From: Methanobacteriota archaeon
Lineage (GTDB): Archaea; Thermoplasmatota; Thermoplasmata; UBA10834
NCBI GenBank assembly: GCA_020347565.1
Contig: CP070732.1
Coordinates: 514,681-578,680 of the forward strand
Direction: 5' to 3'
DNA: 64,000 bases
Within the stretch, counting starts at the first letter, position 1. The number at the start of each line of letters is the position of its first letter. The translations under genes and the position numbers were made by a program. Shown here piece after piece: positions 1 to 64,000 of this stretch. The notes under the pieces were generated by a model. The model was not told where the DNA came from. It did not search any database and saw only the letters and a program-made list of their open reading frames with translations.

Positions 1-789
1 CTGCTCCAATCCGATGTGGCCCTGCCGGTCGCTGAGGACTTGGCGAAGTCCGTCAGGTCACATCTGTCGGGCAGAAGAGTGGACAGGAGCTTCAGAGTTC
101 AGGAGGCGGTAGATATCGCCTTCAGAGCCGCCGTCAAGGATGTCCTCGAGTCTGGCGGCTTCTCCCTCGAGAACCTCCTTGAGACCAAGGAGCCGCCTAT
201 CGTCTTGATGTTCGTGGGCATAAACGGCACCGGAAAGACGACGGCGATCGCCAAGCTCGCCCATCGGATTCATTCGCGCGGTGACACTTGCGTCCTGGCT
301 GCGGCGGACACCTTCAGGGCCGGTGCGATAGAGCAGCTGTCGCTACACTCAGAGAACCTCGGCTGCAAGATCATAAAGCACCAGGCGGGCAGCGACCCTG
401 CTGCGGTCGCATACGACGCCGTCGAACATGCCAAGGCGCGCAGGAAGACCTTCGTTCTCATCGACACCGCGGGCAGAATGCAGACGAACCGAAACCTCAT
501 GGACGAGATGAAGAAGATCAAGCGCGTCGCCAAGCCTGATGTCATATTCTTTGTGGGCGACTCTCTCGCGGGCTCGGACGTCATCGAACAGGCAAGGAGA
601 TTCGACGAGGCGGTCGGGATAGACGCGGTGATACTAACCAAGATCGACGCAGATGCGAAGGGGGGCGGGGCGCTCTCCATCACCAAGGCCATCGGCAAGC
701 CAGTGGCCTATGTGAGCTTCGGCCAGGAATACGAGGAGTTCCGCAAGTTCGACCCCGACTGGATGGTTGCCAGAATCTTCGGCGACTGA
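1..789 (+). CDS. ftsY: Signal recognition particle receptor FtsY, C-terminal GTPase (NG) domain; the 5' end lies outside the window
   Basis: Open frame from the window edge. P-loop VGINGTGKTT, DTAGR and TKIDADAKGG motifs of SRP-type GTPases; stop at 787-789. Confidence 0.85.
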   Translation: MLQSDVALPVAEDLAKSVRSHLSGRRVDRSFRVQEAVDIAFRAAVKDVLESGGFSLENLLETKEPPIVLMFVGINGTGKTTAIAKLAHRIHSRGDTCVLAAADTFRAGAIEQLSLHSENLGCKIIKHQAGSDPAAVAYDAVEHAKARRKTFVLIDTAGRMQTNRNLMDEMKKIKRVAKPDVIFFVGDSLAGSDVIEQARRFDEAVGIDAVILTKIDADAKGGGALSITKAIGKPVAYVSFGQEYEEFRKFDPDWMVARIFGD

Positions 790-795
790 CCGCCG

Positions 796-2118
796 CTACG
801 GAGTCGCTGGCTGCGGTCTGCTGACGTTGTCGCCCGCGAACAGCACGGCATACACCTTCGCATCGAACATCAGCCCGGATATCTCGATATACTCGTTGGC
901 GTCGTGGCCCGTGCCTGGAATCATCGACCATGCGGCCGCATCGAGCCCGATGCGCCTGAACGGGCTCGCGCAGGTGGCGCCTCCGATTCCTATGGCGTCT
1001 GGGGTGAAGCCGCCAACCTCACTTATCGCCTTGCTCAGCCGCCTCACAACCTCTGAGTCTGGAGAGGTCCTGCCAGCGGATGGAGCCCTGTCGATGAAAC
1101 TGACTTCGATCTTGGCACCGGATGCCTCTTCGACCTTCGTCGCGATCTTCCGCATCTCGGCCAAGACGTCGTCTAGGGGATATTCGGGTAACACCCGGAA
1201 GTCGCACGCGAACTCCTGACGGCCGGGCACAGTGTTTATATTCTTGCCATTGGCTTCGCATCTGGACGGCACGAACGTGCTCCCCGGAGGATCGAAGAGG
1301 TCGTCGCTGGCGGAGAACTTCTCCCTCAGCCTGTCCATGCAAGCCGCGAGGTACCTCGCGGCAGTCTCGAAGGCGTTCACGCCGTTGTCGGGAGTGCTCG
1401 CATGTGTCTGCTTCCCGATTACGACGACGCGTACCCAGGCGACGCTCTTCTCCACCACGGCGATCTTCGAGCCGTCCGGATAGCCGTGGTCGGGCACCAC
1501 TATGAGGTCGCCTTCGCGGAAGATGCCCTTATTGATCAAGACATCGATCCCGTGAGTGTTTCCGTACTCCTCGTCGGATACGAAGGCGAGGCCCACATTG
1601 GCCTCGGGTCTGACCCCAGCCCTGACCAAAGCCTCCAGCCCGAACAGCGATGCTATGAGGTCTTGGCCGTTGTCCTCTGCCCCGCGAGCGTACACCCTGC
1701 CGTTCTCCACACGCGGCTCGTATGGCGGGCTGTTCCATGCGTCCAGATCGCCTTCCGGAACGATGTCCATGTGCGTTACGACCCATACATTCCTGTCAGA
1801 AGTGCCTCTGACGCGGACGACGATGTTCGGCCTGCGGCCAGAAGGGACCCGAGGGTCCCCCGACTCGTACAGCTCCACCGAGTCGAACCCCATCCCCTTT
1901 GCCAGGTCGAGCAGGAACTCCCCTCGTTCGCCTTCTCCTGCCCCTCCGTTCTCAGGTCCTACTGCCTTGACCTTCAACATGTCACACAGAGCCTTCACGA
2001 CCCTGTCCTCGCTTCTTGCCACCGAATCAATCAACTGCCGGATATCCAAGTCGGGCACGCCCCAAGGCCAGCCCTGAGTTAACAATCCACGTGATATCTT
2101 GTTTTCGGACCGACTCAC
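796..2118 (-). CDS. M20-family metallopeptidase or deacylase (ArgE/DapE-like)
   Basis: 440-aa ORF. HMDIVPEGD...W and GAEDNGQD metal-binding-like motifs and a dimerisation-domain-like middle are typical of M20 peptidases. Confidence 0.6.
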   Translation of the reverse strand: MSRSENKISRGLLTQGWPWGVPDLDIRQLIDSVARSEDRVVKALCDMLKVKAVGPENGGAGEGERGEFLLDLAKGMGFDSVELYESGDPRVPSGRRPNIVVRVRGTSDRNVWVVTHMDIVPEGDLDAWNSPPYEPRVENGRVYARGAEDNGQDLIASLFGLEALVRAGVRPEANVGLAFVSDEEYGNTHGIDVLINKGIFREGDLIVVPDHGYPDGSKIAVVEKSVAWVRVVVIGKQTHASTPDNGVNAFETAARYLAACMDRLREKFSASDDLFDPPGSTFVPSRCEANGKNINTVPGRQEFACDFRVLPEYPLDDVLAEMRKIATKVEEASGAKIEVSFIDRAPSAGRTSPDSEVVRRLSKAISEVGGFTPDAIGIGGATCASPFRRIGLDAAAWSMIPGTGHDANEYIEISGLMFDAKVYAVLFAGDNVSRPQPATP

Positions 2119-3290
2119 CGCTCTATCAACATGGCGACGGCGTTACCCCCACCAAGGCAAAGAGTAGCTATCCCGCGATGGGCATCGCGCTTCCGCATCG
2201 CATAGATGAGGGTTGTCAGTACCCGCGCGCCACTGCATCCGATGGGATGGCCCAGAGCCACCGCGCCGCCGTTGACATTGAATTTGTCCTCGGGGACCTC
2301 CAGAGCGGCCTTCACCGCTATCGACGCGGTGGAGAATGCTTCGTTGTGTTCGAACAGGTCGATGTCATCGATGTGCATCTTGTTCCTGTCGAAGAGCTTT
2401 CTAACGGCAGGTATGGGCGCTTCCATAATCAGCTCGGGTTTCATCCCAGCAGAGGAATAGTCAACTATCCTAGCCAAGGGTTCAGCGCCCATCCTCTCGG
2501 CCCTGTCAGGGTCAGCGACCACCAGAGCGGACGCCCCGTCGTTTATGCTGGAGGAGTTGCCCGCCGTCAGTATTCCGTCATCCCTGAAGACAGGCTTCAG
2601 CTTCGCCAACACCTCCAGGCTCGTGTCTTCCCTCGGACCTTCGTCGGTAGAGACGGTCACCTGCCCCTTTCGGGACGGGACGTCGACCGGGGTGATCTCC
2701 TCGTCGAAGTCCCCTTCCTTGATTGCGCGCACGGATTTCTGATGGCTCCATAAGGAGAATCGGTCTGCGTCCTCGCGCGTTATGCCATGGCGTTCGGCGA
2801 TTATCTCTCCGGTGTTTCCCATGTGGAAGTCGTTGAAGACGTCCCAAAGACCGTCCCGGACCATCGCGTCAACCAGCTGCGAGTCGAACAACTTGTATCC
2901 GAACCGCGCTTTCTCGAGGAGATAGGGCGCGTTGGTCATGCTCTCCATGCCGCCAGCGACGATCATCTCGCCCCTTCCTGCTGAGATCGCATCCGCAGCC
3001 AGCATAACCGACTTGAGCCCAGAGCCGCACACCTTGTTCACCGTGACCGCTGACACCTCTGGGGGCAGCCCTCCGCGAAGGGCCGCCTGCCTAGCGGGGT
3101 TCTGACCGAGTCCCGCCGAGATGACGTTGCCCATTATGCACTCTTCGACTTCCTCCGGTTTGAGACCTGCCCGCGCAATGGCCTCCTGGACGACGAGGGC
3201 TCCCAGCTTCGTAGCGCTCATGTCCTTCAGGCCTCCACCGAACTTGCCAACGGGCGTCCTGGTCGCGCTAAGAATCACTGGTTGTTTCAT
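2115..3290 (-). CDS. Acetyl-CoA C-acetyltransferase (thiolase)
   Basis: Thiolase signatures (NKVCGSGLKSVM active-site Cys region; GGAVALGHPIGCSGARV C-terminal motif). The six-frame ORF over-extends to 3572; I trimmed to the ATG at 3288-3290 giving MKQPVILSATRTPVGKF. Confidence 0.85.
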   Translation of the reverse strand: MKQPVILSATRTPVGKFGGGLKDMSATKLGALVVQEAIARAGLKPEEVEECIMGNVISAGLGQNPARQAALRGGLPPEVSAVTVNKVCGSGLKSVMLAADAISAGRGEMIVAGGMESMTNAPYLLEKARFGYKLFDSQLVDAMVRDGLWDVFNDFHMGNTGEIIAERHGITREDADRFSLWSHQKSVRAIKEGDFDEEITPVDVPSRKGQVTVSTDEGPREDTSLEVLAKLKPVFRDDGILTAGNSSSINDGASALVVADPDRAERMGAEPLARIVDYSSAGMKPELIMEAPIPAVRKLFDRNKMHIDDIDLFEHNEAFSTASIAVKAALEVPEDKFNVNGGAVALGHPIGCSGARVLTTLIYAMRKRDAHRGIATLCLGGGNAVAMLIER

Positions 3291-3324
3291 TCGAGATCGC
3301 CTCAGACGCGGAGTCAAACATGTT

Positions 3325-4686
3325 TCAATTCCGTATAAGTAATTTGTTGATGTTGCCGTTCGGCATTCGCCGAACGGGCTTGTAGAGGTGTCGACGGGAT
3401 GCGACAGGCGGCTCATGCCAGCCCCCACGGATTGCCCGGGGCACTTCGCTGGTCTCGGCTTCGGCCTCGGATGCACGTCTACCGCATCGCTTGCATCGGT
3501 ATCCCTGTCCGCACCCCAACGACCCCATGGACTTCCCGCAGTCTGGGCAGACCGGGTTCCGCGACTTCCCAATCACTCGTTGCATCCCGACGACGCGCAT
3601 CTTCTCTACATTGACCGCACGAGGGGTCTCGCGATACGAGCCGAAGACGACGATGCGGTCCCTTGGCACAAGCGCCCTCGCCGCCCTTGTCAGACTTCCT
3701 GACGGCTCGTAGAACATGGCGTCGATTTCGCGCCCGTCGGACACACGCACGACGACGTGCCCGCCCTCTATCGTCCGTGGCTCACCGACGACCTCGACTG
3801 CCATCTTTGCTGAGAGGTTAGCCCTGAGGTCGCCCACGCGCCTGTGCACTATGTGGTCATCGGTACCTTGGTTGGTCATGAACAGGATCCATGAGGCCGG
3901 TTCCTCCCCGCGAATCATATCGCGTGCGCGTACTAGCTCATCGGCCGAATCACCCCGGATGCCGAATAGGACCGGACAGGGAGAGGCTGGCGCGATAGCG
4001 ACATGGCGGGTTTCATAGTCGTAGTTATTGAACGTGTGCAGGGTCTCCTTGTCCATCCTGAGCACGCTCGCAGAGTCGATGTCGCGCTGCGTTCCTATTC
4101 GACCGGCGTCTCTGTAAGAGATGACCTCCCAGGTTCTGTCGCGAGGGCGCCAAGACATCGCAGCGGAGGCGCCTATCACGCCTCGTCCGTTCTTGTACTT
4201 CTTCCAGACCGCGTCGTTCTTCTCCAGAATCCCCTCCACGTCCGAGAGGGCGACGACATCCCGGACCGCGCTCCAGTAGAGGCGCTGGGGAGGGCGGCGG
4301 TTGCAACAAACTATGCCGGGATTGGTGTTCTCGCAGGAGAATTCCGCGTTGGCCTCGAGGACCCTTGCAGCCACATCGAGTACTTCGCGTGGCTCGGCTG
4401 GTGCGCCTCGCTCGTATGCTTCGATCGCGCAACCGTCTACCTCTCCGCAGAGCCTGCGTGGGCCGGATCCCACGCCGACCGAGAGACTCACGGCGGCGTT
4501 GCCGCGCGTCTTCCACGGGACGTTGGGATTGAGACGTACGAGCCGGGGCAGGCCTATGAGGTCCCAGCCTCGGAGGGCGTCTATCACGAGCGCGGCCAGA
4601 TACGTCGTGCACATGCCGTCCGGGGAGTCCGTGTCGTCGAACGCCAGATGCGTAGATGTCACAGGGATAGCATCGATTGAAGGCAA
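3325..4686 (-). CDS. tiaS: tRNA(Ile2) 2-agmatinylcytidine synthetase TiaS
   Basis: N-terminal FDDTDSPDGMCTTYLA kinase-like motif of TiaS; C-terminal Cys-rich zinc ribbon (CPDCGKS...CKRCG); about 450 aa, as expected. Confidence 0.7.
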   Translation of the reverse strand: MPSIDAIPVTSTHLAFDDTDSPDGMCTTYLAALVIDALRGWDLIGLPRLVRLNPNVPWKTRGNAAVSLSVGVGSGPRRLCGEVDGCAIEAYERGAPAEPREVLDVAARVLEANAEFSCENTNPGIVCCNRRPPQRLYWSAVRDVVALSDVEGILEKNDAVWKKYKNGRGVIGASAAMSWRPRDRTWEVISYRDAGRIGTQRDIDSASVLRMDKETLHTFNNYDYETRHVAIAPASPCPVLFGIRGDSADELVRARDMIRGEEPASWILFMTNQGTDDHIVHRRVGDLRANLSAKMAVEVVGEPRTIEGGHVVVRVSDGREIDAMFYEPSGSLTRAARALVPRDRIVVFGSYRETPRAVNVEKMRVVGMQRVIGKSRNPVCPDCGKSMGSLGCGQGYRCKRCGRRASEAEAETSEVPRAIRGGWHEPPVASRRHLYKPVRRMPNGNINKLLIRN

Positions 4687-4696
4687 AAAACACTTC

Positions 4697-5353
4697 CTAT
4701 CCGCCCAGCATCGTCAGGCGCCAGGCCCAGAGGAACATCGTCATCGTATCCAGGTCCAAGAGGAGCGTGCAGTCCGCCGTCACCCGGGCGCCGTCTGGCA
4801 CGGGACCTGAGCCAGAGGAGGTCCTGAGCCGAATGCTCTTATCGCCTTGTGGGTCGTGCAGGCGCCCGTCGGCCGCGTCTTCGTCCCACTCCAGCACGCC
4901 AGAAATGTTGAAGCGATCGTGCTCGAACAGTCGCCAGTTCTCACATAGGTAGCCGACCGAGAGAATGTGCTCAGACCGCGCCAGGACGACGATGTCTTCC
5001 GTCGTCGCAAAAAGGATGGGGCGGTGGCCTCTGCTAGCCGTCCGCCCGTCGATCAGTGCTTGGTCGCCCACTCGGACATGCTCCGCGCAATCGGCGCTCC
5101 GAGAGGAATCCACTTGCACTTCCAGCGTAGATCCCGAAATGTGATCTGCCAGAAGCAGAAGGACTTCGCCACCCTCCCAGATGAATACCGAGGCGACGAC
5201 GCCGTACACGCGCACTGTGGTGTCGGCATCCAAGGAGCGGATGGCGTCGACGCTCAGCAGCGGCGGAACGGCCTGCGAGGACAGGATTAGGAGCGCTGCC
5301 AACGCAGTGACGAGCAATGGGCAGACGCAACTTGACGGCGAAGCTGCTTTCAT
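4697..5353 (-). CDS. Hypothetical secreted protein
   Basis: Start trimmed to MKAASPSSCVCPLLVTALAALLILSSQA, which looks like a signal peptide. No family recognised. Confidence 0.45.
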   Translation of the reverse strand: MKAASPSSCVCPLLVTALAALLILSSQAVPPLLSVDAIRSLDADTTVRVYGVVASVFIWEGGEVLLLLADHISGSTLEVQVDSSRSADCAEHVRVGDQALIDGRTASRGHRPILFATTEDIVVLARSEHILSVGYLCENWRLFEHDRFNISGVLEWDEDAADGRLHDPQGDKSIRLRTSSGSGPVPDGARVTADCTLLLDLDTMTMFLWAWRLTMLGG

Positions 5354-5466
5354 GGCATGTCGTTCGTGAGGAGGGCAGGTATCCATGATTGCGCTACATG
5401 TAGGTCGGTGACAATCTGAGAAATGATTAAGAGGCGGTGCGATTTACGGGTAAAGCTGAGGACACC

Positions 5467-5853
5467 ATGTCCAAGAGCTTCTTCAAGGAATACCGGCTGG
5501 AGTTCGGCAGCTTCCTGTGCTGCCTCGCGGTCTTCGGGACCGTGGTCGGCATCGTTGGGACCTTCTTCGCCGAGAGTGCGCCGTCATATCTATCAGTTCT
5601 AGAAGAGTTGGCAGCCCCGTTCGGGGAGTGGGCGTATTGGCTCCTTGTCATCGGCTCTTTGACCCTCGTCGGGGCGGGTTGGTGGCTGTATGACTATTAC
5701 AAGAAGACCAGAAGCCTGGCACGATTCATGGCGATTCCGAGCAAGGCAAAATTCGTCAGGAACCTGGACGAAATCGAATACTTGGCATGGTCCTTGCCAC
5801 AGCGATTTGAGGATCAGGTTCTCGAGAAGAAGCGGCGATTCAACATCCGATGA
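5467..5853 (+). CDS. Hypothetical membrane protein
   Basis: Two predicted TM helices (FGSFLCCLAVFGTVVGIVGTFF; WAYWLLVIGSLTLVGAGWWLY). GAGG 7 nt upstream of the ATG at 5467. Confidence 0.45.
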   Translation: MSKSFFKEYRLEFGSFLCCLAVFGTVVGIVGTFFAESAPSYLSVLEELAAPFGEWAYWLLVIGSLTLVGAGWWLYDYYKKTRSLARFMAIPSKAKFVRNLDEIEYLAWSLPQRFEDQVLEKKRRFNIR

Positions 5854-5863
5854 GGGCGTTCGC

Positions 5864-7222
5864 CTAGGGGCCCCCCTCCATTTCGCGTGGACTGCGGTCA
5901 ACGAGGACGCCGTTCTCTTCCTGTGTGGAGACGCGAGTGCTCAGCACTGTGCCGCCAGCTGCTTCGATTCGCCCCACTGCCTTATCGAAATCGTCGGCAT
6001 TGCATACAAGGGATATCTCAATTCTCGACTCTGTATGCGATACCTCGGATACGTCAGCAAATCCATGAAGCTCTGATATGAACGCATGCGTGCCCTTCCT
6101 GAGAGGGAGAAGAGCCGCGATCACTCGGTCCCTGACCTTACGTGATTCAATCAAGTTCACTAATTCGTCCAAACCCGTTCCGTTCGTGGAAGAAACGAGT
6201 AACCAATCGTTCTCCCGGGCAAGAGAACTCATCATCTTCTCCGTTGTACACAACGCACAGGAATCAAGAAGATCTGCTTTGGTACCGACGACGATTATAG
6301 GACGCTGTTCGTGCTCGGCGGATATCTCGTTCAAACACACGTTGGCTTTCATTTCCGCAAGCTCATTCGCTTCGCTGATATCTACGACTAGGAGAATGAT
6401 GTCCGCGAGGAAGACCTCCTCAAAAGTTGACCTGAACGCATGAACCAAACCTGCTGGAAGGTTGCTTATAAACCCTACCGTATCAGTTATGAGAATCTTC
6501 TTTTTCGACAAGGCTATCTTACGAGTCGTTGTTGTCAGTGTGGCAAACAACTTATCGTCTACTTCTGCCGATGAATCGCACAGTGCGTTCATCAAAGACG
6601 TCTTGCCAGCATTCGTATAGCCGGCGATCGAAACGAGGACATATCCGCTTTGTCTCCTTCGATTCCGCATTCGCTCTCTATGGGTCAATCCTTTTCTTAA
6701 CTCTTCTTCGATCTTCTTGACGTGGCTTCGAGCATGTTCATAGTATACTTCTGTCGCATACGCACCCCCACTAAGGAAGCCCGGTCTCTCACCGGCCTTT
6801 GATTTGTGAATCCACTCCCTGAGAAACGGCAACTCGTATCTCATGCGCGCCAAGGTGACCTGTCTCTTCGCTTCCTCAGTATGAGCGCGCTCCGCAAAGA
6901 TCCTGAGAATAACACCGATTCGATCAACGCATTCGACGCCGAATTTCATTTCGAGAGTGTGATGCTGTGATGGTCGCAAGACTCCGTTGACTACAATGAC
7001 GTCAAATTCCTCAGACGAGATTTCGTTGGAAACCTCATCCAACTTACCAGAACCGAGATAAGTTACTGCGTGTGGCCGCCCTCGTCTTTGAATCACTTGT
7101 TTGAGGACTTCGATATTCAACGTGTCCAGCAACGATCTAATCTGCTCGACGTCTTCATTTACCGACAGCAGCAACGCCTTCTTCATGTCAACGAGAGCCC
7201 CTAGGACTAGTAGAGTATACAT
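5864..7222 (-). CDS. hflX: GTPase HflX
   Basis: HflX N-domain followed by a G-domain (GYTNAGKTSL, DTVGF, GTKADL). An alternative start at 7186 (MKKALLL) is possible. Confidence 0.8.
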   Translation of the reverse strand: MYTLLVLGALVDMKKALLLSVNEDVEQIRSLLDTLNIEVLKQVIQRRGRPHAVTYLGSGKLDEVSNEISSEEFDVIVVNGVLRPSQHHTLEMKFGVECVDRIGVILRIFAERAHTEEAKRQVTLARMRYELPFLREWIHKSKAGERPGFLSGGAYATEVYYEHARSHVKKIEEELRKGLTHRERMRNRRRQSGYVLVSIAGYTNAGKTSLMNALCDSSAEVDDKLFATLTTTTRKIALSKKKILITDTVGFISNLPAGLVHAFRSTFEEVFLADIILLVVDISEANELAEMKANVCLNEISAEHEQRPIIVVGTKADLLDSCALCTTEKMMSSLARENDWLLVSSTNGTGLDELVNLIESRKVRDRVIAALLPLRKGTHAFISELHGFADVSEVSHTESRIEISLVCNADDFDKAVGRIEAAGGTVLSTRVSTQEENGVLVDRSPREMEGGP

Positions 7223-7232
7223 TCTTCACCCG

Positions 7233-7245
7233 TTCCATCCGAAAC
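7233..7245 (+). promoter_or_regulatory. ORB-like element 1 (ttccatccgaaac)
   Basis: Matches the archaeal mini-ORB core TTCCAnnnGAAAC seen at Orc1-bound origins. Confidence 0.4.
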
Positions 7246-7316
7246 CCGGCCTCTTGGACCACCGCTTCCAGTGAACCGTACGGAACAACACCATGGCCCC
7301 TCAGTCACAGGGCACT

Positions 7317-7334
7317 TCCATGGGAAACCAAGGG
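7317..7334 (+). promoter_or_regulatory. ORB-like element 2 (ttccatgggaaaccaagg, followed by gggg)
   Basis: TCCAnnnGAAACCAAGG with a downstream G-string. It sits in the loop of a short inverted repeat (agggcac...gtgccct). Confidence 0.5.
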
Positions 7335-7439
7335 GTGCCCCTGACCCATGTCTGATAACGTCGTCAACGCTCTTTTATTCGTACTTGTGCATTCACAACT
7401 GATGCTGGCAGTCGATAATCTCCGAAATTTCGAGGCTGC

Positions 7440-7500
7440 GGAAAAAATGAATTCCCCGAATAATATTAACCATTAAGTAGACACTTTGTCATTTCCAACT
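7440..7500. other. AT-rich candidate DNA unwinding element
   Basis: The sequence gaaaaaatgaattccccgaataatattaaccattaagtagacactttgtcatttcc is markedly AT-rich relative to the ~60% GC background. Confidence 0.35.
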
Positions 7501-7501
7501 T

Positions 7502-7519
7502 CCTTGGTTTCGAGTGGAC
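7502..7519 (-). promoter_or_regulatory. ORB-like element 3, in inverted orientation (reverse complement tccactcgaaaccaagga)
   Basis: Reverse complement shares TCCAnnnGAAACCAAGG with element 2; the two form an inverted pair around the AT-rich block. Confidence 0.5.
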
Positions 7520-7589
7520 TGTGCGAGCACGACTCCACGAGAAGTCTGGGGGAGGGGAAGGACTTTTCAGTGAGTCCGGGGGCAGTTCG

Positions 7590-8825
7590 ATGCAAGACAC
7601 CATCTTTCAGCAGTTCATGCGACCAGGGTCGCTCTTCATTGGAGACAAAGAGGTTCTGAGACCCTCGTACATTCCTGACGTTCTTCCCCATCGCGAAGAG
7701 CAGATAGACCAGCTGGCATCGGTACTCGTCACAGCGCTGCAGGGGCAGCGCCCTTCGAACATACTACTCTTTGGAAAGACCGGGACGGGGAAGACCGCGA
7801 CCATAAAGTACGTCGGAAAGGAGATCGAGCGCGCCAACGGTGGGACGAGCAAAGTACACTTCATCTACATGAACTGCGAAGTCGTCGACACACAATATGG
7901 CGTACTGCAGAACATCGGCAACCTCTTCATAACGGACTTCCAGGAGAGGATCCCGTTCACGGGCTGGAGCACCGAGCGCGTCTACCACATCCTAAGAGAC
8001 AAGATCGACGAGAGCAGACGCGTTATCATCATCGTGCTTGACGAGATAGACAAGCTGGTCTCCAAGAGCGGTGACGATGTTCTGTATCATCTTTGCCGGA
8101 TAAACGATGATCTGAGTAACGCAAGAGTGAGCGTCATCGGGATATCCAACGATCTGAAGTTCACGGAATTCCTGGACCCTCGCGTCCGAAGTTCCCTGAG
8201 CGAGGAGAAGATGGTATTCCCGCCGTACAATGCAGAGCAACTGCGCGATATCCTCAGCCAACGGGCGAAGCTGGCGTTTGAGGAGAAGGTTCTTGAGCCA
8301 TCGGTGATACCGCTCTGCGCCGCGCTCGCCGCACAGGAGCACGGGGACGCGAGGCGGGCACTCGACCTTCTCAGGGTGGCTGCGGAGATTGCGGAGAGAA
8401 GCCATCAGCCTACCGTGGCCGAGGCCGACGTGGCGAAGGCGAAGAACAAGATAGAGTTGGACTGCGTGAACGAAGCGGTCCGAACCCTTCCTCTTCAGTC
8501 CAAACTGGTCTTGATGGGCGTCGTTCTGAACGAGGAGAAGGGCAACGCCAGGCTCACGACGGGGGACCTCTATGAGACCTACAAAGAGCTCTGCCAATGC
8601 ACGTCCGTCTCGATACTAACACAGCGTAGGGTGACCGACCTGATCTCCGAGCTCGACATGCTCGGTCTGATTCACGCCCGCGTGAAGTCGTTCGGCCGAG
8701 GTGGCAGGACAAAGGAGATCGAGCTGAGCGTCCCAAACGAGGAGGCGCGGACGATATTGCAGGACGACGAGACGATAGGGCAGCTCAGGAACTACAGGCT
8801 GCGCTATCAGACGACGCTCATGTGA
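7590..8825 (+). CDS. orc1: Orc1/Cdc6 replication initiator
   Basis: AAA+ Walker A LFGKTGTGKTAT, Walker B IIIVLDEID and a C-terminal winged helix. Trimmed to MQDTIFQQF at 7590, giving about 411 aa. Confidence 0.9.
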   Translation: MQDTIFQQFMRPGSLFIGDKEVLRPSYIPDVLPHREEQIDQLASVLVTALQGQRPSNILLFGKTGTGKTATIKYVGKEIERANGGTSKVHFIYMNCEVVDTQYGVLQNIGNLFITDFQERIPFTGWSTERVYHILRDKIDESRRVIIIVLDEIDKLVSKSGDDVLYHLCRINDDLSNARVSVIGISNDLKFTEFLDPRVRSSLSEEKMVFPPYNAEQLRDILSQRAKLAFEEKVLEPSVIPLCAALAAQEHGDARRALDLLRVAAEIAERSHQPTVAEADVAKAKNKIELDCVNEAVRTLPLQSKLVLMGVVLNEEKGNARLTTGDLYETYKELCQCTSVSILTQRRVTDLISELDMLGLIHARVKSFGRGGRTKEIELSVPNEEARTILQDDETIGQLRNYRLRYQTTLM

Positions 8826-9753
8826 TGTCTCGTGGCTTCTCCGCGTCCAAATCCGTTTCGTCCGCCACCGAGGCGCTCGAGTCGTCGTCAGGCTGCTCTT
8901 GCTTCTGGAGTTCCGTTTCGTACTCCCTCCTCGCGATCTCCCTCCTCTTCGCGATCTTCTTCCTTATTCTGTAGGTGAGGAGGACATCGATGGTAATTGG
9001 CGCTATCAATATGATGGCTATGGCGATCCACAGATTCCTGACGCTGTTGTCCGGAGCCTCGCTCTCCAGGGAATCCGTTATCCAGAGCTTCAGCAGGCCG
9101 AACCAGGGGATCTCCCCTCTAGCCTTGCCGACAATCCAATCCGTCTCAACGGGGGCGGAGTTGTCTCCGAAGGTCTGGTCGATCCATCTGTTGTGGTCTC
9201 CTTTGGTGATGAACCCGCTGCTCGGTGTGCTACCCCTGAAGGCGTTGAGGATAGAGCCAACATTGACCGTCACGGTGTCGTGATTGTAGCCGTAGTCGAA
9301 GATGGTGATCATGCCGGTGATGTCGTCCCAAGAGTCTCCGGCGGTCACCGTCCATTTCGTCTCGGGAAGGTCAACCAACCCCTCGCATCTGTAGCTGTCG
9401 TGATCGGAATTGACCTCGAGGTATAGAACAGCCCGGTGAATGATCGGCGTTGCCGTGTCGAGCCCTCGCTTCTTGTACACGATCACGTCTCCGTAGTCAC
9501 CGTAAGTGCGATGGCCGTCGACAAACCCTCTGAGATAAGTGGTGACGTCATCCGCGGAGTCCACGTCTTTAACCAAGACCATGTCGCCAGTGTCGATTAC
9601 TCCTACATAGCTCGTGTTGTCCTCGCTGTGCATCATGCTGTCTGATTCCACGACCACCAAGGGTGGCCACAGTCCCGTGTATGCGTACATGATGAGGAGA
9701 ACTGAAGCAACGAACGCGAAAGCGATTCCCGCATCGCGGAGGAACAGGACCAT
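8818..9753 (-). CDS. Signal peptidase I, archaeal Sec11/S26B type, with a C-terminal TM segment and charged tail
   Basis: VVVESDSMMH (catalytic-Ser region), VLVKDVD and KGDHN motifs. Start trimmed to MVLFLRD at 9753; in-frame starts up to 9999 cannot be excluded. Confidence 0.65.
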   Translation of the reverse strand: MVLFLRDAGIAFAFVASVLLIMYAYTGLWPPLVVVESDSMMHSEDNTSYVGVIDTGDMVLVKDVDSADDVTTYLRGFVDGHRTYGDYGDVIVYKKRGLDTATPIIHRAVLYLEVNSDHDSYRCEGLVDLPETKWTVTAGDSWDDITGMITIFDYGYNHDTVTVNVGSILNAFRGSTPSSGFITKGDHNRWIDQTFGDNSAPVETDWIVGKARGEIPWFGLLKLWITDSLESEAPDNSVRNLWIAIAIILIAPITIDVLLTYRIRKKIAKRREIARREYETELQKQEQPDDDSSASVADETDLDAEKPRDIT

Positions 9754-9894
9754 CTGGCTCGGTCGCTTGCGCCGCGTTTCCGTACCGTTGCCTGCTCCGT
9801 CTCCGGTCACGACGCCGAGAGAGAATGACCAGTATAAAATTGATACGGTACTCATAAGCGAGCCATCGCCCATTCTGGTGGAGCACGGGCGTTG

Positions 9895-9933
9895 GACTGG
9901 ACCCGGAATAAAATGAGAAAGAAGCGCCCGATG
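9895..9933 (-). terminator. Putative terminator: a 6-bp stem-loop (cccgat/atcggg) followed by a T-tract on the minus strand
   Basis: Minus-strand hairpin CCCGAT-TTCA-TCGGG followed by CTTCTTTCTCATTTTATTCC, directly 3' of the small secreted gene. Confidence 0.35.
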
Positions 9934-9967
9934 AAATCGGGAAGGGATTTTCGGAGTCCGGCCACGC

Positions 9968-10222
9968 TCACTCGACGGGCTCAGATTGGCTGGACTCATA
10001 GTCGTACTCGTACGCGCTCGTGTAGTTGTAGTCGTAGCTCAAGGGGCCAAGTTCGCCCTCGCCCGACCACTTCCACTCGTGCATGTGGGCCCACTGGTGT
10101 GCCCCGTCCGTTCCGGAGCCGCTCCCCAAAGCTTCGGCAACGGCTCCTGACGCGACTGCAGCGCCCGCGACGCCCACCACGGCCACTACGCCGACTATTG
10201 CCATGAGCAGAGTCGTTTTCAT
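9968..10222 (-). CDS. Small secreted His/Trp-rich protein (84 aa)
   Basis: Signal peptide MKTTLLMAIVGVVAVVGVAGAAVASGA; HQWAHMHEWKW cluster; Tyr/acidic tail. GGAGGTG lies 7 nt upstream of the ATG at 10222. Confidence 0.5.
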   Translation of the reverse strand: MKTTLLMAIVGVVAVVGVAGAAVASGAVAEALGSGSGTDGAHQWAHMHEWKWSGEGELGPLSYDYNYTSAYEYDYESSQSEPVE

Positions 10223-10376
10223 CTTCGTGCACCTCCGTGTCCGCACCGGGCTGTGATATGCGCAATACCCGGTGCGTCCTCGATGTACAAGTTTGGATGA
10301 AAAGGTATATGGATGCTGCGTGAAAAGTCCCCGAATCCTTTTCACTTGCGTGAAAAGTGGCTCAGCAACCGCCAGT

Positions 10377-10940
10377 TCATTCGTCCTGGAGGACGATCTT
10401 CACGAGGTTCGTGGAACCATGCCTCTGCTTGGTGATGACACCCTTCTCGTCGAGTCTGTCGAGCACGCGCGAGACCTTGGCGTTCGACATCCCTGTGGCC
10501 TTGATGAGATTCTTCTGCAGGGCCTCCCCTCCTGCGTCCATAACGGCCTTGTACATGGTTCTCTCGTCCCCGCTGAGCAGTCGCAGGACGAGATATCTCT
10601 CGCGGGCTCTGTAGTCTGCCGATGGAGCGTCTGCCGTATCGTGACGGGCGCCTTCGTCGCGCCCCTCCTCTTTCGGCGGAGGCGGCGGCGGCCTTGCCGG
10701 CGCCATCGACGGAGGGAGCGGCTCATACTCCTCTCTGAGGAGTATGAACATGAGCGCAATCGCTATTAGGAACGACGAAACGACAATGATGGCGAGTCCG
10801 GTCGAGCTGTATACATGCCTGTCGCCCATTCCGGGCGTGCTCACGCCCTCGTCCGTCCGCTCCGAGATTATCGCATACGCCAGGAGCACAACCGCGACGG
10901 TGGCTATGGAGGCGGCAGCGATCTTATGCCACTTCGCCAT
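10377..10940 (-). CDS. Membrane-anchored winged-helix transcriptional regulator
   Basis: Two N-terminal TM helices, a poly-Pro/acidic linker (PPPPPPKEEGRDEG) and a C-terminal wHTH (MSNAKVSRVLDRLDEKGVITKQRHG). GGAGGGG upstream of the ATG at 10940. Confidence 0.55.
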   Translation of the reverse strand: MAKWHKIAAASIATVAVVLLAYAIISERTDEGVSTPGMGDRHVYSSTGLAIIVVSSFLIAIALMFILLREEYEPLPPSMAPARPPPPPPKEEGRDEGARHDTADAPSADYRARERYLVLRLLSGDERTMYKAVMDAGGEALQKNLIKATGMSNAKVSRVLDRLDEKGVITKQRHGSTNLVKIVLQDE

Positions 10941-11091
10941 CAGGACCCCTCCGAAGTCGCAGACATGTTGCCGAGTTAACAACACGCTGTGTATTTCTAT
11001 CCTTCTGACGACGTATGGCCTGCGGCCGGGTGGCGCCGGGGGTCAAATTAAAGAGGGCACCCGTCATTAATGCCGGAAGGAGAAGGACACT

Positions 11092-11562
11092 TTGGGCGAC
11101 GGAAGGATCTCCAAGGACCGCTATTTCATGAACATAGCCATAGAGGTCTCCCGCAGGAGCACATGCTCGCGGAGGCAGATAGGGGCCATCATCGTCAGCG
11201 ACGTCGGGGAGATCAAGAGCACTGGATACAACGGCAACCCGAGGGGGCTCCCTCACTGCGACGAGGTAGGATGCATACGCGACCAGCTTGGCATACCCTC
11301 GGGGACGCGCCTCGAGACGTGTACGGCCGTCCATGCCGAGCAGAACGCCCTCATACAGGCCGGCACCAACTCGCGCGGGTCCACGCTGTACTCCACCATC
11401 GTCCCCTGCCCCATATGCGCGCGTATGATTCTAAACGCGCAGGTCGCCCGTGTTGTGTACATCGGCAGCTACTCCGACCTCGCCGGGCTTGATCTCCTGA
11501 AGCAGGCGAGGGTAGAGGTCCTCAGGATGGACCCCAAGGACTTCGAGGATAAGCCTATCTGA
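11092..11562 (+). CDS. dCMP deaminase (cytidine/deoxycytidylate deaminase family)
   Basis: Zinc-binding HAEQNAL and PCPICA motifs of the CDA fold. Probable TTG start at 11092, with AAGGAG upstream. Confidence 0.75.
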   Translation: MGDGRISKDRYFMNIAIEVSRRSTCSRRQIGAIIVSDVGEIKSTGYNGNPRGLPHCDEVGCIRDQLGIPSGTRLETCTAVHAEQNALIQAGTNSRGSTLYSTIVPCPICARMILNAQVARVVYIGSYSDLAGLDLLKQARVEVLRMDPKDFEDKPI

Positions 11563-11585
11563 TTCGGATAGCTCCAAAGCAACAC

Positions 11586-12917
11586 TCATGCAGTAGGAGG
11601 GACTCCGTACATCTTGGTGGTGTAGAAGTATTCCATTAGCACCAGGTCCCAGCCAGTGTCTTCAACGAAGTCGAGTCCGACAGCGTTGTATATCCTCTCG
11701 AGTGCGTCCCAGTGCACCTCGAAGACGCCTATCGACGGGCACACGAACACGGAGAGCCCTGTGACCACGTCTTTCGTCCTCCAGCTGGACCAGTCGTGTA
11801 CGACGACGGCGTCGGTCGATCCCACGATAGCGTCGCATGCAGCGGCGACATCGGGATACTGGCCACGGATACTGTTGCTGAACTCGGAGAACATGGTTTT
11901 GATGTCGGGATAGAACCAAGTGCCCATGTTGTTGGTCCACAACGACGCGTCGGCGTATACGGCCGCATCTTTGAACGGCTTGCCGAGCACCGCGTCCTTG
12001 GGAAGCACGGTGTCCCTGAAGTCAACGAATGCGTCCTTCAGCGGACCCAGCGCTCGAAGGTCGATGACCGACAGCGAGGCGAAGTCCTGCATGTACGGAT
12101 AGAGTGTCGGATAGGTGCCGAGCGGCGCCGAGTACCACTCACCGTAGTCGTCGACGATCTTACAGGCGAGCTCCTCGGGTGTGATGTCGGGGTCATCCGA
12201 TAGGCCAGACAGGAGTGCTATGTAGTTCTGGCCGTCGAATGGAACGCCCAGGACCGACGCTACCATGTACGAGGCCGTATCCCTGAGTTCGTAGGCCACC
12301 TCAACAATTCCAAGAGTGCACGCGTCAAGCGATATGATGTCGATTTCGCCTCCGGAGATCGCCAGTCCGTCGCGGATGCCGCTGCCGAGGCCGTCTATCG
12401 ACATCCACATCTTGGCCTGGTTGGAGTCGGGAAGTCCTTCGTCACAGCAAAGCCCGAGATAGCCGTTGCCGTGGTCCTGCACGATCAGCATGAAGTTGTC
12501 AGCCTTGAGCGCCGGTTCAGTCAGGGAGTAGTTTAGGAACGAACTCAGCGTTTCCGGCGATGACGAGTTGACCTCGCCCAGGTCTTTGGTCTCCTGCCAT
12601 CCCTCCTCTGTGAGCGTGCTGATGTTCGCCGACGCGTCATACCGGTCCAAGAACACGCTCAGCGCAATATCCTCGCGATTCGTCAGCTGCTCGATCCACA
12701 TGTCTATGAAGTAGTCTGTGTACTCATCCAGGTCGTTGTCACTCACCCAGTACATCGCAATCGTCCATTTCCTCTGTCCGTGGTCTTCCGGGACGACTTC
12801 CTCCGGCACGCCGTTGGAGGGCTGTCCGGTGGACGCAACGCTGCCGAGGCACTCCAGAATCACTACTGCTGTCACTACGACAGCTGCTACTCTGCAAACC
12901 TCGTCTCTCTCAATCAA
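11586..12917 (-). CDS. Clostripain-like cysteine peptidase (C11 family), secreted or membrane-anchored
   Basis: N-terminal hydrophobic anchor. Catalytic His-Gly (LIVQDHGNGY) and Cys (ISLDACTLG) dyad context of the C11/CHF clan. Confidence 0.6.
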   Translation of the reverse strand: MIERDEVCRVAAVVVTAVVILECLGSVASTGQPSNGVPEEVVPEDHGQRKWTIAMYWVSDNDLDEYTDYFIDMWIEQLTNREDIALSVFLDRYDASANISTLTEEGWQETKDLGEVNSSSPETLSSFLNYSLTEPALKADNFMLIVQDHGNGYLGLCCDEGLPDSNQAKMWMSIDGLGSGIRDGLAISGGEIDIISLDACTLGIVEVAYELRDTASYMVASVLGVPFDGQNYIALLSGLSDDPDITPEELACKIVDDYGEWYSAPLGTYPTLYPYMQDFASLSVIDLRALGPLKDAFVDFRDTVLPKDAVLGKPFKDAAVYADASLWTNNMGTWFYPDIKTMFSEFSNSIRGQYPDVAAACDAIVGSTDAVVVHDWSSWRTKDVVTGLSVFVCPSIGVFEVHWDALERIYNAVGLDFVEDTGWDLVLMEYFYTTKMYGVPPTA

Positions 12918-13199
12918 GGCTTCTCCCCCGCAAGAGGCGTGCTGTTCGGTCGCGAATCCCCCTCTTGCAGGTCAGACGAGTCTCAGCGAGCTATATAAGA
13001 ACTCTCCGAGTCAGCGTACATCCGATGCACGGATATGGGCCTCGCCTCCTGCCGGAGAGCGCCTCCGATCACGGAGAAGGCGCGTATCGGCTGTCATCTC
13101 TTCCTTACATCGTCACGGTTCGTATTCGCGAGGAAGCGGACTACGCGCAGATGACGTCGTGTCTGCACGCCGTGGCGTATACGTGGCAGACCTCGGAGT

Positions 13200-13211
13200 C
13201 TATTTATATCG
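13200..13211 (+). promoter_or_regulatory. TATA box of the atp operon promoter (tatttatatc)
   Basis: TATA-like element about 26 bp upstream of the GTG at 13235, consistent with a leaderless transcript. Confidence 0.5.
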
Positions 13212-13234
13212 TGACGGCATCAGCAGTCAGGGGC

Positions 13235-13570
13235 GTGTCAGTTTTGAGCAAGGCTGAGATCCTCAACAAGATACGCGACGCTGAGGATAAGGTCGAGGTC
13301 CTCATCAAAGAGGCGGAGGAGAAGAGGAAGCAACTCCAAGCCGAAGGCAAGCGCCAGGCCTTGGAGAAGATCGAGGCGGCCGAGGCTGCGCTCATGAAGG
13401 AGATGGACGCCAAGCAGGTCGCCGCCAAGGCCGCCGTCGAGACTCGCAAGAAGGCGGTTTTAGAAGAAGGCAGGAGACGCGCCGAAGCGCTGGAGTCGAA
13501 CGCCAAGAAAGCGGCGGTCAAGGCGAAGGCTTTCGTCCTATCCGAGTTTGAGAGGGCAGCGGATGCTTAG
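13235..13570 (+). CDS. atpH: A-type ATP synthase subunit H
   Basis: Small coiled-coil, Lys/Glu/Ala-rich protein at the head of the atp operon. The six-frame ORF (from 12965) is an over-extension; trimmed to the GTG downstream of the TATA box. Confidence 0.65.
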   Translation: MSVLSKAEILNKIRDAEDKVEVLIKEAEEKRKQLQAEGKRQALEKIEAAEAALMKEMDAKQVAAKAAVETRKKAVLEEGRRRAEALESNAKKAAVKAKAFVLSEFERAADA

Positions 13571-15584
13571 ACCTGAGCAGATGACAAGGGTCGTCGTGGT
13601 CGGCTCGATCGATAGTCTCAGCTCCGCGATTGACCGACTCTACGAACTCGGCGCCCTTCATCTGATCGATTTCAACGAGCAGGACGAAGATTTTCGCATA
13701 GGCCAGCCGCTGCCCGTCGCCTCTTCGGCGTCGAAGCGGCTACTCAAGCTGAGGGCCATGGTCAGGTCTCTGGAGATTGGCGAGCACAAACCATCGGACA
13801 AGCCGGACGTCGCCGAGATCGAGTCGCGCCTTGACCAGGTTCTCGTCACAATGGATCTGAGCATCTCCGGGATGGCAGATTCCAAGCAGAAGATCCAGTC
13901 CGTGATTCGTGAGAAGCAGGCGGAAATCCACACACTCGAGCCCTTCGCATCGCTCGGTCTGAAGGTCGAGGACTTCAGAGGATATTCGAGCGTTTCCGTG
14001 CTGTCCGGCCTATGCAAGACCGACCCGGAAGGCTCTATCAAGGCGAGAATCGCCGATTACGAGTTGTTCAAGGCCGAGGCGGCCGGCGGCGTCGCCGTGG
14101 CCCTCTTCGTCAGAAGCGAGCAACAGATCGAGGCCGGACGGATACTGGCGGAACACGGCTTTCAGGAGCTGAAGCCGCCAGAGATGACTGGAAGAATAGA
14201 CCTGGTCGTGGCCAAGGCCCACGCAGACGTGTCCGAGCTGGAGAAGGACCTCGAGAGGGTCGAGACCGACCTCGAGCAGGCCAGAAAGCGCTTCGCGGAC
14301 CTCATCGTTGCGTCGGAGGAGCACTTGGCCATCGAAGTGATGAAGGCCGAGACGCCCCTCAGGATCGCGACTTCGAGCCATTCATTCGTCATAGATGGCT
14401 GGATGCCTTCGGCGAGGGTGAAGGAGATTCACGAGGCCCTCGACGAGGTCTGTTGCGGCCTCGCGTTCGTCCAGACGATGCCGGCCGAAACCAACGACGA
14501 GCCCCCCGTGAAGTTGAGGAACCCGATGCCAGTGAGGCCGTTCGAGTTCTTCATAAGCCTCGTCTCCACCCCTCGCTACAAAGAGGTCGACCCCACCTTC
14601 ATCCTGTTCCTTACGTTCCCGCTTTTCTTCGGATTCATGATCGGCGACCTGGGCTTCGGGGGAGGGCTGTTTCTGCTCGGCCTCATCATGCGCGTCAAGC
14701 TCAAGGACTCGCCGGATCTTAGGCGGCTGGGGACGATAATCCTTGCGGGAGGGCTTGTGGCGAGCGTGTTCGGACTGTTCGTCTTCGCGGAGGCGTTTGG
14801 CGTGCCTTTCCACCCACCCGAGGAGGCGCACGACGAGTACTCGTGGGAGGGAGTCGCAAACATACCAATACATCCGGCGCTCGATAAGATGCATGATATC
14901 AAGGAGCTGCTGGCCCTCTCCATACTGGCGGGATGGCTCCATCTGACGCTTGGCTTCGTGTTCGGCTTCATGAACCACTACGGGCACAATACCAGGCATG
15001 CCATCGCGAAGGTCGCGTGGCTGCCGATACTCTTCGGTATGTTCGTCGAGATGATGACCATCGCTGGCAACGCGACGGCGACGAGCGAGATAATCAACTC
15101 CACCATACTCGTGGTCGTGCCCGACGTTACAACGACTGTCGTGGGCACGCTGGTGTCGATACCGGCCGTCGCACTCATCGTGGTCGGAGTCGTCGCCCTG
15201 CCGTTCACGGAGGGCGCCCTCGGCCTGACGGAGGTGATAGGGCTCTTCACGAACCTCGTGTCCTACACAAGGCTAGCCGCCCTCGCAGTGGGCAAGGGGG
15301 CCATGGCGCTCGCCTTCAACACGATGCTCTTTCCGCTCATATTCGACAGCGGTAACATCGGCATAGTCATCGCTGGTGCGCTGGCGCTGTTCGTCACGCA
15401 GATGTTCTTCGTCTTCTTCCTCGGCGCCCTATCCGCCGGGATCCAGGCGATCAGGCTGAACTACGTCGAGTTCTTCCTGAAATTCTTCGAGGGAGGAGGA
15501 GTAGACTTCGAACCTTTGAAGTACGAGAGAAAGCACTCGATAGGAAAGACGGCAAAGAAGGAGGTATGGAATGCTAGAGTTTGA
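13548..15584 (+). CDS. atpI: A-type ATP synthase subunit I (membrane a-subunit homologue)
   Basis: About 675 aa, with a hydrophilic N-terminal half and a multi-TM C-terminal half; operon position. Confidence 0.9.
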   Translation: MRGQRMLRPEQMTRVVVVGSIDSLSSAIDRLYELGALHLIDFNEQDEDFRIGQPLPVASSASKRLLKLRAMVRSLEIGEHKPSDKPDVAEIESRLDQVLVTMDLSISGMADSKQKIQSVIREKQAEIHTLEPFASLGLKVEDFRGYSSVSVLSGLCKTDPEGSIKARIADYELFKAEAAGGVAVALFVRSEQQIEAGRILAEHGFQELKPPEMTGRIDLVVAKAHADVSELEKDLERVETDLEQARKRFADLIVASEEHLAIEVMKAETPLRIATSSHSFVIDGWMPSARVKEIHEALDEVCCGLAFVQTMPAETNDEPPVKLRNPMPVRPFEFFISLVSTPRYKEVDPTFILFLTFPLFFGFMIGDLGFGGGLFLLGLIMRVKLKDSPDLRRLGTIILAGGLVASVFGLFVFAEAFGVPFHPPEEAHDEYSWEGVANIPIHPALDKMHDIKELLALSILAGWLHLTLGFVFGFMNHYGHNTRHAIAKVAWLPILFGMFVEMMTIAGNATATSEIINSTILVVVPDVTTTVVGTLVSIPAVALIVVGVVALPFTEGALGLTEVIGLFTNLVSYTRLAALAVGKGAMALAFNTMLFPLIFDSGNIGIVIAGALALFVTQMFFVFFLGALSAGIQAIRLNYVEFFLKFFEGGGVDFEPLKYERKHSIGKTAKKEVWNARV

Positions 15585-15798
15585 CGCACAGGGACTGGCG
15601 CTGATCGGCGCCGGAGTCGCGCTCGGACTGGCGGGACTCGGCACCGGATTGGCGCAGGGACAGATCGGAGCGGCAGCGGTCGGCGCGACCGCTGAGGACC
15701 CAAAGATGTTTGGGAAGGGCATGATCCTCATGGTCCTTCCCGAGACCATCGTGATCCTGGGCTTCGTCGTCGCGTTCCTGTTGTACGGAAAGGTGTAG
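15571..15798 (+). CDS. atpK: A-type ATP synthase subunit K (proteolipid c)
   Basis: 75-aa two-helix hairpin with a Gly-rich helix 1 and a conserved acidic residue (LPETIVILGF). Confidence 0.9.
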   Translation: MLEFDAQGLALIGAGVALGLAGLGTGLAQGQIGAAAVGATAEDPKMFGKGMILMVLPETIVILGFVVAFLLYGKV

Positions 15799-15849
15799 CC
15801 ACGCCCGCGGAGACGGGCTGAAAACAGGCAGACGCGTATACGATAGAGC

Positions 15850-16416
15850 GTGAGTTCCATGGGCTTGGAGAAGTTAGTGGAAGACATACTCCTGAAGGGG
15901 GACGAGCGGGCGCAGGAGATAATCCGCCAGGGAGAGGCCGAACGCGATGATCAAATCCTCGCAGCCGACGACCAGATACGACTGGCGCGTGAGAAGGCGG
16001 AGAAGAAGGCCGACGCGCAGATCTCCCAGATGGAACAGCACGAGCTTTCGAGCGCGGAGCTCGAGTCGAGGAAGACGCTCCTCGCGGCCCAGAGGGAGGT
16101 CTTGGAGGATTTGAAGGAGCGGTCTCTCGCCGAACTCGCCAACTATCCGTCGGATAGGCGTGAGAAGCTGTACGACAGCCTCTCCGCGAAGGCGAAAGCC
16201 ATCCTGGGCGAGTGCGTCGTGTACTCGAACTCGGCAGACGGTGTCCTGCTCAAGCCTCCGGCAGGCGTCATAAAAGGGGGCGAGATAGACTGCGTTGGCG
16301 GGCTCGTGTTCGAGAGCAGGGACGGCAGCGTACGCCTGGACTACCGGTTCGAGACCTTATTGGAGGAGGTCTGGAACAGGAAGATGAGCGAGATATACTC
16401 CCAGCTGTTCGGGTGA
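15850..16416 (+). CDS. atpE: A-type ATP synthase subunit E
   Basis: 188 aa with an N-terminal coiled coil; operon position. Confidence 0.8.
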   Translation: MSSMGLEKLVEDILLKGDERAQEIIRQGEAERDDQILAADDQIRLAREKAEKKADAQISQMEQHELSSAELESRKTLLAAQREVLEDLKERSLAELANYPSDRREKLYDSLSAKAKAILGECVVYSNSADGVLLKPPAGVIKGGEIDCVGGLVFESRDGSVRLDYRFETLLEEVWNRKMSEIYSQLFG

Positions 16417-16422
16417 CGCCGG

Positions 16423-17481
16423 ATGAAGGTCATAGGACGGAGAGGTAACTACGCATACGCTTGCGCACGCGTTAAAGCGCGGAAGAAGTTCCTCCTGTCC
16501 AAGGACGTGTACTCTCGCCTGCTCGTGATGGACGTGCACGAGATCGGCAGGTTCCTCGGCGAGACCCAGTACCGCGAGGAGATGACGCAGTTCGCATCGA
16601 AGTACACCGGAGCGAACATGGTCGAAGTCGCGGTCACGAGGAACCTCGCAATGACGTGTTCGGAGATCCTGCGTTTCACAACGGGCAACCTCAGGAACAT
16701 GGTCGGCAACTATCTGAGGCGCTGGGACACGTTCAATGTGAAGACCGTCTTAAGAGGCAAGTTCTCGGGAGTCGGTGAAGAGGAAATCGTCGATACGCTT
16801 GTCCCCGCGGGGGCGTTCACCGAGGCGTACTTGAAATCCCTCGTGGCGATGGAGGGCACCGGGTTGATCATGGAGGAGCTGTCGAAGCAGCCATCCCTCA
16901 GAATAACGCCAGAGCTCGAGAGGGAGGTGGTCGAGGCCGGGAAGCTCGCCCCGTTCGAGGACCATCTGGATATGATGATGTACTACGACCTCCTCGACGT
17001 GATCGAGCCGACCAACAGCGCCACAGCGCTGCTCAGGGATTTCGTGCGGAGGGAGATAGACGTGACGAACCTGAAGGTGCTCCTGAAGCTGAAGGCCGAG
17101 GGGCTTCCGGAGGAGAAGGTTCAGAAATACCTCATACCTGGGGGCATGGAGTTCAAGGCCGAGAAGCTGAGGGCTCTCGCGCAGGCCGAGGGCGTAGGCC
17201 CGATACTGGAGGAGCTCGAGAAGTCGTCCATGTACGAGACGATTAAGCCAAGCCTCGAGCGATTCAAGGAGGACGGGCGGCTGTCAGGCCTCACGATAGC
17301 GCTGGACAAGGCGCTCGTGCGGACAGCGGAGAAGTTCGGGAGGTTCTACCCCCTCTCCGTGCTGCCCATAATCGACTACCTCGTCCGCAAGAAGGTCGAG
17401 ACGGATAACATAAGGATAATCGCGAGGGGCAAGGAGATGGACCTCTCGAACGAAGTCATGAAAGAGCTGTTGGTGATATGA
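16423..17481 (+). CDS. atpC: A-type ATP synthase subunit C
   Basis: 352 aa; MKVIGRRGNYAYACARVKA start typical of subunit C. Confidence 0.85.
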   Translation: MKVIGRRGNYAYACARVKARKKFLLSKDVYSRLLVMDVHEIGRFLGETQYREEMTQFASKYTGANMVEVAVTRNLAMTCSEILRFTTGNLRNMVGNYLRRWDTFNVKTVLRGKFSGVGEEEIVDTLVPAGAFTEAYLKSLVAMEGTGLIMEELSKQPSLRITPELEREVVEAGKLAPFEDHLDMMMYYDLLDVIEPTNSATALLRDFVRREIDVTNLKVLLKLKAEGLPEEKVQKYLIPGGMEFKAEKLRALAQAEGVGPILEELEKSSMYETIKPSLERFKEDGRLSGLTIALDKALVRTAEKFGRFYPLSVLPIIDYLVRKKVETDNIRIIARGKEMDLSNEVMKELLVI

Positions 17482-17482
17482 T

Positions 17483-17782
17483 ATGGAGATAGCGGTCGTC
17501 GGGTCTGAGGAGTTCGTCGTGGGTTTCAGGCTCGCCGGCATAATGAAGGTCTACGGCGTGCCGCAGGAGAAGCTCCAGCAGACCATCCTGGAGCTGATGG
17601 AAAAGGAGGAAGTGGGAATCCTGGCCGTGCACACCGCGGACATAGAGAAGCTGCCGCAGAATCTGAGGGAGAAGATTCTGGGCAGCGTCGACCCGGTCGT
17701 GATACCCGTCGGCGAGGAGGAGGGTGACATGCGGGACAAGGTGCGCCGGGCGATGGGCATTGATCTTTACAAGGGTAAGTGA
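17483..17782 (+). CDS. atpF: A-type ATP synthase subunit F
   Basis: 99 aa; MEIAVVGSEEFVVGFRLAGI motif. Confidence 0.85.
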   Translation: MEIAVVGSEEFVVGFRLAGIMKVYGVPQEKLQQTILELMEKEEVGILAVHTADIEKLPQNLREKILGSVDPVVIPVGEEEGDMRDKVRRAMGIDLYKGK

Positions 17783-19539
17783 TGAAGGGAGGAGCGATCC
17801 AAATGGAGGAGCAGAAGAGAGGACGGATAGTCAGGGTGGCCGGGCCGGTCGTGACCGCGGAGGGGATCTCCCCGAGGATGTACGACGTCGTGCTGGTTGG
17901 TGACCTCAGCCTCATGGGCGAGGTGATCAAGCTTATCGGGGACAAGGCGGTCGTACAGGTATACGAGGACACATCCGGGATTCGGCCAGGGGAGCAGGTG
18001 ACCAACACCGGCGAGCCCCTCCAGGCCGAACTGGGTCCGGGCCTCCTTTCCAGCATATACGACGGCGTTCAGAGGCCGTTACCAGTCCTGAAGGAGAAGG
18101 AGGGCGACTTCGTCTCCAGAGGCGTGACCGCGCCAGGCCTCGACAGGGCTACGAAGTGGAGGTTCGTGCCGAAGGTGAAGAAGGGGGACGAGCTCCAGGG
18201 CGGCATGGTCATCGGCGAGGTGCCCGAAGGCAACCTCGTGCACCGCGTACTGGTACCTCCGAAGGTGCACGGACGCGTGAAGGCGATCTCCGAGGGCGAG
18301 TTCTCCATCGAAGACGTAGTAGGTGAGCTGGAGACCGGACACGGGCTGACGATGATGCAACGATGGCCTGTGCGAACCCCGCGTCCGTATGCCGAGAAGC
18401 TGTTGCCGGACATCCCTCTCGTCACGGGCCAGAGGATTCTAGACATGCTCTTCCCGTTAGCCAAGGGCGGCACGGCCGCCATCCCAGGAGGGTTCGGCAC
18501 GGGGAAGACGGTGACGTCGCAGCAGCTCTCGAAGTGGAGCGACGCACACATCGTGGTGTATGTGGGCTGCGGAGAGAGGGGGAACGAGATGACAGAGGTG
18601 CTGACGTCGTTCCCCGAGCTGGAGGACCCGAAGACCGGCAAGCCACTCATGGGGAGGACGACGCTGATAGCCAACACATCGAACATGCCCGTCGCGGCGA
18701 GGGAGGCCTCAGTGTACACGGGCATCACCGTTGCGGAATACTACAGGGACATGGGATACGACGTGTCGCTCATGGCGGATTCCACCTCGAGATGGGCTGA
18801 AGCGATGAGGGAGATATCGTCCAGGCTGGAGGAGATGCCTGGCGAGGAGGGCTACCCCGCATACCTCGCATCGCGCCTCTCGGAGTTCTACGAGAGGTGC
18901 GGCAGGGTGAAGACGCTGTCGGGGCCGACCGGGTCGATCTCCGTCATAGGGGCGGTGTCGCCGTCCGGCGGAGATTTCAGCGAGCCTGTCACGCAGAACA
19001 CGCTCAGGATCGTGAAGGTATTCTGGGCACTCGACTCGAAGCTGCGTGAGAGGAGGCACTTCCCCGCGATTAACTGGCTCACTTCGTACTCACTCTACAG
19101 CCCCATACTCGAGGAGTGGTACAGGAAGAACGTCGCAGAGGACTGGAGCTCTCTCAGGCTGTGGGCGATGGAGACGCTGCAGAAGGAATCGGAGCTGCAG
19201 GAGATCGTGCAGCTCGTAGGGTCCGACGCCCTTCCGGAGGAGGAGCGACTCACACTCGATGTTGCGAGAATGATACGGGAGTTCTTCCTGCAGCAGAGCG
19301 CATACCACCAGGTCGATACATACAGCCCCCTGAAGCGGCAGTACGAGTACATGAAGGCCATAAAGAAGTACTCCGAGCTGGCCAAGAAGGCCATCTCACT
19401 GGAGGTCACGCTCGACAGGGTGCAGGCGCTCAAGTGCAGGGCGAACCTGGGCAAGCTGAAGTTCGAGGACGAGATCGACACGGGGCTCAAAGAGATCGGC
19501 GGCCAGATGGAGGCCGAGTTCTCGGGGCTGGGGGTGTGA
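17779..19539 (+). CDS. atpA: A-type ATP synthase catalytic subunit A
   Basis: P-loop GGFGTGKT; non-homologous region insert; 586 aa. Confidence 0.95.
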   Translation: MMKGGAIQMEEQKRGRIVRVAGPVVTAEGISPRMYDVVLVGDLSLMGEVIKLIGDKAVVQVYEDTSGIRPGEQVTNTGEPLQAELGPGLLSSIYDGVQRPLPVLKEKEGDFVSRGVTAPGLDRATKWRFVPKVKKGDELQGGMVIGEVPEGNLVHRVLVPPKVHGRVKAISEGEFSIEDVVGELETGHGLTMMQRWPVRTPRPYAEKLLPDIPLVTGQRILDMLFPLAKGGTAAIPGGFGTGKTVTSQQLSKWSDAHIVVYVGCGERGNEMTEVLTSFPELEDPKTGKPLMGRTTLIANTSNMPVAAREASVYTGITVAEYYRDMGYDVSLMADSTSRWAEAMREISSRLEEMPGEEGYPAYLASRLSEFYERCGRVKTLSGPTGSISVIGAVSPSGGDFSEPVTQNTLRIVKVFWALDSKLRERRHFPAINWLTSYSLYSPILEEWYRKNVAEDWSSLRLWAMETLQKESELQEIVQLVGSDALPEEERLTLDVARMIREFFLQQSAYHQVDTYSPLKRQYEYMKAIKKYSELAKKAISLEVTLDRVQALKCRANLGKLKFEDEIDTGLKEIGGQMEAEFSGLGV

Positions 19540-19542
19540 GGA

Positions 19543-20919
19543 ATGACGAAGGAGTATCACACCATAAGCCAGATAGCAGGGCCGCTCGTCTTCGTCGAGA
19601 GGACGGAGCCCGTCGCCTATGGCGAGCTTGTGAGCATCGCCCTCCCCGACGGATCGACAAAGCGAGGCCAGGTCCTCGACACTTCGGAGGAGATGGTCGT
19701 AGTCCAGGTCTTCGAGGGCACCGGTGGCATAGACAAAGCCTCTGGCGTGAAGTTCCTCGGTGAGACTCTGAAGATGCCGGTGTCGAAGGAGATGCTGGGC
19801 AGGATACTGTCGGGTTCCGGAGACCCCCTTGACAAGGGCCCCCCTATAATCCCCGAGAAGCGGTTGGAGATCATAGGTGCGGCCATCAACCCCTATGCGA
19901 GGGACAATCCGCGCGAGTTCATCGAGACGGGCATATCGTCCATAGACGGAATGAACACGCTCGTCAGAGGACAGAAGCTCCCGATATTCTCCGGTTCCGG
20001 GCTGCCTCACAACGACATCGCTCTCCAGATCGCGCGACAGGCGAAGGTCCTGGGCGAGAAGGAGGAATTCGCCGTCGTGTTCGGAGCCATGGGTATCACC
20101 AGCGAGGAGGCCCAGTACTTCATGAAGGACTTCGAGAGGACTGGCGCTCTCAAGCGCGCGGTCGTGTTCCTCAACCTCGCGGACGATCCTGCGATAGAGC
20201 GGCTGTTGACGCCGAAGCTGGCGCTCACGACGGCTGAGTACCTCGCCTTCGACCTTGGCATGCACGTCCTCGTGATACTCACGGATCTGACCAACTACTG
20301 CGAGGCGCTGAGGCAGATAGGAGCGGCGAGGGAGGAGGTTCCGGCGAGACGAGGATACCCAGGTTACATGTACACCGACCTCGCGAGCCTTTACGAGCGC
20401 GCCGGAAGGATCAAGGCGAAGCGCGGTTCGATCACGCAGTTCCCGATACTGTCGATGCCCGGGGACGACATAACTCATCCGATCCCCGACCTCACCGGCT
20501 ATATCACCGAGGGGCAGATCGTGGCCTCGAGGGAGCTGCACAGGAAAGGCATATATCCACCCGTCGCGGTCGAGCGTTCGTTGTCTCGGCTGATGGGGCA
20601 GGGCATAGGTGAGGGACACACTAGAGAAGACCACCGCGCGGTGTCCGACCAGCTCTATGCCGCCTACGCCGAGGGCAGGGACCTGCGTGGCCTCGTCGCC
20701 ATCGTAGGGAAGGAGGCCCTGTCGGAGCGGGACAGGAAGTTCCTCGACTTCGCCGACGCGTTCGAGGACCGCTTCGTCAGGCAGGACGCGAACGAGGACA
20801 GGACTATCGAGCAGACGCTCAGCCTCTCGTGGGAGCTGCTGTCTGCGCTGCCCGTGGAGTCGTTGACCAAGATCGACCGGAAGCTGATCGAGAAGTATCA
20901 TCCGTCAGGGAAGAAGTGA
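19543..20919 (+). CDS. atpB: A-type ATP synthase subunit B
   Basis: 458 aa; conserved with the V/A-ATPase B regulatory subunit ([17 protein letters not shown]). Confidence 0.95.
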
Positions 20920-20925
20920 AGTCCG

Positions 20926-21567
20926 ATGCCGGTAAGAGAGGTCCAGCCAACCAGGTCAGAGCTGCTCGAGGTCACGAAGAAAATCAGGCTCACCAGAAAC
21001 GGGCATAAGATCCTGAAGCTCAAGCGCGACGGCTTGATACTCGAGTTCTTCGAAATACTGGACAAGGCGAAGGACCTCAGGCTCGAGATCGCCAAGCAGT
21101 ATCGGGACGCTAGCGAGAAGATCGCGGTGGCGAACGCCGTCGACGGCGTAATTGCCGTGCGATCCGCCGCATATGCGCTGACGATACACCCTGAGATACA
21201 GCTGAAGACGAAGAATCTGATGGGCGTGGTCGTCCCCGAGATATCGTCGTCGCGGATAATCGCCCCCCTCGACGAGCGCGGCTACGGCGTCATCGGCACC
21301 TCGCCTAGAATCGATGAGGCGGCGGATGCTTACGAACGGCTGGTCGAGACGGTCGTCAAGGCAGCGGAGCTTGAGACTACCATGAAGAAGCTCCTGGACG
21401 AGATCGAGAGGACGAAGAGAAGGGTCAACGCCCTCGAGTTCAAGGTTCTCCCCGAGTTCGAGGAGATCGAGCGCTTCATAAGGTTCAGGCTCGAGGAGAT
21501 GGAGCGCGACAACATCTTCCGACTCAAGAAGATAAAGAAGAAGACGGCCGCGAAGGCAGAGGCGTGA
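20926..21567 (+). CDS. atpD: A-type ATP synthase subunit D
   Basis: 213-aa coiled-coil central stalk protein; operon position. Confidence 0.9.
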   Translation: MPVREVQPTRSELLEVTKKIRLTRNGHKILKLKRDGLILEFFEILDKAKDLRLEIAKQYRDASEKIAVANAVDGVIAVRSAAYALTIHPEIQLKTKNLMGVVVPEISSSRIIAPLDERGYGVIGTSPRIDEAADAYERLVETVVKAAELETTMKKLLDEIERTKRRVNALEFKVLPEFEEIERFIRFRLEEMERDNIFRLKKIKKKTAAKAEA

Positions 21568-21607
21568 GGGCTTGACGCTCGAAGAGGCTTTGAGGGATCG
21601 GAGGAAG

Positions 21608-21697
21608 ATGCTGCTCCTCTTCAGGGTGGGCTTCTGGTCCAGCATGGTCCTGATAGCGATCGGGTGCTACTACATAGTCATGGACCTGATCGGCTAG
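21608..21697 (+). CDS. Candidate small membrane peptide (29 aa; MLLLFRVGFWSSMVLIAIGCYYIVMDLIG)
   Basis: Short ORF immediately after atpD, with one predicted TM helix. Too short for the ORF track. Confidence 0.25.
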   Translation: MLLLFRVGFWSSMVLIAIGCYYIVMDLIG

Positions 21698-21699
21698 TA

Positions 21700-23169
21700 T
21701 CATCCGGAGAAATCCTCGACCCAGCATTCGCCGGTACCCAGGTGCACCATCGGCACCTTGGCCGGGTCGGGCGTCTGGTTGTGCATGCGCTGGAAGGCTG
21801 TCTGGGACTGCCATGCGGAGGCGTTTATCAGCTTGATGCCTCTGTACTCATCGAGTTCGCAGACATGGACATGCCCCGTCACGAAGATGTCAGGGACGGT
21901 GTCGATCACAAGATAGTCCTTCTGCTCGGGTGCGATCGGCGTCTTGCCCCCGTAGACGGGCGCGAGATGTCTCCTCTTAAGCATCTCCTTCATGGCCTCC
22001 TGCGGGTTTGTGTAGTTCAAGCGTCTCACGCCCGAGTTGAAGTCGTCCATGCTCTTTCCGTGGTACGCCAGTATCACCCGTCCTTCGATCTCCAGATAGC
22101 AGGGGTTGCCCACGAACTCGATGTTCGAGTCGAACATCTCCCTTATGTCGTTTGGGAGCGCTGGCTGAGGTTCTGCGAGCCTCACGGCGTCGTGGTTCCC
22201 CGGCATCGCGACGATACTGATCCGGTCCGGGAGCTCCTTCACCGCCTCCGAGAGGGCCAGGTACTGTCCGTACAGGTCATCCAGCCTGAGCTCTTCCTCC
22301 TGGCCAGGGTACACCCCTATTCCGTCGACGAGGTCTCCTGGCATCACTACGTATCTGATATCCTTCGCGACGGGATCCCTGCCGAGCCAGTCGACGAGTC
22401 TCTTCCACGCCTTGTCCAGGAAGGTGTTGCTGCCGAGGTGGATGTCCGAGACGAACGCGACAATCGACTCGGAGCCGTTCGGGGCCATGCCGCTGCTGAG
22501 GGGCACGTCTGGTCGAATCACGTCCTTCGCGACGACCAGCTCTCCGTCTCTGTTGAATGACCCGACCACTCCGAGGATTTCATCCTTAAGGAAGGCTTCG
22601 TTCATCCTCGCCGAACCCTTCATGACCAGCACCATTATCTTGTCCGTCTCGTCCTCCATCTCGATGATCGTGTGTCCGTTCTTCGTGGTATGGGAGTCGT
22701 TCACTATTCCGACGAACCGCAGGTCCCTCTCCAGCTTCTTGACCCGTGCGATCGGCAACTGGCCCGCCAGTTCCCTCCTCTTAGAGAGCATCTTCCTCAG
22801 TGTCAAGTACCTGTCCTTGAATAGCTTGGCGAAATCAATCACGTTGCCAACACAGGTGGAGTTGCCAGTTATGTCCTTGATGACTTTCACCGTGCCGGGC
22901 TTCAACCGTCCCGCTCCTTGCTCGGCAGCCTTATCTGCCGCGCCCTCGACGCCTGGCAAGACATCATCGGCTCCACGGATGATGTCGTCGTCGCGGCGTG
23001 CGTACCCCACTATGTCTTCCTCCGTCAGTATGAGAGCTCTGTTCCCAGGGTCTTCGACCATTCGGTCGACGCACTCGTCGGCGTCCGGGAGCCTCATCAG
23101 GGCGTCGATTGCCTTCGGTTCGAGCAGTATGCCGACTTCTCCGAGCCTGCCCAGAATCCGCTTTTTCAT
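21700..23169 (-). CDS. polB: DNA polymerase II (PolD) small subunit DP1
   Basis: N-terminal OB region plus a calcineurin-like phosphoesterase domain (VSDIHLGS, MPGNHD, GHVH motifs); 489 aa. Confidence 0.9.
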   Translation of the reverse strand: MKKRILGRLGEVGILLEPKAIDALMRLPDADECVDRMVEDPGNRALILTEEDIVGYARRDDDIIRGADDVLPGVEGAADKAAEQGAGRLKPGTVKVIKDITGNSTCVGNVIDFAKLFKDRYLTLRKMLSKRRELAGQLPIARVKKLERDLRFVGIVNDSHTTKNGHTIIEMEDETDKIMVLVMKGSARMNEAFLKDEILGVVGSFNRDGELVVAKDVIRPDVPLSSGMAPNGSESIVAFVSDIHLGSNTFLDKAWKRLVDWLGRDPVAKDIRYVVMPGDLVDGIGVYPGQEEELRLDDLYGQYLALSEAVKELPDRISIVAMPGNHDAVRLAEPQPALPNDIREMFDSNIEFVGNPCYLEIEGRVILAYHGKSMDDFNSGVRRLNYTNPQEAMKEMLKRRHLAPVYGGKTPIAPEQKDYLVIDTVPDIFVTGHVHVCELDEYRGIKLINASAWQSQTAFQRMHNQTPDPAKVPMVHLGTGECWVEDFSG

Positions 23170-23259
23170 GTCCTCCGAACCTAGCGCCGCCCTGCTTAAA
23201 AACCTATCCCAACCGTCATCGCAGGGGCGTACTGGGCCAAGGTCATCGGCACAGCAGTG

Positions 23260-23267
23260 TTAAATAT
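23260..23267 (+). promoter_or_regulatory. TATA box (ttaaatat)
   Basis: Centred about 26 bp upstream of the GTG at 23289, implying a leaderless mRNA. Confidence 0.4.
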
Positions 23268-23288
23268 CCCCCGTCTCATGGACGGCGC

Positions 23289-23669
23289 GTGTGTGAGGTC
23301 CATCTATCAGCCAGATGCCATCCGACCGAGGATCGCGAGAGAGTGGCCGGCGCCCTGAAGGCTTTCTTCCCAGACGCGATCGTCGAGGGGGACGATGTTC
23401 TCTACGCACAGTCTCGGAGCGTAGAGGCGTTCGCGGAGCAGCTTGCGAAGCAGAGAATCAGAGCGGCAGCCCGGAAGATGCTCCTGAGGAACGTCGTGGG
23501 AGACGAGGTACACTTCAGGCTGAGCAAACAGGTCGCCACGACCGGCAAGATATCGCTGTCGGAGGAGGACCATGCGCTCGGAGACATCGAAGTTACGATA
23601 CGGTCCGCGGATATCGAGGCTGTGGTAGACCGGATCGCCCCGCGCCCGCGTCAGGGGGATGCTGCATGA
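23289..23669 (+). CDS. UPF0201-like small RNA-binding-fold protein
   Basis: The C-terminal 126 aa of the six-frame ORF (HPTEDRERV...GDEVHFRLSKQ...) resemble archaeal UPF0201 proteins. The upstream part of that ORF overlaps DP1 and looks non-coding. Confidence 0.45.
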   Translation: MCEVHLSARCHPTEDRERVAGALKAFFPDAIVEGDDVLYAQSRSVEAFAEQLAKQRIRAAARKMLLRNVVGDEVHFRLSKQVATTGKISLSEEDHALGDIEVTIRSADIEAVVDRIAPRPRQGDAA

Positions 23670-24427
23670 TCGGTGTCGCCTCCCCGTCCTTCTGCTTCGT
23701 TCCGTTCCCGGAGATGGTCGGAGAGGTTGCAGAGCGGTTCGACTTGTGGGAGATACTGGTCGAGGGCAGACATTCGTTCGAGACCTGCTACGATGAGATA
23801 TCGGACGCGGTCGCCTCACACGACATCGAGTTCCAGGCGCACGCGCCAATGACGGATGTGAATCTCGGGAGCATGTACGAGCCAATGAGACGCGCGTCCG
23901 TCGCCGAAGTGCGGAATACGATAGAGGCGTGCGGCAGGTTGGGCATCTCCCTTGTGACAGTCCATCCGGGATTCGTCCAGGGGATCGCCTTCCTGAGAAA
24001 GAGTGTAATTTGCGAGCAGACGAGACGCTCGCTCGTCGAACTCGCTTGCGTCGCCGAGGACAACGGCGTTGTTCTGGCGGTCGAGAACATGCCGACTGGC
24101 ATCAACGCGACATGCACGAGCGCGGAGGAGTTGCTTGAGGCGGTGAAAGGCACTTCGCTGGGATTGTGCTTCGACATGGGCCATGCAAACACCGCAGGTC
24201 AAATCGACGAGATGTTGGAGCACGTAGCGCTTTTCAGGAACGTGCATCTACACAACAACGATGGAACCTGGGACCAGCACAATGCGATTGATGAAGGAAC
24301 CGCGGACCTCCCGGCAGCGGTGGCGCGAATCCGGCATGGGGGATATGCGGGCAGCTACGTGATCGAAGCCACGGACCTCGACAGTGCCGTCGGGAGCAAG
24401 CAGATGTTGGAAAGGCTACTTGTATGA
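23666..24427 (+). CDS. Sugar-phosphate isomerase/epimerase (xylose-isomerase-like TIM barrel)
   Basis: ATGA overlap with the upstream gene. VHPGF, LAVENMP and CFDMGHAN motifs of AP endonuclease 2 / TIM-barrel isomerases. Confidence 0.7.
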   Translation: MIGVASPSFCFVPFPEMVGEVAERFDLWEILVEGRHSFETCYDEISDAVASHDIEFQAHAPMTDVNLGSMYEPMRRASVAEVRNTIEACGRLGISLVTVHPGFVQGIAFLRKSVICEQTRRSLVELACVAEDNGVVLAVENMPTGINATCTSAEELLEAVKGTSLGLCFDMGHANTAGQIDEMLEHVALFRNVHLHNNDGTWDQHNAIDEGTADLPAAVARIRHGGYAGSYVIEATDLDSAVGSKQMLERLLV

Positions 24428-25807
24428 CCTGCCACAGCCAAGGCAGACGAGCCCTCTCTCGCCGTCCAGTCTGGCACTCGTAGAACCGCAGAAGGAACAG
24501 ACGAAGAACCCTGCAGCCGAGGTGCGACGCGTCCGCTCTTCCTCATGGGACTGTTGAGGCGAGTGCTCCGGGATCTGGCCGAGGGAGTCGCTCCTCGTGT
24601 AGCCCCCAAGGCTCACCACGGCAGGCGGCATCGCAGCGGCCGTCACGGCGACTTGCGTCGGCTTCTCACCTTCGAAGAACAGACGCCCGGATAGGAACTC
24701 TGCTATCCGGATGGAGAAGTATATCGTGAAGAAGAAGCCGAGACCGACCCAGAGGAGGATGCCGATGGCCACGATCATCTGGACGGCGAATGAAGCATCG
24801 AACACGACCAACGGCGTCGACAGATAGTCGAAGGAGAAGTGCAGCATCACGGCGGCTGGGAGGCCGTGCTTCAGGAACATGTACCCGAACGCCACCCCGG
24901 CTATGGACGCTGGGAAGATTTTCCAGAGGCCCCAGGCCTCGAAATGGGCGAAGCCGAATACCAAGGAGGAGATGATGACGAGCGCGGTCTCCCCCCACAT
25001 TATCTTGATCCCTCCTCCAAACACGTACTTGTGTGGCTTCCTAGCCTCCATGCCCCGCGCTTGGTCGACGACTATCAGAGGCAGCCCCAAGAGCAGGACT
25101 CTGACGATCAGCTCCTCCCAGACCGATGCATTGGCTAGAAGGAACAACAGCTCCCAGTCCGCCATGCTCTCGGTCGGAGCCACGGGCTCGTCGCCCATCG
25201 CCATCAGGAGCAAGACGATGACCGTGTTGATGAACAGCACGGCGAACATCAGGGCACACATATCGAAGAACGGGCTGTGATCTCTTGGCGTCCCCCGCAT
25301 GGTGATTTCGTTCAGGAATTTCCTCGCGCTCTTCAGGACGAGCCATCCGGCAGACGCGAGAATGGCACACACGAGGAAGATGTACCACGCCTCGAGCGCC
25401 GCGCCGGAGATTGTCACTATTGGAATGAGAGCGACGAGCGCGATATGGAGTGAGTAGGAATGGTTTCCGATCTCTGGCGCGACGATGTCGACGCCTATTA
25501 TGAGCACACCCAGGCATACCGCGAGATATGCCGCGAAGGTGAGCATGAATGCTGCGGAGGCGGCCCTACCGAACCTGCGCCAAGGAAGTGTCGACCGACG
25601 TACACGTTGGTAGTACTGCATTCTCAGCAGATGTGAGGGCGGCGGCGCTGTTGACGGGCCGAATCGGCCGTCCGGCTGGCTCGAAAGGGACGGTTTGAGG
25701 GCGCCGCACGAAGGACAGTAGGTCCCCATACCGGGAATGATTGCACCGCAGCGCATGCACATTTCATCTCGCGGGGATCTTCCAGTTGAAGGGGTGTTTG
25801 TGGACAC
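24416..25807 (-). CDS. CPBP-family intramembrane metalloprotease (CAAX protease / Abi-like) flanked by N- and C-terminal zinc ribbons
   Basis: EELIVR and FGFAHF...H motifs inside a multi-TM core. N-terminal CMRCG...CPSCG and C-terminal CSFCG...CLGCG ribbons. A minus-strand TATA at 25831-25840 sits about 26 bp from the ATG at 25807. Confidence 0.7.
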   Translation of the reverse strand: MSTNTPSTGRSPRDEMCMRCGAIIPGMGTYCPSCGALKPSLSSQPDGRFGPSTAPPPSHLLRMQYYQRVRRSTLPWRRFGRAASAAFMLTFAAYLAVCLGVLIIGVDIVAPEIGNHSYSLHIALVALIPIVTISGAALEAWYIFLVCAILASAGWLVLKSARKFLNEITMRGTPRDHSPFFDMCALMFAVLFINTVIVLLLMAMGDEPVAPTESMADWELLFLLANASVWEELIVRVLLLGLPLIVVDQARGMEARKPHKYVFGGGIKIMWGETALVIISSLVFGFAHFEAWGLWKIFPASIAGVAFGYMFLKHGLPAAVMLHFSFDYLSTPLVVFDASFAVQMIVAIGILLWVGLGFFFTIYFSIRIAEFLSGRLFFEGEKPTQVAVTAAAMPPAVVSLGGYTRSDSLGQIPEHSPQQSHEEERTRRTSAAGFFVCSFCGSTSARLDGERGLVCLGCGRSYK

Positions 25808-26063
25808 AAACCGAGATTACGGCCCTGAGCGTATATTACGGTATTCCCCGTTGCATTGCGGCTTGACCTGGGCCGAAGGGCCGCGGCACCATAGGGCCGT
25901 CATCTGATCCGAAGACGAGCGGCTGCGGCGAGTATTCTATCAGTTTCGATAACGGGTGCTCGACATGTGCGCTCATGCGATTGCCGCAGAGAACTAGTTC
26001 ACCGCCGCGACACGCGGTTAAACGGCGTGAAGTGCTGGATTTCGCAGAATCCGCCGCCGCAAG

Positions 26064-26073
26064 AATATATATT
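26064..26073 (+). promoter_or_regulatory. TATA box (aatatatatt)
   Basis: AT-rich box about 25-30 bp upstream of ATG candidates at 26099 and 26117. Confidence 0.4.
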
Positions 26074-26116
26074 GCATCAAATTATTCACGATGACCTAAT
26101 GAACGGAGGCGGCCAA

Positions 26117-26365
26117 ATGGACGAACAGCAGAACACTAAGGTGCGATTCGAGACGCTTAACGCCGAAAAGATACCCTTTGGAAAGAACAACTTCTTGGAG
26201 GTCGCCAGGAAGAAGGCAATAACGGACGAGGGCGTTAGTGAGTTCATATCGGTATCTAGGGGATACTATCTGCCGGACGGGAGCGAGAAGTACAAGAAGT
26301 CGATAACCATCCCTGACGATCCGGACATAAAGACCTTCATCACGGACAAGATCACAAAGCTGTAA
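26117..26365 (+). CDS. Small low-GC protein (82 aa) with weak similarity to chromosomal protein MC1 (uncertain)
   Basis: GGAGG lies 8 nt upstream of the ATG at 26117. The gene is visibly AT-richer than its neighbours. The FGKNNFLEVARKKAITDEG stretch is reminiscent of the MC1 FTGKQPRQAALKAANRG motif, but the protein is not strongly basic. Confidence 0.5.
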   Translation: MDEQQNTKVRFETLNAEKIPFGKNNFLEVARKKAITDEGVSEFISVSRGYYLPDGSEKYKKSITIPDDPDIKTFITDKITKL

Positions 26366-26412
26366 GTCTGTGCCGACGGACCGCCGCGGGCAGTTGTTCC
26401 GTCGCTGTCCTC

Positions 26413-26934
26413 TTACTGTGCCTTCAGAATCAGTTCTAGATAAGTATCCTTCACTTTCTCTACAAGCCGTAGCTCCTTCTCGGCCCTGTGAATCAGCAGC
26501 TTCGCCCTCGAAGGATCCTCAGTCATAAGCTCGATTTCCACGAATTGTCCGAGTCCTTCGATGTCGTCGATGTCCACTCTCAGCAGATCGAGGGCGAAGG
26601 ATACGCGCCTCTTCTTCACACAGACGATGTCTACGAACCCCAACCTTTTCAGGACTCTGTCCATTGTCAACCAATCGTCGATTCTGAGCGTGAGCTCCTC
26701 TCTAGCCTTTGCGCTGGAGCCAGTCATTCGCGGTCCTTTATAGGTCTGTTCAGAGCCGTCGTCTCGCTTCCGCAGCCTCAACGCCTCGTCAGTCTCCTTG
26801 AACCGCCTGCCGGGATGCGCGTAGTAGGTGTCCTCAATGATCTCATCGCATAGCTTTCTGGCGCCGAGCCTGCCAAGGGTCGTGACAATGCCGTCGTTGC
26901 CTGGCGACCTGTACTTCATCTCGACCTCGAGCAC
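26413..26934 (-). CDS. CYTH-domain protein (class IV adenylate cyclase / triphosphate tunnel metalloenzyme)
   Basis: MLEVEMKYR opening with the ExExK motif and an acidic/basic tunnel pattern, 173 aa. Confidence 0.7.
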   Translation of the reverse strand: MLEVEMKYRSPGNDGIVTTLGRLGARKLCDEIIEDTYYAHPGRRFKETDEALRLRKRDDGSEQTYKGPRMTGSSAKAREELTLRIDDWLTMDRVLKRLGFVDIVCVKKRRVSFALDLLRVDIDDIEGLGQFVEIELMTEDPSRAKLLIHRAEKELRLVEKVKDTYLELILKAQ

Positions 26935-27000
26935 GGAACGCCCGTAGCATCTTCCCGTTGATTAAGCTAGCTGGTGTACGAACCCGTCAGCCCTGTACCA

Positions 27001-27012
27001 AAAGGTATAAGT
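27001..27012 (+). promoter_or_regulatory. BRE/TATA-like promoter motif aaaggtataagt
   Basis: The same 13-mer context (aaaaggtataagt) recurs at 55562-55574 upstream of another gene. Confidence 0.35.
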
Positions 27013-27055
27013 CTCGACTTGAAGATTGACGACAACCCAGTTGGCAGGTGGTCTT

Positions 27056-27464
27056 CATGGAGCAACCGGAAAGGGCGATCAAGCTCAGGAAGGACGAACT
27101 CGTCGAGATAAAGAGGCTCTACGAGACCGTTATGACTTTCGCATCTCACGGGATGTTCTACAGGAGCGGCAGGGTCATCGGCGCGAGGATAATCAGGACG
27201 GCCGGCTCCGACTTCACGAAGGTACGCGATGCCCTGATCCGCGAAGGGTGGGTTACGGACATCGAGTTCGACGGCGACGTCGTCACAGCTACGGGCTCGG
27301 TTGAAGCATCCTCCTCGGACGCGCCGAGCTGTCACTTCCTGCGCGGTATACTGGCCAAGGTGTTCGAGGAGCGAACCGGGAAGGACGTCTACTGTCACGA
27401 GCGGAAATGCCTGTCTAAGGGGGACGAGAAATGCGAGTTCGTCATAGACACGGAGGTGTTGTGA
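27056..27464 (+). CDS. V4R-domain protein (predicted small-molecule or hydrocarbon-binding)
   Basis: Conserved Cys pattern CHFLRG...CHERKCLSKGDEKCEF of the 4-vinyl-reductase domain. An alternative GTG start at 27048 is possible. Confidence 0.7.
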
Positions 27465-27465
27465 G

Positions 27466-28140
27466 ATGACCAGGAAGAGCACAGGCGTCCCCGGCCTCGA
27501 CAGCATGCTCCAGAACGGCTTTCCGTTCCCCTCGTCGATCCTGGTGGCGGGCGAGCCCGGCACTGGCAAGACGACGTTCGCCGTCCAGAGTCTGTTTCAC
27601 GGCGCGATAGATGGAGAGAAAGGGTTGTACATAACCGCCATATCCGAGCCTCAGTGGCTGGTTCAGAAGTTCCTGTCCTCATTCTCTTTCTACGATCAGC
27701 AGCACGTCGAGAAGGGCATGGTCAACTTCATCGACCTCGGCCCGAGCATCGCGAAGAACCCGGGCGACATGCTGGATATCATCAAGAAGAAGATTGAGCA
27801 GTTCGAGCCGGAGAGGATTGCCATAGATCCGATCACTCCGATGACCGACCTTCTGCAATGGCGAGGCGAGACAAGGGAGTTCATGCACGAGTTGTTCGCG
27901 TACCTGAAGGCGTTCAACAGCTTGGTGATTATAACCGCAGAGATGTCCTATGATGACATATCACACAGCCAAGAGTCATACATGGTCGACGGCGTGATAG
28001 TGCTTTCCTATCCTGAGGAGGAGAAGGTCAGGCGCAAGTTCCTCGAAGTACTCAAGATGAGAGGTACGAAGCACACGACGGGCCGGCAGCTGATCGACAT
28101 CACGGACGAGGGGCTGGCCGTCCAGGCCGGGCTGAGGTAA
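27466..28140 (+). CDS. KaiC-like / RecA-superfamily ATPase, single domain
   Basis: GVPGLDSML...VAGEPGTGKTTFAVQ Walker A, Walker B VIITAE; 224 aa. Confidence 0.8.
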   Translation: MTRKSTGVPGLDSMLQNGFPFPSSILVAGEPGTGKTTFAVQSLFHGAIDGEKGLYITAISEPQWLVQKFLSSFSFYDQQHVEKGMVNFIDLGPSIAKNPGDMLDIIKKKIEQFEPERIAIDPITPMTDLLQWRGETREFMHELFAYLKAFNSLVIITAEMSYDDISHSQESYMVDGVIVLSYPEEEKVRRKFLEVLKMRGTKHTTGRQLIDITDEGLAVQAGLR

Positions 28141-28148
28141 GACATTGT

Positions 28149-28658
28149 ATGAGCAACGACGAGAACCCCATCCTGAGAGAGGGTACGTCATATCTCTTCA
28201 TGGATAGGGACGTGTCCGAAGCCTACGAGCGCTTCAAGAAGCTCTTGGCAGAGGGGAGGAGGGGGCTCGTCATCGCCAGGACGCATCCCAGCCGTCTGCA
28301 GCAGTCGCACGCGCTCGACTGCCCGATAATGTGGATCGCGAAGAGCACTAAGGCGGCGAGCGGCGTGCTGAGCCTGGAGCCGACGCGTCTCATGAAGATA
28401 CACAGCACGATATCCGACTTCGTCAAGGCGACCAGAGGCGCGGTCGTCATACTTGACGGGCTGGAGTACCTGATAACGGAGAACGGCTTCTCACCCGTGA
28501 TGAAGGCCATACAGCTCACGAACGAGGAGGTCGCCATGAACGGCGCGTTCCTCCTCGTGCCGATAGACCCGCGCACGATGGAGACGCAACAGCTGGGCTA
28601 TCTCGAGCGCGAGTTCACGCTCCCGGACGAGAACGGTAGACGTATACGTTCGACCTGA
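28149..28658 (+). CDS. DUF835-domain protein
   Basis: The pattern GxxGLVIARTHPSRL...PIMWI matches my recollection of DUF835. The gene is tightly linked, with an 8-bp gap, to the KaiC-like gene. Confidence 0.55.
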   Translation: MSNDENPILREGTSYLFMDRDVSEAYERFKKLLAEGRRGLVIARTHPSRLQQSHALDCPIMWIAKSTKAASGVLSLEPTRLMKIHSTISDFVKATRGAVVILDGLEYLITENGFSPVMKAIQLTNEEVAMNGAFLLVPIDPRTMETQQLGYLEREFTLPDENGRRIRST

Positions 28659-28713
28659 GCCCGGCCGAAACCAAGCTCTGTTTTTTCTATTAGCTCGCAC
28701 CTTAGGCTTCTGT

Positions 28714-29247
28714 ATGCAGAACGAAGTCCCTCTGGGCCGCGTCCACGTAATCACGGGCCCGGGAAAGGGGAAGACCACATCGGCCTTCGGCCTGGCGATG
28801 CGGGCGGCTGGCCACGACCTTCGCGTCTGCATTGTCCAGTTCATGAAGACGGGTGATGTCACAGGCGAAGTCATAGCGGCGGAGCGGCTGAAGAACGTGA
28901 GCGTCGCCCAGTTTGGAACAGGCAGGTTTGTGGGCGGGTCGGGGGCGTCGGACGATGATCGCAGGAGCGCGCGGAAGGCCATGGCCCATGCGAGGAAGCA
29001 GGCCAGTAGTGGCCGATGCGACCTTCTCGTGCTCGACGAGGTCAATGTAGCCGCCTTCTTCGGTCTAGTGTCCGCTCAGGAGGTGATAGACTTGCTCGAG
29101 GCGCGGTCGGAGGGTCTCGAGGTGGTACTGACTGGGCGCAACGCTCCGGACGAGTTCATCGAGTACGCGGACTACGTGTCTCATATCGACACCGTGAAAC
29201 ACCCTTTCGACGAGGGCGTTTCCGCCAGAAAGGGCGTCGAGTGGTGA
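28714..29247 (+). CDS. cobO: Cob(I)yrinic acid a,c-diamide adenosyltransferase (CobA/CobO/BtuR type)
   Basis: ITGPGKGKTTSAFGLA P-loop and VQFMK motif; 177 aa. Confidence 0.8.
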   Translation: MQNEVPLGRVHVITGPGKGKTTSAFGLAMRAAGHDLRVCIVQFMKTGDVTGEVIAAERLKNVSVAQFGTGRFVGGSGASDDDRRSARKAMAHARKQASSGRCDLLVLDEVNVAAFFGLVSAQEVIDLLEARSEGLEVVLTGRNAPDEFIEYADYVSHIDTVKHPFDEGVSARKGVEW

Positions 29248-29256
29248 GCCCTCCGG

Positions 29257-30387
29257 TCAGCCAGTTTTCTGCCTCAGAAACATGAGGTACCGTATCTCCT
29301 CGGCCGTGAACACGGAACACCTCTTCAGCTCCTCTCTGTCTCCGTCTCTCAGCAGGCGCAGCACGAGCGGCTGGCCTCTGCTCATCAGATAGACTCTGCG
29401 GAACGCCTCAGCCTCTATCTCCGAATTCCCGAGCAGCCGTCTGGCACTGTCCTCATCGAGGCCCTTCACGCGTATCTCGCGAACGGTTCCTGAGTCCACA
29501 TGCCGCTTCTGATAGAACCAGTTGTATGCCGGCAGATCCTCATGTGCAGTGACGATCAGTTTGCCCTCGCTCTTGTGGCTGACGAACGAGGAGAGGAGCT
29601 CGACCACTCCTTCGCTTGCTGTGTGGTAGTCATCGAACACTACAGCCACTCCAGGGACGGCCAATGCGGAATCGACGTCTGAGACGTCAGGCTGAATCCC
29701 ACGTGCGAATCCGATCACTCTTGACTCTATGTCTGCTGCGCCTGTGCGTTCGCTGACGGCGATCCAGAGCACGTCGACGTCCTCCTGTCTCTCGACGAAC
29801 TCTCTGGCCAGAGCCGTCGTACCGTAACCTCTCCCGCCGAGGATAACCATCGCCTGCGAGTCGGAGTCCATGAAGCCCTCGAGCGCCTCTAGCTCTCGCT
29901 CTCGACCGTAGAATTCCTCGTGCGGCGGGGCGTCCGTCAGGTCTCTCTGTGCTGTTCTGTGCCTGTCCTTCAGCTCGATTACCCCGTCCTTCATGCGCGA
30001 GATCAGGCCAAACGCTCGGCGCCTGCCGAACATCTCCTCGAGGGCCGCCCCTTCCATCTCCTCCTTGACACCTTCGCGCGATACCAGGATTCTGGACGCG
30101 CGCAGGTCGTTCCAGATCGCCTCGGCCCTTCTGAACCCTTCCATGCTGACGGCATATACGCTCATCCTGCGATTCCTGTCGGCGACTCTTCCCCTGAACT
30201 CCTCGACGAGCCCTTCCTTGATGAGAGTCCTCACAGCTCTGGGGACATGGGTCCTCGATATGCCAACCCCTTCGGCGATGCCGACCTGAGTGGTCTCCGA
30301 GGGAAACTCCTCGACAGGTGTGTCCGTCGCGAAGCGCGATAGATGCAGAAGCACGCGGTCGTTGACACTGAGCTGACCTGGCATCAA
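29257..30387 (-). CDS. wHTH plus Arch_ATPase-like (AAA+) protein with a degenerate Walker A; putative transcriptional regulator
   Basis: N-terminal winged HTH (VGIAEGVGISRTHVPRAVRTLIKEGLV). Central FYGRERELEALEGF...ILGGRGYGTTALA, where the Walker A Lys is replaced (GYGTT). Transcribed divergently from the giant pilin-like gene. Confidence 0.6.
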   Translation of the reverse strand: MMPGQLSVNDRVLLHLSRFATDTPVEEFPSETTQVGIAEGVGISRTHVPRAVRTLIKEGLVEEFRGRVADRNRRMSVYAVSMEGFRRAEAIWNDLRASRILVSREGVKEEMEGAALEEMFGRRRAFGLISRMKDGVIELKDRHRTAQRDLTDAPPHEEFYGRERELEALEGFMDSDSQAMVILGGRGYGTTALAREFVERQEDVDVLWIAVSERTGAADIESRVIGFARGIQPDVSDVDSALAVPGVAVVFDDYHTASEGVVELLSSFVSHKSEGKLIVTAHEDLPAYNWFYQKRHVDSGTVREIRVKGLDEDSARRLLGNSEIEAEAFRRVYLMSRGQPLVLRLLRDGDREELKRCSVFTAEEIRYLMFLRQKTG

Positions 30388-30497
30388 GCGCGAAATGCTC
30401 CTGTCCTTATATAATCGTGGTGCCTTCTCAGTGTGTCAGAGCAATCCTTGGGACACGATGTCCAACCCTTCTGGTAGCTGGTAATGACCGCAACACG

Positions 30498-30505
30498 TTT
30501 AAATA
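30498..30505 (+). promoter_or_regulatory. TATA box (tttaaata) for the giant pilin-like gene
   Basis: About 65 bp upstream of the ATG at 30569. Confidence 0.35.
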
Positions 30506-30547
30506 CGCACGTCAGCGATGAAAGAACAGAACTAGCAGAGTTATCCA

Positions 30548-30559
30548 TCCTCCGGAGGA
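30548..30559. promoter_or_regulatory. Perfect 12-bp palindrome TCCTCCGGAGGA overlapping the RBS
   Basis: Self-complementary sequence; it contains the GGAGG 10 nt upstream of the ATG at 30569. Confidence 0.35.
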
Positions 30560-30568
30560 TGATCCTCA

Positions 30569-33500
30569 ATGAACTTCGAACGGTGCAGAAGAAGGCTTGG
30601 CTCGGACAGAAGCGGCGTCTCGGAAGTCGTCGGGAACATACTCATCCTTTTGATCACGGTGGTTCTGTTCAGCTCCATTGTTGCCTACGTGAATCAGATA
30701 CCCGTTCCCGAGGCCGGCACGAAGGCCGACTTCGCCGCCACGATTTCCTTCGAGGTCGGCGACCCGACCATGGCGGACCTGACCGTCACTCACGCGGGCG
30801 GGGAGGTGCTGCGAGCGGCCGATACGGCGGTCATACTCGAAATCGACAACACGTCCCAATTCCACAAGCTATCTGAAGATGAGGATTTCTCCTATACGAC
30901 TTGGAGCACCGGAACTGATTGGACGAAATCCTTCGCCGTGCCTTCCGCCGCCAGCAACGTGGTCGTGAGCGTGATAGACCTCGACAAGTCCAGAATCGTG
31001 TGGACCAGCCAGGTCTCAGGAGGAGCCGGGGGAACTCCTCCCATCATACTTCAGAGATACGCTGATTCAGAGATACTGTCTCCGAGCGCCGACCCCGTGA
31101 AGAAGGATGATACGTTCTCCGTGTTCGTGAAGGTGATAGACCTCGACAATGACCTGAACACCGTCTGGCTCGACGTCTCGGAGCTGCCCGGAACCCCTGA
31201 TGGCGTGGCGGACGACATCACAGCTGACGGGTGGTATAGGTTCGATTTCTCGGGCATAACGGATGATGTGACGGAGATCGACGGCAAGCTTCTCAAGATA
31301 CATGCCACGGACTCGGCGGGACATGAGACCGTGTCGAGCTACAGGCTGTCAGTGACGATCCTGCCTACTGACACCGAGATAAACTACTACGAGGATCCCT
31401 TCGAGGGAGGACTCCCCAGCTACATCACTTGGATAAGCGACGGACAGGGCTTCGGCATTTACCACGAGGATGGAACGAGCGGGAATGCGGACGTTACAGC
31501 TACTAATTCGACCTTCGTCAAGGACGAGATGGTCTTCATAAGGGTGGCTAGCCTGAGGCTGGCCAACATCCAGAGCGTGAATTCGATGACGCTGACGGAC
31601 ATGCGAACGGGTTACACGCATGTCCCTGCCTTCAACACCAGCCTGTGCTCTTCATCGGCTCCGTTCTATCCATTCACCTCATCGGGCGGCGCGTTCGTTT
31701 ACGAAACCCAGTTCGACACGTCCCCGCTTCCGCCCGGTGCGTATGCGGTGGCCATAACTCTCAAGAGCTCAGGTGCCGTGTTCCAGACCGTCGCCACCCT
31801 GGTCGTGTATCAAGAAGGCTCGTCGGTAGGTTTCACGCCTCGCATTTGGACTTACAACAGTGAAGGCGAGGATTGGGGCTCGAAGACGACCCCGTATGAC
31901 GTGTCCGGGGGAGCGACCAGTAGGGTTTATGTGAGGGTCAGTGTCCAGGACGCTACACTGATCCCCTCCCCTCCGAATGTCGATGACATCAGAATCGTCG
32001 ACATGCGAGGGGACACACAACTTCATGGCTCACCGCCGTCGGGCGATATGTTGCCTGCGTGGACGGTCACAGCGGTGCCAATCGACAATCAGACATACAA
32101 CTTCGAGATCAACCTTCGGCTGAACAACGGCGATCAATGGATTGGCGGGACGAACGCGTATACCCTGAAGATATCCAGGTTCTCCGACGCCAACGAAGGA
32201 ATATACTCGCTCTCCACCATGATCTATGTTAGCGCGTCGATGGCACGGGCGGATTTCTTCGTCGGCGGAGCCGGGTATATGACTGGTACGTCAAATTTCA
32301 TCGACCCGCAGTACCTGTTCCAGATACAGAACAACAACTTCTTCACCCAGCGTGTCCTCTACGACTACTCCAACGCCCCCAGCGCGGCTGACAACTACGC
32401 CGTTAGTGCGCTCGCCCTTGGAGATCTCGACGGCGACGGCGACAAGGATATCATCATGGGCCAGTACGGGAGCGAGAAGCTCTACTATCTCGAGAACAGC
32501 TTGAATACCTTCGGCTCGTGGCAGGAAGCCTCCACGATAACGCGTCCGAGCGGCGATGGCGGTGGCGACATAACCTGGATTGCCGCTGGCGATACGAACG
32601 GCGACGGCGACGTCGATTTCGCCTATTGCACGGAAGACGATGTAGTCGTCATAATGAACAACACATACGGGTCGACGGGCTCAGTGTGGAAGGACTACGG
32701 CAGCTCGAACGGTGGCGTCCTTAAGCTAGACATCCGTGACATGACCGGCGACGAAAGGGGCGACCTCATCGTCCTCGCCGGCGGCCTCGTGAGGGTCTAT
32801 GACCTTCTGGACTGGGATGCTGAATCACCGATAGCCACGCTTCCCGATACAGGCAGTGCGAGCATCAAGGACTTCGACATCGGAGACGTCGACGGGGACG
32901 GTCACCTCGACATAGCAACCGTGGATGACACTTCCACGTCTAGCGATCTGTCCGGCACGCGAGTCAGCTACTACTACGATAACCCATCGCCGATAGAGAG
33001 ACTCCTGATCGGCACCGCGCCGGATGTCGATGCCGGGCAATCGAGCGGTCTGATATCGTACACCGAGACCGTAGACGGCCAGGCATTGGTGATGAGGGAG
33101 AACACGACCGGCGAGATCGCCCCGGGCAACCTCAGTGCCGACATCACGCTGGACACCTTGACAGATAGCCTCGACCAGACCTTGACCGTCAGAGCCAAGG
33201 TCAGCGCTGGAGGAACGGAGGGCTTCTATGTCTGGTATTCTGTGTCAGGCGTGTACTTCACCCCGCTGATATACATCCCCCCGACGACGACGGCGTACAC
33301 GGACTTCTCGGTGCGGCTGCCTCCAACAGTGGCTGGTCTCTCGATAGAGCTCCGGTTCACCGACTCGATCGCGACGGCCGATAGCAAGACACCGGCCGAA
33401 CAGCTGTACCTCGATTATGTGGCAGTGCTGACAGACCTGTATGGAGGCTACGACCCCATCGACGCCCCGATCGTCGATTATTCGTCCGACTATGAATGCG

Positions 33501-34009
33501 TGAGGATCGGCAACTTGAATGGGGATTCGGACCCGAGCGACCTCGGACTGGAGATAATCGTTGCCAAGGATTCCGTCGGTGATGGTCCAGGAGACGAGGG
33601 CGTCTGGAAGGCGTACAACCGCACAGGCGAAGGCGCATCCGAAAACTGGTCGCCCTTGGCAGGCTGGACGGATTCCGATATCACTTTCTACTGCAGGGGA
33701 GATGACCAGATTGACCTTCACAGCTCCATGTCCAACGATGAGAACCCGATCGAGTCGATCCTGACGACGAGCTCCCCCAGACTGTTCCACGTCGTTGACG
33801 TGAACGGCGACGGATACGACGATGTGATCGTGGTGAACACGACGGTCAATGAGGATCTCACGTCTCAGGTGGCTTTGTATCTGAACATGGAGCCCGAGCC
33901 CAGCCACTGGTGGTACCTCGTCGTCAAGGACGTCGCGGCTGCCTTCAACATCGCGGATGTGCGGGGCGGCATGACGTACCTGCTGGTGGACAACCTGATA
34001 TCGGAGTGA
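30569..34009 (+). CDS. Giant surface protein (1146 aa) with an archaeal type IV pilin-like N-terminus and FG-GAP (integrin-alpha-like) repeats
   Basis: N-terminus RSG|VSEVVGNILILLITVVLFSSIVAYV matches the archaeal Pilin_N (DUF1628) class III signal and hydrophobic helix. Several DxDGDGxxD Ca-binding FG-GAP motifs (LGDLDGDGDKDII, AGDTNGDGDVDFA, IGDVDGDGHLDIA, VDVNGDGYDDVIV). Confidence 0.8.
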   Translation: MNFERCRRRLGSDRSGVSEVVGNILILLITVVLFSSIVAYVNQIPVPEAGTKADFAATISFEVGDPTMADLTVTHAGGEVLRAADTAVILEIDNTSQFHKLSEDEDFSYTTWSTGTDWTKSFAVPSAASNVVVSVIDLDKSRIVWTSQVSGGAGGTPPIILQRYADSEILSPSADPVKKDDTFSVFVKVIDLDNDLNTVWLDVSELPGTPDGVADDITADGWYRFDFSGITDDVTEIDGKLLKIHATDSAGHETVSSYRLSVTILPTDTEINYYEDPFEGGLPSYITWISDGQGFGIYHEDGTSGNADVTATNSTFVKDEMVFIRVASLRLANIQSVNSMTLTDMRTGYTHVPAFNTSLCSSSAPFYPFTSSGGAFVYETQFDTSPLPPGAYAVAITLKSSGAVFQTVATLVVYQEGSSVGFTPRIWTYNSEGEDWGSKTTPYDVSGGATSRVYVRVSVQDATLIPSPPNVDDIRIVDMRGDTQLHGSPPSGDMLPAWTVTAVPIDNQTYNFEINLRLNNGDQWIGGTNAYTLKISRFSDANEGIYSLSTMIYVSASMARADFFVGGAGYMTGTSNFIDPQYLFQIQNNNFFTQRVLYDYSNAPSAADNYAVSALALGDLDGDGDKDIIMGQYGSEKLYYLENSLNTFGSWQEASTITRPSGDGGGDITWIAAGDTNGDGDVDFAYCTEDDVVVIMNNTYGSTGSVWKDYGSSNGGVLKLDIRDMTGDERGDLIVLAGGLVRVYDLLDWDAESPIATLPDTGSASIKDFDIGDVDGDGHLDIATVDDTSTSSDLSGTRVSYYYDNPSPIERLLIGTAPDVDAGQSSGLISYTETVDGQALVMRENTTGEIAPGNLSADITLDTLTDSLDQTLTVRAKVSAGGTEGFYVWYSVSGVYFTPLIYIPPTTTAYTDFSVRLPPTVAGLSIELRFTDSIATADSKTPAEQLYLDYVAVLTDLYGGYDPIDAPIVDYSSDYECVRIGNLNGDSDPSDLGLEIIVAKDSVGDGPGDEGVWKAYNRTGEGASENWSPLAGWTDSDITFYCRGDDQIDLHSSMSNDENPIESILTTSSPRLFHVVDVNGDGYDDVIVVNTTVNEDLTSQVALYLNMEPEPSHWWYLVVKDVAAAFNIADVRGGMTYLLVDNLISE

Positions 34010-34096
34010 GAAGGCATCTGCAGCCCGTGCGGGGCTATCGGGCTTCCTGAGATATCTGGCCACCCTCCCGTCCGCTCCGTCCATAGTAACGGCTTC

Positions 34097-34729
34097 TTAC
34101 GAGGGCTCCTCGTGGCTGAGCCCTGCGGCGACCTCAGCCGCCCTCTCGTATTCGACTACTGCCAACGGGTCCTTCGCCTTTCCGGTCGTCTTCAGGAGCT
34201 CTCTGACCATCCAGTCGACCCTCTCGTCCTCGATGCGCCTGAACCCCCTCATGTTGTTGACCGCGCGGTCGAATTTCGTGACGTACTCCTCCGCGGTGTC
34301 GGCGCTGAAAGCACGCTTTCTCAGGAGCCAAGTCCTCGTCGAATCCCTGAAGAGCGCTGAACCTGATATCGAGGCGCAGTAGAGCTCGGTGTAGCTCTCC
34401 TCGTCCACATCGATCGGGATCACTGGTATCTTCTCTGAGTCGGCGATCTCGACGGCCGCGACGTAGCACGGTGGAGGCGCCGCCACCTCGCCGTATCTCG
34501 CCAGCCCTGTGACGTAGATCTCGTCGTACCTCGAAAGCTCCGGCTCGTAGTCGCTGGGCAGCCTCCGGAGGCCGTCCAACTCCTCCTTGCACAACGAGAT
34601 CGCCATGAGGTCGGGCTTCACTTCAGCGAACGCCTTTCTCACAGGCTCCACCTCCGAAGTCAGCCCTCTGATGACCGGCAGTATGTGTATCGTGGATCCA
34701 CCGTGCGCTATACGCTCGATCCGTCTCAT
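34097..34729 (-). CDS. TraB/PrgY-family-like protein (COG1916-like), tentative
   Basis: IHILPVIRG...VKPDLMAISLCKEEL resembles the TraB N-terminal region (GTAHVS...PD.VAVELC). 4-bp overlap with the upstream gene. Confidence 0.4.
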   Translation of the reverse strand: MRRIERIAHGGSTIHILPVIRGLTSEVEPVRKAFAEVKPDLMAISLCKEELDGLRRLPSDYEPELSRYDEIYVTGLARYGEVAAPPPCYVAAVEIADSEKIPVIPIDVDEESYTELYCASISGSALFRDSTRTWLLRKRAFSADTAEEYVTKFDRAVNNMRGFRRIEDERVDWMVRELLKTTGKAKDPLAVVEYERAAEVAAGLSHEEPS

Positions 34730-35748
34730 CTTCTCACCTTCTTCTGGCGACGGACGATGAGCTCCATGAGGTCTTCAGAGCGGTCGGCCCGTCTGAGTTC
34801 GTCCTTCGACACCAGTGGCGTGCCCTCGATGGCCTTCACCTTGCTGCCCTCCTGGACGATGATGACGGATTTCTTCTCCGTCACCCTGGAGAGGTCGCCC
34901 ACGACCCTGGCCTTCCTCTCGACGAGCTTCTCGTCCCCGCCTATGCCGGTCAGGAGCAGCTCCTCCTCGCGAGCCACGGCGTCGAACGGACATCTCCTCG
35001 TGGGGAGGACGAGATAGCCGATCTCGCGCAGCATGTCGAATATCTCCTTGTTCGCCCCCTCGGCCCTCTCGAGCGCCTTCATGACATCGGCCATTTCCGA
35101 TGTGAATTCGAACGGGTTGAGCGGCACCACGATCGGCTCGTCCAGGAACTCCTCTATCCTCGCCGCGATTTCCACCATCGCTCCCATGCCCGCCTCGTAC
35201 ATCTGTATCGCTTTGCGCGAGACGCCAGCGGCCTCCGCAAGCGTCCCCAGGGAGATGCTCTTGGTCTCTCTGACGCTTCGGAGCGTCTCGCCGTCGACAC
35301 GGACGTACAGCCCGCCCGGTGCGGCGTACACGAGCGGGGGCAGCCCCTCTACCATCAGCGCCTCGAACGATGCGGCGGTGAGTATCGGCAGGCCGAAGCG
35401 GGAATACAGTATCCCATCCTCAAGCTCCGCCGTACTGGAATGCAGGCCGACTACAATCGCGCTCGCGTCGAGCGTCGCGGCAAGCGCCCGAAGGTCGTCC
35501 GCGTCGCTGTGCGATAGCGAATCGATGTTCGACAGCATCTTGAGAACGAGGAGCTGATCGCCCTTCCTGGCGATTGCATCGAAGCTTACGGACCTGAGGT
35601 TGTGCGGCTCGGTCACGAAGAAGCCGCACTCGGCGAGGTCCGCCCTCACCCTCGCTATGAGCTGTTCCCTGTTAGCCGTGACGGCTCTCGTCTTCGGTCT
35701 CGTTGTTGGCATGGGTAGTGTCAAGGTAGCAGCTAGCCCTCGTGTCAC
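34726..35748 (-). CDS. Archaeal HTH (XRE-like) putative transcriptional regulator, COG1395-like
   Basis: Central HTH SLGTLAEAAGVSRKAIQMYEAG. The ~340-aa architecture is typical of this conserved archaeal family. 4-bp overlaps on both sides. Confidence 0.55.
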   Translation of the reverse strand: MTRGLAATLTLPMPTTRPKTRAVTANREQLIARVRADLAECGFFVTEPHNLRSVSFDAIARKGDQLLVLKMLSNIDSLSHSDADDLRALAATLDASAIVVGLHSSTAELEDGILYSRFGLPILTAASFEALMVEGLPPLVYAAPGGLYVRVDGETLRSVRETKSISLGTLAEAAGVSRKAIQMYEAGMGAMVEIAARIEEFLDEPIVVPLNPFEFTSEMADVMKALERAEGANKEIFDMLREIGYLVLPTRRCPFDAVAREEELLLTGIGGDEKLVERKARVVGDLSRVTEKKSVIIVQEGSKVKAIEGTPLVSKDELRRADRSEDLMELIVRRQKKVRR

Positions 35749-37934
35749 TGGTACATGGAGTTCGGACTCAGCCGCTCGTACTTCCTCAGTTCGTTTTCGG
35801 TCATCGGCTGCACGTTCGCCATAGCTCTCTCGAAGTATTTCATTTCAACCTCGACCTCGCGGATGCGCTCCTCGTCCACGTCCTCTCCGCTGAGGACGAA
35901 GTCGCGTATCGCGAGCATCACCGCTTCGTTCGCCACAGCGCCTATCTCGGCGCCCGTGTAGTGGTCCATCTTCGTCGCGAGCTTGTCGAGGTCGACGTCG
36001 TCCGCCAAAGGCTTGTGCCTGGCGTGTATCCTGAGTATCTCCTTCCTCGCCCCGAGGTCCGGCGGATGTATGTACACGAGCCTGTCGAACCTTCCGGGGC
36101 GAAGCAGCGCTGGATCGACGATGTCCGGCCTGTTGGTCGCCGCTATGACGACGACGTTATGCAGAGCCTCCAGTCCATCCATCTCGGTCAGGAGCTGGCT
36201 TATCACCCTCTCGGTCACGCCGGAGTCGCTCGACGTGCCCCTCAGAGGGGCTATCGCGTCGATCTCGTCAAGGAACACGACGCATGGCGCGGCCTGCCTC
36301 GCCTTCCTGAATGTCTCCCTGACGGCCTTCTCGGACTCCCCGACCCATTTGGACAGGAACTCCGGCCCCTTGACGCTTATGAAGTTCGCCTGGCTTTCTG
36401 TGGCAACGGCCTTGGCCAGCAGCGTCTTGCCAGTCCCTGGCGGGCCATAGAGTAGGATCCCCTTAGGCGGGACGGCGCTCATGTGCCTGTACAGCCCCGA
36501 GTACCGGAGGGGCCACTCGACGGTCTCCATGAGTTCCTGCTTGGGCCCCTCGAGTCCTCCTATGTCCTCCCACTTCACGTTGGGGCTTTCCAGCAGCACC
36601 TCGCGCAGGGTCGACGGCTGCATCTCCCTGTATGCGTCCATCAGATTACCCATCGAGACGCTCAACCGGTTAAGCACCTCTGCTGGTATCGATTCCTCCT
36701 CGAGGTCGATGCTCGGCAGTATCTCCCGGAGGGAGCGCATCGCTCCCTCTCGCGCCAGCGACGCCAGGTCGGCGCCGACGTAGCCGTGGGTCATACCGGC
36801 CAGCTGCGAGAGGTCCACATCATCCGCCAGGGGCATCCCCCTCGTGTGAATCTCGAGTATCTCGAGTCGGCCGTCCCTGTCAGGTATGCCGATTTCTATC
36901 TCCCTGTCGAACCTTCCCGGCCGGCGTATGGCCGGGTCTAGCGCGTTGGGGCGGTTCGTGGCCGCGATGACGATCACCTTCCCACGACCCTCGAGGCCGT
37001 CCATTATCGCCAGCAGCTGGGCGACCACGCGCCTTTCGGTCTCACCGGTCACCTCGTCCCTCTTCGGCGCGATGGAGTCGATTTCGTCTATGAATATGAT
37101 GCTCGGCGCGTTCTCCGCAGCCTCCTTGAATATCTCTCTCAGCCGTTCCTCGCTTTCGCCGTAGAACTTGCTCATTATCTCGGGGCCGCCTATCGATGTG
37201 AAGTTCGCGCTCGTCTCCGAGGCGACGGCCTTCGCGAGGAGGGTCTTCCCCGTGCCCGGAGGCCCGTGAAGCAGGACGCCCTTGGGGGCGTCCACGCCAA
37301 GCTTCTCGAACAGCTCCGGGTGCCTGAGAGGGAGCTCTATCATCTCCCTGACCTTGTCCACCTCGTCCGTGAGCCCGCCGATGTCCTCGTACGCGACCTT
37401 CGGTCCTCGGGCTATCTCCTCCTTCGCGGGCTTGTCGCTGAGCTTCATCTTCGTGAAGTTCTGTATCAACACCGCATCGGTACCAGGCTGAAAGCTCTGC
37501 ACGACGAGGTCGAATTTGCGGCCCATAATGTTCACTTCGAGCAGGTCGCCCTTCGATACGGCCCTGCCCTCGAGCACCTGGGAAAGATACTCCTCTCCTC
37601 CAAGGATCTTCACCGGCTGCGTGGGCGCCAGCGTCACCTTCGTGGCGGCCTTGGGCGTGATCTTCCGAATGCTCACCTTGTCGTCAAGGCCAGCGCCAGC
37701 GTTCTTCCGGGTCGTGCCGTCTATGCGTATGGTGCCGCGGTTCTCATCCTCAGGATGGCCCTCGAGGACGGTCACGGCGGTGTCCCTCGCCCCCTCTATC
37801 ATGACGACGTCGCCTCGACTGAGCTCCAGGATCTTCATCAGCGCTGGATCTACTCTCGCGACGCCCTTGCCGTCGTCAGCCGTTTTCGCCTGAACGACTC
37901 TCAGTATCTTCTCCTTCTTTGCCATCTGAAGCAC
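35745..37934 (-). CDS. cdc48: AAA+ ATPase Cdc48/VCP
   Basis: N-domain plus two AAA modules, each with GPPGTGKT and a second-region-of-homology motif; 729 aa. Confidence 0.9.
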
Positions 37935-38043
37935 CGAATGCCTGAGGCTGTCTCCGCGCTCACCCGATCATCGGTTGAACGCGCTGTCCAATCGCATGTA
38001 TGGGGTTTGATTCGGGTTTCCGCCCCCGTCCGGAGGCGCCAGC

Positions 38044-38544
38044 TCACTTGACCTCGACCTTCTTGACCTTCTTCTCAGGCGGGGTCGCCTTGGGCACCTT
38101 CACGGTCAGCAGCCCGTCCTTGAGCTGTGCGTCCACCTTGTCGGGGATGATTCTGTCCGGCAGCGGCAGGGATCTGTGGAACCTCGAGTAGTGGCGTTCC
38201 TTCCTGACGTAGCCGCCCTCCTTCTCCTCCCTCTCCGAGGAGGATTCCCCCGAGATCTCCATGGCATCCTCTGTGACCTCTATGCTGAGGTCGTCCTTCT
38301 TGAGTCCCGGGACTTCCGCCTTGACGACGAAGGCATCGCCCTCGTCGGTTATATCGACCAGCGGCTGCCTGATCAGCTCCCCTTGCATCGTCCTCGGGAC
38401 TACGAACAGGCTCTCCCAGTCGGTTCTGAAATCATCGAATAGCTTGTCCATGTCGTTCAACATGGTCATCGGATTGGACCAAAGCGGCCCCCAGTAGCTC
38501 CTGGGCACAATATCTTCGCGTTTATCCTTTCTCCTTATCATCAT
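38044..38544 (-). CDS. hsp20: Small heat shock protein, Hsp20 / alpha-crystallin family
   Basis: Alpha-crystallin domain (VDITDEGDAFVVKAEVPGLKKDDLSIEV...GLLTVKVPK). Trimmed to the ATG at 38544, preceded by AGGAGGAG. Confidence 0.85.
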   Translation of the reverse strand: MMIRRKDKREDIVPRSYWGPLWSNPMTMLNDMDKLFDDFRTDWESLFVVPRTMQGELIRQPLVDITDEGDAFVVKAEVPGLKKDDLSIEVTEDAMEISGESSSEREEKEGGYVRKERHYSRFHRSLPLPDRIIPDKVDAQLKDGLLTVKVPKATPPEKKVKKVEVK

Positions 38545-38702
38545 ATCTCCTCCTTCGCTTCGTTCCTTCGTCGGGCGACTCCGCCCGATTCGCAAATATG
38601 TTAGCACTTCTATATGAATGTTACGCTTACATCGTCCGGGTGGGCCGTACGCTTCGCATCTCCTGTTAATGTAATAACCAACGAGCGCCATATGCTCGCG
38701 AA

Positions 38703-39758
38703 ATGACCGGTACGCTGCATGGCGACGACGTGATGATATCCGACCCCGCCGAGGCCAGTCAGATACACAACAAGGGATACTACGGCACCCCTCAGCCCGG
38801 GGGAGGTCTGAAGCTTGGCCTGATGGAAGCCACGTACCTTGTGGACAGCGGCCGGCTGGAAGTCCAGTCGAGGAAACGGAAGATGACTTCTGGCGATCTA
38901 CTGCGGGTTGCCCACAGGTCGTCCAAAGGGTTCGAGATCAAGTATCTCGTGTACAGGGAGCTGAGGCAGAGGGGCTACATCGTCAAGATGGGCACGGCGC
39001 CCCTCGACTTCAGGGTGTTCCCGAGGGGTAGCTCGCCCAAGAGGACCACGAGCCGGTGGTGGGTCGCGGCAATCTCCGAGAGATCGACATTCGACCTGGG
39101 CGACATGCTGGACAACCTCGACAGGGCGGCGGAGATAAGGAAGAAGCTGCTGCTGGCCGTCGTGGATGAGGAGAGCGACGTCACCTACTACGACGTGAGG
39201 CGCATATCGCCGGCCGGCCGCCTAGGGTCCTTCGAGACGGATGTGAGGGTGGACGGCGTCGTGATGGCCGACAGGGTGATCGTCACCGACAGCGAGGGCG
39301 CCGAGGCGCTCCGTCAGGGGCATTGTTTCGGCAAGCAGGTGGGCAAGATGCTTCAGCTCTCGCTGCTCGAGGCCGTGTACCTCGTCGAGCTGGGCATCCT
39401 CAGGCTAAGGGATGGGAAGACGAACAGGGCGGTGGGACTGGAATCGCTTAAGCGACGCGCGAGGAGCCTCCAGCCCGACTTCGGCCTGCGTTTAAGCGCC
39501 TTCAAGGATCTCAAGGAAAAGGGACTGATAGTCAAGACAGGCTTCAAGTACGGGTCTCACTTCAGGGCCTACGAGGGGGACCCCGACAGGGACCACGCGA
39601 AGTACCTCGTGCACGCGGTACCGAAGCACTACAGGGCCATGTGGCCCGAGGTCAGCCGCGCCGTCAGGCTCGCCCACGGCGTCAGGAAGGACATCTTGCT
39701 CGGGCGCGTATCGAAGAAGGATGTGGAGTATGTGAGCCTCACGCGGCACAGGCCTTGA
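38703..39758 (+). CDS. endA: tRNA-splicing endonuclease, duplicated-domain (homodimeric alpha2) type
   Basis: 351 aa with two EndA-like repeats; the C-terminal catalytic unit carries YGSHFRAY...HAKYLVH (Tyr/His/Lys triad context). Confidence 0.8.
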   Translation: MTGTLHGDDVMISDPAEASQIHNKGYYGTPQPGGGLKLGLMEATYLVDSGRLEVQSRKRKMTSGDLLRVAHRSSKGFEIKYLVYRELRQRGYIVKMGTAPLDFRVFPRGSSPKRTTSRWWVAAISERSTFDLGDMLDNLDRAAEIRKKLLLAVVDEESDVTYYDVRRISPAGRLGSFETDVRVDGVVMADRVIVTDSEGAEALRQGHCFGKQVGKMLQLSLLEAVYLVELGILRLRDGKTNRAVGLESLKRRARSLQPDFGLRLSAFKDLKEKGLIVKTGFKYGSHFRAYEGDPDRDHAKYLVHAVPKHYRAMWPEVSRAVRLAHGVRKDILLGRVSKKDVEYVSLTRHRP

Positions 39759-39763
39759 CGAGC

Positions 39764-39922
39764 CTATATCCGCGATTCCCCGCCTGGTTTGTACAGCTCG
39801 TCTCTCCAACGGACGACCTTGAAAAGCTTGCAGTACTCGTCTATGCGGTCTCTGTACTCGATTGGCGGAACCACGCCTCTGCATCGCGTCCCGAAGTGCT
39901 CGCAGTCGTAACAGGAAACCAT
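39764..39922 (-). CDS. Candidate small Cys-rich protein (52 aa; MVSCYDCEHFGTRCRGVVPPIEYRDRIDEYCKLFKVVRWRDELYKPGGESRI)
   Basis: Intact ORF in the 220-bp gap between endA and gap, with four Cys (CxxC...C...C). Too short for the ORF track. Confidence 0.3.
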   Translation of the reverse strand: MVSCYDCEHFGTRCRGVVPPIEYRDRIDEYCKLFKVVRWRDELYKPGGESRI

Positions 39923-39981
39923 GTGGTCAACCTACGCACATCAACGCTTTAATCATTCGCCCGGAAGTCCAGCTCGCACGC

Positions 39982-40992
39982 CTACAGGAGCTTGGGCGCG
40001 AGCTCCACGAGCCGGTTGGCGTAACCCCACTCGTTGTCGTACCACGACAGTATCTTGCCGAACCGGCCCTTCACGCCAATGACCATCGTCATCTGCGCGT
40101 CGATTATGCTGGAGTGTGGGTTGCGTACGACGTCCGACGACACGATCGGCTCCTCGCAGAACTCCATGATGCCCTTCATGGGACCGGAGGCCGCCTCGGC
40201 GAGCGCGGCGTTCAGCGTTTCACGCGACATCTCCTCCTCCGTGCTGAACGTGAGGTCTGTTACCGAGCCGCACGGCGTGGGCACCCTGAGGGCGAACCCG
40301 TTGAGCTTGCCGCTCAGTTCCGGTATGACCATGCCTATCGCCTTCGCCGCGCCCGTCGTCGTCGGTATGATCGACAGCGCCGCCGCCCTGCCTCTCCTGA
40401 AGTCCTTGTGCGGCAGGTCGACGACCCTCTGGTCGCCGGTGTAGGCGTGTACTGTCGTCATCATGCCCTCGACGATCGAGAAGGCGTCGTTGATTACCTT
40501 CGCCGGCGGTGCAAGGCTGTTCGTCGTGCATGACGCGTTCGACACGACATGGTGTCTCTCGCGGTCGTACGCGTCGAGGTTCACCCCGAGCACGACCGTC
40601 GCGTCGCTGTCCTTCGACGGAGCCGAGATGATCACCTTCCGCGCCCCGCCCGTCAGGTGCTCCGCGGCCTTCTCCCTCGCCGTGAAGAGTCCCGTCGACT
40701 CAATCACCACGTCTACACCGAAACTTCTCCAAGGTATATCCGCGGGACTCCTGTGCTGTGTTACCTGTACGGTGCGGCCGCCCACGACGAGGGCTCCATC
40801 CTCAGATGCGACGTCCTGGCCGAGCTTGCCGTAGACGGAGTCCCACTTCAGCAGATAGGCGAGCGAGTCGACAGGCGCTATGTCGTTCACAGCGACTATC
40901 TCGAACTGCCCGCCGTACCCTTCCTTCTGGATGGCGGCCCTGAAGGCGTTTCTGCCTATCCTTCCGAAGCCGTTGATGCCTATCTTGACCAA
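39982..40992 (-). CDS. gap: Glyceraldehyde-3-phosphate dehydrogenase, type I (bacterial/eukaryotic type)
   Basis: INGFGRIGR, SNASCTTN and WYDNEWGY signatures of class I GAPDH; 336 aa. Confidence 0.9.
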   Translation of the reverse strand: MVKIGINGFGRIGRNAFRAAIQKEGYGGQFEIVAVNDIAPVDSLAYLLKWDSVYGKLGQDVASEDGALVVGGRTVQVTQHRSPADIPWRSFGVDVVIESTGLFTAREKAAEHLTGGARKVIISAPSKDSDATVVLGVNLDAYDRERHHVVSNASCTTNSLAPPAKVINDAFSIVEGMMTTVHAYTGDQRVVDLPHKDFRRGRAAALSIIPTTTGAAKAIGMVIPELSGKLNGFALRVPTPCGSVTDLTFSTEEEMSRETLNAALAEAASGPMKGIMEFCEEPIVSSDVVRNPHSSIIDAQMTMVIGVKGRFGKILSWYDNEWGYANRLVELAPKLL

Positions 40993-41105
40993 GTTCCTTA
41001 CCCGGACGGAAAATACGTGGTCGGAATAAAAAGCTGTCCCATGCCGGAGCGACGGGAGTTAAATGGGAAGCGAAGGGGTTTCAGCGCGTCAATGCTCGTA
41101 TCCGG

Positions 41106-42038
41106 TCAGAGTTGGACCTCGATGCCTAGCTTCTCCGTCAGCTCCTTGTACCGGTTCCTGATGGTGACCTCGGTCACGCCCGCCACGTCGGCGACCTCCC
41201 GCTGCGTCCTCCTCTCATTGCACAGGATCGACGAGATGTATATCGCTGCGGCCGCGACGCCCGTCGGCCCCCTGCCGGATGTCAGCTCCTTCTTCGCAGC
41301 GTCCTTCAGTATCTCCGTCGCCTTGGACTGCACCTCTCCGGACAGCTTCAGCTCGGAGCAGAATCGCGAGACGTAGTCCTGCGGTTTGGTCGGCATGAGC
41401 TTCAGCTTGAGCTCGCGCGTCATGAACCGGTATGTCCGGCCTATCTCCTTCCTTCCGACGCGGGACGAGTTGGCAACCTCGTCGAGAGTCCTCGGAACAT
41501 TGCACTGCCTGCAGGCAGCGTACAGCGATGCAGCCACCACGCCCTCGATGCTCCTCCCTCGAATGAGGTTCTTGTTGACCGCCTTCCTGTAGGTCATCGC
41601 TGCCGTCTCCCGCACGTTGCGCGGGAGACCCATGGACGATGCCATGCGGTCGAGCTCACTCAGGGCGAAGGCGAGGTTCCTCTCCGTCGCGTTGGACACC
41701 CTGATCCTGCGCTGCCACTTCCGCAGCCTGTAGAGCTGCGCCCTGTTTCTGGTCGGGATGCTCTTGCCGTAGGAGTCCTTGTTCTTCCAGGATATCTCCG
41801 TGGACAGTCCCTTGTCGTGTATCGTGTATGTCATGGGGGCGCCGGTCCTGGCCCTCTTCTCCCCTTGCTCGACGTCGAAGGCCCTCCACTCGGGGCCCTG
41901 GTCTATGAGCTGGTCGTCGAGGACTATGCCGCAGTCCTCACACACGAGCTCTCCGCGTTCGTAGTCTCTTACGAGATGCGCGCTGTTGCATTCAGGGCAT
42001 CTCTCGATCTGCTCAGTTTCCTCTCTTACCTTTGCCAT
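41106..42038 (-). CDS. tfb: Transcription initiation factor IIB (TFB)
   Basis: N-terminal Zn ribbon [25 protein letters not shown]-finger region and two cyclin-fold repeats; 310 aa. Confidence 0.9.
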
Positions 42039-42279
42039 CGTCCCCCTCTTCTATGTAGACTTCCCTGCCGAGTATCGCAAGCGTCTTCATCTCCTCTTCA
42101 GGCTGTACGGCGACATATGGGGAGCGGACCGGGCCGAAGACTCTGACCACCTTCCCCACGCGCGCCTTCACGTTGTCTCGCACAATCGAGCCTTTCATCG
42201 GTGCGAACCTGGACTTCACTATGAGCTTGCCGTCGTGAGACATGTCCTGCACGACACCTAGAAGCTTCAACTCGCTCAC
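42013..42279 (-). CDS. gar1: H/ACA ribonucleoprotein component Gar1
   Basis: [18 protein letters not shown] core motif. GTG start at 42279. The 3' end overlaps the tfb start by 26 bp. Confidence 0.7.
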
Positions 42280-42322
42280 CGAATCATATTTATAATTTGT
42301 GCTGTCCGCCCTATGTACACGG

Positions 42323-42332
42323 TTATATATAA
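42323..42332. promoter_or_regulatory. Palindromic TATA element TTATATATAA in the divergent gar1-tfb / PPS intergenic region
   Basis: It sits about 22-26 bp beyond the gar1 GTG on the minus side, and about 90 bp upstream of the PPS ATG on the plus side. A second box, gtatttaaga, lies at 42346-42355. Confidence 0.3.
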
Positions 42333-42422
42333 GGTTTTTCTCAATGTATTTAAGAGTTGAGCATCAATCTCCCCCTGATGTAGTTTTCACCCCGGTGGAG
42401 GGGTGCTTCGCAGGCGGTCGCA

Positions 42423-43178
42423 ATGACGATGATTCCGAAGTCGCATCCGCGCCGAGAGTCGCTCATGCTCCGCGAGCGCCTCGTAGAGGGCTTTGCAGAC
42501 GGTGTCGTCGCGCCACAGGGGCTGATCGCACACGGCCGAGGGGAGATGTTCTACTATGTCCTCGGCGAGCGGACGACGAAGGAGGCGCGCATCGCCGCGA
42601 GGGCCGCGGCTGCGGCGCTGCTCACGGCTTCTCACCCCGTGATATCCGTCAACGGGAACGTGGCGGCGCTGTGTCCCGTTGAGGTCGTCTCTCTGTCGCA
42701 GCTCGTACCCGCAAGGATCGAGATAGGCCTGTTTCATCGCTCCGACGAGCGGATAACCAGGATACAGGCGATACTGGAAGGGCACGGGGCGGAGGAGGTG
42801 CTCGGCTTCTTGCCCGATGAGAGGATACCAGGTCTTGACGGACCGAGGGCCATGTGTTCGGAGGAGGGCATACACTCCGCCGATTTGGTGCTCGTCGCCC
42901 TCGAGGACGGAGATCGTGCGAAGGCGCTTGTCGACATGGGCAAGAAGGTCGTCGCCGTGGACCTGAACCCGCTGTCCAGAACTGCGCGCAACGCCACGAT
43001 CACGGTGGTCGACGAAGTGACATCCGCGTTCGCCGAGATCGCGTATTGTGCCGAGGAGCTGAAGGGCGACGATGCGGGGATCCGGAGAGCGCTTGAGCGA
43101 TACGACAGAGACGATAACCTGAGCGCAATCATGGCTCTAATGGCGGCGAACCTGACTACTGGATTGCCGCTGCCGTAG
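42423..43178 (+). CDS. 4-phosphopantoate--beta-alanine ligase (archaeal phosphopantothenate synthetase, PPS)
   Basis: MIPKSHPRRESL...GLIAHGRGE opening is typical of archaeal PPS (COG1701/DUF137); 251 aa. Confidence 0.7.
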   Translation: MTMIPKSHPRRESLMLRERLVEGFADGVVAPQGLIAHGRGEMFYYVLGERTTKEARIAARAAAAALLTASHPVISVNGNVAALCPVEVVSLSQLVPARIEIGLFHRSDERITRIQAILEGHGAEEVLGFLPDERIPGLDGPRAMCSEEGIHSADLVLVALEDGDRAKALVDMGKKVVAVDLNPLSRTARNATITVVDEVTSAFAEIAYCAEELKGDDAGIRRALERYDRDDNLSAIMALMAANLTTGLPLP

Positions 43179-43248
43179 ATTCGGAAGATCTGCCCTCAGA
43201 GCAACACGTTTTTGTGCGTGCAACGGCTTCGGCACACAGAGTGGTACG

Positions 43249-44493
43249 ATGGCCAAGAACGAGTTGCTCGACAAGGGCACCAAGAGGATCGAATGGGCGA
43301 GACGTCACATGCCGGTCCTGGGGAAGATACGGGACAGGCTGGCGAAGGAGCAAACGTTCGAGGGGCTGAAGATCGGCATGGCCCTCCACACCGAGGCGAA
43401 GACGGCGGTTCTCGCAGTCACCTTGCAGGATGCGGGGGCGGAGGTCCGCCTCACAGGGTGCAACCCGCTCTCGACCGACGACTCTGTCGCCCTCGCGCTC
43501 AACAAGGAGTACGGGCTCGAGACGTACGCCAAGAGAGGGCAGTCACAAAGGGACTACTACCGGTCGCTGAACGGAGTCCTGGATATGGGCCCCGACTATG
43601 TGATCGACGACGGCGCAGACCTGATATTCCTGTTGCACACGAAGCGGAAGGACATGCTCTCACGCGTCATGGGGGCGAACGAGGAGACCACCACGGGGAT
43701 CATCCGGGTGCGCGCCATGGCCCAGGAGGGCTCCCTCAGATTCCCCGTAATGTCCGTCAACGATGCCTACATGAAATACATGTTCGACAACAGGTACGGG
43801 ACAGGGCAATCGACTATGGACGGCATCATGACGGCCACGAACCTGATAATCGCCGGGAAGGACTTCGTCGTGGCCGGCTACGGATGGTGTGGAAGGGGGA
43901 TAGCGATGCGGGCCAAGGGGCTCGGGGCCGATGTGACCATCTGCGAGGTGGACCCCATCAGGGCGATCGAGGCGAAGCTCGACGGCTTCGCCGTGAAGCC
44001 CATGGTCGAGGCGGTCCAGGGGGCGGATTTCGTCGTGTCGGCGACGGGCTGCAAGGATGTGCTGACCGCCCGGCACATGCGAAGGCTCAAGGACGGCTGC
44101 GTTCTGGCCAACTCGGGCCACTTCGACAACGAGATATCGAAGGCCGCCCTCAAGCAGTTGTCCAAGAGGCGCAGGAAGGTGAGGGACTCGGTGGACGAGT
44201 ACACGCTGAAGAACGGCCGCAGGGTGTACCTGCTTTCAGACGGCAGGCTCGTCAACCTTGCGGCAGGTCAGGGGCACCCAGCGGAGATTATGGACATGAG
44301 CTTCTCCATCCAGGCGCTCAGCCTGGAGTATCTGGCGTTCAGCAGCCAGTCACTCGAGCCGGACGTCTACGATGTTCCGGACCACATAGACGACCAGGTG
44401 GCACGGCTCAAGCTCGAGACCATGGGCCTCGAGATAGACAAGCTCTCGAAGGGACAGAAGAAGTACCTCACTGACTGGAGAGAGGGCACCTGA
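43249..44493 (+). CDS. ahcY: Adenosylhomocysteinase (S-adenosyl/inosyl-L-homocysteine hydrolase)
   Basis: NAD-binding VAGYGWCGRG; HTEAKTAVL and CNPLSTDD motifs; 414 aa. Confidence 0.9.
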   Translation: MAKNELLDKGTKRIEWARRHMPVLGKIRDRLAKEQTFEGLKIGMALHTEAKTAVLAVTLQDAGAEVRLTGCNPLSTDDSVALALNKEYGLETYAKRGQSQRDYYRSLNGVLDMGPDYVIDDGADLIFLLHTKRKDMLSRVMGANEETTTGIIRVRAMAQEGSLRFPVMSVNDAYMKYMFDNRYGTGQSTMDGIMTATNLIIAGKDFVVAGYGWCGRGIAMRAKGLGADVTICEVDPIRAIEAKLDGFAVKPMVEAVQGADFVVSATGCKDVLTARHMRRLKDGCVLANSGHFDNEISKAALKQLSKRRRKVRDSVDEYTLKNGRRVYLLSDGRLVNLAAGQGHPAEIMDMSFSIQALSLEYLAFSSQSLEPDVYDVPDHIDDQVARLKLETMGLEIDKLSKGQKKYLTDWREGT

Positions 44494-44626
44494 CGCGCGG
44501 GGGAGGGCGGATGTCTCAGCGCCCCCGCCTGACGATATTGCTGGCTACTTAAGGCAGGTCGAGCGTCGCGGCCCCTCCTGGGCCAACCGATTTTTCAAGT
44601 ATGGCAGAGTCGATACGGTTGCTGGA

Positions 44627-45559
44627 GTGGACAGAGTGCGGAAGAGCAATTTCCTGGGGGTTTTCGGACACTCTGCGATTGACATCATATACTCTTCTGC
44701 CAGCTTCCCGGCGCCCAACACTTGTGTCGAATTGGTGGGCCGCAAGGAGTACTACGGCGGCACTGGCGCGAACCTTGCCGCCATCGCAGCGTCGCTGGGC
44801 GTGAGGACCTCCCTTGCCAGCCATGTCGGCGACGATTTCCCCAAAGAGTTCAAGGGCCGCCTGCAGGAGCTGGGCGTCGATGTCACGGATATCATCAAGG
44901 TGCGAGGCGAGCGCACGCCGTACATAATCATGATCTCCGATGCCGAGCACAACCAGATAGGGTTCGTCGACCAAGGGGCAGTACTCATGCAGGACAGCCT
45001 CCCCATCAGGACCCATACGATCGACACATCGAAGTTCATACATGTGGGGACGGGTCGCCCGTCGTACATGCTGAAGGTTGCCAAGAGGGCGAAGTGGCGT
45101 AAGAGGACCGTGTGTTTCGACCCCGCACAGGAAATCCACTACGTGTACACGCCAGAGACGCTCAAGCAGATACTCGAGTACTCTCAGGTCGTCTTCATGA
45201 ACTCGTCCGAGCTGGAGACTGCGAAATCGTATCTGAACCTCGAGGACGACCGCGAGCTGTTGTCCTACGTGAATCTGGTCGTCAACACGCTCGGCAGGGA
45301 GGGAAGCAGGATCATCACAGACGACGACGAGGTGCTGGTGAACGCCATAAGCCCTGACGCGGTGGTGGACACGACCGGCGCGGGCGACGGCTTCAGGGCA
45401 GGATTCTACGCGGGCCTGAGCCGTTCGCTGCCTCTGGAGGAATGCGCGTGGATGGGCGCGGCAACGGCGTCGTTTATCGTCGAAAGCGTCGGGGCACAGA
45501 GCGTCCTGCCCACATGGGAGATGGTGCAGAGGCGTGCTGCCCGCAGGAAGAACGTTTGA
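44627..45559 (+). CDS. PfkB-family carbohydrate or nucleoside kinase
   Basis: GGTGAN-like N-terminal motif and C-terminal DTTGAGDGFRAGF anion-hole motif. GTG start; TATA-like tttttcaagtat about 26 bp upstream. Confidence 0.7.
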   Translation: MDRVRKSNFLGVFGHSAIDIIYSSASFPAPNTCVELVGRKEYYGGTGANLAAIAASLGVRTSLASHVGDDFPKEFKGRLQELGVDVTDIIKVRGERTPYIIMISDAEHNQIGFVDQGAVLMQDSLPIRTHTIDTSKFIHVGTGRPSYMLKVAKRAKWRKRTVCFDPAQEIHYVYTPETLKQILEYSQVVFMNSSELETAKSYLNLEDDRELLSYVNLVVNTLGREGSRIITDDDEVLVNAISPDAVVDTTGAGDGFRAGFYAGLSRSLPLEECAWMGAATASFIVESVGAQSVLPTWEMVQRRAARRKNV

Positions 45560-45686
45560 GGCGTGAGCGGCAATCGACGGGGCGGCTGGGGGACAGCGAA
45601 CGCGTCGGAGCCAGACCCTCCGCCAAGAATCCAGAGCCCGAAAGGTTTATCACAGCCCATCCCATTATTGGGCCCGGTGAGACCAG

Positions 45687-45920
45687 ATGGCCGTGGGTTT
45701 TATACTAATAAGCACCGCGCCGGCGAAGGAGCATGAGGTCTACAACGAACTCCTGAAGGTCAAGGAGGTCGTGGAACTGCACCCGCTGTTCGGGGAGTAT
45801 GACCTGATTGCCAAGATCGAGGCGGATGACTTCAACCTTCTCGGACAGGTTGTCGTGGACAAGGTGCGCTCTATCTCTGGCGTGATTGACACGAAGACGC
45901 TGACTGGTATAAAGTTCTGA
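45687..45920 (+). CDS. Stand-alone Lrp/AsnC ligand-binding (RAM) domain protein
   Basis: 77 aa; YDLIAKIEADDFNLLGQVVVDKVRSISGVIDTKTL is typical of the AsnC C-terminal domain. Confidence 0.7.
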   Translation: MAVGFILISTAPAKEHEVYNELLKVKEVVELHPLFGEYDLIAKIEADDFNLLGQVVVDKVRSISGVIDTKTLTGIKF

Positions 45921-45937
45921 GTCATCGGAAGAAGGAA

Positions 45938-46243
45938 GTGGGTCGGATGGAACTTCTTGAGTTTCTGACAGTCGTAATACTTGTATTCGCCCTGTTCATG
46001 CTCTTGGCAGGTGTGTTTACTGCGTACTTCGGCAGCGGGAAGAGCAGAATGATTGGCGTCGCGCTTCTGGTCATCGGCCTCGTGGTCGGGCTGGTGTGGG
46101 GCGTGATGGGCCTCGACTCGGTGGACATCATCGACGTGAACGTGGGCAAGGTCGTTTGGGACGCGTTCCTCTACATACTCGCAGGAGTCATAGGCGCCCT
46201 GGCGGCGATCGGCATATTCCTGCTCGCGATTATGAAGTCCTGA
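45938..46243 (+). CDS. Hypothetical small membrane protein (3 TM helices)
   Basis: Hydrophobic 101-aa ORF with three predicted helices. Confidence 0.45.
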   Translation: MGRMELLEFLTVVILVFALFMLLAGVFTAYFGSGKSRMIGVALLVIGLVVGLVWGVMGLDSVDIIDVNVGKVVWDAFLYILAGVIGALAAIGIFLLAIMKS

Positions 46244-46286
46244 GCGCGGAAACCTTTTTCTACAAACTCCACCTCTCCCTTTTCTG

Positions 46287-46751
46287 ATGAGCGTCCAGAT
46301 AGTCCTCGGAAGCAAGAGCGACCTCAAGGTGGCCGAGAAGGCCACGGAGGTGCTCAAGGAGCTAGGCGTCGAGTACAGAATCAGCGTCGCGAGCGCCCAC
46401 AGAACGCCAGAGCTGGTAGACAAGCTCGTGAGAGAGGCGGATGCCGAGGTCTTCATCGCGATCGCAGGCCTGTCGGCCGCTCTCCCGGGCGTCGTCGCCG
46501 CCAGAACGAGCCGCCCGGTGATCGGCGTGCCAGTCAGTGGAGCGTTGAACCTCGATGCGATACTGTCCGTCGTCCAGATGCCGTCCGGCATACCCGTAGC
46601 CGCTGTGGGCCTCGACAGAGGCGAGAACGCGGCCATACTGGCCGCGCAGATACTGGCCCTCAAGGACGACCGCGTACGCGAGGCGTTGGAGGCGCACAGG
46701 ACGAAACTGAAGGAGAAGGTGGCCAGGGATTCTCAGGAAGTTGATGGGTAG
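46287..46751 (+). CDS. purE: N5-carboxyaminoimidazole ribonucleotide mutase / AIR carboxylase PurE
   Basis: VLGSKSD...AGLSAALPGVVAA...PVIGVP motifs. Confidence 0.85.
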   Translation: MSVQIVLGSKSDLKVAEKATEVLKELGVEYRISVASAHRTPELVDKLVREADAEVFIAIAGLSAALPGVVAARTSRPVIGVPVSGALNLDAILSVVQMPSGIPVAAVGLDRGENAAILAAQILALKDDRVREALEAHRTKLKEKVARDSQEVDG

Positions 46752-47699
46752 ATGTTCGATCCACATAAGTTCATCGACGAGCAAGTCGCCAGGACCCGCG
46801 CCGAGGTGTCAGGCAGGGCGATAATCGCCGCCTCCGGAGGGGTCGATAGCACCGTGTGCGCCGTGATTGTCAGCAAGGCGATTGGCGATAGGCTGTTGGC
46901 GGTGCACGTGGACACAGGGTTCATGAGGAAGGGAGAGACCGCACTGGTCGACGATATGCTCGGCCGGCTCGGCGTCAACCACATCGTAGTGGATGCAAGC
47001 GACGAGTACTTCGATGCGCTGAAGGGGGTCTCCGATCCCGAGATGAAGCGGAAGATCATCGGCGAGAAGTTCATACGCGTCTTCGAGCGCGAGGCGAGCG
47101 AGTTCGGCGCCGAGCATCTCGTGCAAGGCACGATTGCCCCCGATTGGATAGAGAGCGGCGGCGGCCTCAGAGACACCATCAAGTCTCATCACAACGTCGG
47201 TGGCCTTCCAGCGGATATGAACATGAAGCTGGTGGAGCCTCTGCGCGACCTCTACAAGGACGAGGTGCGCAAGGTGGCCCGCGCCCTCAAGGTCGAATCG
47301 GCCGAGCGCCAGCCGTTTCCCGGACCCGCCCTGGCGATAAGGGTCATGGGCGAGTCCACGAGGGAAGCGGTCGGCATCGTCCGGGAGGCCTGTGCGATAG
47401 TCGAAGAGGAGATCGAGAAGGCTGCGGACGCCGGCAAGATGCCGCTTCCATGGCAGTACTTCGCCGTCCTGTTGCCTGTCAAGAGCGTTGGCGTGCAAGG
47501 CGACATCCGCGTGTACGGATACACTGTGGCTGTGAGGGCGGTGGAGTCGATCGATGCGATGTCCGCAGCCTACACGAAGATACCTCACGATGTCCTGGAG
47601 TCGATCTCTGCACGCATAACCAACAGCATGAAGGACAGGGTGAACCGCGTCGTATACGACATAACCGACAAGCCGCCTGCGACGATAGAGTGGGAGTGA
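46752..47699 (+). CDS. guaAb: GMP synthase subunit B (ATP pyrophosphatase)
   Basis: PP-loop SGGVDSTV; C-terminal dimerisation domain; 315 aa. Confidence 0.85.
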   Translation: MFDPHKFIDEQVARTRAEVSGRAIIAASGGVDSTVCAVIVSKAIGDRLLAVHVDTGFMRKGETALVDDMLGRLGVNHIVVDASDEYFDALKGVSDPEMKRKIIGEKFIRVFEREASEFGAEHLVQGTIAPDWIESGGGLRDTIKSHHNVGGLPADMNMKLVEPLRDLYKDEVRKVARALKVESAERQPFPGPALAIRVMGESTREAVGIVREACAIVEEEIEKAADAGKMPLPWQYFAVLLPVKSVGVQGDIRVYGYTVAVRAVESIDAMSAAYTKIPHDVLESISARITNSMKDRVNRVVYDITDKPPATIEWE

Positions 47700-47761
47700 G
47701 TCCTCATCCGCCGACCGGCCAACCAGCAGAGGCTTTATACTCCCGCAATGTTCCCTCCTGC

Positions 47762-48337
47762 ATGCGTATCCTCGTCGTTGACAACGGCGGCCAGTGGACC
47801 CATCGCGAGTGGCGCGTGCTCCGCGATCTCGGCATCGAGACGGCCATCGTTCCTAACACGAGCCCCCCTGAGTCGATCGACGCGCACGGCATAGTGCTTT
47901 CCGGAGGGTCTCCGCGCGTGGGACTGGACGGGGAGGCAATGGGGCTCTGCGGGGAGTACATGGACAAGCTGGGCATTCCCGTACTTGGCATATGTGCGGG
48001 CCATCAGCACATGGCCATCCACTTCGGTGGGGAGGCGGCTCCATCGGCGACGCCTGAGTTCGGGAAGACGTTGGTGAACCTTGTCGATGAGGACGTCCTC
48101 TTCAAGGGCTTTCCGAAGAAGTTCGTCGCGTGGGAGTCGCACCACGACGAGATAACCGTGTTGCCCAAGGAGTTCAGACTGCTGGCGAGTTCGGATACGT
48201 GCAAGGTCCAGGCCATGAGGCACAACACTAGGCCGCTCTTTGGGCTTCAGTTCCATCCAGAGGTCGAGCACACGGAAAACGGACACGAGATCTTCCAGGC
48301 GTTCCTCGACGTCTGCCGGAGCAACGAGGAGGGCTGA
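47762..48337 (+). CDS. guaAa: GMP synthase subunit A (class I glutamine amidotransferase)
   Basis: GICAGHQ catalytic Cys and the HPE His/Glu pair. The six-frame ORF from 47144 is an over-extension. Confidence 0.85.
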   Translation: MRILVVDNGGQWTHREWRVLRDLGIETAIVPNTSPPESIDAHGIVLSGGSPRVGLDGEAMGLCGEYMDKLGIPVLGICAGHQHMAIHFGGEAAPSATPEFGKTLVNLVDEDVLFKGFPKKFVAWESHHDEITVLPKEFRLLASSDTCKVQAMRHNTRPLFGLQFHPEVEHTENGHEIFQAFLDVCRSNEEG

Positions 48338-48340
48338 GCA

Positions 48341-48556
48341 ATGGACCCCGGGAACCTGGAGATACTGCGCGAGGCGGCCAGCATCCGCCAGAAGAAGGAG
48401 ACAGCCGAGAGGGCGGTCAGCCGAGCCGCTCGGCGTCTGGGCCGGAGCTACGGCGCATACATCTCCGCGATGTCGGACCTGAGGAATCTGGCGGCAAGGC
48501 ACAAGGTTGGAGTGGAGGAGGCCCTCGGCAGGCTGCTACAGCAAGAGGAGAAGTAG
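48341..48556 (+). CDS. Hypothetical small protein (71 aa)
   Basis: Begins 4 bp after guaAa; Arg/Ala-rich helical sequence with no recognised family. Confidence 0.3.
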   Translation: MDPGNLEILREAASIRQKKETAERAVSRAARRLGRSYGAYISAMSDLRNLAARHKVGVEEALGRLLQQEEK

Positions 48557-48955
48557 TATTACGACGACCACCGCGACAGCGGCGAGAGCCAGAGCCGCCA
48601 CAGCCATTCTCGCGTCGGAGCCGTATGCGATCGGTATGGGACCGATGAGTACGACGCCTCCGACACGCGGTCTCTCGCGGGTAGCACGGCGTCCATCCGC
48701 CGTCTCCGTCGAACCTCGGAACTGGCCCTCGGGTGCGCCGACTCCTCCGATCATAGCCGCAAAGCCTGCAAGAATGCTCGCCACGACGAGGCCGACACCC
48801 AGCAGGAACAGCCCGCTCGAGCCGGAGAACACTGGAAACACGAGGAACAGGGACGCTTCCGCCTCTCCGGTAGCGACGGCTGCCGCGACGGCGGTGGCCC
48901 CTGTAACGAACAGGGCGATTGGGATTACGATCCTAGGGTTCAAGACGAACCACAC
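48536..48955 (-). CDS. DUF131 / TIGR00304-family membrane protein
   Basis: GGVVLIGPIPIAYGSD motif between two hydrophobic segments matches my recollection of this archaeal family. Confidence 0.5.
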   Translation of the reverse strand: MWFVLNPRIVIPIALFVTGATAVAAAVATGEAEASLFLVFPVFSGSSGLFLLGVGLVVASILAGFAAMIGGVGAPEGQFRGSTETADGRRATRERPRVGGVVLIGPIPIAYGSDARMAVAALALAAVAVVVVILLLLLL

Positions 48956-49068
48956 CCTCTGCTTAGGGAGTCAGCCTCTGCACTGCTCCATCACACCTTG
49001 GCTATTATCTACTTTTCCATGTCGCCAGCCCACCGACAAGCCTTTTATCGCATTCGGCCAATCACGGT

Positions 49069-50031
49069 TTGCCGGCGGCAGCCATGGCAACTCTGAAGGA
49101 TCACCTGGTCGAGCTCCTCGAATCGAGGCGGTTCAGGGTGGAGGAGAAGCACGGATACCTGTACGGCACTCGGGACGACATCTCGGTGGTGATCATGGCG
49201 GCCAGCGATATGCTTTCCGACGACATCCAGGATTTCATCCGGAACGTCGGGGACTTCAATGGCAGGAAGGTTGTGGCGTCCCTTTCAGGGATGGACGAGA
49301 GCGTACAGAAGCATCTGCAGGAGAAGGGCATCCACTATTGGGGGCGGGAGGAGATGGAGCACGAGATTGGCAACCTCCACCTGGGCTCCCTCTCGGAAGA
49401 GGCCACTGGCAGCCTATTGGAGGAGGTCATATCCGACGAGTTCCCCCAGACTCCGACCGAGCCGCACGAGCAGGCCGTGCCCATAATCGTCGAGAGCACC
49501 GAGGAGCATGCCGAGCAGATAGTGAAGCCGACGATCACGCTCGAAGATGTAAGGTATCTGGCAAGGCATGAGATACAGGGCTATCGGTTCGACCTTGAAC
49601 TGATACCACATTTCCTCTTCCACTATTTGCTCAACATCGACGATAAGCGTCAGCGGGCGGGGATAGTCGCCGTGAACGCCCTGACGGAGCATATCGAGAC
49701 CTGGCGCTGGGGGTTCGAACTCGTCGACTCGATCGACACCCCCAGCTCCAAAAGGGAGCCGAAGGTCGACGAGGAGCGGGCCGTTGAGATGGCGAGGGAT
49801 GCTGTCGCCAAGGAGTACAGATCTTATGTCGAGACGGTGCGGGACTTCGGGCATTCGGAGATAATTGAGCGGTCGAAGCCACGCCCAGACGCCATGGTCA
49901 TAGAGCCCAAGGGGTTGGTCTATCTTCCAGTATGGGCCGTCGAAGGCAAGGGTGGCGCCATGCTGGTCAACTCCTCCAGCGGCAAGATAATCAGCGAACA
50001 CCTCCACGGGCCGGAGGCTAAACAAGGTTGA
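49069..50031 (+). CDS. Hypothetical protein with a possible N-terminal restriction-endonuclease-like (PD-(D/E)xK) domain
   Basis: 320-aa ORF with good coding appearance. The domain assignment is tentative. Confidence 0.45.
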   Translation: MPAAAMATLKDHLVELLESRRFRVEEKHGYLYGTRDDISVVIMAASDMLSDDIQDFIRNVGDFNGRKVVASLSGMDESVQKHLQEKGIHYWGREEMEHEIGNLHLGSLSEEATGSLLEEVISDEFPQTPTEPHEQAVPIIVESTEEHAEQIVKPTITLEDVRYLARHEIQGYRFDLELIPHFLFHYLLNIDDKRQRAGIVAVNALTEHIETWRWGFELVDSIDTPSSKREPKVDEERAVEMARDAVAKEYRSYVETVRDFGHSEIIERSKPRPDAMVIEPKGLVYLPVWAVEGKGGAMLVNSSSGKIISEHLHGPEAKQG

Positions 50032-50440
50032 GCCTTCTGAACCTGTCCATTATGCCGTGCCAGTGAGAGCCCTTCCAGTACACCTTTCCGCAAGAACTGC
50101 ACCTCCAGAAGGCTTCGTTGCTCTCGAGTGCCCCCTCCGGCACGACGCCTGCCGCCTCCTCCTTAGGCAGATCGGCGAGAGGACCGTTGCAGGCAGAGCA
50201 CCTTATCGCCTTCTCGTCAAAGGTCAGCTGGAACCTCTCGGCGACGCACTTGATCTGCGCCTCAAGGTCGTCGGATTCGACCATTAGAGAGCCAGGTTGC
50301 TTTGCGAGCTCCCGGTCTCTCGTTATTATGTGCCGGTTCTCGGAGGCGGCCATGCTGATGATTGTCTCATCCCTCATGTCCTTCTCGTAGGCCGTGTCGT
50401 ACCCGAGCATCCTAAGCCACCTCGCAAGCGAGCCCAGCAT
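50018..50440 (-). CDS. Mut7-C RNase-domain (DUF82) protein
   Basis: MLGSLARWLRMLGYDT opening and a C-terminal Zn ribbon (CSACNG...CSSCGKVYW). The six-frame ORF over-extends to 50770. Confidence 0.55.
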   Translation of the reverse strand: MLGSLARWLRMLGYDTAYEKDMRDETIISMAASENRHIITRDRELAKQPGSLMVESDDLEAQIKCVAERFQLTFDEKAIRCSACNGPLADLPKEEAAGVVPEGALESNEAFWRCSSCGKVYWKGSHWHGIMDRFRRLNLV

Positions 50441-50478
50441 GCCGTCGGCCACGAACCTGGGGCGGGCGTCGGCCTCCG

Positions 50479-51111
50479 TCACTTCGTCACCTCGTACTTG
50501 AGGAGTACGCCGTTGCCGATGACCTCTGCCTTCATTAGCCTGAGCTCGACAGCCTCCTCCACAGAGGCCGCTCCTTCGCCTCCGGCCGGCGTGGGGGAGG
50601 TATCTCCGCCTATTACGATGCTGCCGATGAACAGGTACAGCTCGTCGGCCAACCGGGATCTCAGAAACGACCAGATTACTTCCGCGCCCCCCTCTACGAG
50701 CACGGACCCGATCCCCTTCTCCTCGAGCATCGACACCAGTCTCGCAATGTCCACGCGCCCTATGCCGCATCGCAGCACCTCCGCATTGGGCAGCTCGACC
50801 GAGCAGTCCTCAGACGTGACTATGATCGTCCTGGCCTCGCCGTTCAGAACCATAGAATCCGGCGGCGTGCGTCCCTTCGAGTCGAGAACGATCCTGACGG
50901 GGTTCCTCGCGTCACGCACGTACTTCTCCTTGACGGTCAGCTTCGGATCGTCGGTCAGCACCGTCCCCACGCCGACGAGCACGGCGTCGACGGAACTCCT
51001 CAGCTCGTGCACGCGCTTCTTGTCGGCCTCGTTCGATATCTCGGTTTGCTTTCTGCTCTTCAAGGCGATCTTTCCGTCTGCGGACATGGCACAGTTGATG
51101 ATGACCTTCAC
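50479..51111 (-). CDS. 2,5-diamino-6-ribosylamino-pyrimidinone 5'-phosphate reductase (RibD C-terminal / RibG-type, archaeal riboflavin pathway)
   Basis: V(M)KVIINCAMSADGKIA opening and GGAEV...LADEL dihydrofolate-reductase-like fold motifs. GTG start at 51111; an ATG at 51087 is an alternative. Confidence 0.7.
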   Translation of the reverse strand: MKVIINCAMSADGKIALKSRKQTEISNEADKKRVHELRSSVDAVLVGVGTVLTDDPKLTVKEKYVRDARNPVRIVLDSKGRTPPDSMVLNGEARTIIVTSEDCSVELPNAEVLRCGIGRVDIARLVSMLEEKGIGSVLVEGGAEVIWSFLRSRLADELYLFIGSIVIGGDTSPTPAGGEGAASVEEAVELRLMKAEVIGNGVLLKYEVTK

Positions 51112-51233
51112 ACGTATCGCCAAAGGATTCACATCGCCTCCTAAGAACCTTTCTGGTCCCGGAGCCTGAGTCGGTGTAGCTGTGAGCCACTGACTGTTGC
51201 CATCGCGGCGAGCGCCCATCTCCCAAGGCTTAT

Positions 51234-52031
51234 ATGGCGACTATTTCATTCAGGCAGATGATGGATTCCCCCGGCATAGACGTCTACGAGATAAGGCGTA
51301 TGGACCTGAAGGGCGCCACCATAATCGACGGTTTCCCGAGCGTGGGACTCGTCAGCTCGATCTCTGCGAACTACCTCATCAAGGTCTTGAACATGGAGCA
51401 GATCGGCATCATGGACTCGGAGTACTTCCCGACAGTGTCACTCATACGCGACTCGAAACCGCTCAGCCCAGTGAGGATCTATGCCGGCGAGAAGGAGCGG
51501 CGCGGCGACCAGATCGTTGCCTTCATATCGGAGTTCCAGCCGCCTGCCGCGCTCATCAGGCCCATATCTCACGCGCTCGTGGGATGGGCTATCGAGCAGC
51601 GTTGCAAGATGATAGTCTCACCCGAGGGCCTTGTAGTAGATCCCGAACTCAGGGACACCACGGACATCAGCGACGTCGTGTTCGGCATAGCCAGCACGCC
51701 CCAGGCGAGGGAGCTTCTGAAGGAGAACAACATACGCACGTTCGAGGAGGGTGTCATCTCGGGCGTCGCGGGCGTGCTGCTCAACGAGGGCAGGAAACGC
51801 GACTTCAAGGTCGTCACGCTCCTGGCCGAAGCGCACCCTGACTTCCCCGATGCCAGGGCTGCCGCGCTCGTGCTGGAGGCCATCGACAAGATCCTGCTGG
51901 GGATCGAGTTCGACGCCAAACCTCTGTTCGAGGAGGCCCAGCGGATAGAGGAGCACATTAAGGAGATACAGAAGCAGGCAGTCGTCAGCAAGGACAGCCG
52001 CGAGGTGCCCCGCCCAGCGATGTACGGCTAG
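51234..52031 (+). CDS. Proteasome assembly chaperone, PAC2 family
   Basis: IDGFPSVGLVSSISANYLI motif typical of PAC2/PbaA-like proteins; 265 aa. Confidence 0.65.
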   Translation: MATISFRQMMDSPGIDVYEIRRMDLKGATIIDGFPSVGLVSSISANYLIKVLNMEQIGIMDSEYFPTVSLIRDSKPLSPVRIYAGEKERRGDQIVAFISEFQPPAALIRPISHALVGWAIEQRCKMIVSPEGLVVDPELRDTTDISDVVFGIASTPQARELLKENNIRTFEEGVISGVAGVLLNEGRKRDFKVVTLLAEAHPDFPDARAAALVLEAIDKILLGIEFDAKPLFEEAQRIEEHIKEIQKQAVVSKDSREVPRPAMYG

Positions 52032-53044
52032 TCGACGGCGACCTCGACGAGCCCTTCTTTCTCTGTTGTCGAGAATTCGCGCCCGAGAAGCGTCTCTATG
52101 ACCCACATGTTCGTCTTCGCGTGCGGTGTCAGCTCCTCAGCGAGCACGACGGAGCTGCCCTTCGCGAGCGCCATGTAGGGCAGTATCTGGTCGAGCATGT
52201 GCGAGTCGACAGTCGCGCCTGAGTCGACAGTCTCCATCAGATCCGAAGCGCAGCCTTCACCCAACTCCTCGCTTCTAAGTCCCTTCCGCCCAAGCGATGA
52301 CTCGCCGAGCAACGCGTTCTCGCACTCGGCGTACAACACGATGCCTGCCCCTGTGCTCCCGCCGGTCCGGACGTCCGAATCCACCTTGACGCGCTCGAAC
52401 GAGAGCAGGCGCTTGAACGCCGCATGCTTCATGCGACTGACGACATGATCCGGAAGGTTCTGGGAATACGCCACGCCGCCGATGCGGCGCACGCCGCCCT
52501 TGGAATCGAGTTTCACAGGACGGAGGGCCCCACATGGCGCGATGTCCATGCGCACCTCTCCTCCACCTTCGGGATAGAAGCCCCTCGACACCAGGTCGAG
52601 GGACGCCTTGATGTCGAATCTCTCTGCGATTGCCAAGTGGACGGATGTGAGATAGTCGATGGGAGGTGACCAGTTCACGTCCGTCCCACCGGTTACGCAG
52701 AGCTCTGTTCGCCTTTTGGACGCCGACGCTACGAGGATGCAGCTCTGCAGGACAAGCGATATGCTGCCGGCCGTGCCTATGTCGAATCTGAAACTGCCGC
52801 CCAGCACACTCTCTGGTCGGAATGCGATCTCGCGAGCCCCTGGTGCCAGCCCCTCAACGGACGCGTCGGAGAGCGCAGCGACGGCCTCTATACTGGTCAG
52901 ATGCTGCGGCGATAGTCCGGGGCGGGGGCGTCCTGCCCTGATGTTCACGACCTTTACATCCTCACCTGTGACGGCGGACAGGGCGACCGTCGTTCGAAGT
53001 ATCTGTCCTCCGCCTTCTCCATGGGAGCCATCGACCTCGATCAC
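52028..53044 (-). CDS. rtcA: RNA 3'-terminal phosphate cyclase
   Basis: MIEVDGSHGEGGGQILRTTVALSA opening; 338 aa. Confidence 0.85.
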   Translation of the reverse strand: MIEVDGSHGEGGGQILRTTVALSAVTGEDVKVVNIRAGRPRPGLSPQHLTSIEAVAALSDASVEGLAPGAREIAFRPESVLGGSFRFDIGTAGSISLVLQSCILVASASKRRTELCVTGGTDVNWSPPIDYLTSVHLAIAERFDIKASLDLVSRGFYPEGGGEVRMDIAPCGALRPVKLDSKGGVRRIGGVAYSQNLPDHVVSRMKHAAFKRLLSFERVKVDSDVRTGGSTGAGIVLYAECENALLGESSLGRKGLRSEELGEGCASDLMETVDSGATVDSHMLDQILPYMALAKGSSVVLAEELTPHAKTNMWVIETLLGREFSTTEKEGLVEVAVD

Positions 53045-54315
53045 TTTTCACACCTTGTGGGTCTGCCAAACCTCTTCCGTAGGATGTCCGATATGAAGAA
53101 GACTATCATCATCACGACGGCGAGCGCTACGAGAGCCGCGGCGAAGTACAGGAGCCAGACGGGAGCGCGATCGTCACCGCTGATGACGATTATCGCCAGG
53201 CCTATGCTCTCTGCGATGAACGCTCCGAACCCGAGGGCGAAGGAATATAGTCCCATGGTCGCGCCGTAGCAGTCCTCGCTTGACGAGTCCGCCATGAGTG
53301 CCAGTGCGGCGGGTACGAACGCCCCAGCACCGAGGCCGAGGATTCCAAGCGGCACAAGGCCGATTAGCTTGAACTCGATATCGCCGTCGACCCTTGTATA
53401 GATGGAATCCGAGAAGAAGAGGACCATTGCGACGATACCCATTATGCTGAACACGCCGTATGCCATGACCGGGATTCTGCCGACTATGTCGGAGACCTTC
53501 CCCCAGAACGGCTGGAGGAGGCCGAGGGCGACCCCCGCGGCGCCGAACAGGATGCCGATGGTGCTGCCGCTTACGTTTTCGCTCAGCATGATCCGGGGAA
53601 GATACGTGATGGCCAGGCCGAGTAGCGTCGCGATTATCAGCCAGATCGGGAACATGAGCCTGACCTCCCTGATCTTGAACACCTTCTTGAGGCTCTTTAG
53701 GCCGACCATGCTTTCGGATTTGGCGCACACCTTCTCCTTCTTAACGAATGTCTGTAGCAGTATGGCAGACACAGCGAGGAGGCCAGCCATTATCAGAAAC
53801 CCGCTCTTCGCGCCGACCAGGTCGATCAGGAAGCCGCCCACGACAGCTCCTATTATGTAGCCTATGAAGGTGGCGTAGTCGAACCATCCCATCTGCCTCC
53901 CGCGGTCGCACGAGTGCGCATGATCGGCAATCATCGCTATTGCAGGCGCGACGGTGGCCGCCGCACCGATGCCGTGTATTCCGTGCATCGCTGCGAGATA
54001 CCAGACATTGTTCGATATCGTGTACAGGACTACTATGGATGCCGCCAGGGTGGTTCCGAGGACGATTATGGGCTTCCTTCCTGTCCTGTCGCTCAGCATC
54101 CCGAAGTAGTTGGCGGTTAGCATCTCCGCCAACGGGTATGGCACCGCGATTATCGCGACGTTGAGCAGCCCCTCGTAGTCCGTTTCGGAAGGCACGTACT
54201 TCGCTATGATCAGAAGCAGTGCGCCGAAAGCCACCCTGAGGAAGAAGGTGGATATGTAGAGCACCCTGAGATACATCGGCGTCCTGATGCCTCTGCCTCT
54301 CAGGAATCGGAACAT
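53041..54315 (-). CDS. MFS transporter
   Basis: 12-TM profile with the MFS loop motif GMLSDRTGRKP. Confidence 0.8.
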   Translation of the reverse strand: MFRFLRGRGIRTPMYLRVLYISTFFLRVAFGALLLIIAKYVPSETDYEGLLNVAIIAVPYPLAEMLTANYFGMLSDRTGRKPIIVLGTTLAASIVVLYTISNNVWYLAAMHGIHGIGAAATVAPAIAMIADHAHSCDRGRQMGWFDYATFIGYIIGAVVGGFLIDLVGAKSGFLIMAGLLAVSAILLQTFVKKEKVCAKSESMVGLKSLKKVFKIREVRLMFPIWLIIATLLGLAITYLPRIMLSENVSGSTIGILFGAAGVALGLLQPFWGKVSDIVGRIPVMAYGVFSIMGIVAMVLFFSDSIYTRVDGDIEFKLIGLVPLGILGLGAGAFVPAALALMADSSSEDCYGATMGLYSFALGFGAFIAESIGLAIIVISGDDRAPVWLLYFAAALVALAVVMMIVFFISDILRKRFGRPTRCEK

Positions 54316-54463
54316 GATAGCCTGGCAGATTGTCGAGTTACTTAATTCTTGTGCAGTCGTCCTGTGCAGTCGCGTAGTTTGCGACCTGCACGCGGGCGCG
54401 GCCGCCGGCCTTCCTCAGATGGCTTTAAATATCCACCTCTCATAAGCGTGACGGGACGCTACG

Positions 54464-55510
54464 ATGGCCCTGGAAGCGACCTCAATTCTCGCTCTTGTAG
54501 GTGCTCTCCTGGTCATCCTCCTGAGCTGCGAGGTGTTCACCAACGGCATCGAATGGCTCGGGTGCCGCCTCGGAATGTCGGAGACAGCGACCGGAAGCCT
54601 GTTGGCTGCCGTCGGGACGGCCATGCCGGAGACGGTGATTCCCATCATCGCGATATTCTTCGGCAGCGAGGCCGAGGGAGAGGAGATCGGCGAGGGCGCG
54701 ATTCTTGGCGCCCCCTTCATGCTCGGGACACTGGCGATGTTCGTCGGCGGCATCGCGGTGTTGCTGGCCTATAAGGCCGGCAGGCGAGGCCCCAACCTCG
54801 AGCTCCACAAGGGACACGTGGAGCGCGACCTTCGCTTCTTCATGCTCGCCTACTCGCTGGCGCTTCTGACGGGCCTCCTCGGCATGCAGGAGGAGGTCGA
54901 CCTCAAAGGAGTGAACTACTTCGTGGCCGTGCTCTTGATTCTGATCTATGTCGTCTACGTGCGAAGGACCTTGAGAGATGAGCATCACATCGAGGAGAGC
55001 AGCTGTCCAGTTCTCTACATGACTCGGGCAACTGGAATTCCGAATGTGGGGAGACGCGGCTTAGTCATGATATCCTTTCAGGTCGTCGCTGCGCTCATAG
55101 GAATCATAGTCGGGGCGAAGTTCTTCGTGGACCAGGTAGAGCACCTCTCGACGGCCCTGAACGTTCCGGCGATGATCTTGGCCTTCCTGGTCGCGCCGAT
55201 CGCGACAGAGCTGCCCGAGAAGTTCAACAGCTTCATATGGTATTGGCGTTCCAAAGACGTGCTTGCGCTCGGCAATATAACGGGCGCGATGGTGTTCCAG
55301 AGCAGTATCCCAGTCACGATAGGTCTGTTGTTCACGAGCTGGGTCCTCGCACCCATCAACATCGCGAGTATCCTGATAGCATTGGTCGCCGCGGCGTGGA
55401 TCTACCACTGTGTGAGGAGGTCGAAAGGCGTGTGCTACAGAACCCTGATCGCCTCGGGCTCCATGTACGTGCTGTACATCATCCTGCTGTTCGTCGGGCT
55501 TCACCCTTGA
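54464..55510 (+). CDS. Ca2+/cation antiporter (CaCA family, YrbG-like)
   Basis: Two alpha-repeat regions (GSLLAAVGTAMPE; GNITGAMVFQSSIPVTIG). Confidence 0.8.
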   Translation: MALEATSILALVGALLVILLSCEVFTNGIEWLGCRLGMSETATGSLLAAVGTAMPETVIPIIAIFFGSEAEGEEIGEGAILGAPFMLGTLAMFVGGIAVLLAYKAGRRGPNLELHKGHVERDLRFFMLAYSLALLTGLLGMQEEVDLKGVNYFVAVLLILIYVVYVRRTLRDEHHIEESSCPVLYMTRATGIPNVGRRGLVMISFQVVAALIGIIVGAKFFVDQVEHLSTALNVPAMILAFLVAPIATELPEKFNSFIWYWRSKDVLALGNITGAMVFQSSIPVTIGLLFTSWVLAPINIASILIALVAAAWIYHCVRRSKGVCYRTLIASGSMYVLYIILLFVGLHP

Positions 55511-55511
55511 G

Positions 55512-55532
55512 CAGAGCAGCTGCGCTGCTCTG
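55512..55532 (+). terminator. GC-rich hairpin (9-bp stem, 3-nt loop) directly after the antiporter stop
   Basis: cagagcagc-tgc-gctgctctg; there is no T-tract, so its function is uncertain. Confidence 0.2.
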
Positions 55533-55561
55533 AACCAGATGCCGGCCGTTCCCGCATCCTG

Positions 55562-55574
55562 AAAAGGTATAAGT
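55562..55574 (+). promoter_or_regulatory. BRE/TATA-like motif aaaaggtataagt
   Basis: Identical 13-mer to the one at 26999-27011. Confidence 0.35.
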
Positions 55575-55670
55575 ACGGACGATGGCCATTAGCGCCGCGG
55601 ATGGGATGACGCCAGTTCTTAGGTCCTGCAGGTGACATCCTCTTCCGCGAACCTGGATGGGATCAAAGAG

Positions 55671-57464
55671 ATGGTCACGGAAGCCGAACTACTGTTCCAG
55701 CTCGGAGCGATACTCCTGCTCGCCTTCATCGCCGCGAGCCTCGCGGGCAGGGCTAACCAGTCCGTCATGGTCGGCTACATCGTGATAGGCATACTCATCG
55801 GGCCCAAGATGAGCTTCGAGCTCCTCGGTGTGGAGTACAACGGTCTCATAACCGATACCAGCCTCGTGGAGATTCTGTCGTTCGTGGGCCTCATCATGCT
55901 CATGTTCTTCGTCGGGCTCGAGTTCTCATTCTCGAAGCTCAAGAAGACCAAGACACCGGCAATCATACTGGCAATCATAGACACCAGCATAGGCCTGTTC
56001 GTGGGGTTCGTCTTCGCTTCCTATCTCGGATGGCCGCTGATTGACTCGATATTTCTCGCGGGCGTGATCGCGATGAGTAGCACGAGCATCGCGATGAAGA
56101 TACTTTTCGACCTCAAGCGAATGTCGAGCCCCGAGGTGGAGTTCCTCATAGGCCTCGTCGTCGTGGAGACGTTCATCGCGATGCTGATCCTGGCCGTCGC
56201 CAGCGGCATGATAATCGAGCCAGAAACCAATGCGGTAGCCTATGGCCAGCTACTGCTCGGCATGGCTGCCTTCTACGGATTCTTCGTGTGGGTCGCGATG
56301 TGGGCTGTGCCGAGAGTGGTCGCGTTCTTCAACAGGATAGACAACGACGAGCTCTTCATCCTATTCGCTCTTGGAATCGTCTTCCTGACGTGTGGCGTAG
56401 CAGCGGTGATGAACGTCCCGCCGATTATAGGCGCTTTCTTCATAGGTATGATACTCGCCGAGAGCAAAGTCTCTGCTCGGATACAGTCGAAGCTCGAGTC
56501 CTTCAAGGACGCCTTCGTCGCAATCTTCTTCACGTCGTTTGGGATGATGATAGACCCAGCGATGTTCGACACTGTGATATGGATGGTCCTACTGATAGTG
56601 CCGATAATCGTCTTCTACGAATCGATCGTCATCTCCGCCGTGTCGTACTTCATCGGCTTCTCGGCACGCGCTGCCTCCACGATAGGAACGAGCATGTGCG
56701 GCAGGGGAGTGGAATCGATCCTCTACGCGAGCGTGGGCAGCGAGGTCAGGGGCGCGACCATGGGCGCACAGCTGAATCCGTTCGCTGGGGCGCTGTGCTT
56801 CAGCATGAGTGCGATTGCGCCGTTCATGGTCAAGCACTCGGTGAAGTTCGCGAATACCATGGCGAGGATAGTGCCCAGGCCGCTCCGGTTCTCCGGCGCC
56901 ATCATCTCACGCACGCTGGGCAAGGTCGTCATGCCGTCACCGTTGAGGATATTCAAGGGCACGAAGCTCACGGGCGCTCTGCTCATGTCCTTCGTTATCA
57001 TGTCCGTGGCCGCTCTGATGGCTGACGGCATTCTTCATGTCATCTTCCTCGTGGCAGACTGCGCCCTCGCCGGAGCGATATACTACATCATCAGGTACGA
57101 GGTGTGGGAGATCGTGCGTCATGTCAACTACAGCAACATAGGCGTGAATGCGAACGATCGAACGCCGATAGTCGACCTGATAAGCAGCGTCGTCTTCGGG
57201 GCAGTGGCCTCCGCAGTCGTTATCGTGGCGGCATGGTCCTTCTTCTGGGAGGTTGGTGTCCTGGTCGCTGTCGGTTACGGCGTTTCCATCCTGGCCTTCA
57301 TGTACAAGGCGTACAAGGTACTGCACGTCGAGGGCCTCGGAGTGCCGAGCAGGGTGTACTCCTTCTCCCGACAGGCGGAGGCGCAGGAGGAGGACGAGGT
57401 GGTAGAGGTCCCGACGCCGGTGTACGGGGTCGTCAAGACGATGCCCAGGGACACGCGGCTCTGA
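55671..57464 (+). CDS. Monovalent cation:proton antiporter (CPA2 / Kef-type)
   Basis: About 13 TM helices with a Na+/H+ exchanger-family core. An alternative GTG start at 55632 is possible. Confidence 0.8.
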   Translation: MVTEAELLFQLGAILLLAFIAASLAGRANQSVMVGYIVIGILIGPKMSFELLGVEYNGLITDTSLVEILSFVGLIMLMFFVGLEFSFSKLKKTKTPAIILAIIDTSIGLFVGFVFASYLGWPLIDSIFLAGVIAMSSTSIAMKILFDLKRMSSPEVEFLIGLVVVETFIAMLILAVASGMIIEPETNAVAYGQLLLGMAAFYGFFVWVAMWAVPRVVAFFNRIDNDELFILFALGIVFLTCGVAAVMNVPPIIGAFFIGMILAESKVSARIQSKLESFKDAFVAIFFTSFGMMIDPAMFDTVIWMVLLIVPIIVFYESIVISAVSYFIGFSARAASTIGTSMCGRGVESILYASVGSEVRGATMGAQLNPFAGALCFSMSAIAPFMVKHSVKFANTMARIVPRPLRFSGAIISRTLGKVVMPSPLRIFKGTKLTGALLMSFVIMSVAALMADGILHVIFLVADCALAGAIYYIIRYEVWEIVRHVNYSNIGVNANDRTPIVDLISSVVFGAVASAVVIVAAWSFFWEVGVLVAVGYGVSILAFMYKAYKVLHVEGLGVPSRVYSFSRQAEAQEEDEVVEVPTPVYGVVKTMPRDTRL

Positions 57465-57683
57465 AGCCTCATCTCTTCGGCCCGAACCCGTTTGCCGAGA
57501 CCGTCGCGGTCATCACGCTCTGGGCGTGGGGTTTTGTCTTCCCGGGAGCCCTCTTTCAGGTGTTCGGACGGGTATCGACAAGGACAACGCTCTAGGACGC
57601 CCATGCAAGGCTTTTAAGGGACAGTGTCGTTTCGACAGCCAAGATGGATGCCGCCGTGCCATGGCACAGCGGAGGCAGAGAAG

Positions 57684-58889
57684 ATGTCGGCCAAGGACTA
57701 CATCGAACTTGAACAGACGTATGGGGCGCACAACTATCACCCGCTGCCGGTGGTGATCTCCAAGGCGGAGGGAGTGTGGGTATGGGACGCCGATGGCAAG
57801 CGGTACATCGACATGCTGAGTTCCTACTCGGCGATCAACCAGGGGCACCTGCATCCGAGGATCGTCAGGGCGGCCGTCGACCAGTTGGACAGGGTTTCCC
57901 TGACATCGAGGGCGTTCTCGAACGACAGGATGGGGCCGTTCCTGAAGAAGCTGTGCGAGGTCAGCGGCATGGAGATGGCGCTTCCCATGAACACCGGCGC
58001 CGAGGCCGTAGAGACCGCGATCAAGCTCGCCAGACGGTGGGGTCATCAGAGGAAAGGTATCCCTGAGGATATGGGTGATATCATCGTGTGCGAGAACAAC
58101 TTCCACGGACGCACGAGCACAATAATCAGCTTCTCGTCGGACGCAGGCTCCAGAAGCGGCTTCGGCCCGTACACGCCGGGCTTCGTGACGATTCCTTACG
58201 ACGATGCCGCCGCCTTCGAGAGCTCGATAGGCGAGAACACTATGGCGATCCTCGTCGAGCCCATACAGGGCGAGGCTGGGATCAACGTGCCGTCGCCAGG
58301 CTACCTCAAGGAGCTGAGGCGCATATGCGATGAGAAGGACATTCTGCTGATACTGGACGAGATTCAGACGGGGTTTGCGCGCACGGGCAAGATGTTCGCT
58401 TTCGAGCATGAGGGGATAAAGCCGGACGTTCTGTGTGTCGGAAAGGCGCTCGGAGGCGGTCTGTATCCAGTATCGGCCGTTGTGTCGTCGCGCGAGCTGC
58501 TATCGGTCTTCACCCCTGGCTCCCATGGAAGCACCTTTGGCGGCAACCCTCTCGCTTCAGCGATAGCCAGCGCCGCCCTCGACGTGCTGTTGGACGAGAA
58601 CCTTGCGGAACGATCCGCGGAGATGGGAGCCTACTTCGTGACGAAGTTGAATGAGATCGACAGCCGGAAGATGAAGGAGATACGGGCAAAGGGCCTGCTC
58701 ATAGGGGTCGAGTTCCACCTTGGCGAAGGGGAGACGGTCAGGCCGGTATGCCAGAAGCTCATGGAGGAGGGGGTGCTCGCCAAGGACACCCACGAGAAGA
58801 CCGTACGGTTCGCCCCGCCTCTGACGATTACCAAGGAAGAGATCGACTGGGCGATGGAACGCATAGCGAGAGTGCTCAAAGGCAGCTGA
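57684..58889 (+). CDS. rocD: Ornithine--oxo-acid aminotransferase (class III PLP aminotransferase)
   Basis: YGAHNYHPLPVV opening and PLP Lys region (CVGKALGGG). GGAGG 8 nt upstream of the ATG at 57684. Confidence 0.8.
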   Translation: MSAKDYIELEQTYGAHNYHPLPVVISKAEGVWVWDADGKRYIDMLSSYSAINQGHLHPRIVRAAVDQLDRVSLTSRAFSNDRMGPFLKKLCEVSGMEMALPMNTGAEAVETAIKLARRWGHQRKGIPEDMGDIIVCENNFHGRTSTIISFSSDAGSRSGFGPYTPGFVTIPYDDAAAFESSIGENTMAILVEPIQGEAGINVPSPGYLKELRRICDEKDILLILDEIQTGFARTGKMFAFEHEGIKPDVLCVGKALGGGLYPVSAVVSSRELLSVFTPGSHGSTFGGNPLASAIASAALDVLLDENLAERSAEMGAYFVTKLNEIDSRKMKEIRAKGLLIGVEFHLGEGETVRPVCQKLMEEGVLAKDTHEKTVRFAPPLTITKEEIDWAMERIARVLKGS

Positions 58890-58964
58890 GCCCTGCTGTC
58901 GTCAACCGCACCCTCTCGGAACAATGCATTAGGCCTGCAACGCGATACACGATCGGAGATGTGA

Positions 58965-59384
58965 ATGCAGATAGCCAGGAAAGGCGACACGATATTCATC
59001 CGCCTAGACCACGGTGAGGATGTCCTCGAGTCGCTCTCCGAAGCGATCCGTGAGGAGCGCTCCACGCTGGTACTGACTGCCGGCTTGGGGATGATATCCG
59101 AGTTCGAGATAGGATACTTCGACAACGGCAACTATGTCAAGAAGTCGTTTGAGGAGGCGCACGAGCTGCTGTCGATGCAGGGCTCCGTGGCGACGGAAGG
59201 CGATCCGAGACTGCACATCCATGTCACAGTCGCAGACAGGTCTCACTCCGCCTTCGGAGGGCACCTTGTTCGAGGAAGGGTCTGGATGAGCAACGAGATA
59301 GCCGCGCTGAGGATCGAAGGACTCTCATCGTCCAGGCAGATGGACCCCGTGAAGAAGGTCGGGATCTTGCAGCTCAAGACATGA
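58965..59384 (+). CDS. PPC (DUF296) domain protein
   Basis: HIHVTVAD...GGHL motif of the PCC/DUF296 fold; 139 aa. Confidence 0.55.
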   Translation: MQIARKGDTIFIRLDHGEDVLESLSEAIREERSTLVLTAGLGMISEFEIGYFDNGNYVKKSFEEAHELLSMQGSVATEGDPRLHIHVTVADRSHSAFGGHLVRGRVWMSNEIAALRIEGLSSSRQMDPVKKVGILQLKT

Positions 59385-59403
59385 GGCCGAGCAGAGAGTG
59401 GGC

Positions 59404-59895
59404 TTATCGGTTGAGCGCGACGGCCAGCGACGCCACTCTGCTTCCAAGGTCGCGGCAGTACTCTGCCTCTTCATCGTTCGGCGCCTCGATTGCGGCCGCG
59501 CCGTAGTGCTTGTCGTCGTGTCTTCCCTGCACAACCATGCCGTGTATCAGCATGGCCTGCAGCATGGCCAGCAGCGCTGTCTCCGCGCCGCAAGCTGTAC
59601 CTCCCGAGCTCGTGAAGGCTCCGCCGACCTTCCCCTTCAGCTTGCCGTGTATGTTGAAGCTCTTGTCGATCAGCTCCTTCATCCTTCCAGACATGTTGCC
59701 GTAGTACGTCGGGGATCCCAGGATGACCGCATCCGCGCCTTCGAGGTCATCCAGCTTCGCCTTTTCTATGCCCACAACAGACGCATCGGCCCCGTCGACC
59801 TTTCGAACGCCCTCAGCCACACTTGCAGCCATTCTCTCCGTGTTGCCCGTCCTTGAGTCGTATACTATCAGCACTCTCACCATCTTCCTCACCAC
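59404..59895 (-). CDS. Flavodoxin-like FMN-binding protein (NADPH-dependent FMN reductase / WrbA-like)
   Basis: VLIVYDSRTGNTE flavodoxin signature; 163 aa. Confidence 0.7.
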   Translation of the reverse strand: MVRKMVRVLIVYDSRTGNTERMAASVAEGVRKVDGADASVVGIEKAKLDDLEGADAVILGSPTYYGNMSGRMKELIDKSFNIHGKLKGKVGGAFTSSGGTACGAETALLAMLQAMLIHGMVVQGRHDDKHYGAAAIEAPNDEEAEYCRDLGSRVASLAVALNR

Positions 59896-59904
59896 CTCAC
59901 TCGA

Positions 59905-60276
59905 TCAGTACAGAATCTTCCCCGTCAGGACGACTCTGTCGTCCTTGGTGGGAACGCCCTCGCGTTCGACGTGCCTCCTGCGAGCGGCCGCAGCCCTCCT
60001 CTCGCCGCCGAAGCCGCCGTCGGATTTTACGACCCTGTGACACGGCACGATAGGGTACAGCGGGTTCTTGTGAAGTGCATTTGCCACGGCCCTCTGTGCC
60101 TTGGGTCTGCCTATGGCTCTTGCGACCCTGCTGTACGTGCTCACCCTTCCCTCAGGTATCTTGAACGTGGCGAGGTATACGTCCCTCTCGAACTTCGACC
60201 AACCCTTCAGATACTCCCTTAAGTCTTTCTCGGTCCTGACATCGGATTTCCTCAGCGCAGACATCCCCCGTATCAT
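59905..60276 (-). CDS. Methylated-DNA--protein-cysteine methyltransferase-like (MGMT C-terminal domain only)
   Basis: Active-site PCHRVV motif and a preceding helix-turn-helix. Trimmed to MIRGMSALRK, giving about 124 aa. Confidence 0.65.
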   Translation of the reverse strand: MIRGMSALRKSDVRTEKDLREYLKGWSKFERDVYLATFKIPEGRVSTYSRVARAIGRPKAQRAVANALHKNPLYPIVPCHRVVKSDGGFGGERRAAAARRRHVEREGVPTKDDRVVLTGKILY

Positions 60277-60563
60277 TCGGTAGCTGAGACGTATGGGAAA
60301 CAGCATTAGATGCCTTTCGGTGGCTCGGCGAAAATGGTGCCCTCCTCGAAGAGGGGGCGCGAGCGCCGCCTCCATGAGCGGATGGCATGTCCGACGTGGG
60401 GTTATACATACTAGTTTGGCGTTCCACAACCGTCCGTGGTGCAGGTGTGAAGGCGCTATGGCCTCCTCTGGAGACGTGCTCGATAGGCTATGAGAGCGTA
60501 AATCGGGAAAGCCTGCTGGACGTCGCTTTGGTGATTGAGCGAAGACATACTTGAGGGACGTAG

Positions 60564-61544
60564 ATGTTCGTAGCACCTGAAGGTGAAAGCGCGGGATCCC
60601 AATCGTTCCACTTGTCGGCGAAGAACGTGACGGTGCGCTTTGGGGAAGTCACTGCCTTGGACCACTTCACGGCGAACGTGCCACGGGGTACGGTAGGTCT
60701 TCTTGGCCCCAACGGCGCTGGCAAGAGCACGTTCATCAAGGCATCTCTAGGGCTGCTGGAGCTCGACGATGGCTCCATCCGTGTGGGCAGTCTGGATTCA
60801 CGACACCAGAGCCTTGCGATTCGGGACGAGGTGGGTTACATGCCAGAGCACGACTGTCTTCTGCAGTCCATGAACGCGGTCGAGCTGGTGGCCTATCTAG
60901 CTCAGATCTCCGGGATGGGACGGCGCGACTCGATGCAGAGAAGTCATGAAGTCCTGGATTTCGTCGGAATCGACGAGGAGCGGTATCGATTGATTAAGTC
61001 ATACTCCACTGGCATGAAGCAGAAGGTCAAGCTGGCACAGGCGATAGTCCACGACCCGTCCCTCCTGTTCCTGGATGAACCGACGAGCGGGATGGACCCA
61101 CAGGGAAGGGAGGAGATGCTCGACCTCGTCAGGCGGATCGGCTCCTCAGAGAAGACAGTGATTGTCTCTTCTCACATATTGCAGGAGGTCGAGCGCGTGT
61201 GCGATTACGTCGTCATAATCAGCAGCGGCAAGCTCATACGTGCCGGAGAGACGCTGGCTCTTGTGGCTGGAGAGGAAGGGGTCCACAGCCTAACCATCCG
61301 GGGAGACAGCAAGGCGATTGCAGACTATGTAGGAGCCTTGGGAGAGCTCTGTGAAGTTCTGAGAAAAACGGGCGAGGGCGACCGCCAGACGACTCTGCTA
61401 CTTCGCGGTTGCGGAGATGGAAGAGCCATCTTTCGGCTGGCCGCGGAAGGCGGTGTCCAGGTGAGGAGCTACCGCCCGGAGACGCTTGACCTCGAAGAGG
61501 TCTTCCTGAGAGCGTTCAAGAGGGGTGAATCGAATGGGAATTAG
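60564..61544 (+). CDS. ABC transporter ATP-binding protein, with a roughly 100-aa C-terminal extension
   Basis: Walker A GPNGAGKST, signature YSTGMKQK, Walker B LLFLDEPTSGMD. Confidence 0.85.
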   Translation: MFVAPEGESAGSQSFHLSAKNVTVRFGEVTALDHFTANVPRGTVGLLGPNGAGKSTFIKASLGLLELDDGSIRVGSLDSRHQSLAIRDEVGYMPEHDCLLQSMNAVELVAYLAQISGMGRRDSMQRSHEVLDFVGIDEERYRLIKSYSTGMKQKVKLAQAIVHDPSLLFLDEPTSGMDPQGREEMLDLVRRIGSSEKTVIVSSHILQEVERVCDYVVIISSGKLIRAGETLALVAGEEGVHSLTIRGDSKAIADYVGALGELCEVLRKTGEGDRQTTLLLRGCGDGRAIFRLAAEGGVQVRSYRPETLDLEEVFLRAFKRGESNGN

Positions 61545-62355
61545 CCCTATCCAGTACCGGCCTTGGAAGGGCGAGAGGAGCGCTCAGAACCTCCGGATGT
61601 ACGTGATTCTGAGGAGCGTGTTCAGGCACGGCCTGAAATCGACCGGAGTGAAGATACTGCTCATCCTTGGATTCTTTCTGATATTCGCTTTTCAGCTGAT
61701 ATTTGTCGTGCTGATGCCGCACGAAAGGCTCGAGGCGGAGGACATGAACTCGAGCCTCAACGGATTCGGCCTCGCCATCTTCGCGATGCTGTTGGCGGCC
61801 GTCGTGACCTCCGACCTGATATCGGAGGATCTGTCGAGCAACTCGTTCGTACTATACTTCAGCCGGGCTGTGAAGGTAAGAGACTATGTCGTGGGCAAGA
61901 CTGGCGGAGCGCTCATCATCATGAGTATCCTCTGCATGGTTCCTCCCGTGCTCATCGCTGTCGTGGCAACGTTGACACAGAGCGGGGGAGACTACTTGCA
62001 CAGCGCGGGCATAATCGGCCGGACCGCCGTCGCCGGAGCCCTCGCGACGGTATTCTATATCCCATATGGCATCATGATGTCGGCGTTCACCAGGAAGAAG
62101 AGCTATGCGGCCGTCGGTACCTTCATGTCGTTCTTCGTCCTCGTCATCGTGGCCGAGGTCTTCTCCGAGTTCGCCCGAGAGTGGAGAATTATCAGCCCTG
62201 TGGAATCCCTGGTCTATTCGTTCGACTGGATCTACGGCGAATCGCTGCCGTCCTACATAAGCGAGGGCGCCCTGGTTTCGTTCCTGGTTCTCTTCATCCT
62301 GGTTCCTGCAGCGTTGACGTACCTGAGGATAATGAGACAGGCGGTGGGCAAATGA
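61525..62355 (+). CDS. ABC-2 type exporter permease
   Basis: 6-TM profile. Overlaps both the upstream ATPase and the downstream ATPase (ATGA). Confidence 0.7.
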   Translation: MNRMGISPIQYRPWKGERSAQNLRMYVILRSVFRHGLKSTGVKILLILGFFLIFAFQLIFVVLMPHERLEAEDMNSSLNGFGLAIFAMLLAAVVTSDLISEDLSSNSFVLYFSRAVKVRDYVVGKTGGALIIMSILCMVPPVLIAVVATLTQSGGDYLHSAGIIGRTAVAGALATVFYIPYGIMMSAFTRKKSYAAVGTFMSFFVLVIVAEVFSEFAREWRIISPVESLVYSFDWIYGESLPSYISEGALVSFLVLFILVPAALTYLRIMRQAVGK

Positions 62356-63305
62356 GCGGAGGACGCACCCCAGCAGTGGACGCCGTCATCGTCGCAGAGG
62401 CCCTCGGCAAATGGTACGGCGAGGTGATAGGCCTCAACAACTTCTCGCTCGACGTCAAGCACGGCGTGACCGGCGTTGTCGGGCCGAACGGGTCAGGGAA
62501 GAGCACGTTCTTCAAGCTGGTTTTAGGTTTGATAAAGCCAAATACCGGAGACATAACGGTCCTCGGCCAGAAACCCTGGTGCAACCCAGGGCTGCACTCC
62601 GAAATAGGCTTCTGTCCCGACTACGAGTCGCTGCCTTCGGACTCCACAGGCAGGGAGTTCCTGTCTCTCATCGGCCACCTCCATGCCATGGAAGGGGCTG
62701 CGCTCCGCAAGCGCATCGACGAAGCCGCGAAGCTGGTCGTAATGAGTCATGCGTTGGACAGGAAGACCGGAGGATACAGCAAAGGTATGAAGCAAAGGAT
62801 GAAGATCGCGGGCGCGCTCATCCACGATCCCCAGTTGCTCATACTGGACGAGCCCCTCAGCGGGACGGACCCCATAGTCCGCAAGGAACTCATAGACCTG
62901 ACGAGGTCGCTGTACAGGGATCACGGCCACGACGTCGTCGTCAGTTCTCATGTGCTCTTCGAAATCGAGAGGATGACCCACGACGTGGCACTGATGTACA
63001 AGGGACGAACGGTTGCCTCCGGTGACATCTCGGAGATAAGGGCGCTCATAGACAAGCACCCACACAACATCATCATCGAGGGCGAAGACATCTCGATACT
63101 TGCAAAGGCGCTCCTCGACCAGCCATACACGGTATCCGTCGCCTTCAACCACGAGAGGGATGGCATGACGGTTCAGGTTTCGAGGCCTGACGACTTCTTC
63201 AGCGAGCTGCCTGCAATTGTGGGCGAGACAGGCGGCAGCGTGACCAGCATGTACAGCTTGGACGACAACCTGGAAGCGATTTTCAAGTACCTCGTGGGGC
63301 GGTGA
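62352..63305 (+). CDS. ABC transporter ATP-binding protein (second copy)
   Basis: Walker A GPNGSGKST, signature YSKGMKQR, Walker B LLILDEPLSGTD. The six-frame ORF 61563-63305 is a frame-merged artefact. Confidence 0.85.
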   Translation: MSGGRTPAVDAVIVAEALGKWYGEVIGLNNFSLDVKHGVTGVVGPNGSGKSTFFKLVLGLIKPNTGDITVLGQKPWCNPGLHSEIGFCPDYESLPSDSTGREFLSLIGHLHAMEGAALRKRIDEAAKLVVMSHALDRKTGGYSKGMKQRMKIAGALIHDPQLLILDEPLSGTDPIVRKELIDLTRSLYRDHGHDVVVSSHVLFEIERMTHDVALMYKGRTVASGDISEIRALIDKHPHNIIIEGEDISILAKALLDQPYTVSVAFNHERDGMTVQVSRPDDFFSELPAIVGETGGSVTSMYSLDDNLEAIFKYLVGR

Positions 63306-63309
63306 GGAT

Positions 63310-64000
63310 ATGGACATCAAGAAGGCGGTCAATGGCATTTGGGCGCTGACGCTTCACTCCTTGAAAGGACTTCTGCTGAGCAGAAAGGTCGTTATAACGT
63401 TCCTCGTCACGCTGTTCGTGGTGGCCGTGATGGGCTACGCAGGCGCCCAGGACGTGGACGCCCTATACGCCGGCACGAACCTGATGGACGTGCTGATACT
63501 GTTCTTCTTCATGCCCGTGATGGCGATGATATTCGGATCGTCGCTGATTCGCGACGAGATTGACAACAAGAGCATAACGCATGTCGCCACATCGCCTCTC
63601 GACCGCGCGTTCGCATATGTGGGCTACTACCTACCATTGGCCCTGGCCGTCTCGGTGTCGATGATCTTGATAACCACCGCAGGCTTCCTTAGCTTCTTCG
63701 TGCAGCAAGGCGTAACGGCTGCCGCCGTTGAGGTGTATCTTGAGCTCACAGCCCTGGTGGTCATAGGGGCCTTCGCATACTCGTCTCTATTCCTGGCAGC
63801 GAGCGTCTGGTTCAAGAAGCCCGTGTTCTTCGGCCTGTTCTACGCTTTCATATGGGAGGGCTTCATAGGCTCGATACCGGGCCAGATTCAGAAGGCGTCC
63901 ATCAAGCACTATCTGAGGAGTATAGGCTCGGAATGGATTGACCACGGCGACATCAGCGAGTTCGACGCATCGAGTGCTGGCGGGTCGGCAGCTGTGATCG
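63310..64000 (+). CDS. ABC-2 type exporter permease (second copy; the 3' end lies outside the window)
   Basis: ATG at 63310, 4 bp after the ATPase stop; hydrophobic multi-TM sequence continues to the window edge. Confidence 0.65.
   Translation, partial: MDIKKAVNGIWALTLHSLKGLLLSRKVVITFLVTLFVVAVMGYAGAQDVDALYAGTNLMDVLILFFFMPVMAMIFGSSLIRDEIDNKSITHVATSPLDRAFAYVGYYLPLALAVSVSMILITTAGFLSFFVQQGVTAAAVEVYLELTALVVIGAFAYSSLFLAASVWFKKPVFFGLFYAFIWEGFIGSIPGQIQKASIKHYLRSIGSEWIDHGDISEFDASSAGGSAAVI

Follow-up and report, generated by a model that had tools for sequence, protein, structure and literature searches.

The window analysed here, a 64,000-nt stretch of archaeal DNA, carries three co-directional open reading frames on the plus strand (27057-28658) that encode a V4R protein, a KaiC-family ATPase and a DUF835 protein. 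Across lineages it is the pair of V4R and KaiC genes that has been conserved as a unit, and DUF835 is a Thermoplasmatota-specific third gene. With moderate confidence at most, we lean towards the view that the operon is self-contained and specifies a regulatory ATPase complex made up of three proteins, of the KaiC-centred type seen in archaea.

Layout and expression signals of the locus

The three genes of the module are:

27057..27464, plus strand: V4R/Bet3-fold protein, UCE92042.1, 135 aa (Pfam V4R, E 3e-15)
27466..28140, plus strand: single-domain KaiC-family RecA-like ATPase, UCE92043.1, 224 aa (Pfam KaiC, E 6.9e-45)
28149..28658, plus strand: DUF835 protein, UCE92044.1, 169 aa (Pfam DUF835, E 4.4e-29)

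The genes lie head to tail. A single nucleotide separates the V4R stop codon (TGA, 27462-64) from the next ATG (27466), and 8 nt separate the KaiC stop codon (TAA, 28138-40) from the ATG at 28149; both the order and the gaps are as originally predicted. The start of the V4R gene had been placed at 27048 and had to be moved to the ATG at 27057, because this ATG and an AGGTG 6 nt upstream of it are kept in five genomes while the GTG at 27048 falls within the Shine-Dalgarno site; public gene calls also give 135 aa. All three domain calls of the original prediction were borne out by profile searches, each exceeding its Pfam gathering score: V4R (PF02830) with 56.5 bits against 31, KaiC (PF06745, residues 5-220 of 224) with 153.6 bits against 26.6, and DUF835 (PF05763, profile positions 7-136 of 136) with 101.4 bits against 33.1. 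GenBank labels the V4R and KaiC genes of the source MAG just 'hypothetical protein', a label that can now be improved.

The following expression signals accompany the genes:

26997..27013, plus strand: putative archaeal BRE/TATA promoter, ACCAAAAGGTATAAGTC, a near-invariant block in the window and loci L002-L005
27046..27050, plus strand: Shine-Dalgarno-like AGGTG for the V4R gene, in five genomes, 6 nt before the conserved ATG
27452..27458, plus strand: Shine-Dalgarno GGAGGTG for the KaiC-like gene, within the end of the V4R gene, read from the sequence
28134..28138, plus strand: Shine-Dalgarno-like GAGGT for the DUF835 gene, overlapping the KaiC stop codon, read from the sequence
28681..28693, plus strand: T-rich element, TTTTTTCTATTAG, between the DUF835 and CobA genes

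The first of these lies about 45 nt upstream of the ATG at 27057 and varies at a single base (G/T/A, at the G before TATAAG) among the window and L002-L005, in an otherwise poorly conserved intergenic region, which suggests a promoter. At the other end, the TTTT(T)CTAnT of the T-rich element is kept in five genomes, some 22 nt upstream of the CobA ATG. This element is probably the oligo-T terminator of the operon, the TATA-like promoter of a near-leaderless CobA transcript, or both. Conserved promoter and T-rich end enclose exactly the V4R, KaiC and DUF835 genes; with a Shine-Dalgarno site at every junction, they strengthen the earlier inference of one transcript. From the V4R stop to the KaiC start the spacing is always -4 to +1 nt, in all lineages, which suggests translational coupling.

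The module is flanked by these genes:

26413..26934, minus strand: CYTH/CyaB-like gene (Pfam CYTH 3.8e-29; TIGR00318 over its cut-off)
28714..29247, plus strand: ATP:corrinoid adenosyltransferase CobA/CobO (Pfam 1.3e-59)
29257..30387, minus strand: wHTH protein with a STAND/AAA_16-like domain (weak HTH and AAA_16 matches; degenerate P-loop GGRGYGTT)
30569-34009: 1146-aa protein with an archaeal type IV pilin N-terminus and FG-GAP repeats

Two of these had been named correctly beforehand, the CYTH gene (111 bits for TIGR00318 against a cut-off of 58) and the pseudo-ATPase wHTH gene, whose P-loop lacks the Lys. The CYTH gene had been called convergent, but it is a minus-strand gene that starts at 26934 and is divergent from the V4R gene, with which it shares a 122-bp intergenic region. 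CYTH neighbours the module in 70 of 72 clade loci and in none of the more distant lineages; CobA is adjacent in 53/53 clade loci and two genes away in L087; the wHTH gene is conserved within the clade only (42/42 loci, median identity 51%). Since their linkage is confined to the close clade, the three are weak guides to the function of the module. No conserved output component was found among the neighbours; the RHH, NikR and HTH genes seen elsewhere are inconsistent between lineages. PADLOC defence models gave only P-loop-level matches (E ~1e-3), and an Rfam search was negative.

Conservation of the V4R-KaiC pair

The original prediction described a three-gene module recurring in archaea. Its synteny holds in related genomes and in metagenome contigs of the same clade, 80 of which share the whole neighbourhood. 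There the V4R gene is followed by the KaiC orthologue in all 71 evaluable loci and DUF835 comes next in 59/59. These counts, and the small size of the V4R subfamily, for which 1.84 billion representative proteins gave just 48 clusters (50% identity, E<=1e-10), establish that the arrangement is not due to chance. The module genes are also the slowest-evolving of the neighbourhood within the clade, with median identities of 86% for KaiC, 77% for V4R and 72% for DUF835 compared to 61% for CobA, 53% for CYTH and 51% for the wHTH protein. The locus hence shows the conserved linkage of a KaiC-like ATPase with sensor and iKaiC genes by which KaiC-centred modules are recognized. All carriers of the module are uncultured MAGs.

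Distant lineages were sampled thinly, by nine exact-protein look-ups; the output of genome and metagenome scans consisted mostly of generic Walker A pattern matches or close relatives. Of nine independent contexts, eight contain the V4R-KaiC pair between unrelated flanks, in Thermoplasmatota lineages, Bathyarchaeota and Altiarchaeales. It is the triplet that does not recur as widely as predicted: DUF835 is present in four of the nine contexts, all Thermoplasmatota-like, and its position is elsewhere taken by Cdc6/Orc1, a coiled-coil protein, an unknown protein, or nothing. A 169-aa gene upstream of the Bathyarchaeota V4R gene was considered as a diverged DUF835 and rejected (BLASTP E 6.9, no Pfam match).

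The identities of V4R and KaiC proteins drop in parallel from lineage to lineage (paired values of 86/74, 67/50, 66/44, 63/41, 59/37 and 50/36%), which indicates that the two genes have been co-inherited as a unit. An HMM search of all fetched loci detected neither V4R nor DUF835 beside KaiC paralogues (38-41% identity, L007-L010) or bacterial KaiC homologues; the pairing is therefore specific to one KaiC orthologous group. One Thermoplasmata lineage (L085/L091) keeps the KaiC orthologue (59% identity), but neither a V4R nor a DUF835 gene lies next to it. In this lineage the ATPase apparently works without them, or both are encoded elsewhere in the genome. V4R and KaiC-family domains also occur in a single protein, P0479, in which a KaiC-family domain with a degenerate P-loop is fused to two V4R domains. 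A second protein, P0460, gave the impression of an iKaiC-V4R fusion by eye, which neither Pfam nor hhalign supported.

Three proteins and their possible interplay

The ATPase finds its best PDB sequence matches in KaiC (1e-46) and, lower, in the single-domain proteins PH0284, PH0186 and SSO2452. Eighteen orthologues (57-86% identity) share an invariant Walker A motif (GEPGTGKT), D121 of Walker B, S60-E61-P62, KMRGT and a C-terminal GLR. E61, which the HMMER alignment places at an offset of 1-2 residues from KaiC E77/E78, would be the catalytic acidic residue after beta-2. The equivalents of the KaiC CII phosphosites S431 and T432 are S/G/A and an invariant Tyr; as these sites are not conserved, a KaiC-style phospho-switch is unsupported. 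Neither is the protein a circadian KaiC: it is a single domain of 224 aa and scores 81 bits with TIGR02655 (cut-off 546), and an ORF and Pfam search of the neighbourhood of the module returned no KaiB or KaiA. It also stays under every cut-off of the curated NCBIfam archaeal KaiC subfamilies (TIGR03877/78/80/81), the best being KaiC_arch_3 with 114.7 bits against 249. Structurally characterised homologues of the ATPase form hexamers.

Homologues with the V4R/Bet3 fold are dimeric, and in the window protein a predicted Cys/Glu zinc knuckle would shape a hydrophobic cavity. The AF2 model of the V4R protein (pLDDT 83.4) was matched by Foldseek to MJ1460 (2osd/2oso), Thor-TRAPPC3 (7yh3) and MopR/PoxR/DmpR; the matches to 2osd/2oso (2e-5), 7yh3 and 5kbi have TM scores of 0.46-0.60 and a high RMSD (11-12 Å) that probably stems from a long N-terminal helix modelled straight. 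The protein is thus predicted to adopt the two-layer alpha/beta fold of MJ1460, MopR and TRAPPC3. Its residues C92, E115, C118 and C126, near-universal in the family (39-40 of 40 representatives), align with MopR C155, E178, C181 and C189 and form a predicted zinc site. MopR E178 we take to be the fourth zinc ligand of that protein. The three cysteines C155, C181 and C189 are its described zinc ligands (PMC9556785). Thor-TRAPPC3 and PoxR bind zinc alike, in a study that concludes on a ligand-binding role of Asgard TRAPP/V4R proteins (PMC10933270). An extra cysteine, C113, lies two residues before the Glu ligand in 26/40 representatives; a third of the family has Val or Ile at this position. 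A G38-x3-G42 motif in helix 2 is conserved as well, and a G-x3-G motif of the V4R/Bet3 fold has been described (PMC2253512). Among NCBIfam models the protein matches MsvR best, in its C-terminal V4R part (E 6e-9); this match covers only the last 45 profile positions at 35.9 bits against a cut-off of 220; no HTH was found in the V4R protein.

The third protein is more than the DUF835 entry named in the original prediction: the domain call stands, and the predicted fold makes it a P-loop-less KaiC/RecA-like domain. Its AF2 model (pLDDT 85.5, pTM 0.83) has its best Foldseek PDB matches in FlaH/ArlH (4yds, at the top), PH0250 (2ekd), PH0284 (2dr3) and KaiC, with E 2e-5 to 1e-3 and TM 0.53-0.65, and the sequence lacks the GxxGxGK[ST] motif. 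Both features agree with the label iKaiC (inactivated KaiC-like) given to DUF835 in PMC5847659. Searches with the single sequence and with a profile brought up no relative with a solved structure, and hhalign of DUF835 against KaiC detected no link (E 0.31) with shallow alignments (relatives of at least 67% identity plus two at 36-38%). We draw the relationship to KaiC from the predicted structure and the literature.

In the complex that we tentatively favour, the stand-alone V4R/Bet3-fold protein would be the sensor and the single-domain ATPase, with its catalytic motifs intact, the transducer, regulated in trans by V4R. The DUF835 protein would be a partner or adaptor lacking catalytic activity of its own, docking on the ATPase ring or co-assembling with it. 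How V4R binds the ATPase may depend on whether its cavity holds a ligand, or on the state of the Zn-thiolate site; a change in binding could shift the nucleotide state of the ATPase, to be read out via DUF835 and other partners. We infer here that a complex forms, in which direction regulation runs, the oligomeric state, what the signal and the output are, and the 'signalling' role of the module. The 'ligand-sensing ATPase switch' proposed originally is still the best reading, given the intact Walker A/B and KMRGT motifs, the V4R/Bet3 fold with conserved zinc ligands and the P0479 fusion, which lends indirect support to a physical V4R-KaiC complex. Against it count the L085/L091 orthologue with neither partner gene next to it and the absence of a conserved output component among the neighbours. 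The ATPase is, moreover, conserved to a very high degree, which is more usual for housekeeping proteins than for an accessory sensor.

The signal could be redox chemistry within the same architecture, a possible but doubtful variant in which the V4R cysteine cluster (C92, C113, C118, C126) would form an oxidant-labile Zn-thiolate or disulfide switch controlling the ATPase. The MsvR match speaks for it, since the cysteines C206, C232 and C240 of the MaMsvR V4R domain govern redox-dependent DNA binding (PMC3729527), as do the frequent C113 and the likely anaerobic sediment or groundwater hosts suggested by MAG and sample names. However, the aligned MopR cysteines bind a structural zinc ~10 Å from the ligand pocket (PMC9556785), and the zinc residues of Thor-TRAPPC3 and PoxR in the same region tether sheet to helix and thereby create the cavity (PMC10933270); C113 is dispensed with in a third of the family, and no thioredoxin or peroxiredoxin genes are linked to the module. 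That the pair is instead a RadA/RadB-like housekeeping factor in DNA replication, repair or the cell cycle is unlikely. What speaks for it is that KaiC proteins are members of the RecA superfamily, that the ATPase has weak RadA, RadB and DnaB matches in NCBIfam, and that its conservation across phyla is unusually high (50-59% identity). Replication genes also lie nearby: Cdc6/Orc1 follows KaiC by 5 nt on the same strand in L088-L090, PCNA is two genes upstream in L085/L091, and upstream of the module in the window come the PolD small subunit, at 4 kb, and, at 20 kb, Cdc6 with a putative origin. Yet such a gene is an operon partner in only one of the nine contexts, the constant partner V4R has a small-molecule-binding fold, no dedicated DNA-binding domain was found in the V4R, KaiC or DUF835 protein, and the match to KaiC in the PDB (1e-46) exceeds those to RadA/RadB in NCBIfam (1e-4 to 2e-3) by ~40 orders of magnitude, a comparison across two different databases. 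In a further reading, which we consider a long shot, the pair is no accessory sensor but an ancient, slow-evolving switch common to Thermoplasmatota, Bathyarchaeota and Altiarchaeales, in which a Bet3/TRAPP-fold protein loaded with a hydrophobic, lipid-like ligand directly controls a P-loop NTPase and links membrane or lipid status to a core process. Replication initiation would be an example, because the Cdc6 operon partner in one lineage hints at it. If this were true, the 'Bet3-fold regulates NTPase' logic known from eukaryotic TRAPP complexes would have a precedent in prokaryotes.

Two other explanations build on the gene neighbours. The V4R domain takes its name from the BchJ 4-vinyl reductase family, and the protein might carry a tetrapyrrole while the ATPases work with the adjacent CobA adenosyltransferase. 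CobA/CobO indeed sits directly 3' of the module in the window and in the clade, and two genes downstream in the separate lineage L087; a weak BchJ match (TIGR02019, E 0.003) and the CobA structures 1g5r and 4hut among the DUF835 fold matches point the same way. We nevertheless regard such corrinoid or tetrapyrrole handling as highly improbable: CobA has its own conserved promoter-like element and is placed after the T-run, an opposite-strand gene separates it from the module in L087, the other six contexts with the V4R-KaiC pair lack CobA, and no further cob or cbi genes are adjacent. The fold match ranks below KaiC and ArlH and reflects only the common P-loop/RecA-like architecture. It is improbable, too, that the module regulates a surface structure as ArlH does the archaellum motor, with the neighbouring giant type-IV-pilin-like FG-GAP protein as target. 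FlaH/ArlH is the top structural match of DUF835, the 1146-aa protein has a type IV pilin N-terminus, and large surface proteins flank the KaiC orthologue in L082, L085, L091 and L095; but such giant proteins are very common in these genomes, the ATPase scores 39 bits on the ArlH NCBIfam model against a cut-off of 215, and no ArlI/ArlJ or PilB/PilC genes are adjacent. As a conserved partner the giant FG-GAP proteins were rejected, being non-homologous between lineages and differing in their signal peptides.

Relation to known systems

Archaeal KaiC-like ATPases are abundant, and it has been proposed that they are the principal hubs of signalling in archaea; to our knowledge, they are biochemically almost entirely uncharacterised. 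The locus reduces such a system to a compact and unusually conserved core of V4R protein (135 aa) and ATPase (224 aa), with an optional dead paralogue (169 aa). All three proteins are small and soluble-looking and could be expressed and reconstituted, and the module therefore offers a practical way to study communication between a sensor domain and a KaiC-type ATPase, and the role of iKaiC/DUF835 proteins.

The NtrC-family phenol regulators MopR, PoxR, DmpR and XylR provide the best mechanistic analogy. Their sensor (A) domains share the V4R fold with the window protein, their Cys/Glu/Cys/Cys zinc site aligns with its own, and the V4R module is functionally upstream of an oligomeric P-loop ATPase, as is predicted here. 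In contrast to these bacterial proteins, in which V4R acts in cis on an AAA+ sigma-54 activator domain with a DNA-binding output, the window module has a separate V4R protein, a RecA/KaiC-type ATPase and no attached DNA-binding output. Control of the ATPase by V4R would resemble the gating in cis of MopR, DmpR and XylR, and also the way in which KaiA and KaiB read or set the state of KaiC. With cyanobacterial KaiABC the module has in common the KaiC-family RecA-like core with KxRGT and co-encoded small partners, which in cyanobacteria read or set its state and may do so here. It differs in having a single domain instead of CI-CII, no KaiA or KaiB, and S/G/A and Tyr for S431/T432, and nothing suggests rhythmicity.

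Individual components have relatives of their own. MsvR, the closest curated match for the Cys-bearing V4R part, is archaeal as well, and its V4R cysteines are functionally important, but it has an N-terminal HTH and binds DNA directly whereas the window protein is V4R only. ArlH/FlaH shares the single-domain KaiC-like fold with the DUF835 model; unlike DUF835, which has no P-loop and no arl genes nearby, it is an ATP-binding product of the arl operon, with ArlI as its docking partner. TRAPPC3/Bet3 and Asgard TRAPPC3-like proteins have the V4R/Bet3 fold, partner a P-loop NTPase-based switch and, in Thor-TRAPPC3, hold zinc via four Cys. TRAPP, however, is a GEF scaffold for Rab GTPases and the partner here is a RecA-type ATPase, and the parallel is only an analogy.

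The closest framework is that of Makarova, Galperin & Koonin (mBio 2017), cited in PMC5847659, who reportedly propose archaeal KaiC-like ATPase signalling 'hubs' with inactivated partners (iKaiC: DUF835, MEDS). The module resembles these hubs in placing a single-domain KaiC-family ATPase beside a small sensor-type protein and DUF835/iKaiC, and in the evidence, which is genomic only. It differs in that a stand-alone V4R is constant and DUF835 optional, and in a KaiC orthogroup that falls under all curated subfamily models. The literature searched, which excluded the 2017 census, yielded no V4R-KaiC pairing. The module is a real and well-conserved example of the little-understood archaeal KaiC-based signalling modules rather than a system of a novel type; it can be placed within the framework of Makarova et al. 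and overturns no current view.

Gene arrangement and putative transcription unit

The contig that holds the window is 1.97 Mb long and belongs to a MAG of an uncultured 'Methanobacteriota/Euryarchaeota archaeon', whose relatives carry the labels Thermoplasmata or Thermoplasmatota. The original prediction of V4R, KaiC and DUF835 domains in three head-to-tail genes was confirmed by Pfam matches above the gathering score and by same-strand genes with stop-to-start spacings of 1 nt (V4R/KaiC) and 8 nt (KaiC/DUF835). The module and its flanks comprise:

26413-26934 (-), CYTH/CyaB-like gene (Pfam/NCBIfam profile match)
27046-50 (+), Shine-Dalgarno-like AGGTG before V4R
27048/27057-27464 (+), V4R ORF (Pfam V4R, E 3e-15)
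27452-58 (+), Shine-Dalgarno-like GGAGGTG before the KaiC-like gene
27466-28140 (+), KaiC-like ORF (Pfam KaiC PF06745, E 6.9e-45)
28134-38 (+), Shine-Dalgarno-like GAGGT before DUF835
28149-28658 (+), DUF835 ORF (Pfam DUF835, E 4.4e-29)
28714-29247 (+), CobA/CobO (Pfam/NCBIfam profile match)
29257-30387 (-), wHTH protein with a partial AAA_16/STAND-like region

The proposed span of 27048-28658 holds for the ORF positions but not for the V4R start: ATG 27057 and an AGGTG 6 nt 5' of it are kept in five genomes, GTG 27048 falls inside this ribosome-binding site, and the protein has 135 aa in GenBank UCE92042.1 and in independent gene calls. The CYTH gene does lie upstream, but it starts at 26934 and reads along the minus strand, and is therefore divergent from V4R, not convergent as first described. 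The anticipated wHTH regulator with a pseudo-ATPase is real, its degenerate P-loop (GGRGYGTT) lacking the lysine.

When the CYTH-V4R intergenic region was aligned with those of four related genomes (L002-L005), the spacer proved variable overall except for the near-invariant block ACCAAAAGGTATAAGTC (26997-27013), a putative archaeal BRE/TATA element of textbook form ~45 nt 5' of the V4R ATG. A T6 run 3' of DUF835 belongs to a conserved element, TTTT(T)CTAnT (28681-93), ~22 nt ahead of the CobA ATG; it can be read as the operon end, as the promoter of a near-leaderless CobA transcript, or as both. Together with the Shine-Dalgarno-like site before each gene, these signals fit the single transcript originally proposed, and we infer one operon. 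Also invariant in the 122-bp CYTH/V4R intergenic region (26935-27056) is GATTAA (26961-26966; minus-strand reading TTAATC), which lies about 27-32 nt 5' of the CYTH start and suggests a TATA-like promoter of a leaderless CYTH transcript.

Several other features of the window were recorded. The small ORF 25967-26365 (+) has no match in Pfam or NCBIfam; over the C-terminal ~90-120 residues its identity in L002-L005 is 67-82%, above that of the adjacent CYTH gene. Its true start is probably an internal Met ahead of DEQQNTKVRFETL, and its FISVSRGYYLPDGSEKYKKSITIP segment recalls, by eye, PC4/YdbC-type ssDNA-binding proteins. A 463-aa membrane protein (24416-25807, -) has an Rce1-like CAAX/CPBP protease domain between N- and C-terminal zinc-ribbon motifs, an unusual combination. 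The DNA polymerase D small subunit (DNA_pol_E_B + Metallophos; 21700-23169, -), 4 kb upstream of the module, and a Cdc48/VCP-type double-AAA ATPase (35745-37934, -), 7 kb downstream, are ordinary housekeeping genes. Divergent from the wHTH gene, a 1146-aa protein (30569-34009, +) combines FG-GAP repeats with the N-terminal signal of archaeal type IV pilins (Pilin_N); both genes are kept in L002-L005, at 43% and about 51-55% identity, possibly as a regulator-adhesin pair with no relation to the KaiC module. A Cdc6/Orc1 gene (7521-8825; Pfam Cdc6_C, Cdc6_lid, AAA) follows a 300-bp intergenic region (7222-7520) flanked by an inverted repeat, TCCATGGGAAACCAAGG / CCTTGGTTTCGAGTGGA (arms 7317-7333 and 7502-7518), whose core is similar to the ORB or mini-ORB origin boxes of archaea. 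GC dips at 6001-8000 (0.50 vs about 0.60), and region 7222-8825 is probably the chromosomal replication origin.

Conservation across lineages

Relatives were sampled by scanning genomes with an alignment of KaiC and metagenomes with one of V4R, and by exact-protein look-ups of eight KaiC homologues at increasing distance. In the window's own clade (80 metagenome contigs, V4R 72-85% identical) the entire neighbourhood is fixed, in agreement with the synteny expected in related genomes. This fixity says little about function; by median identity the module genes are the slowest-evolving.

Table. Neighbourhood in the window's own clade (evaluable loci; median identity)
V4R: query gene, 80 loci; 77%
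KaiC directly after V4R: 71/71; 86%
DUF835: 59/59; 72%
CobA: 53/53; 61%
CYTH: 70/72; 53%
wHTH: 42/42; 51%

Distant lineages, with flanks unrelated to those of the window, provide the informative comparison.

Table. Gene order in other lineages (loci; KaiC identity; order)
L006, L097; 63-67%; V4R-KaiC-DUF835
L087; 66%; V4R-KaiC-DUF835
L088-90; 63%; V4R-KaiC-Cdc6/Orc1
L093-94; 62%; V4R-KaiC-uncharacterised 393-aa protein
Bathyarchaeota L082-84, L095-96; 57-59%; V4R-KaiC only
L085-86, L091-92; 59%; KaiC alone
Altiarchaeales L011; 50%; V4R-KaiC-coiled-coil protein

Counting the own clade as two contexts, the V4R-KaiC pair occurs in 8/9 and DUF835 in 4/9, so that the predicted recurrence of KaiC-like ATPases with both partners in archaea stands for V4R but only partly for DUF835. 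In every pair sampled the V4R stop lies between a 4-nt overlap with and a 1-nt gap from the KaiC start, and KaiC and V4R identities to the window fall together (86/74, 67/50, 66/44, 63/41, 59/37, 50/36%). These genomic patterns argue that the pair is the conserved, co-inherited, translationally coupled unit and DUF835 an optional addition specific to some lineages. Among the fetched loci, neither V4R nor DUF835 was found beside KaiC paralogues (38-41% identity) or bacterial KaiC homologues.

In one Thermoplasmata lineage (L088 5690-6820, L089, L090) a Cdc6/Orc1-family gene (376 aa) follows V4R-KaiC on the same strand after a 5-nt gap, where the window has DUF835. A convergent 97-99-aa protein (MSYAIFSVEKTQASKINKILKDDLISRQSI...; no Pfam family) lies directly downstream of the KaiC orthologue (L085 5716-6015, -; L091 4705-5004, -) or of DUF835 (L087 6298-6591, -) in two otherwise non-syntenic lineages (37-39% identity). 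It has no homologue in the window and may be a further partner of this KaiC orthogroup.

Predicted folds and sites of the three proteins

Only the last 50 residues of the V4R protein are spanned by the Pfam match. Modelled at full length with AF2 (pLDDT 83.4), it matches M. jannaschii V4R protein MJ1460 (2osd/2oso, E 2e-5), thorarchaeal TRAPPC3 and the sensor domains of MopR, PoxR and DmpR, and is therefore, by predicted fold, a complete stand-alone V4R/Bet3 protein. HMMER aligns C92, E115, C118 and C126 with MopR C155, E178, C181 and C189, where Glu178 is reportedly the fourth zinc ligand. The family is small (full-library HMMER search of 1.84 billion representative proteins: 215 at E<=1e-3, 48 at E<=1e-10); 39-40/40 full-length members keep these four residues and 26/40 an extra cysteine, C113. 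In MopR the zinc ligands C155, C181 and C189 form a site called structural, ~10 Å off the phenol pocket (PMC9556785), and in Thor-TRAPPC3 four Cys hold Zn 'similarly to PoxR', tethering sheet to helix and forming a cavity (PMC10933270).

In an alignment of 18 orthologues of the KaiC-like protein, Walker A GEPGTGKT, the Walker B aspartate D121 within DPITP, S-E-P after strand 2, KMRGT (corresponding to K(L/F)RGT of KaiC) and a C-terminal GLR are all invariant. PDB sequence searches returned KaiC proteins best (1e-46), with single-domain archaeal PH0284, PH0186 and SSO2452 matching too, and the protein scores below the NCBIfam cut-off for every curated archaeal KaiC subfamily, ArlH, RadA and RadB. 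Positions aligned with the KaiC CII phosphosites S431 and T432 hold S/G/A and an invariant Tyr, a pattern that does not support a KaiC-type Ser/Thr phospho-cycle; in this the domain rather resembles a CI-type ATPase. By analogy with the family, it would form a hexamer with ATPase activity.

A motif check of the DUF835 protein revealed no Walker A, and searches for sequence relatives of solved structure gave none. Its AF2 model, rated good (pLDDT 85.5, pTM 0.83), has a five-stranded alpha/beta core, and its best Foldseek matches are FlaH/ArlH (4yds, 1.8e-5), PH0250 (2ekd) and PH0284 (2dr3, TM 0.65), with KaiC, RecA and Rad51 paralogues also among them. This predicted fold agrees with the label 'DUF835 (iKaiC)', which Galperin et al. 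(2018, PMC5847659), citing Makarova et al. (2017), use for a KaiC-like ATPase domain that has been inactivated. When shallow alignments of DUF835 and KaiC were compared profile against profile, the relationship was not recovered; the sole segment aligned, GRRGLVIARTHP with KaiC GEKGLYITAISEP, has a score that is not significant and in our reading is consistent with the same strand order and a deleted P-loop.

Among V4R homologues in the representative library, the 605-aa protein P0479 joins an N-terminal KaiC-family domain (Pfam 41.5 bits vs cut-off 26.6; hhalign to the KaiC orthologue profile E 2.8e-5, residues 6-251) with a degenerate P-loop, SEHPATNKG, to two V4R domains; it also has a DUF5943 region. 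That both kinds of domain occur in one chain speaks for their direct physical cooperation.

Possible mechanism and relation to known systems

The best-supported reading, which we hold to be slightly better than an even bet, is a sensor-ATPase-adaptor complex. The V4R protein would act as sensor, either of a hydrophobic ligand or of its own Zn-thiolate site and that site's state, and modulate, in trans, the nucleotide state of the KaiC-type ATPase, while DUF835, a dead paralogue, would dock on or within the ATPase ring as an adaptor. Against this stand the ATPase found alone in one lineage, its housekeeping-like conservation, and the lack of a conserved output gene in the lineages sampled. A variant in which the signal is redox, not ligand, is unlikely, yet it stays alive because the closest curated match of the V4R protein is the V4R part of MsvR, whose conserved V4R cysteines, similar to those seen here, control redox-dependent DNA binding (PMC3729527).

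The remaining alternatives draw on neighbours kept in no more than one or two lineages. A role in replication or repair, to which Cdc6 as operon partner in L088-90 and PCNA, PolD and Cdc6 near module genes elsewhere would point, seems improbable; regulation of a pilus or archaellum, suggested by the FlaH-like fold and the giant pilin-like protein next door, is decidedly so, and corrinoid handling, with the adjoining CobA in its favour, is scarcely credible. PADLOC and Rfam searches were negative.

The locus fits a framework proposed in 2017 by Makarova et al., in which KaiC-like ATPases reportedly have sensors and iKaiC proteins as partners, and V4R and DUF835 domains were already known; it is no surprise to the specialist. 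Literature text searches, which did not extend to the full 2017 paper, found no description of the V4R-KaiC pair. What is added is a conserved V4R-KaiC core in three archaeal phyla with DUF835 optional, a predicted DUF835 fold that matches the iKaiC label, and the existence of a KaiC-family/V4R fusion. The locus is compact and tractable enough to serve as a model for a question still open. The action in trans proposed for the module's V4R parallels the V4R-containing A domain of MopR, DmpR and XylR, which gates an ATPase in cis, and also KaiA and KaiB acting on KaiC; the adaptor role of DUF835 may be likened to that of Rad51 paralogues or of the second KaiC domain.
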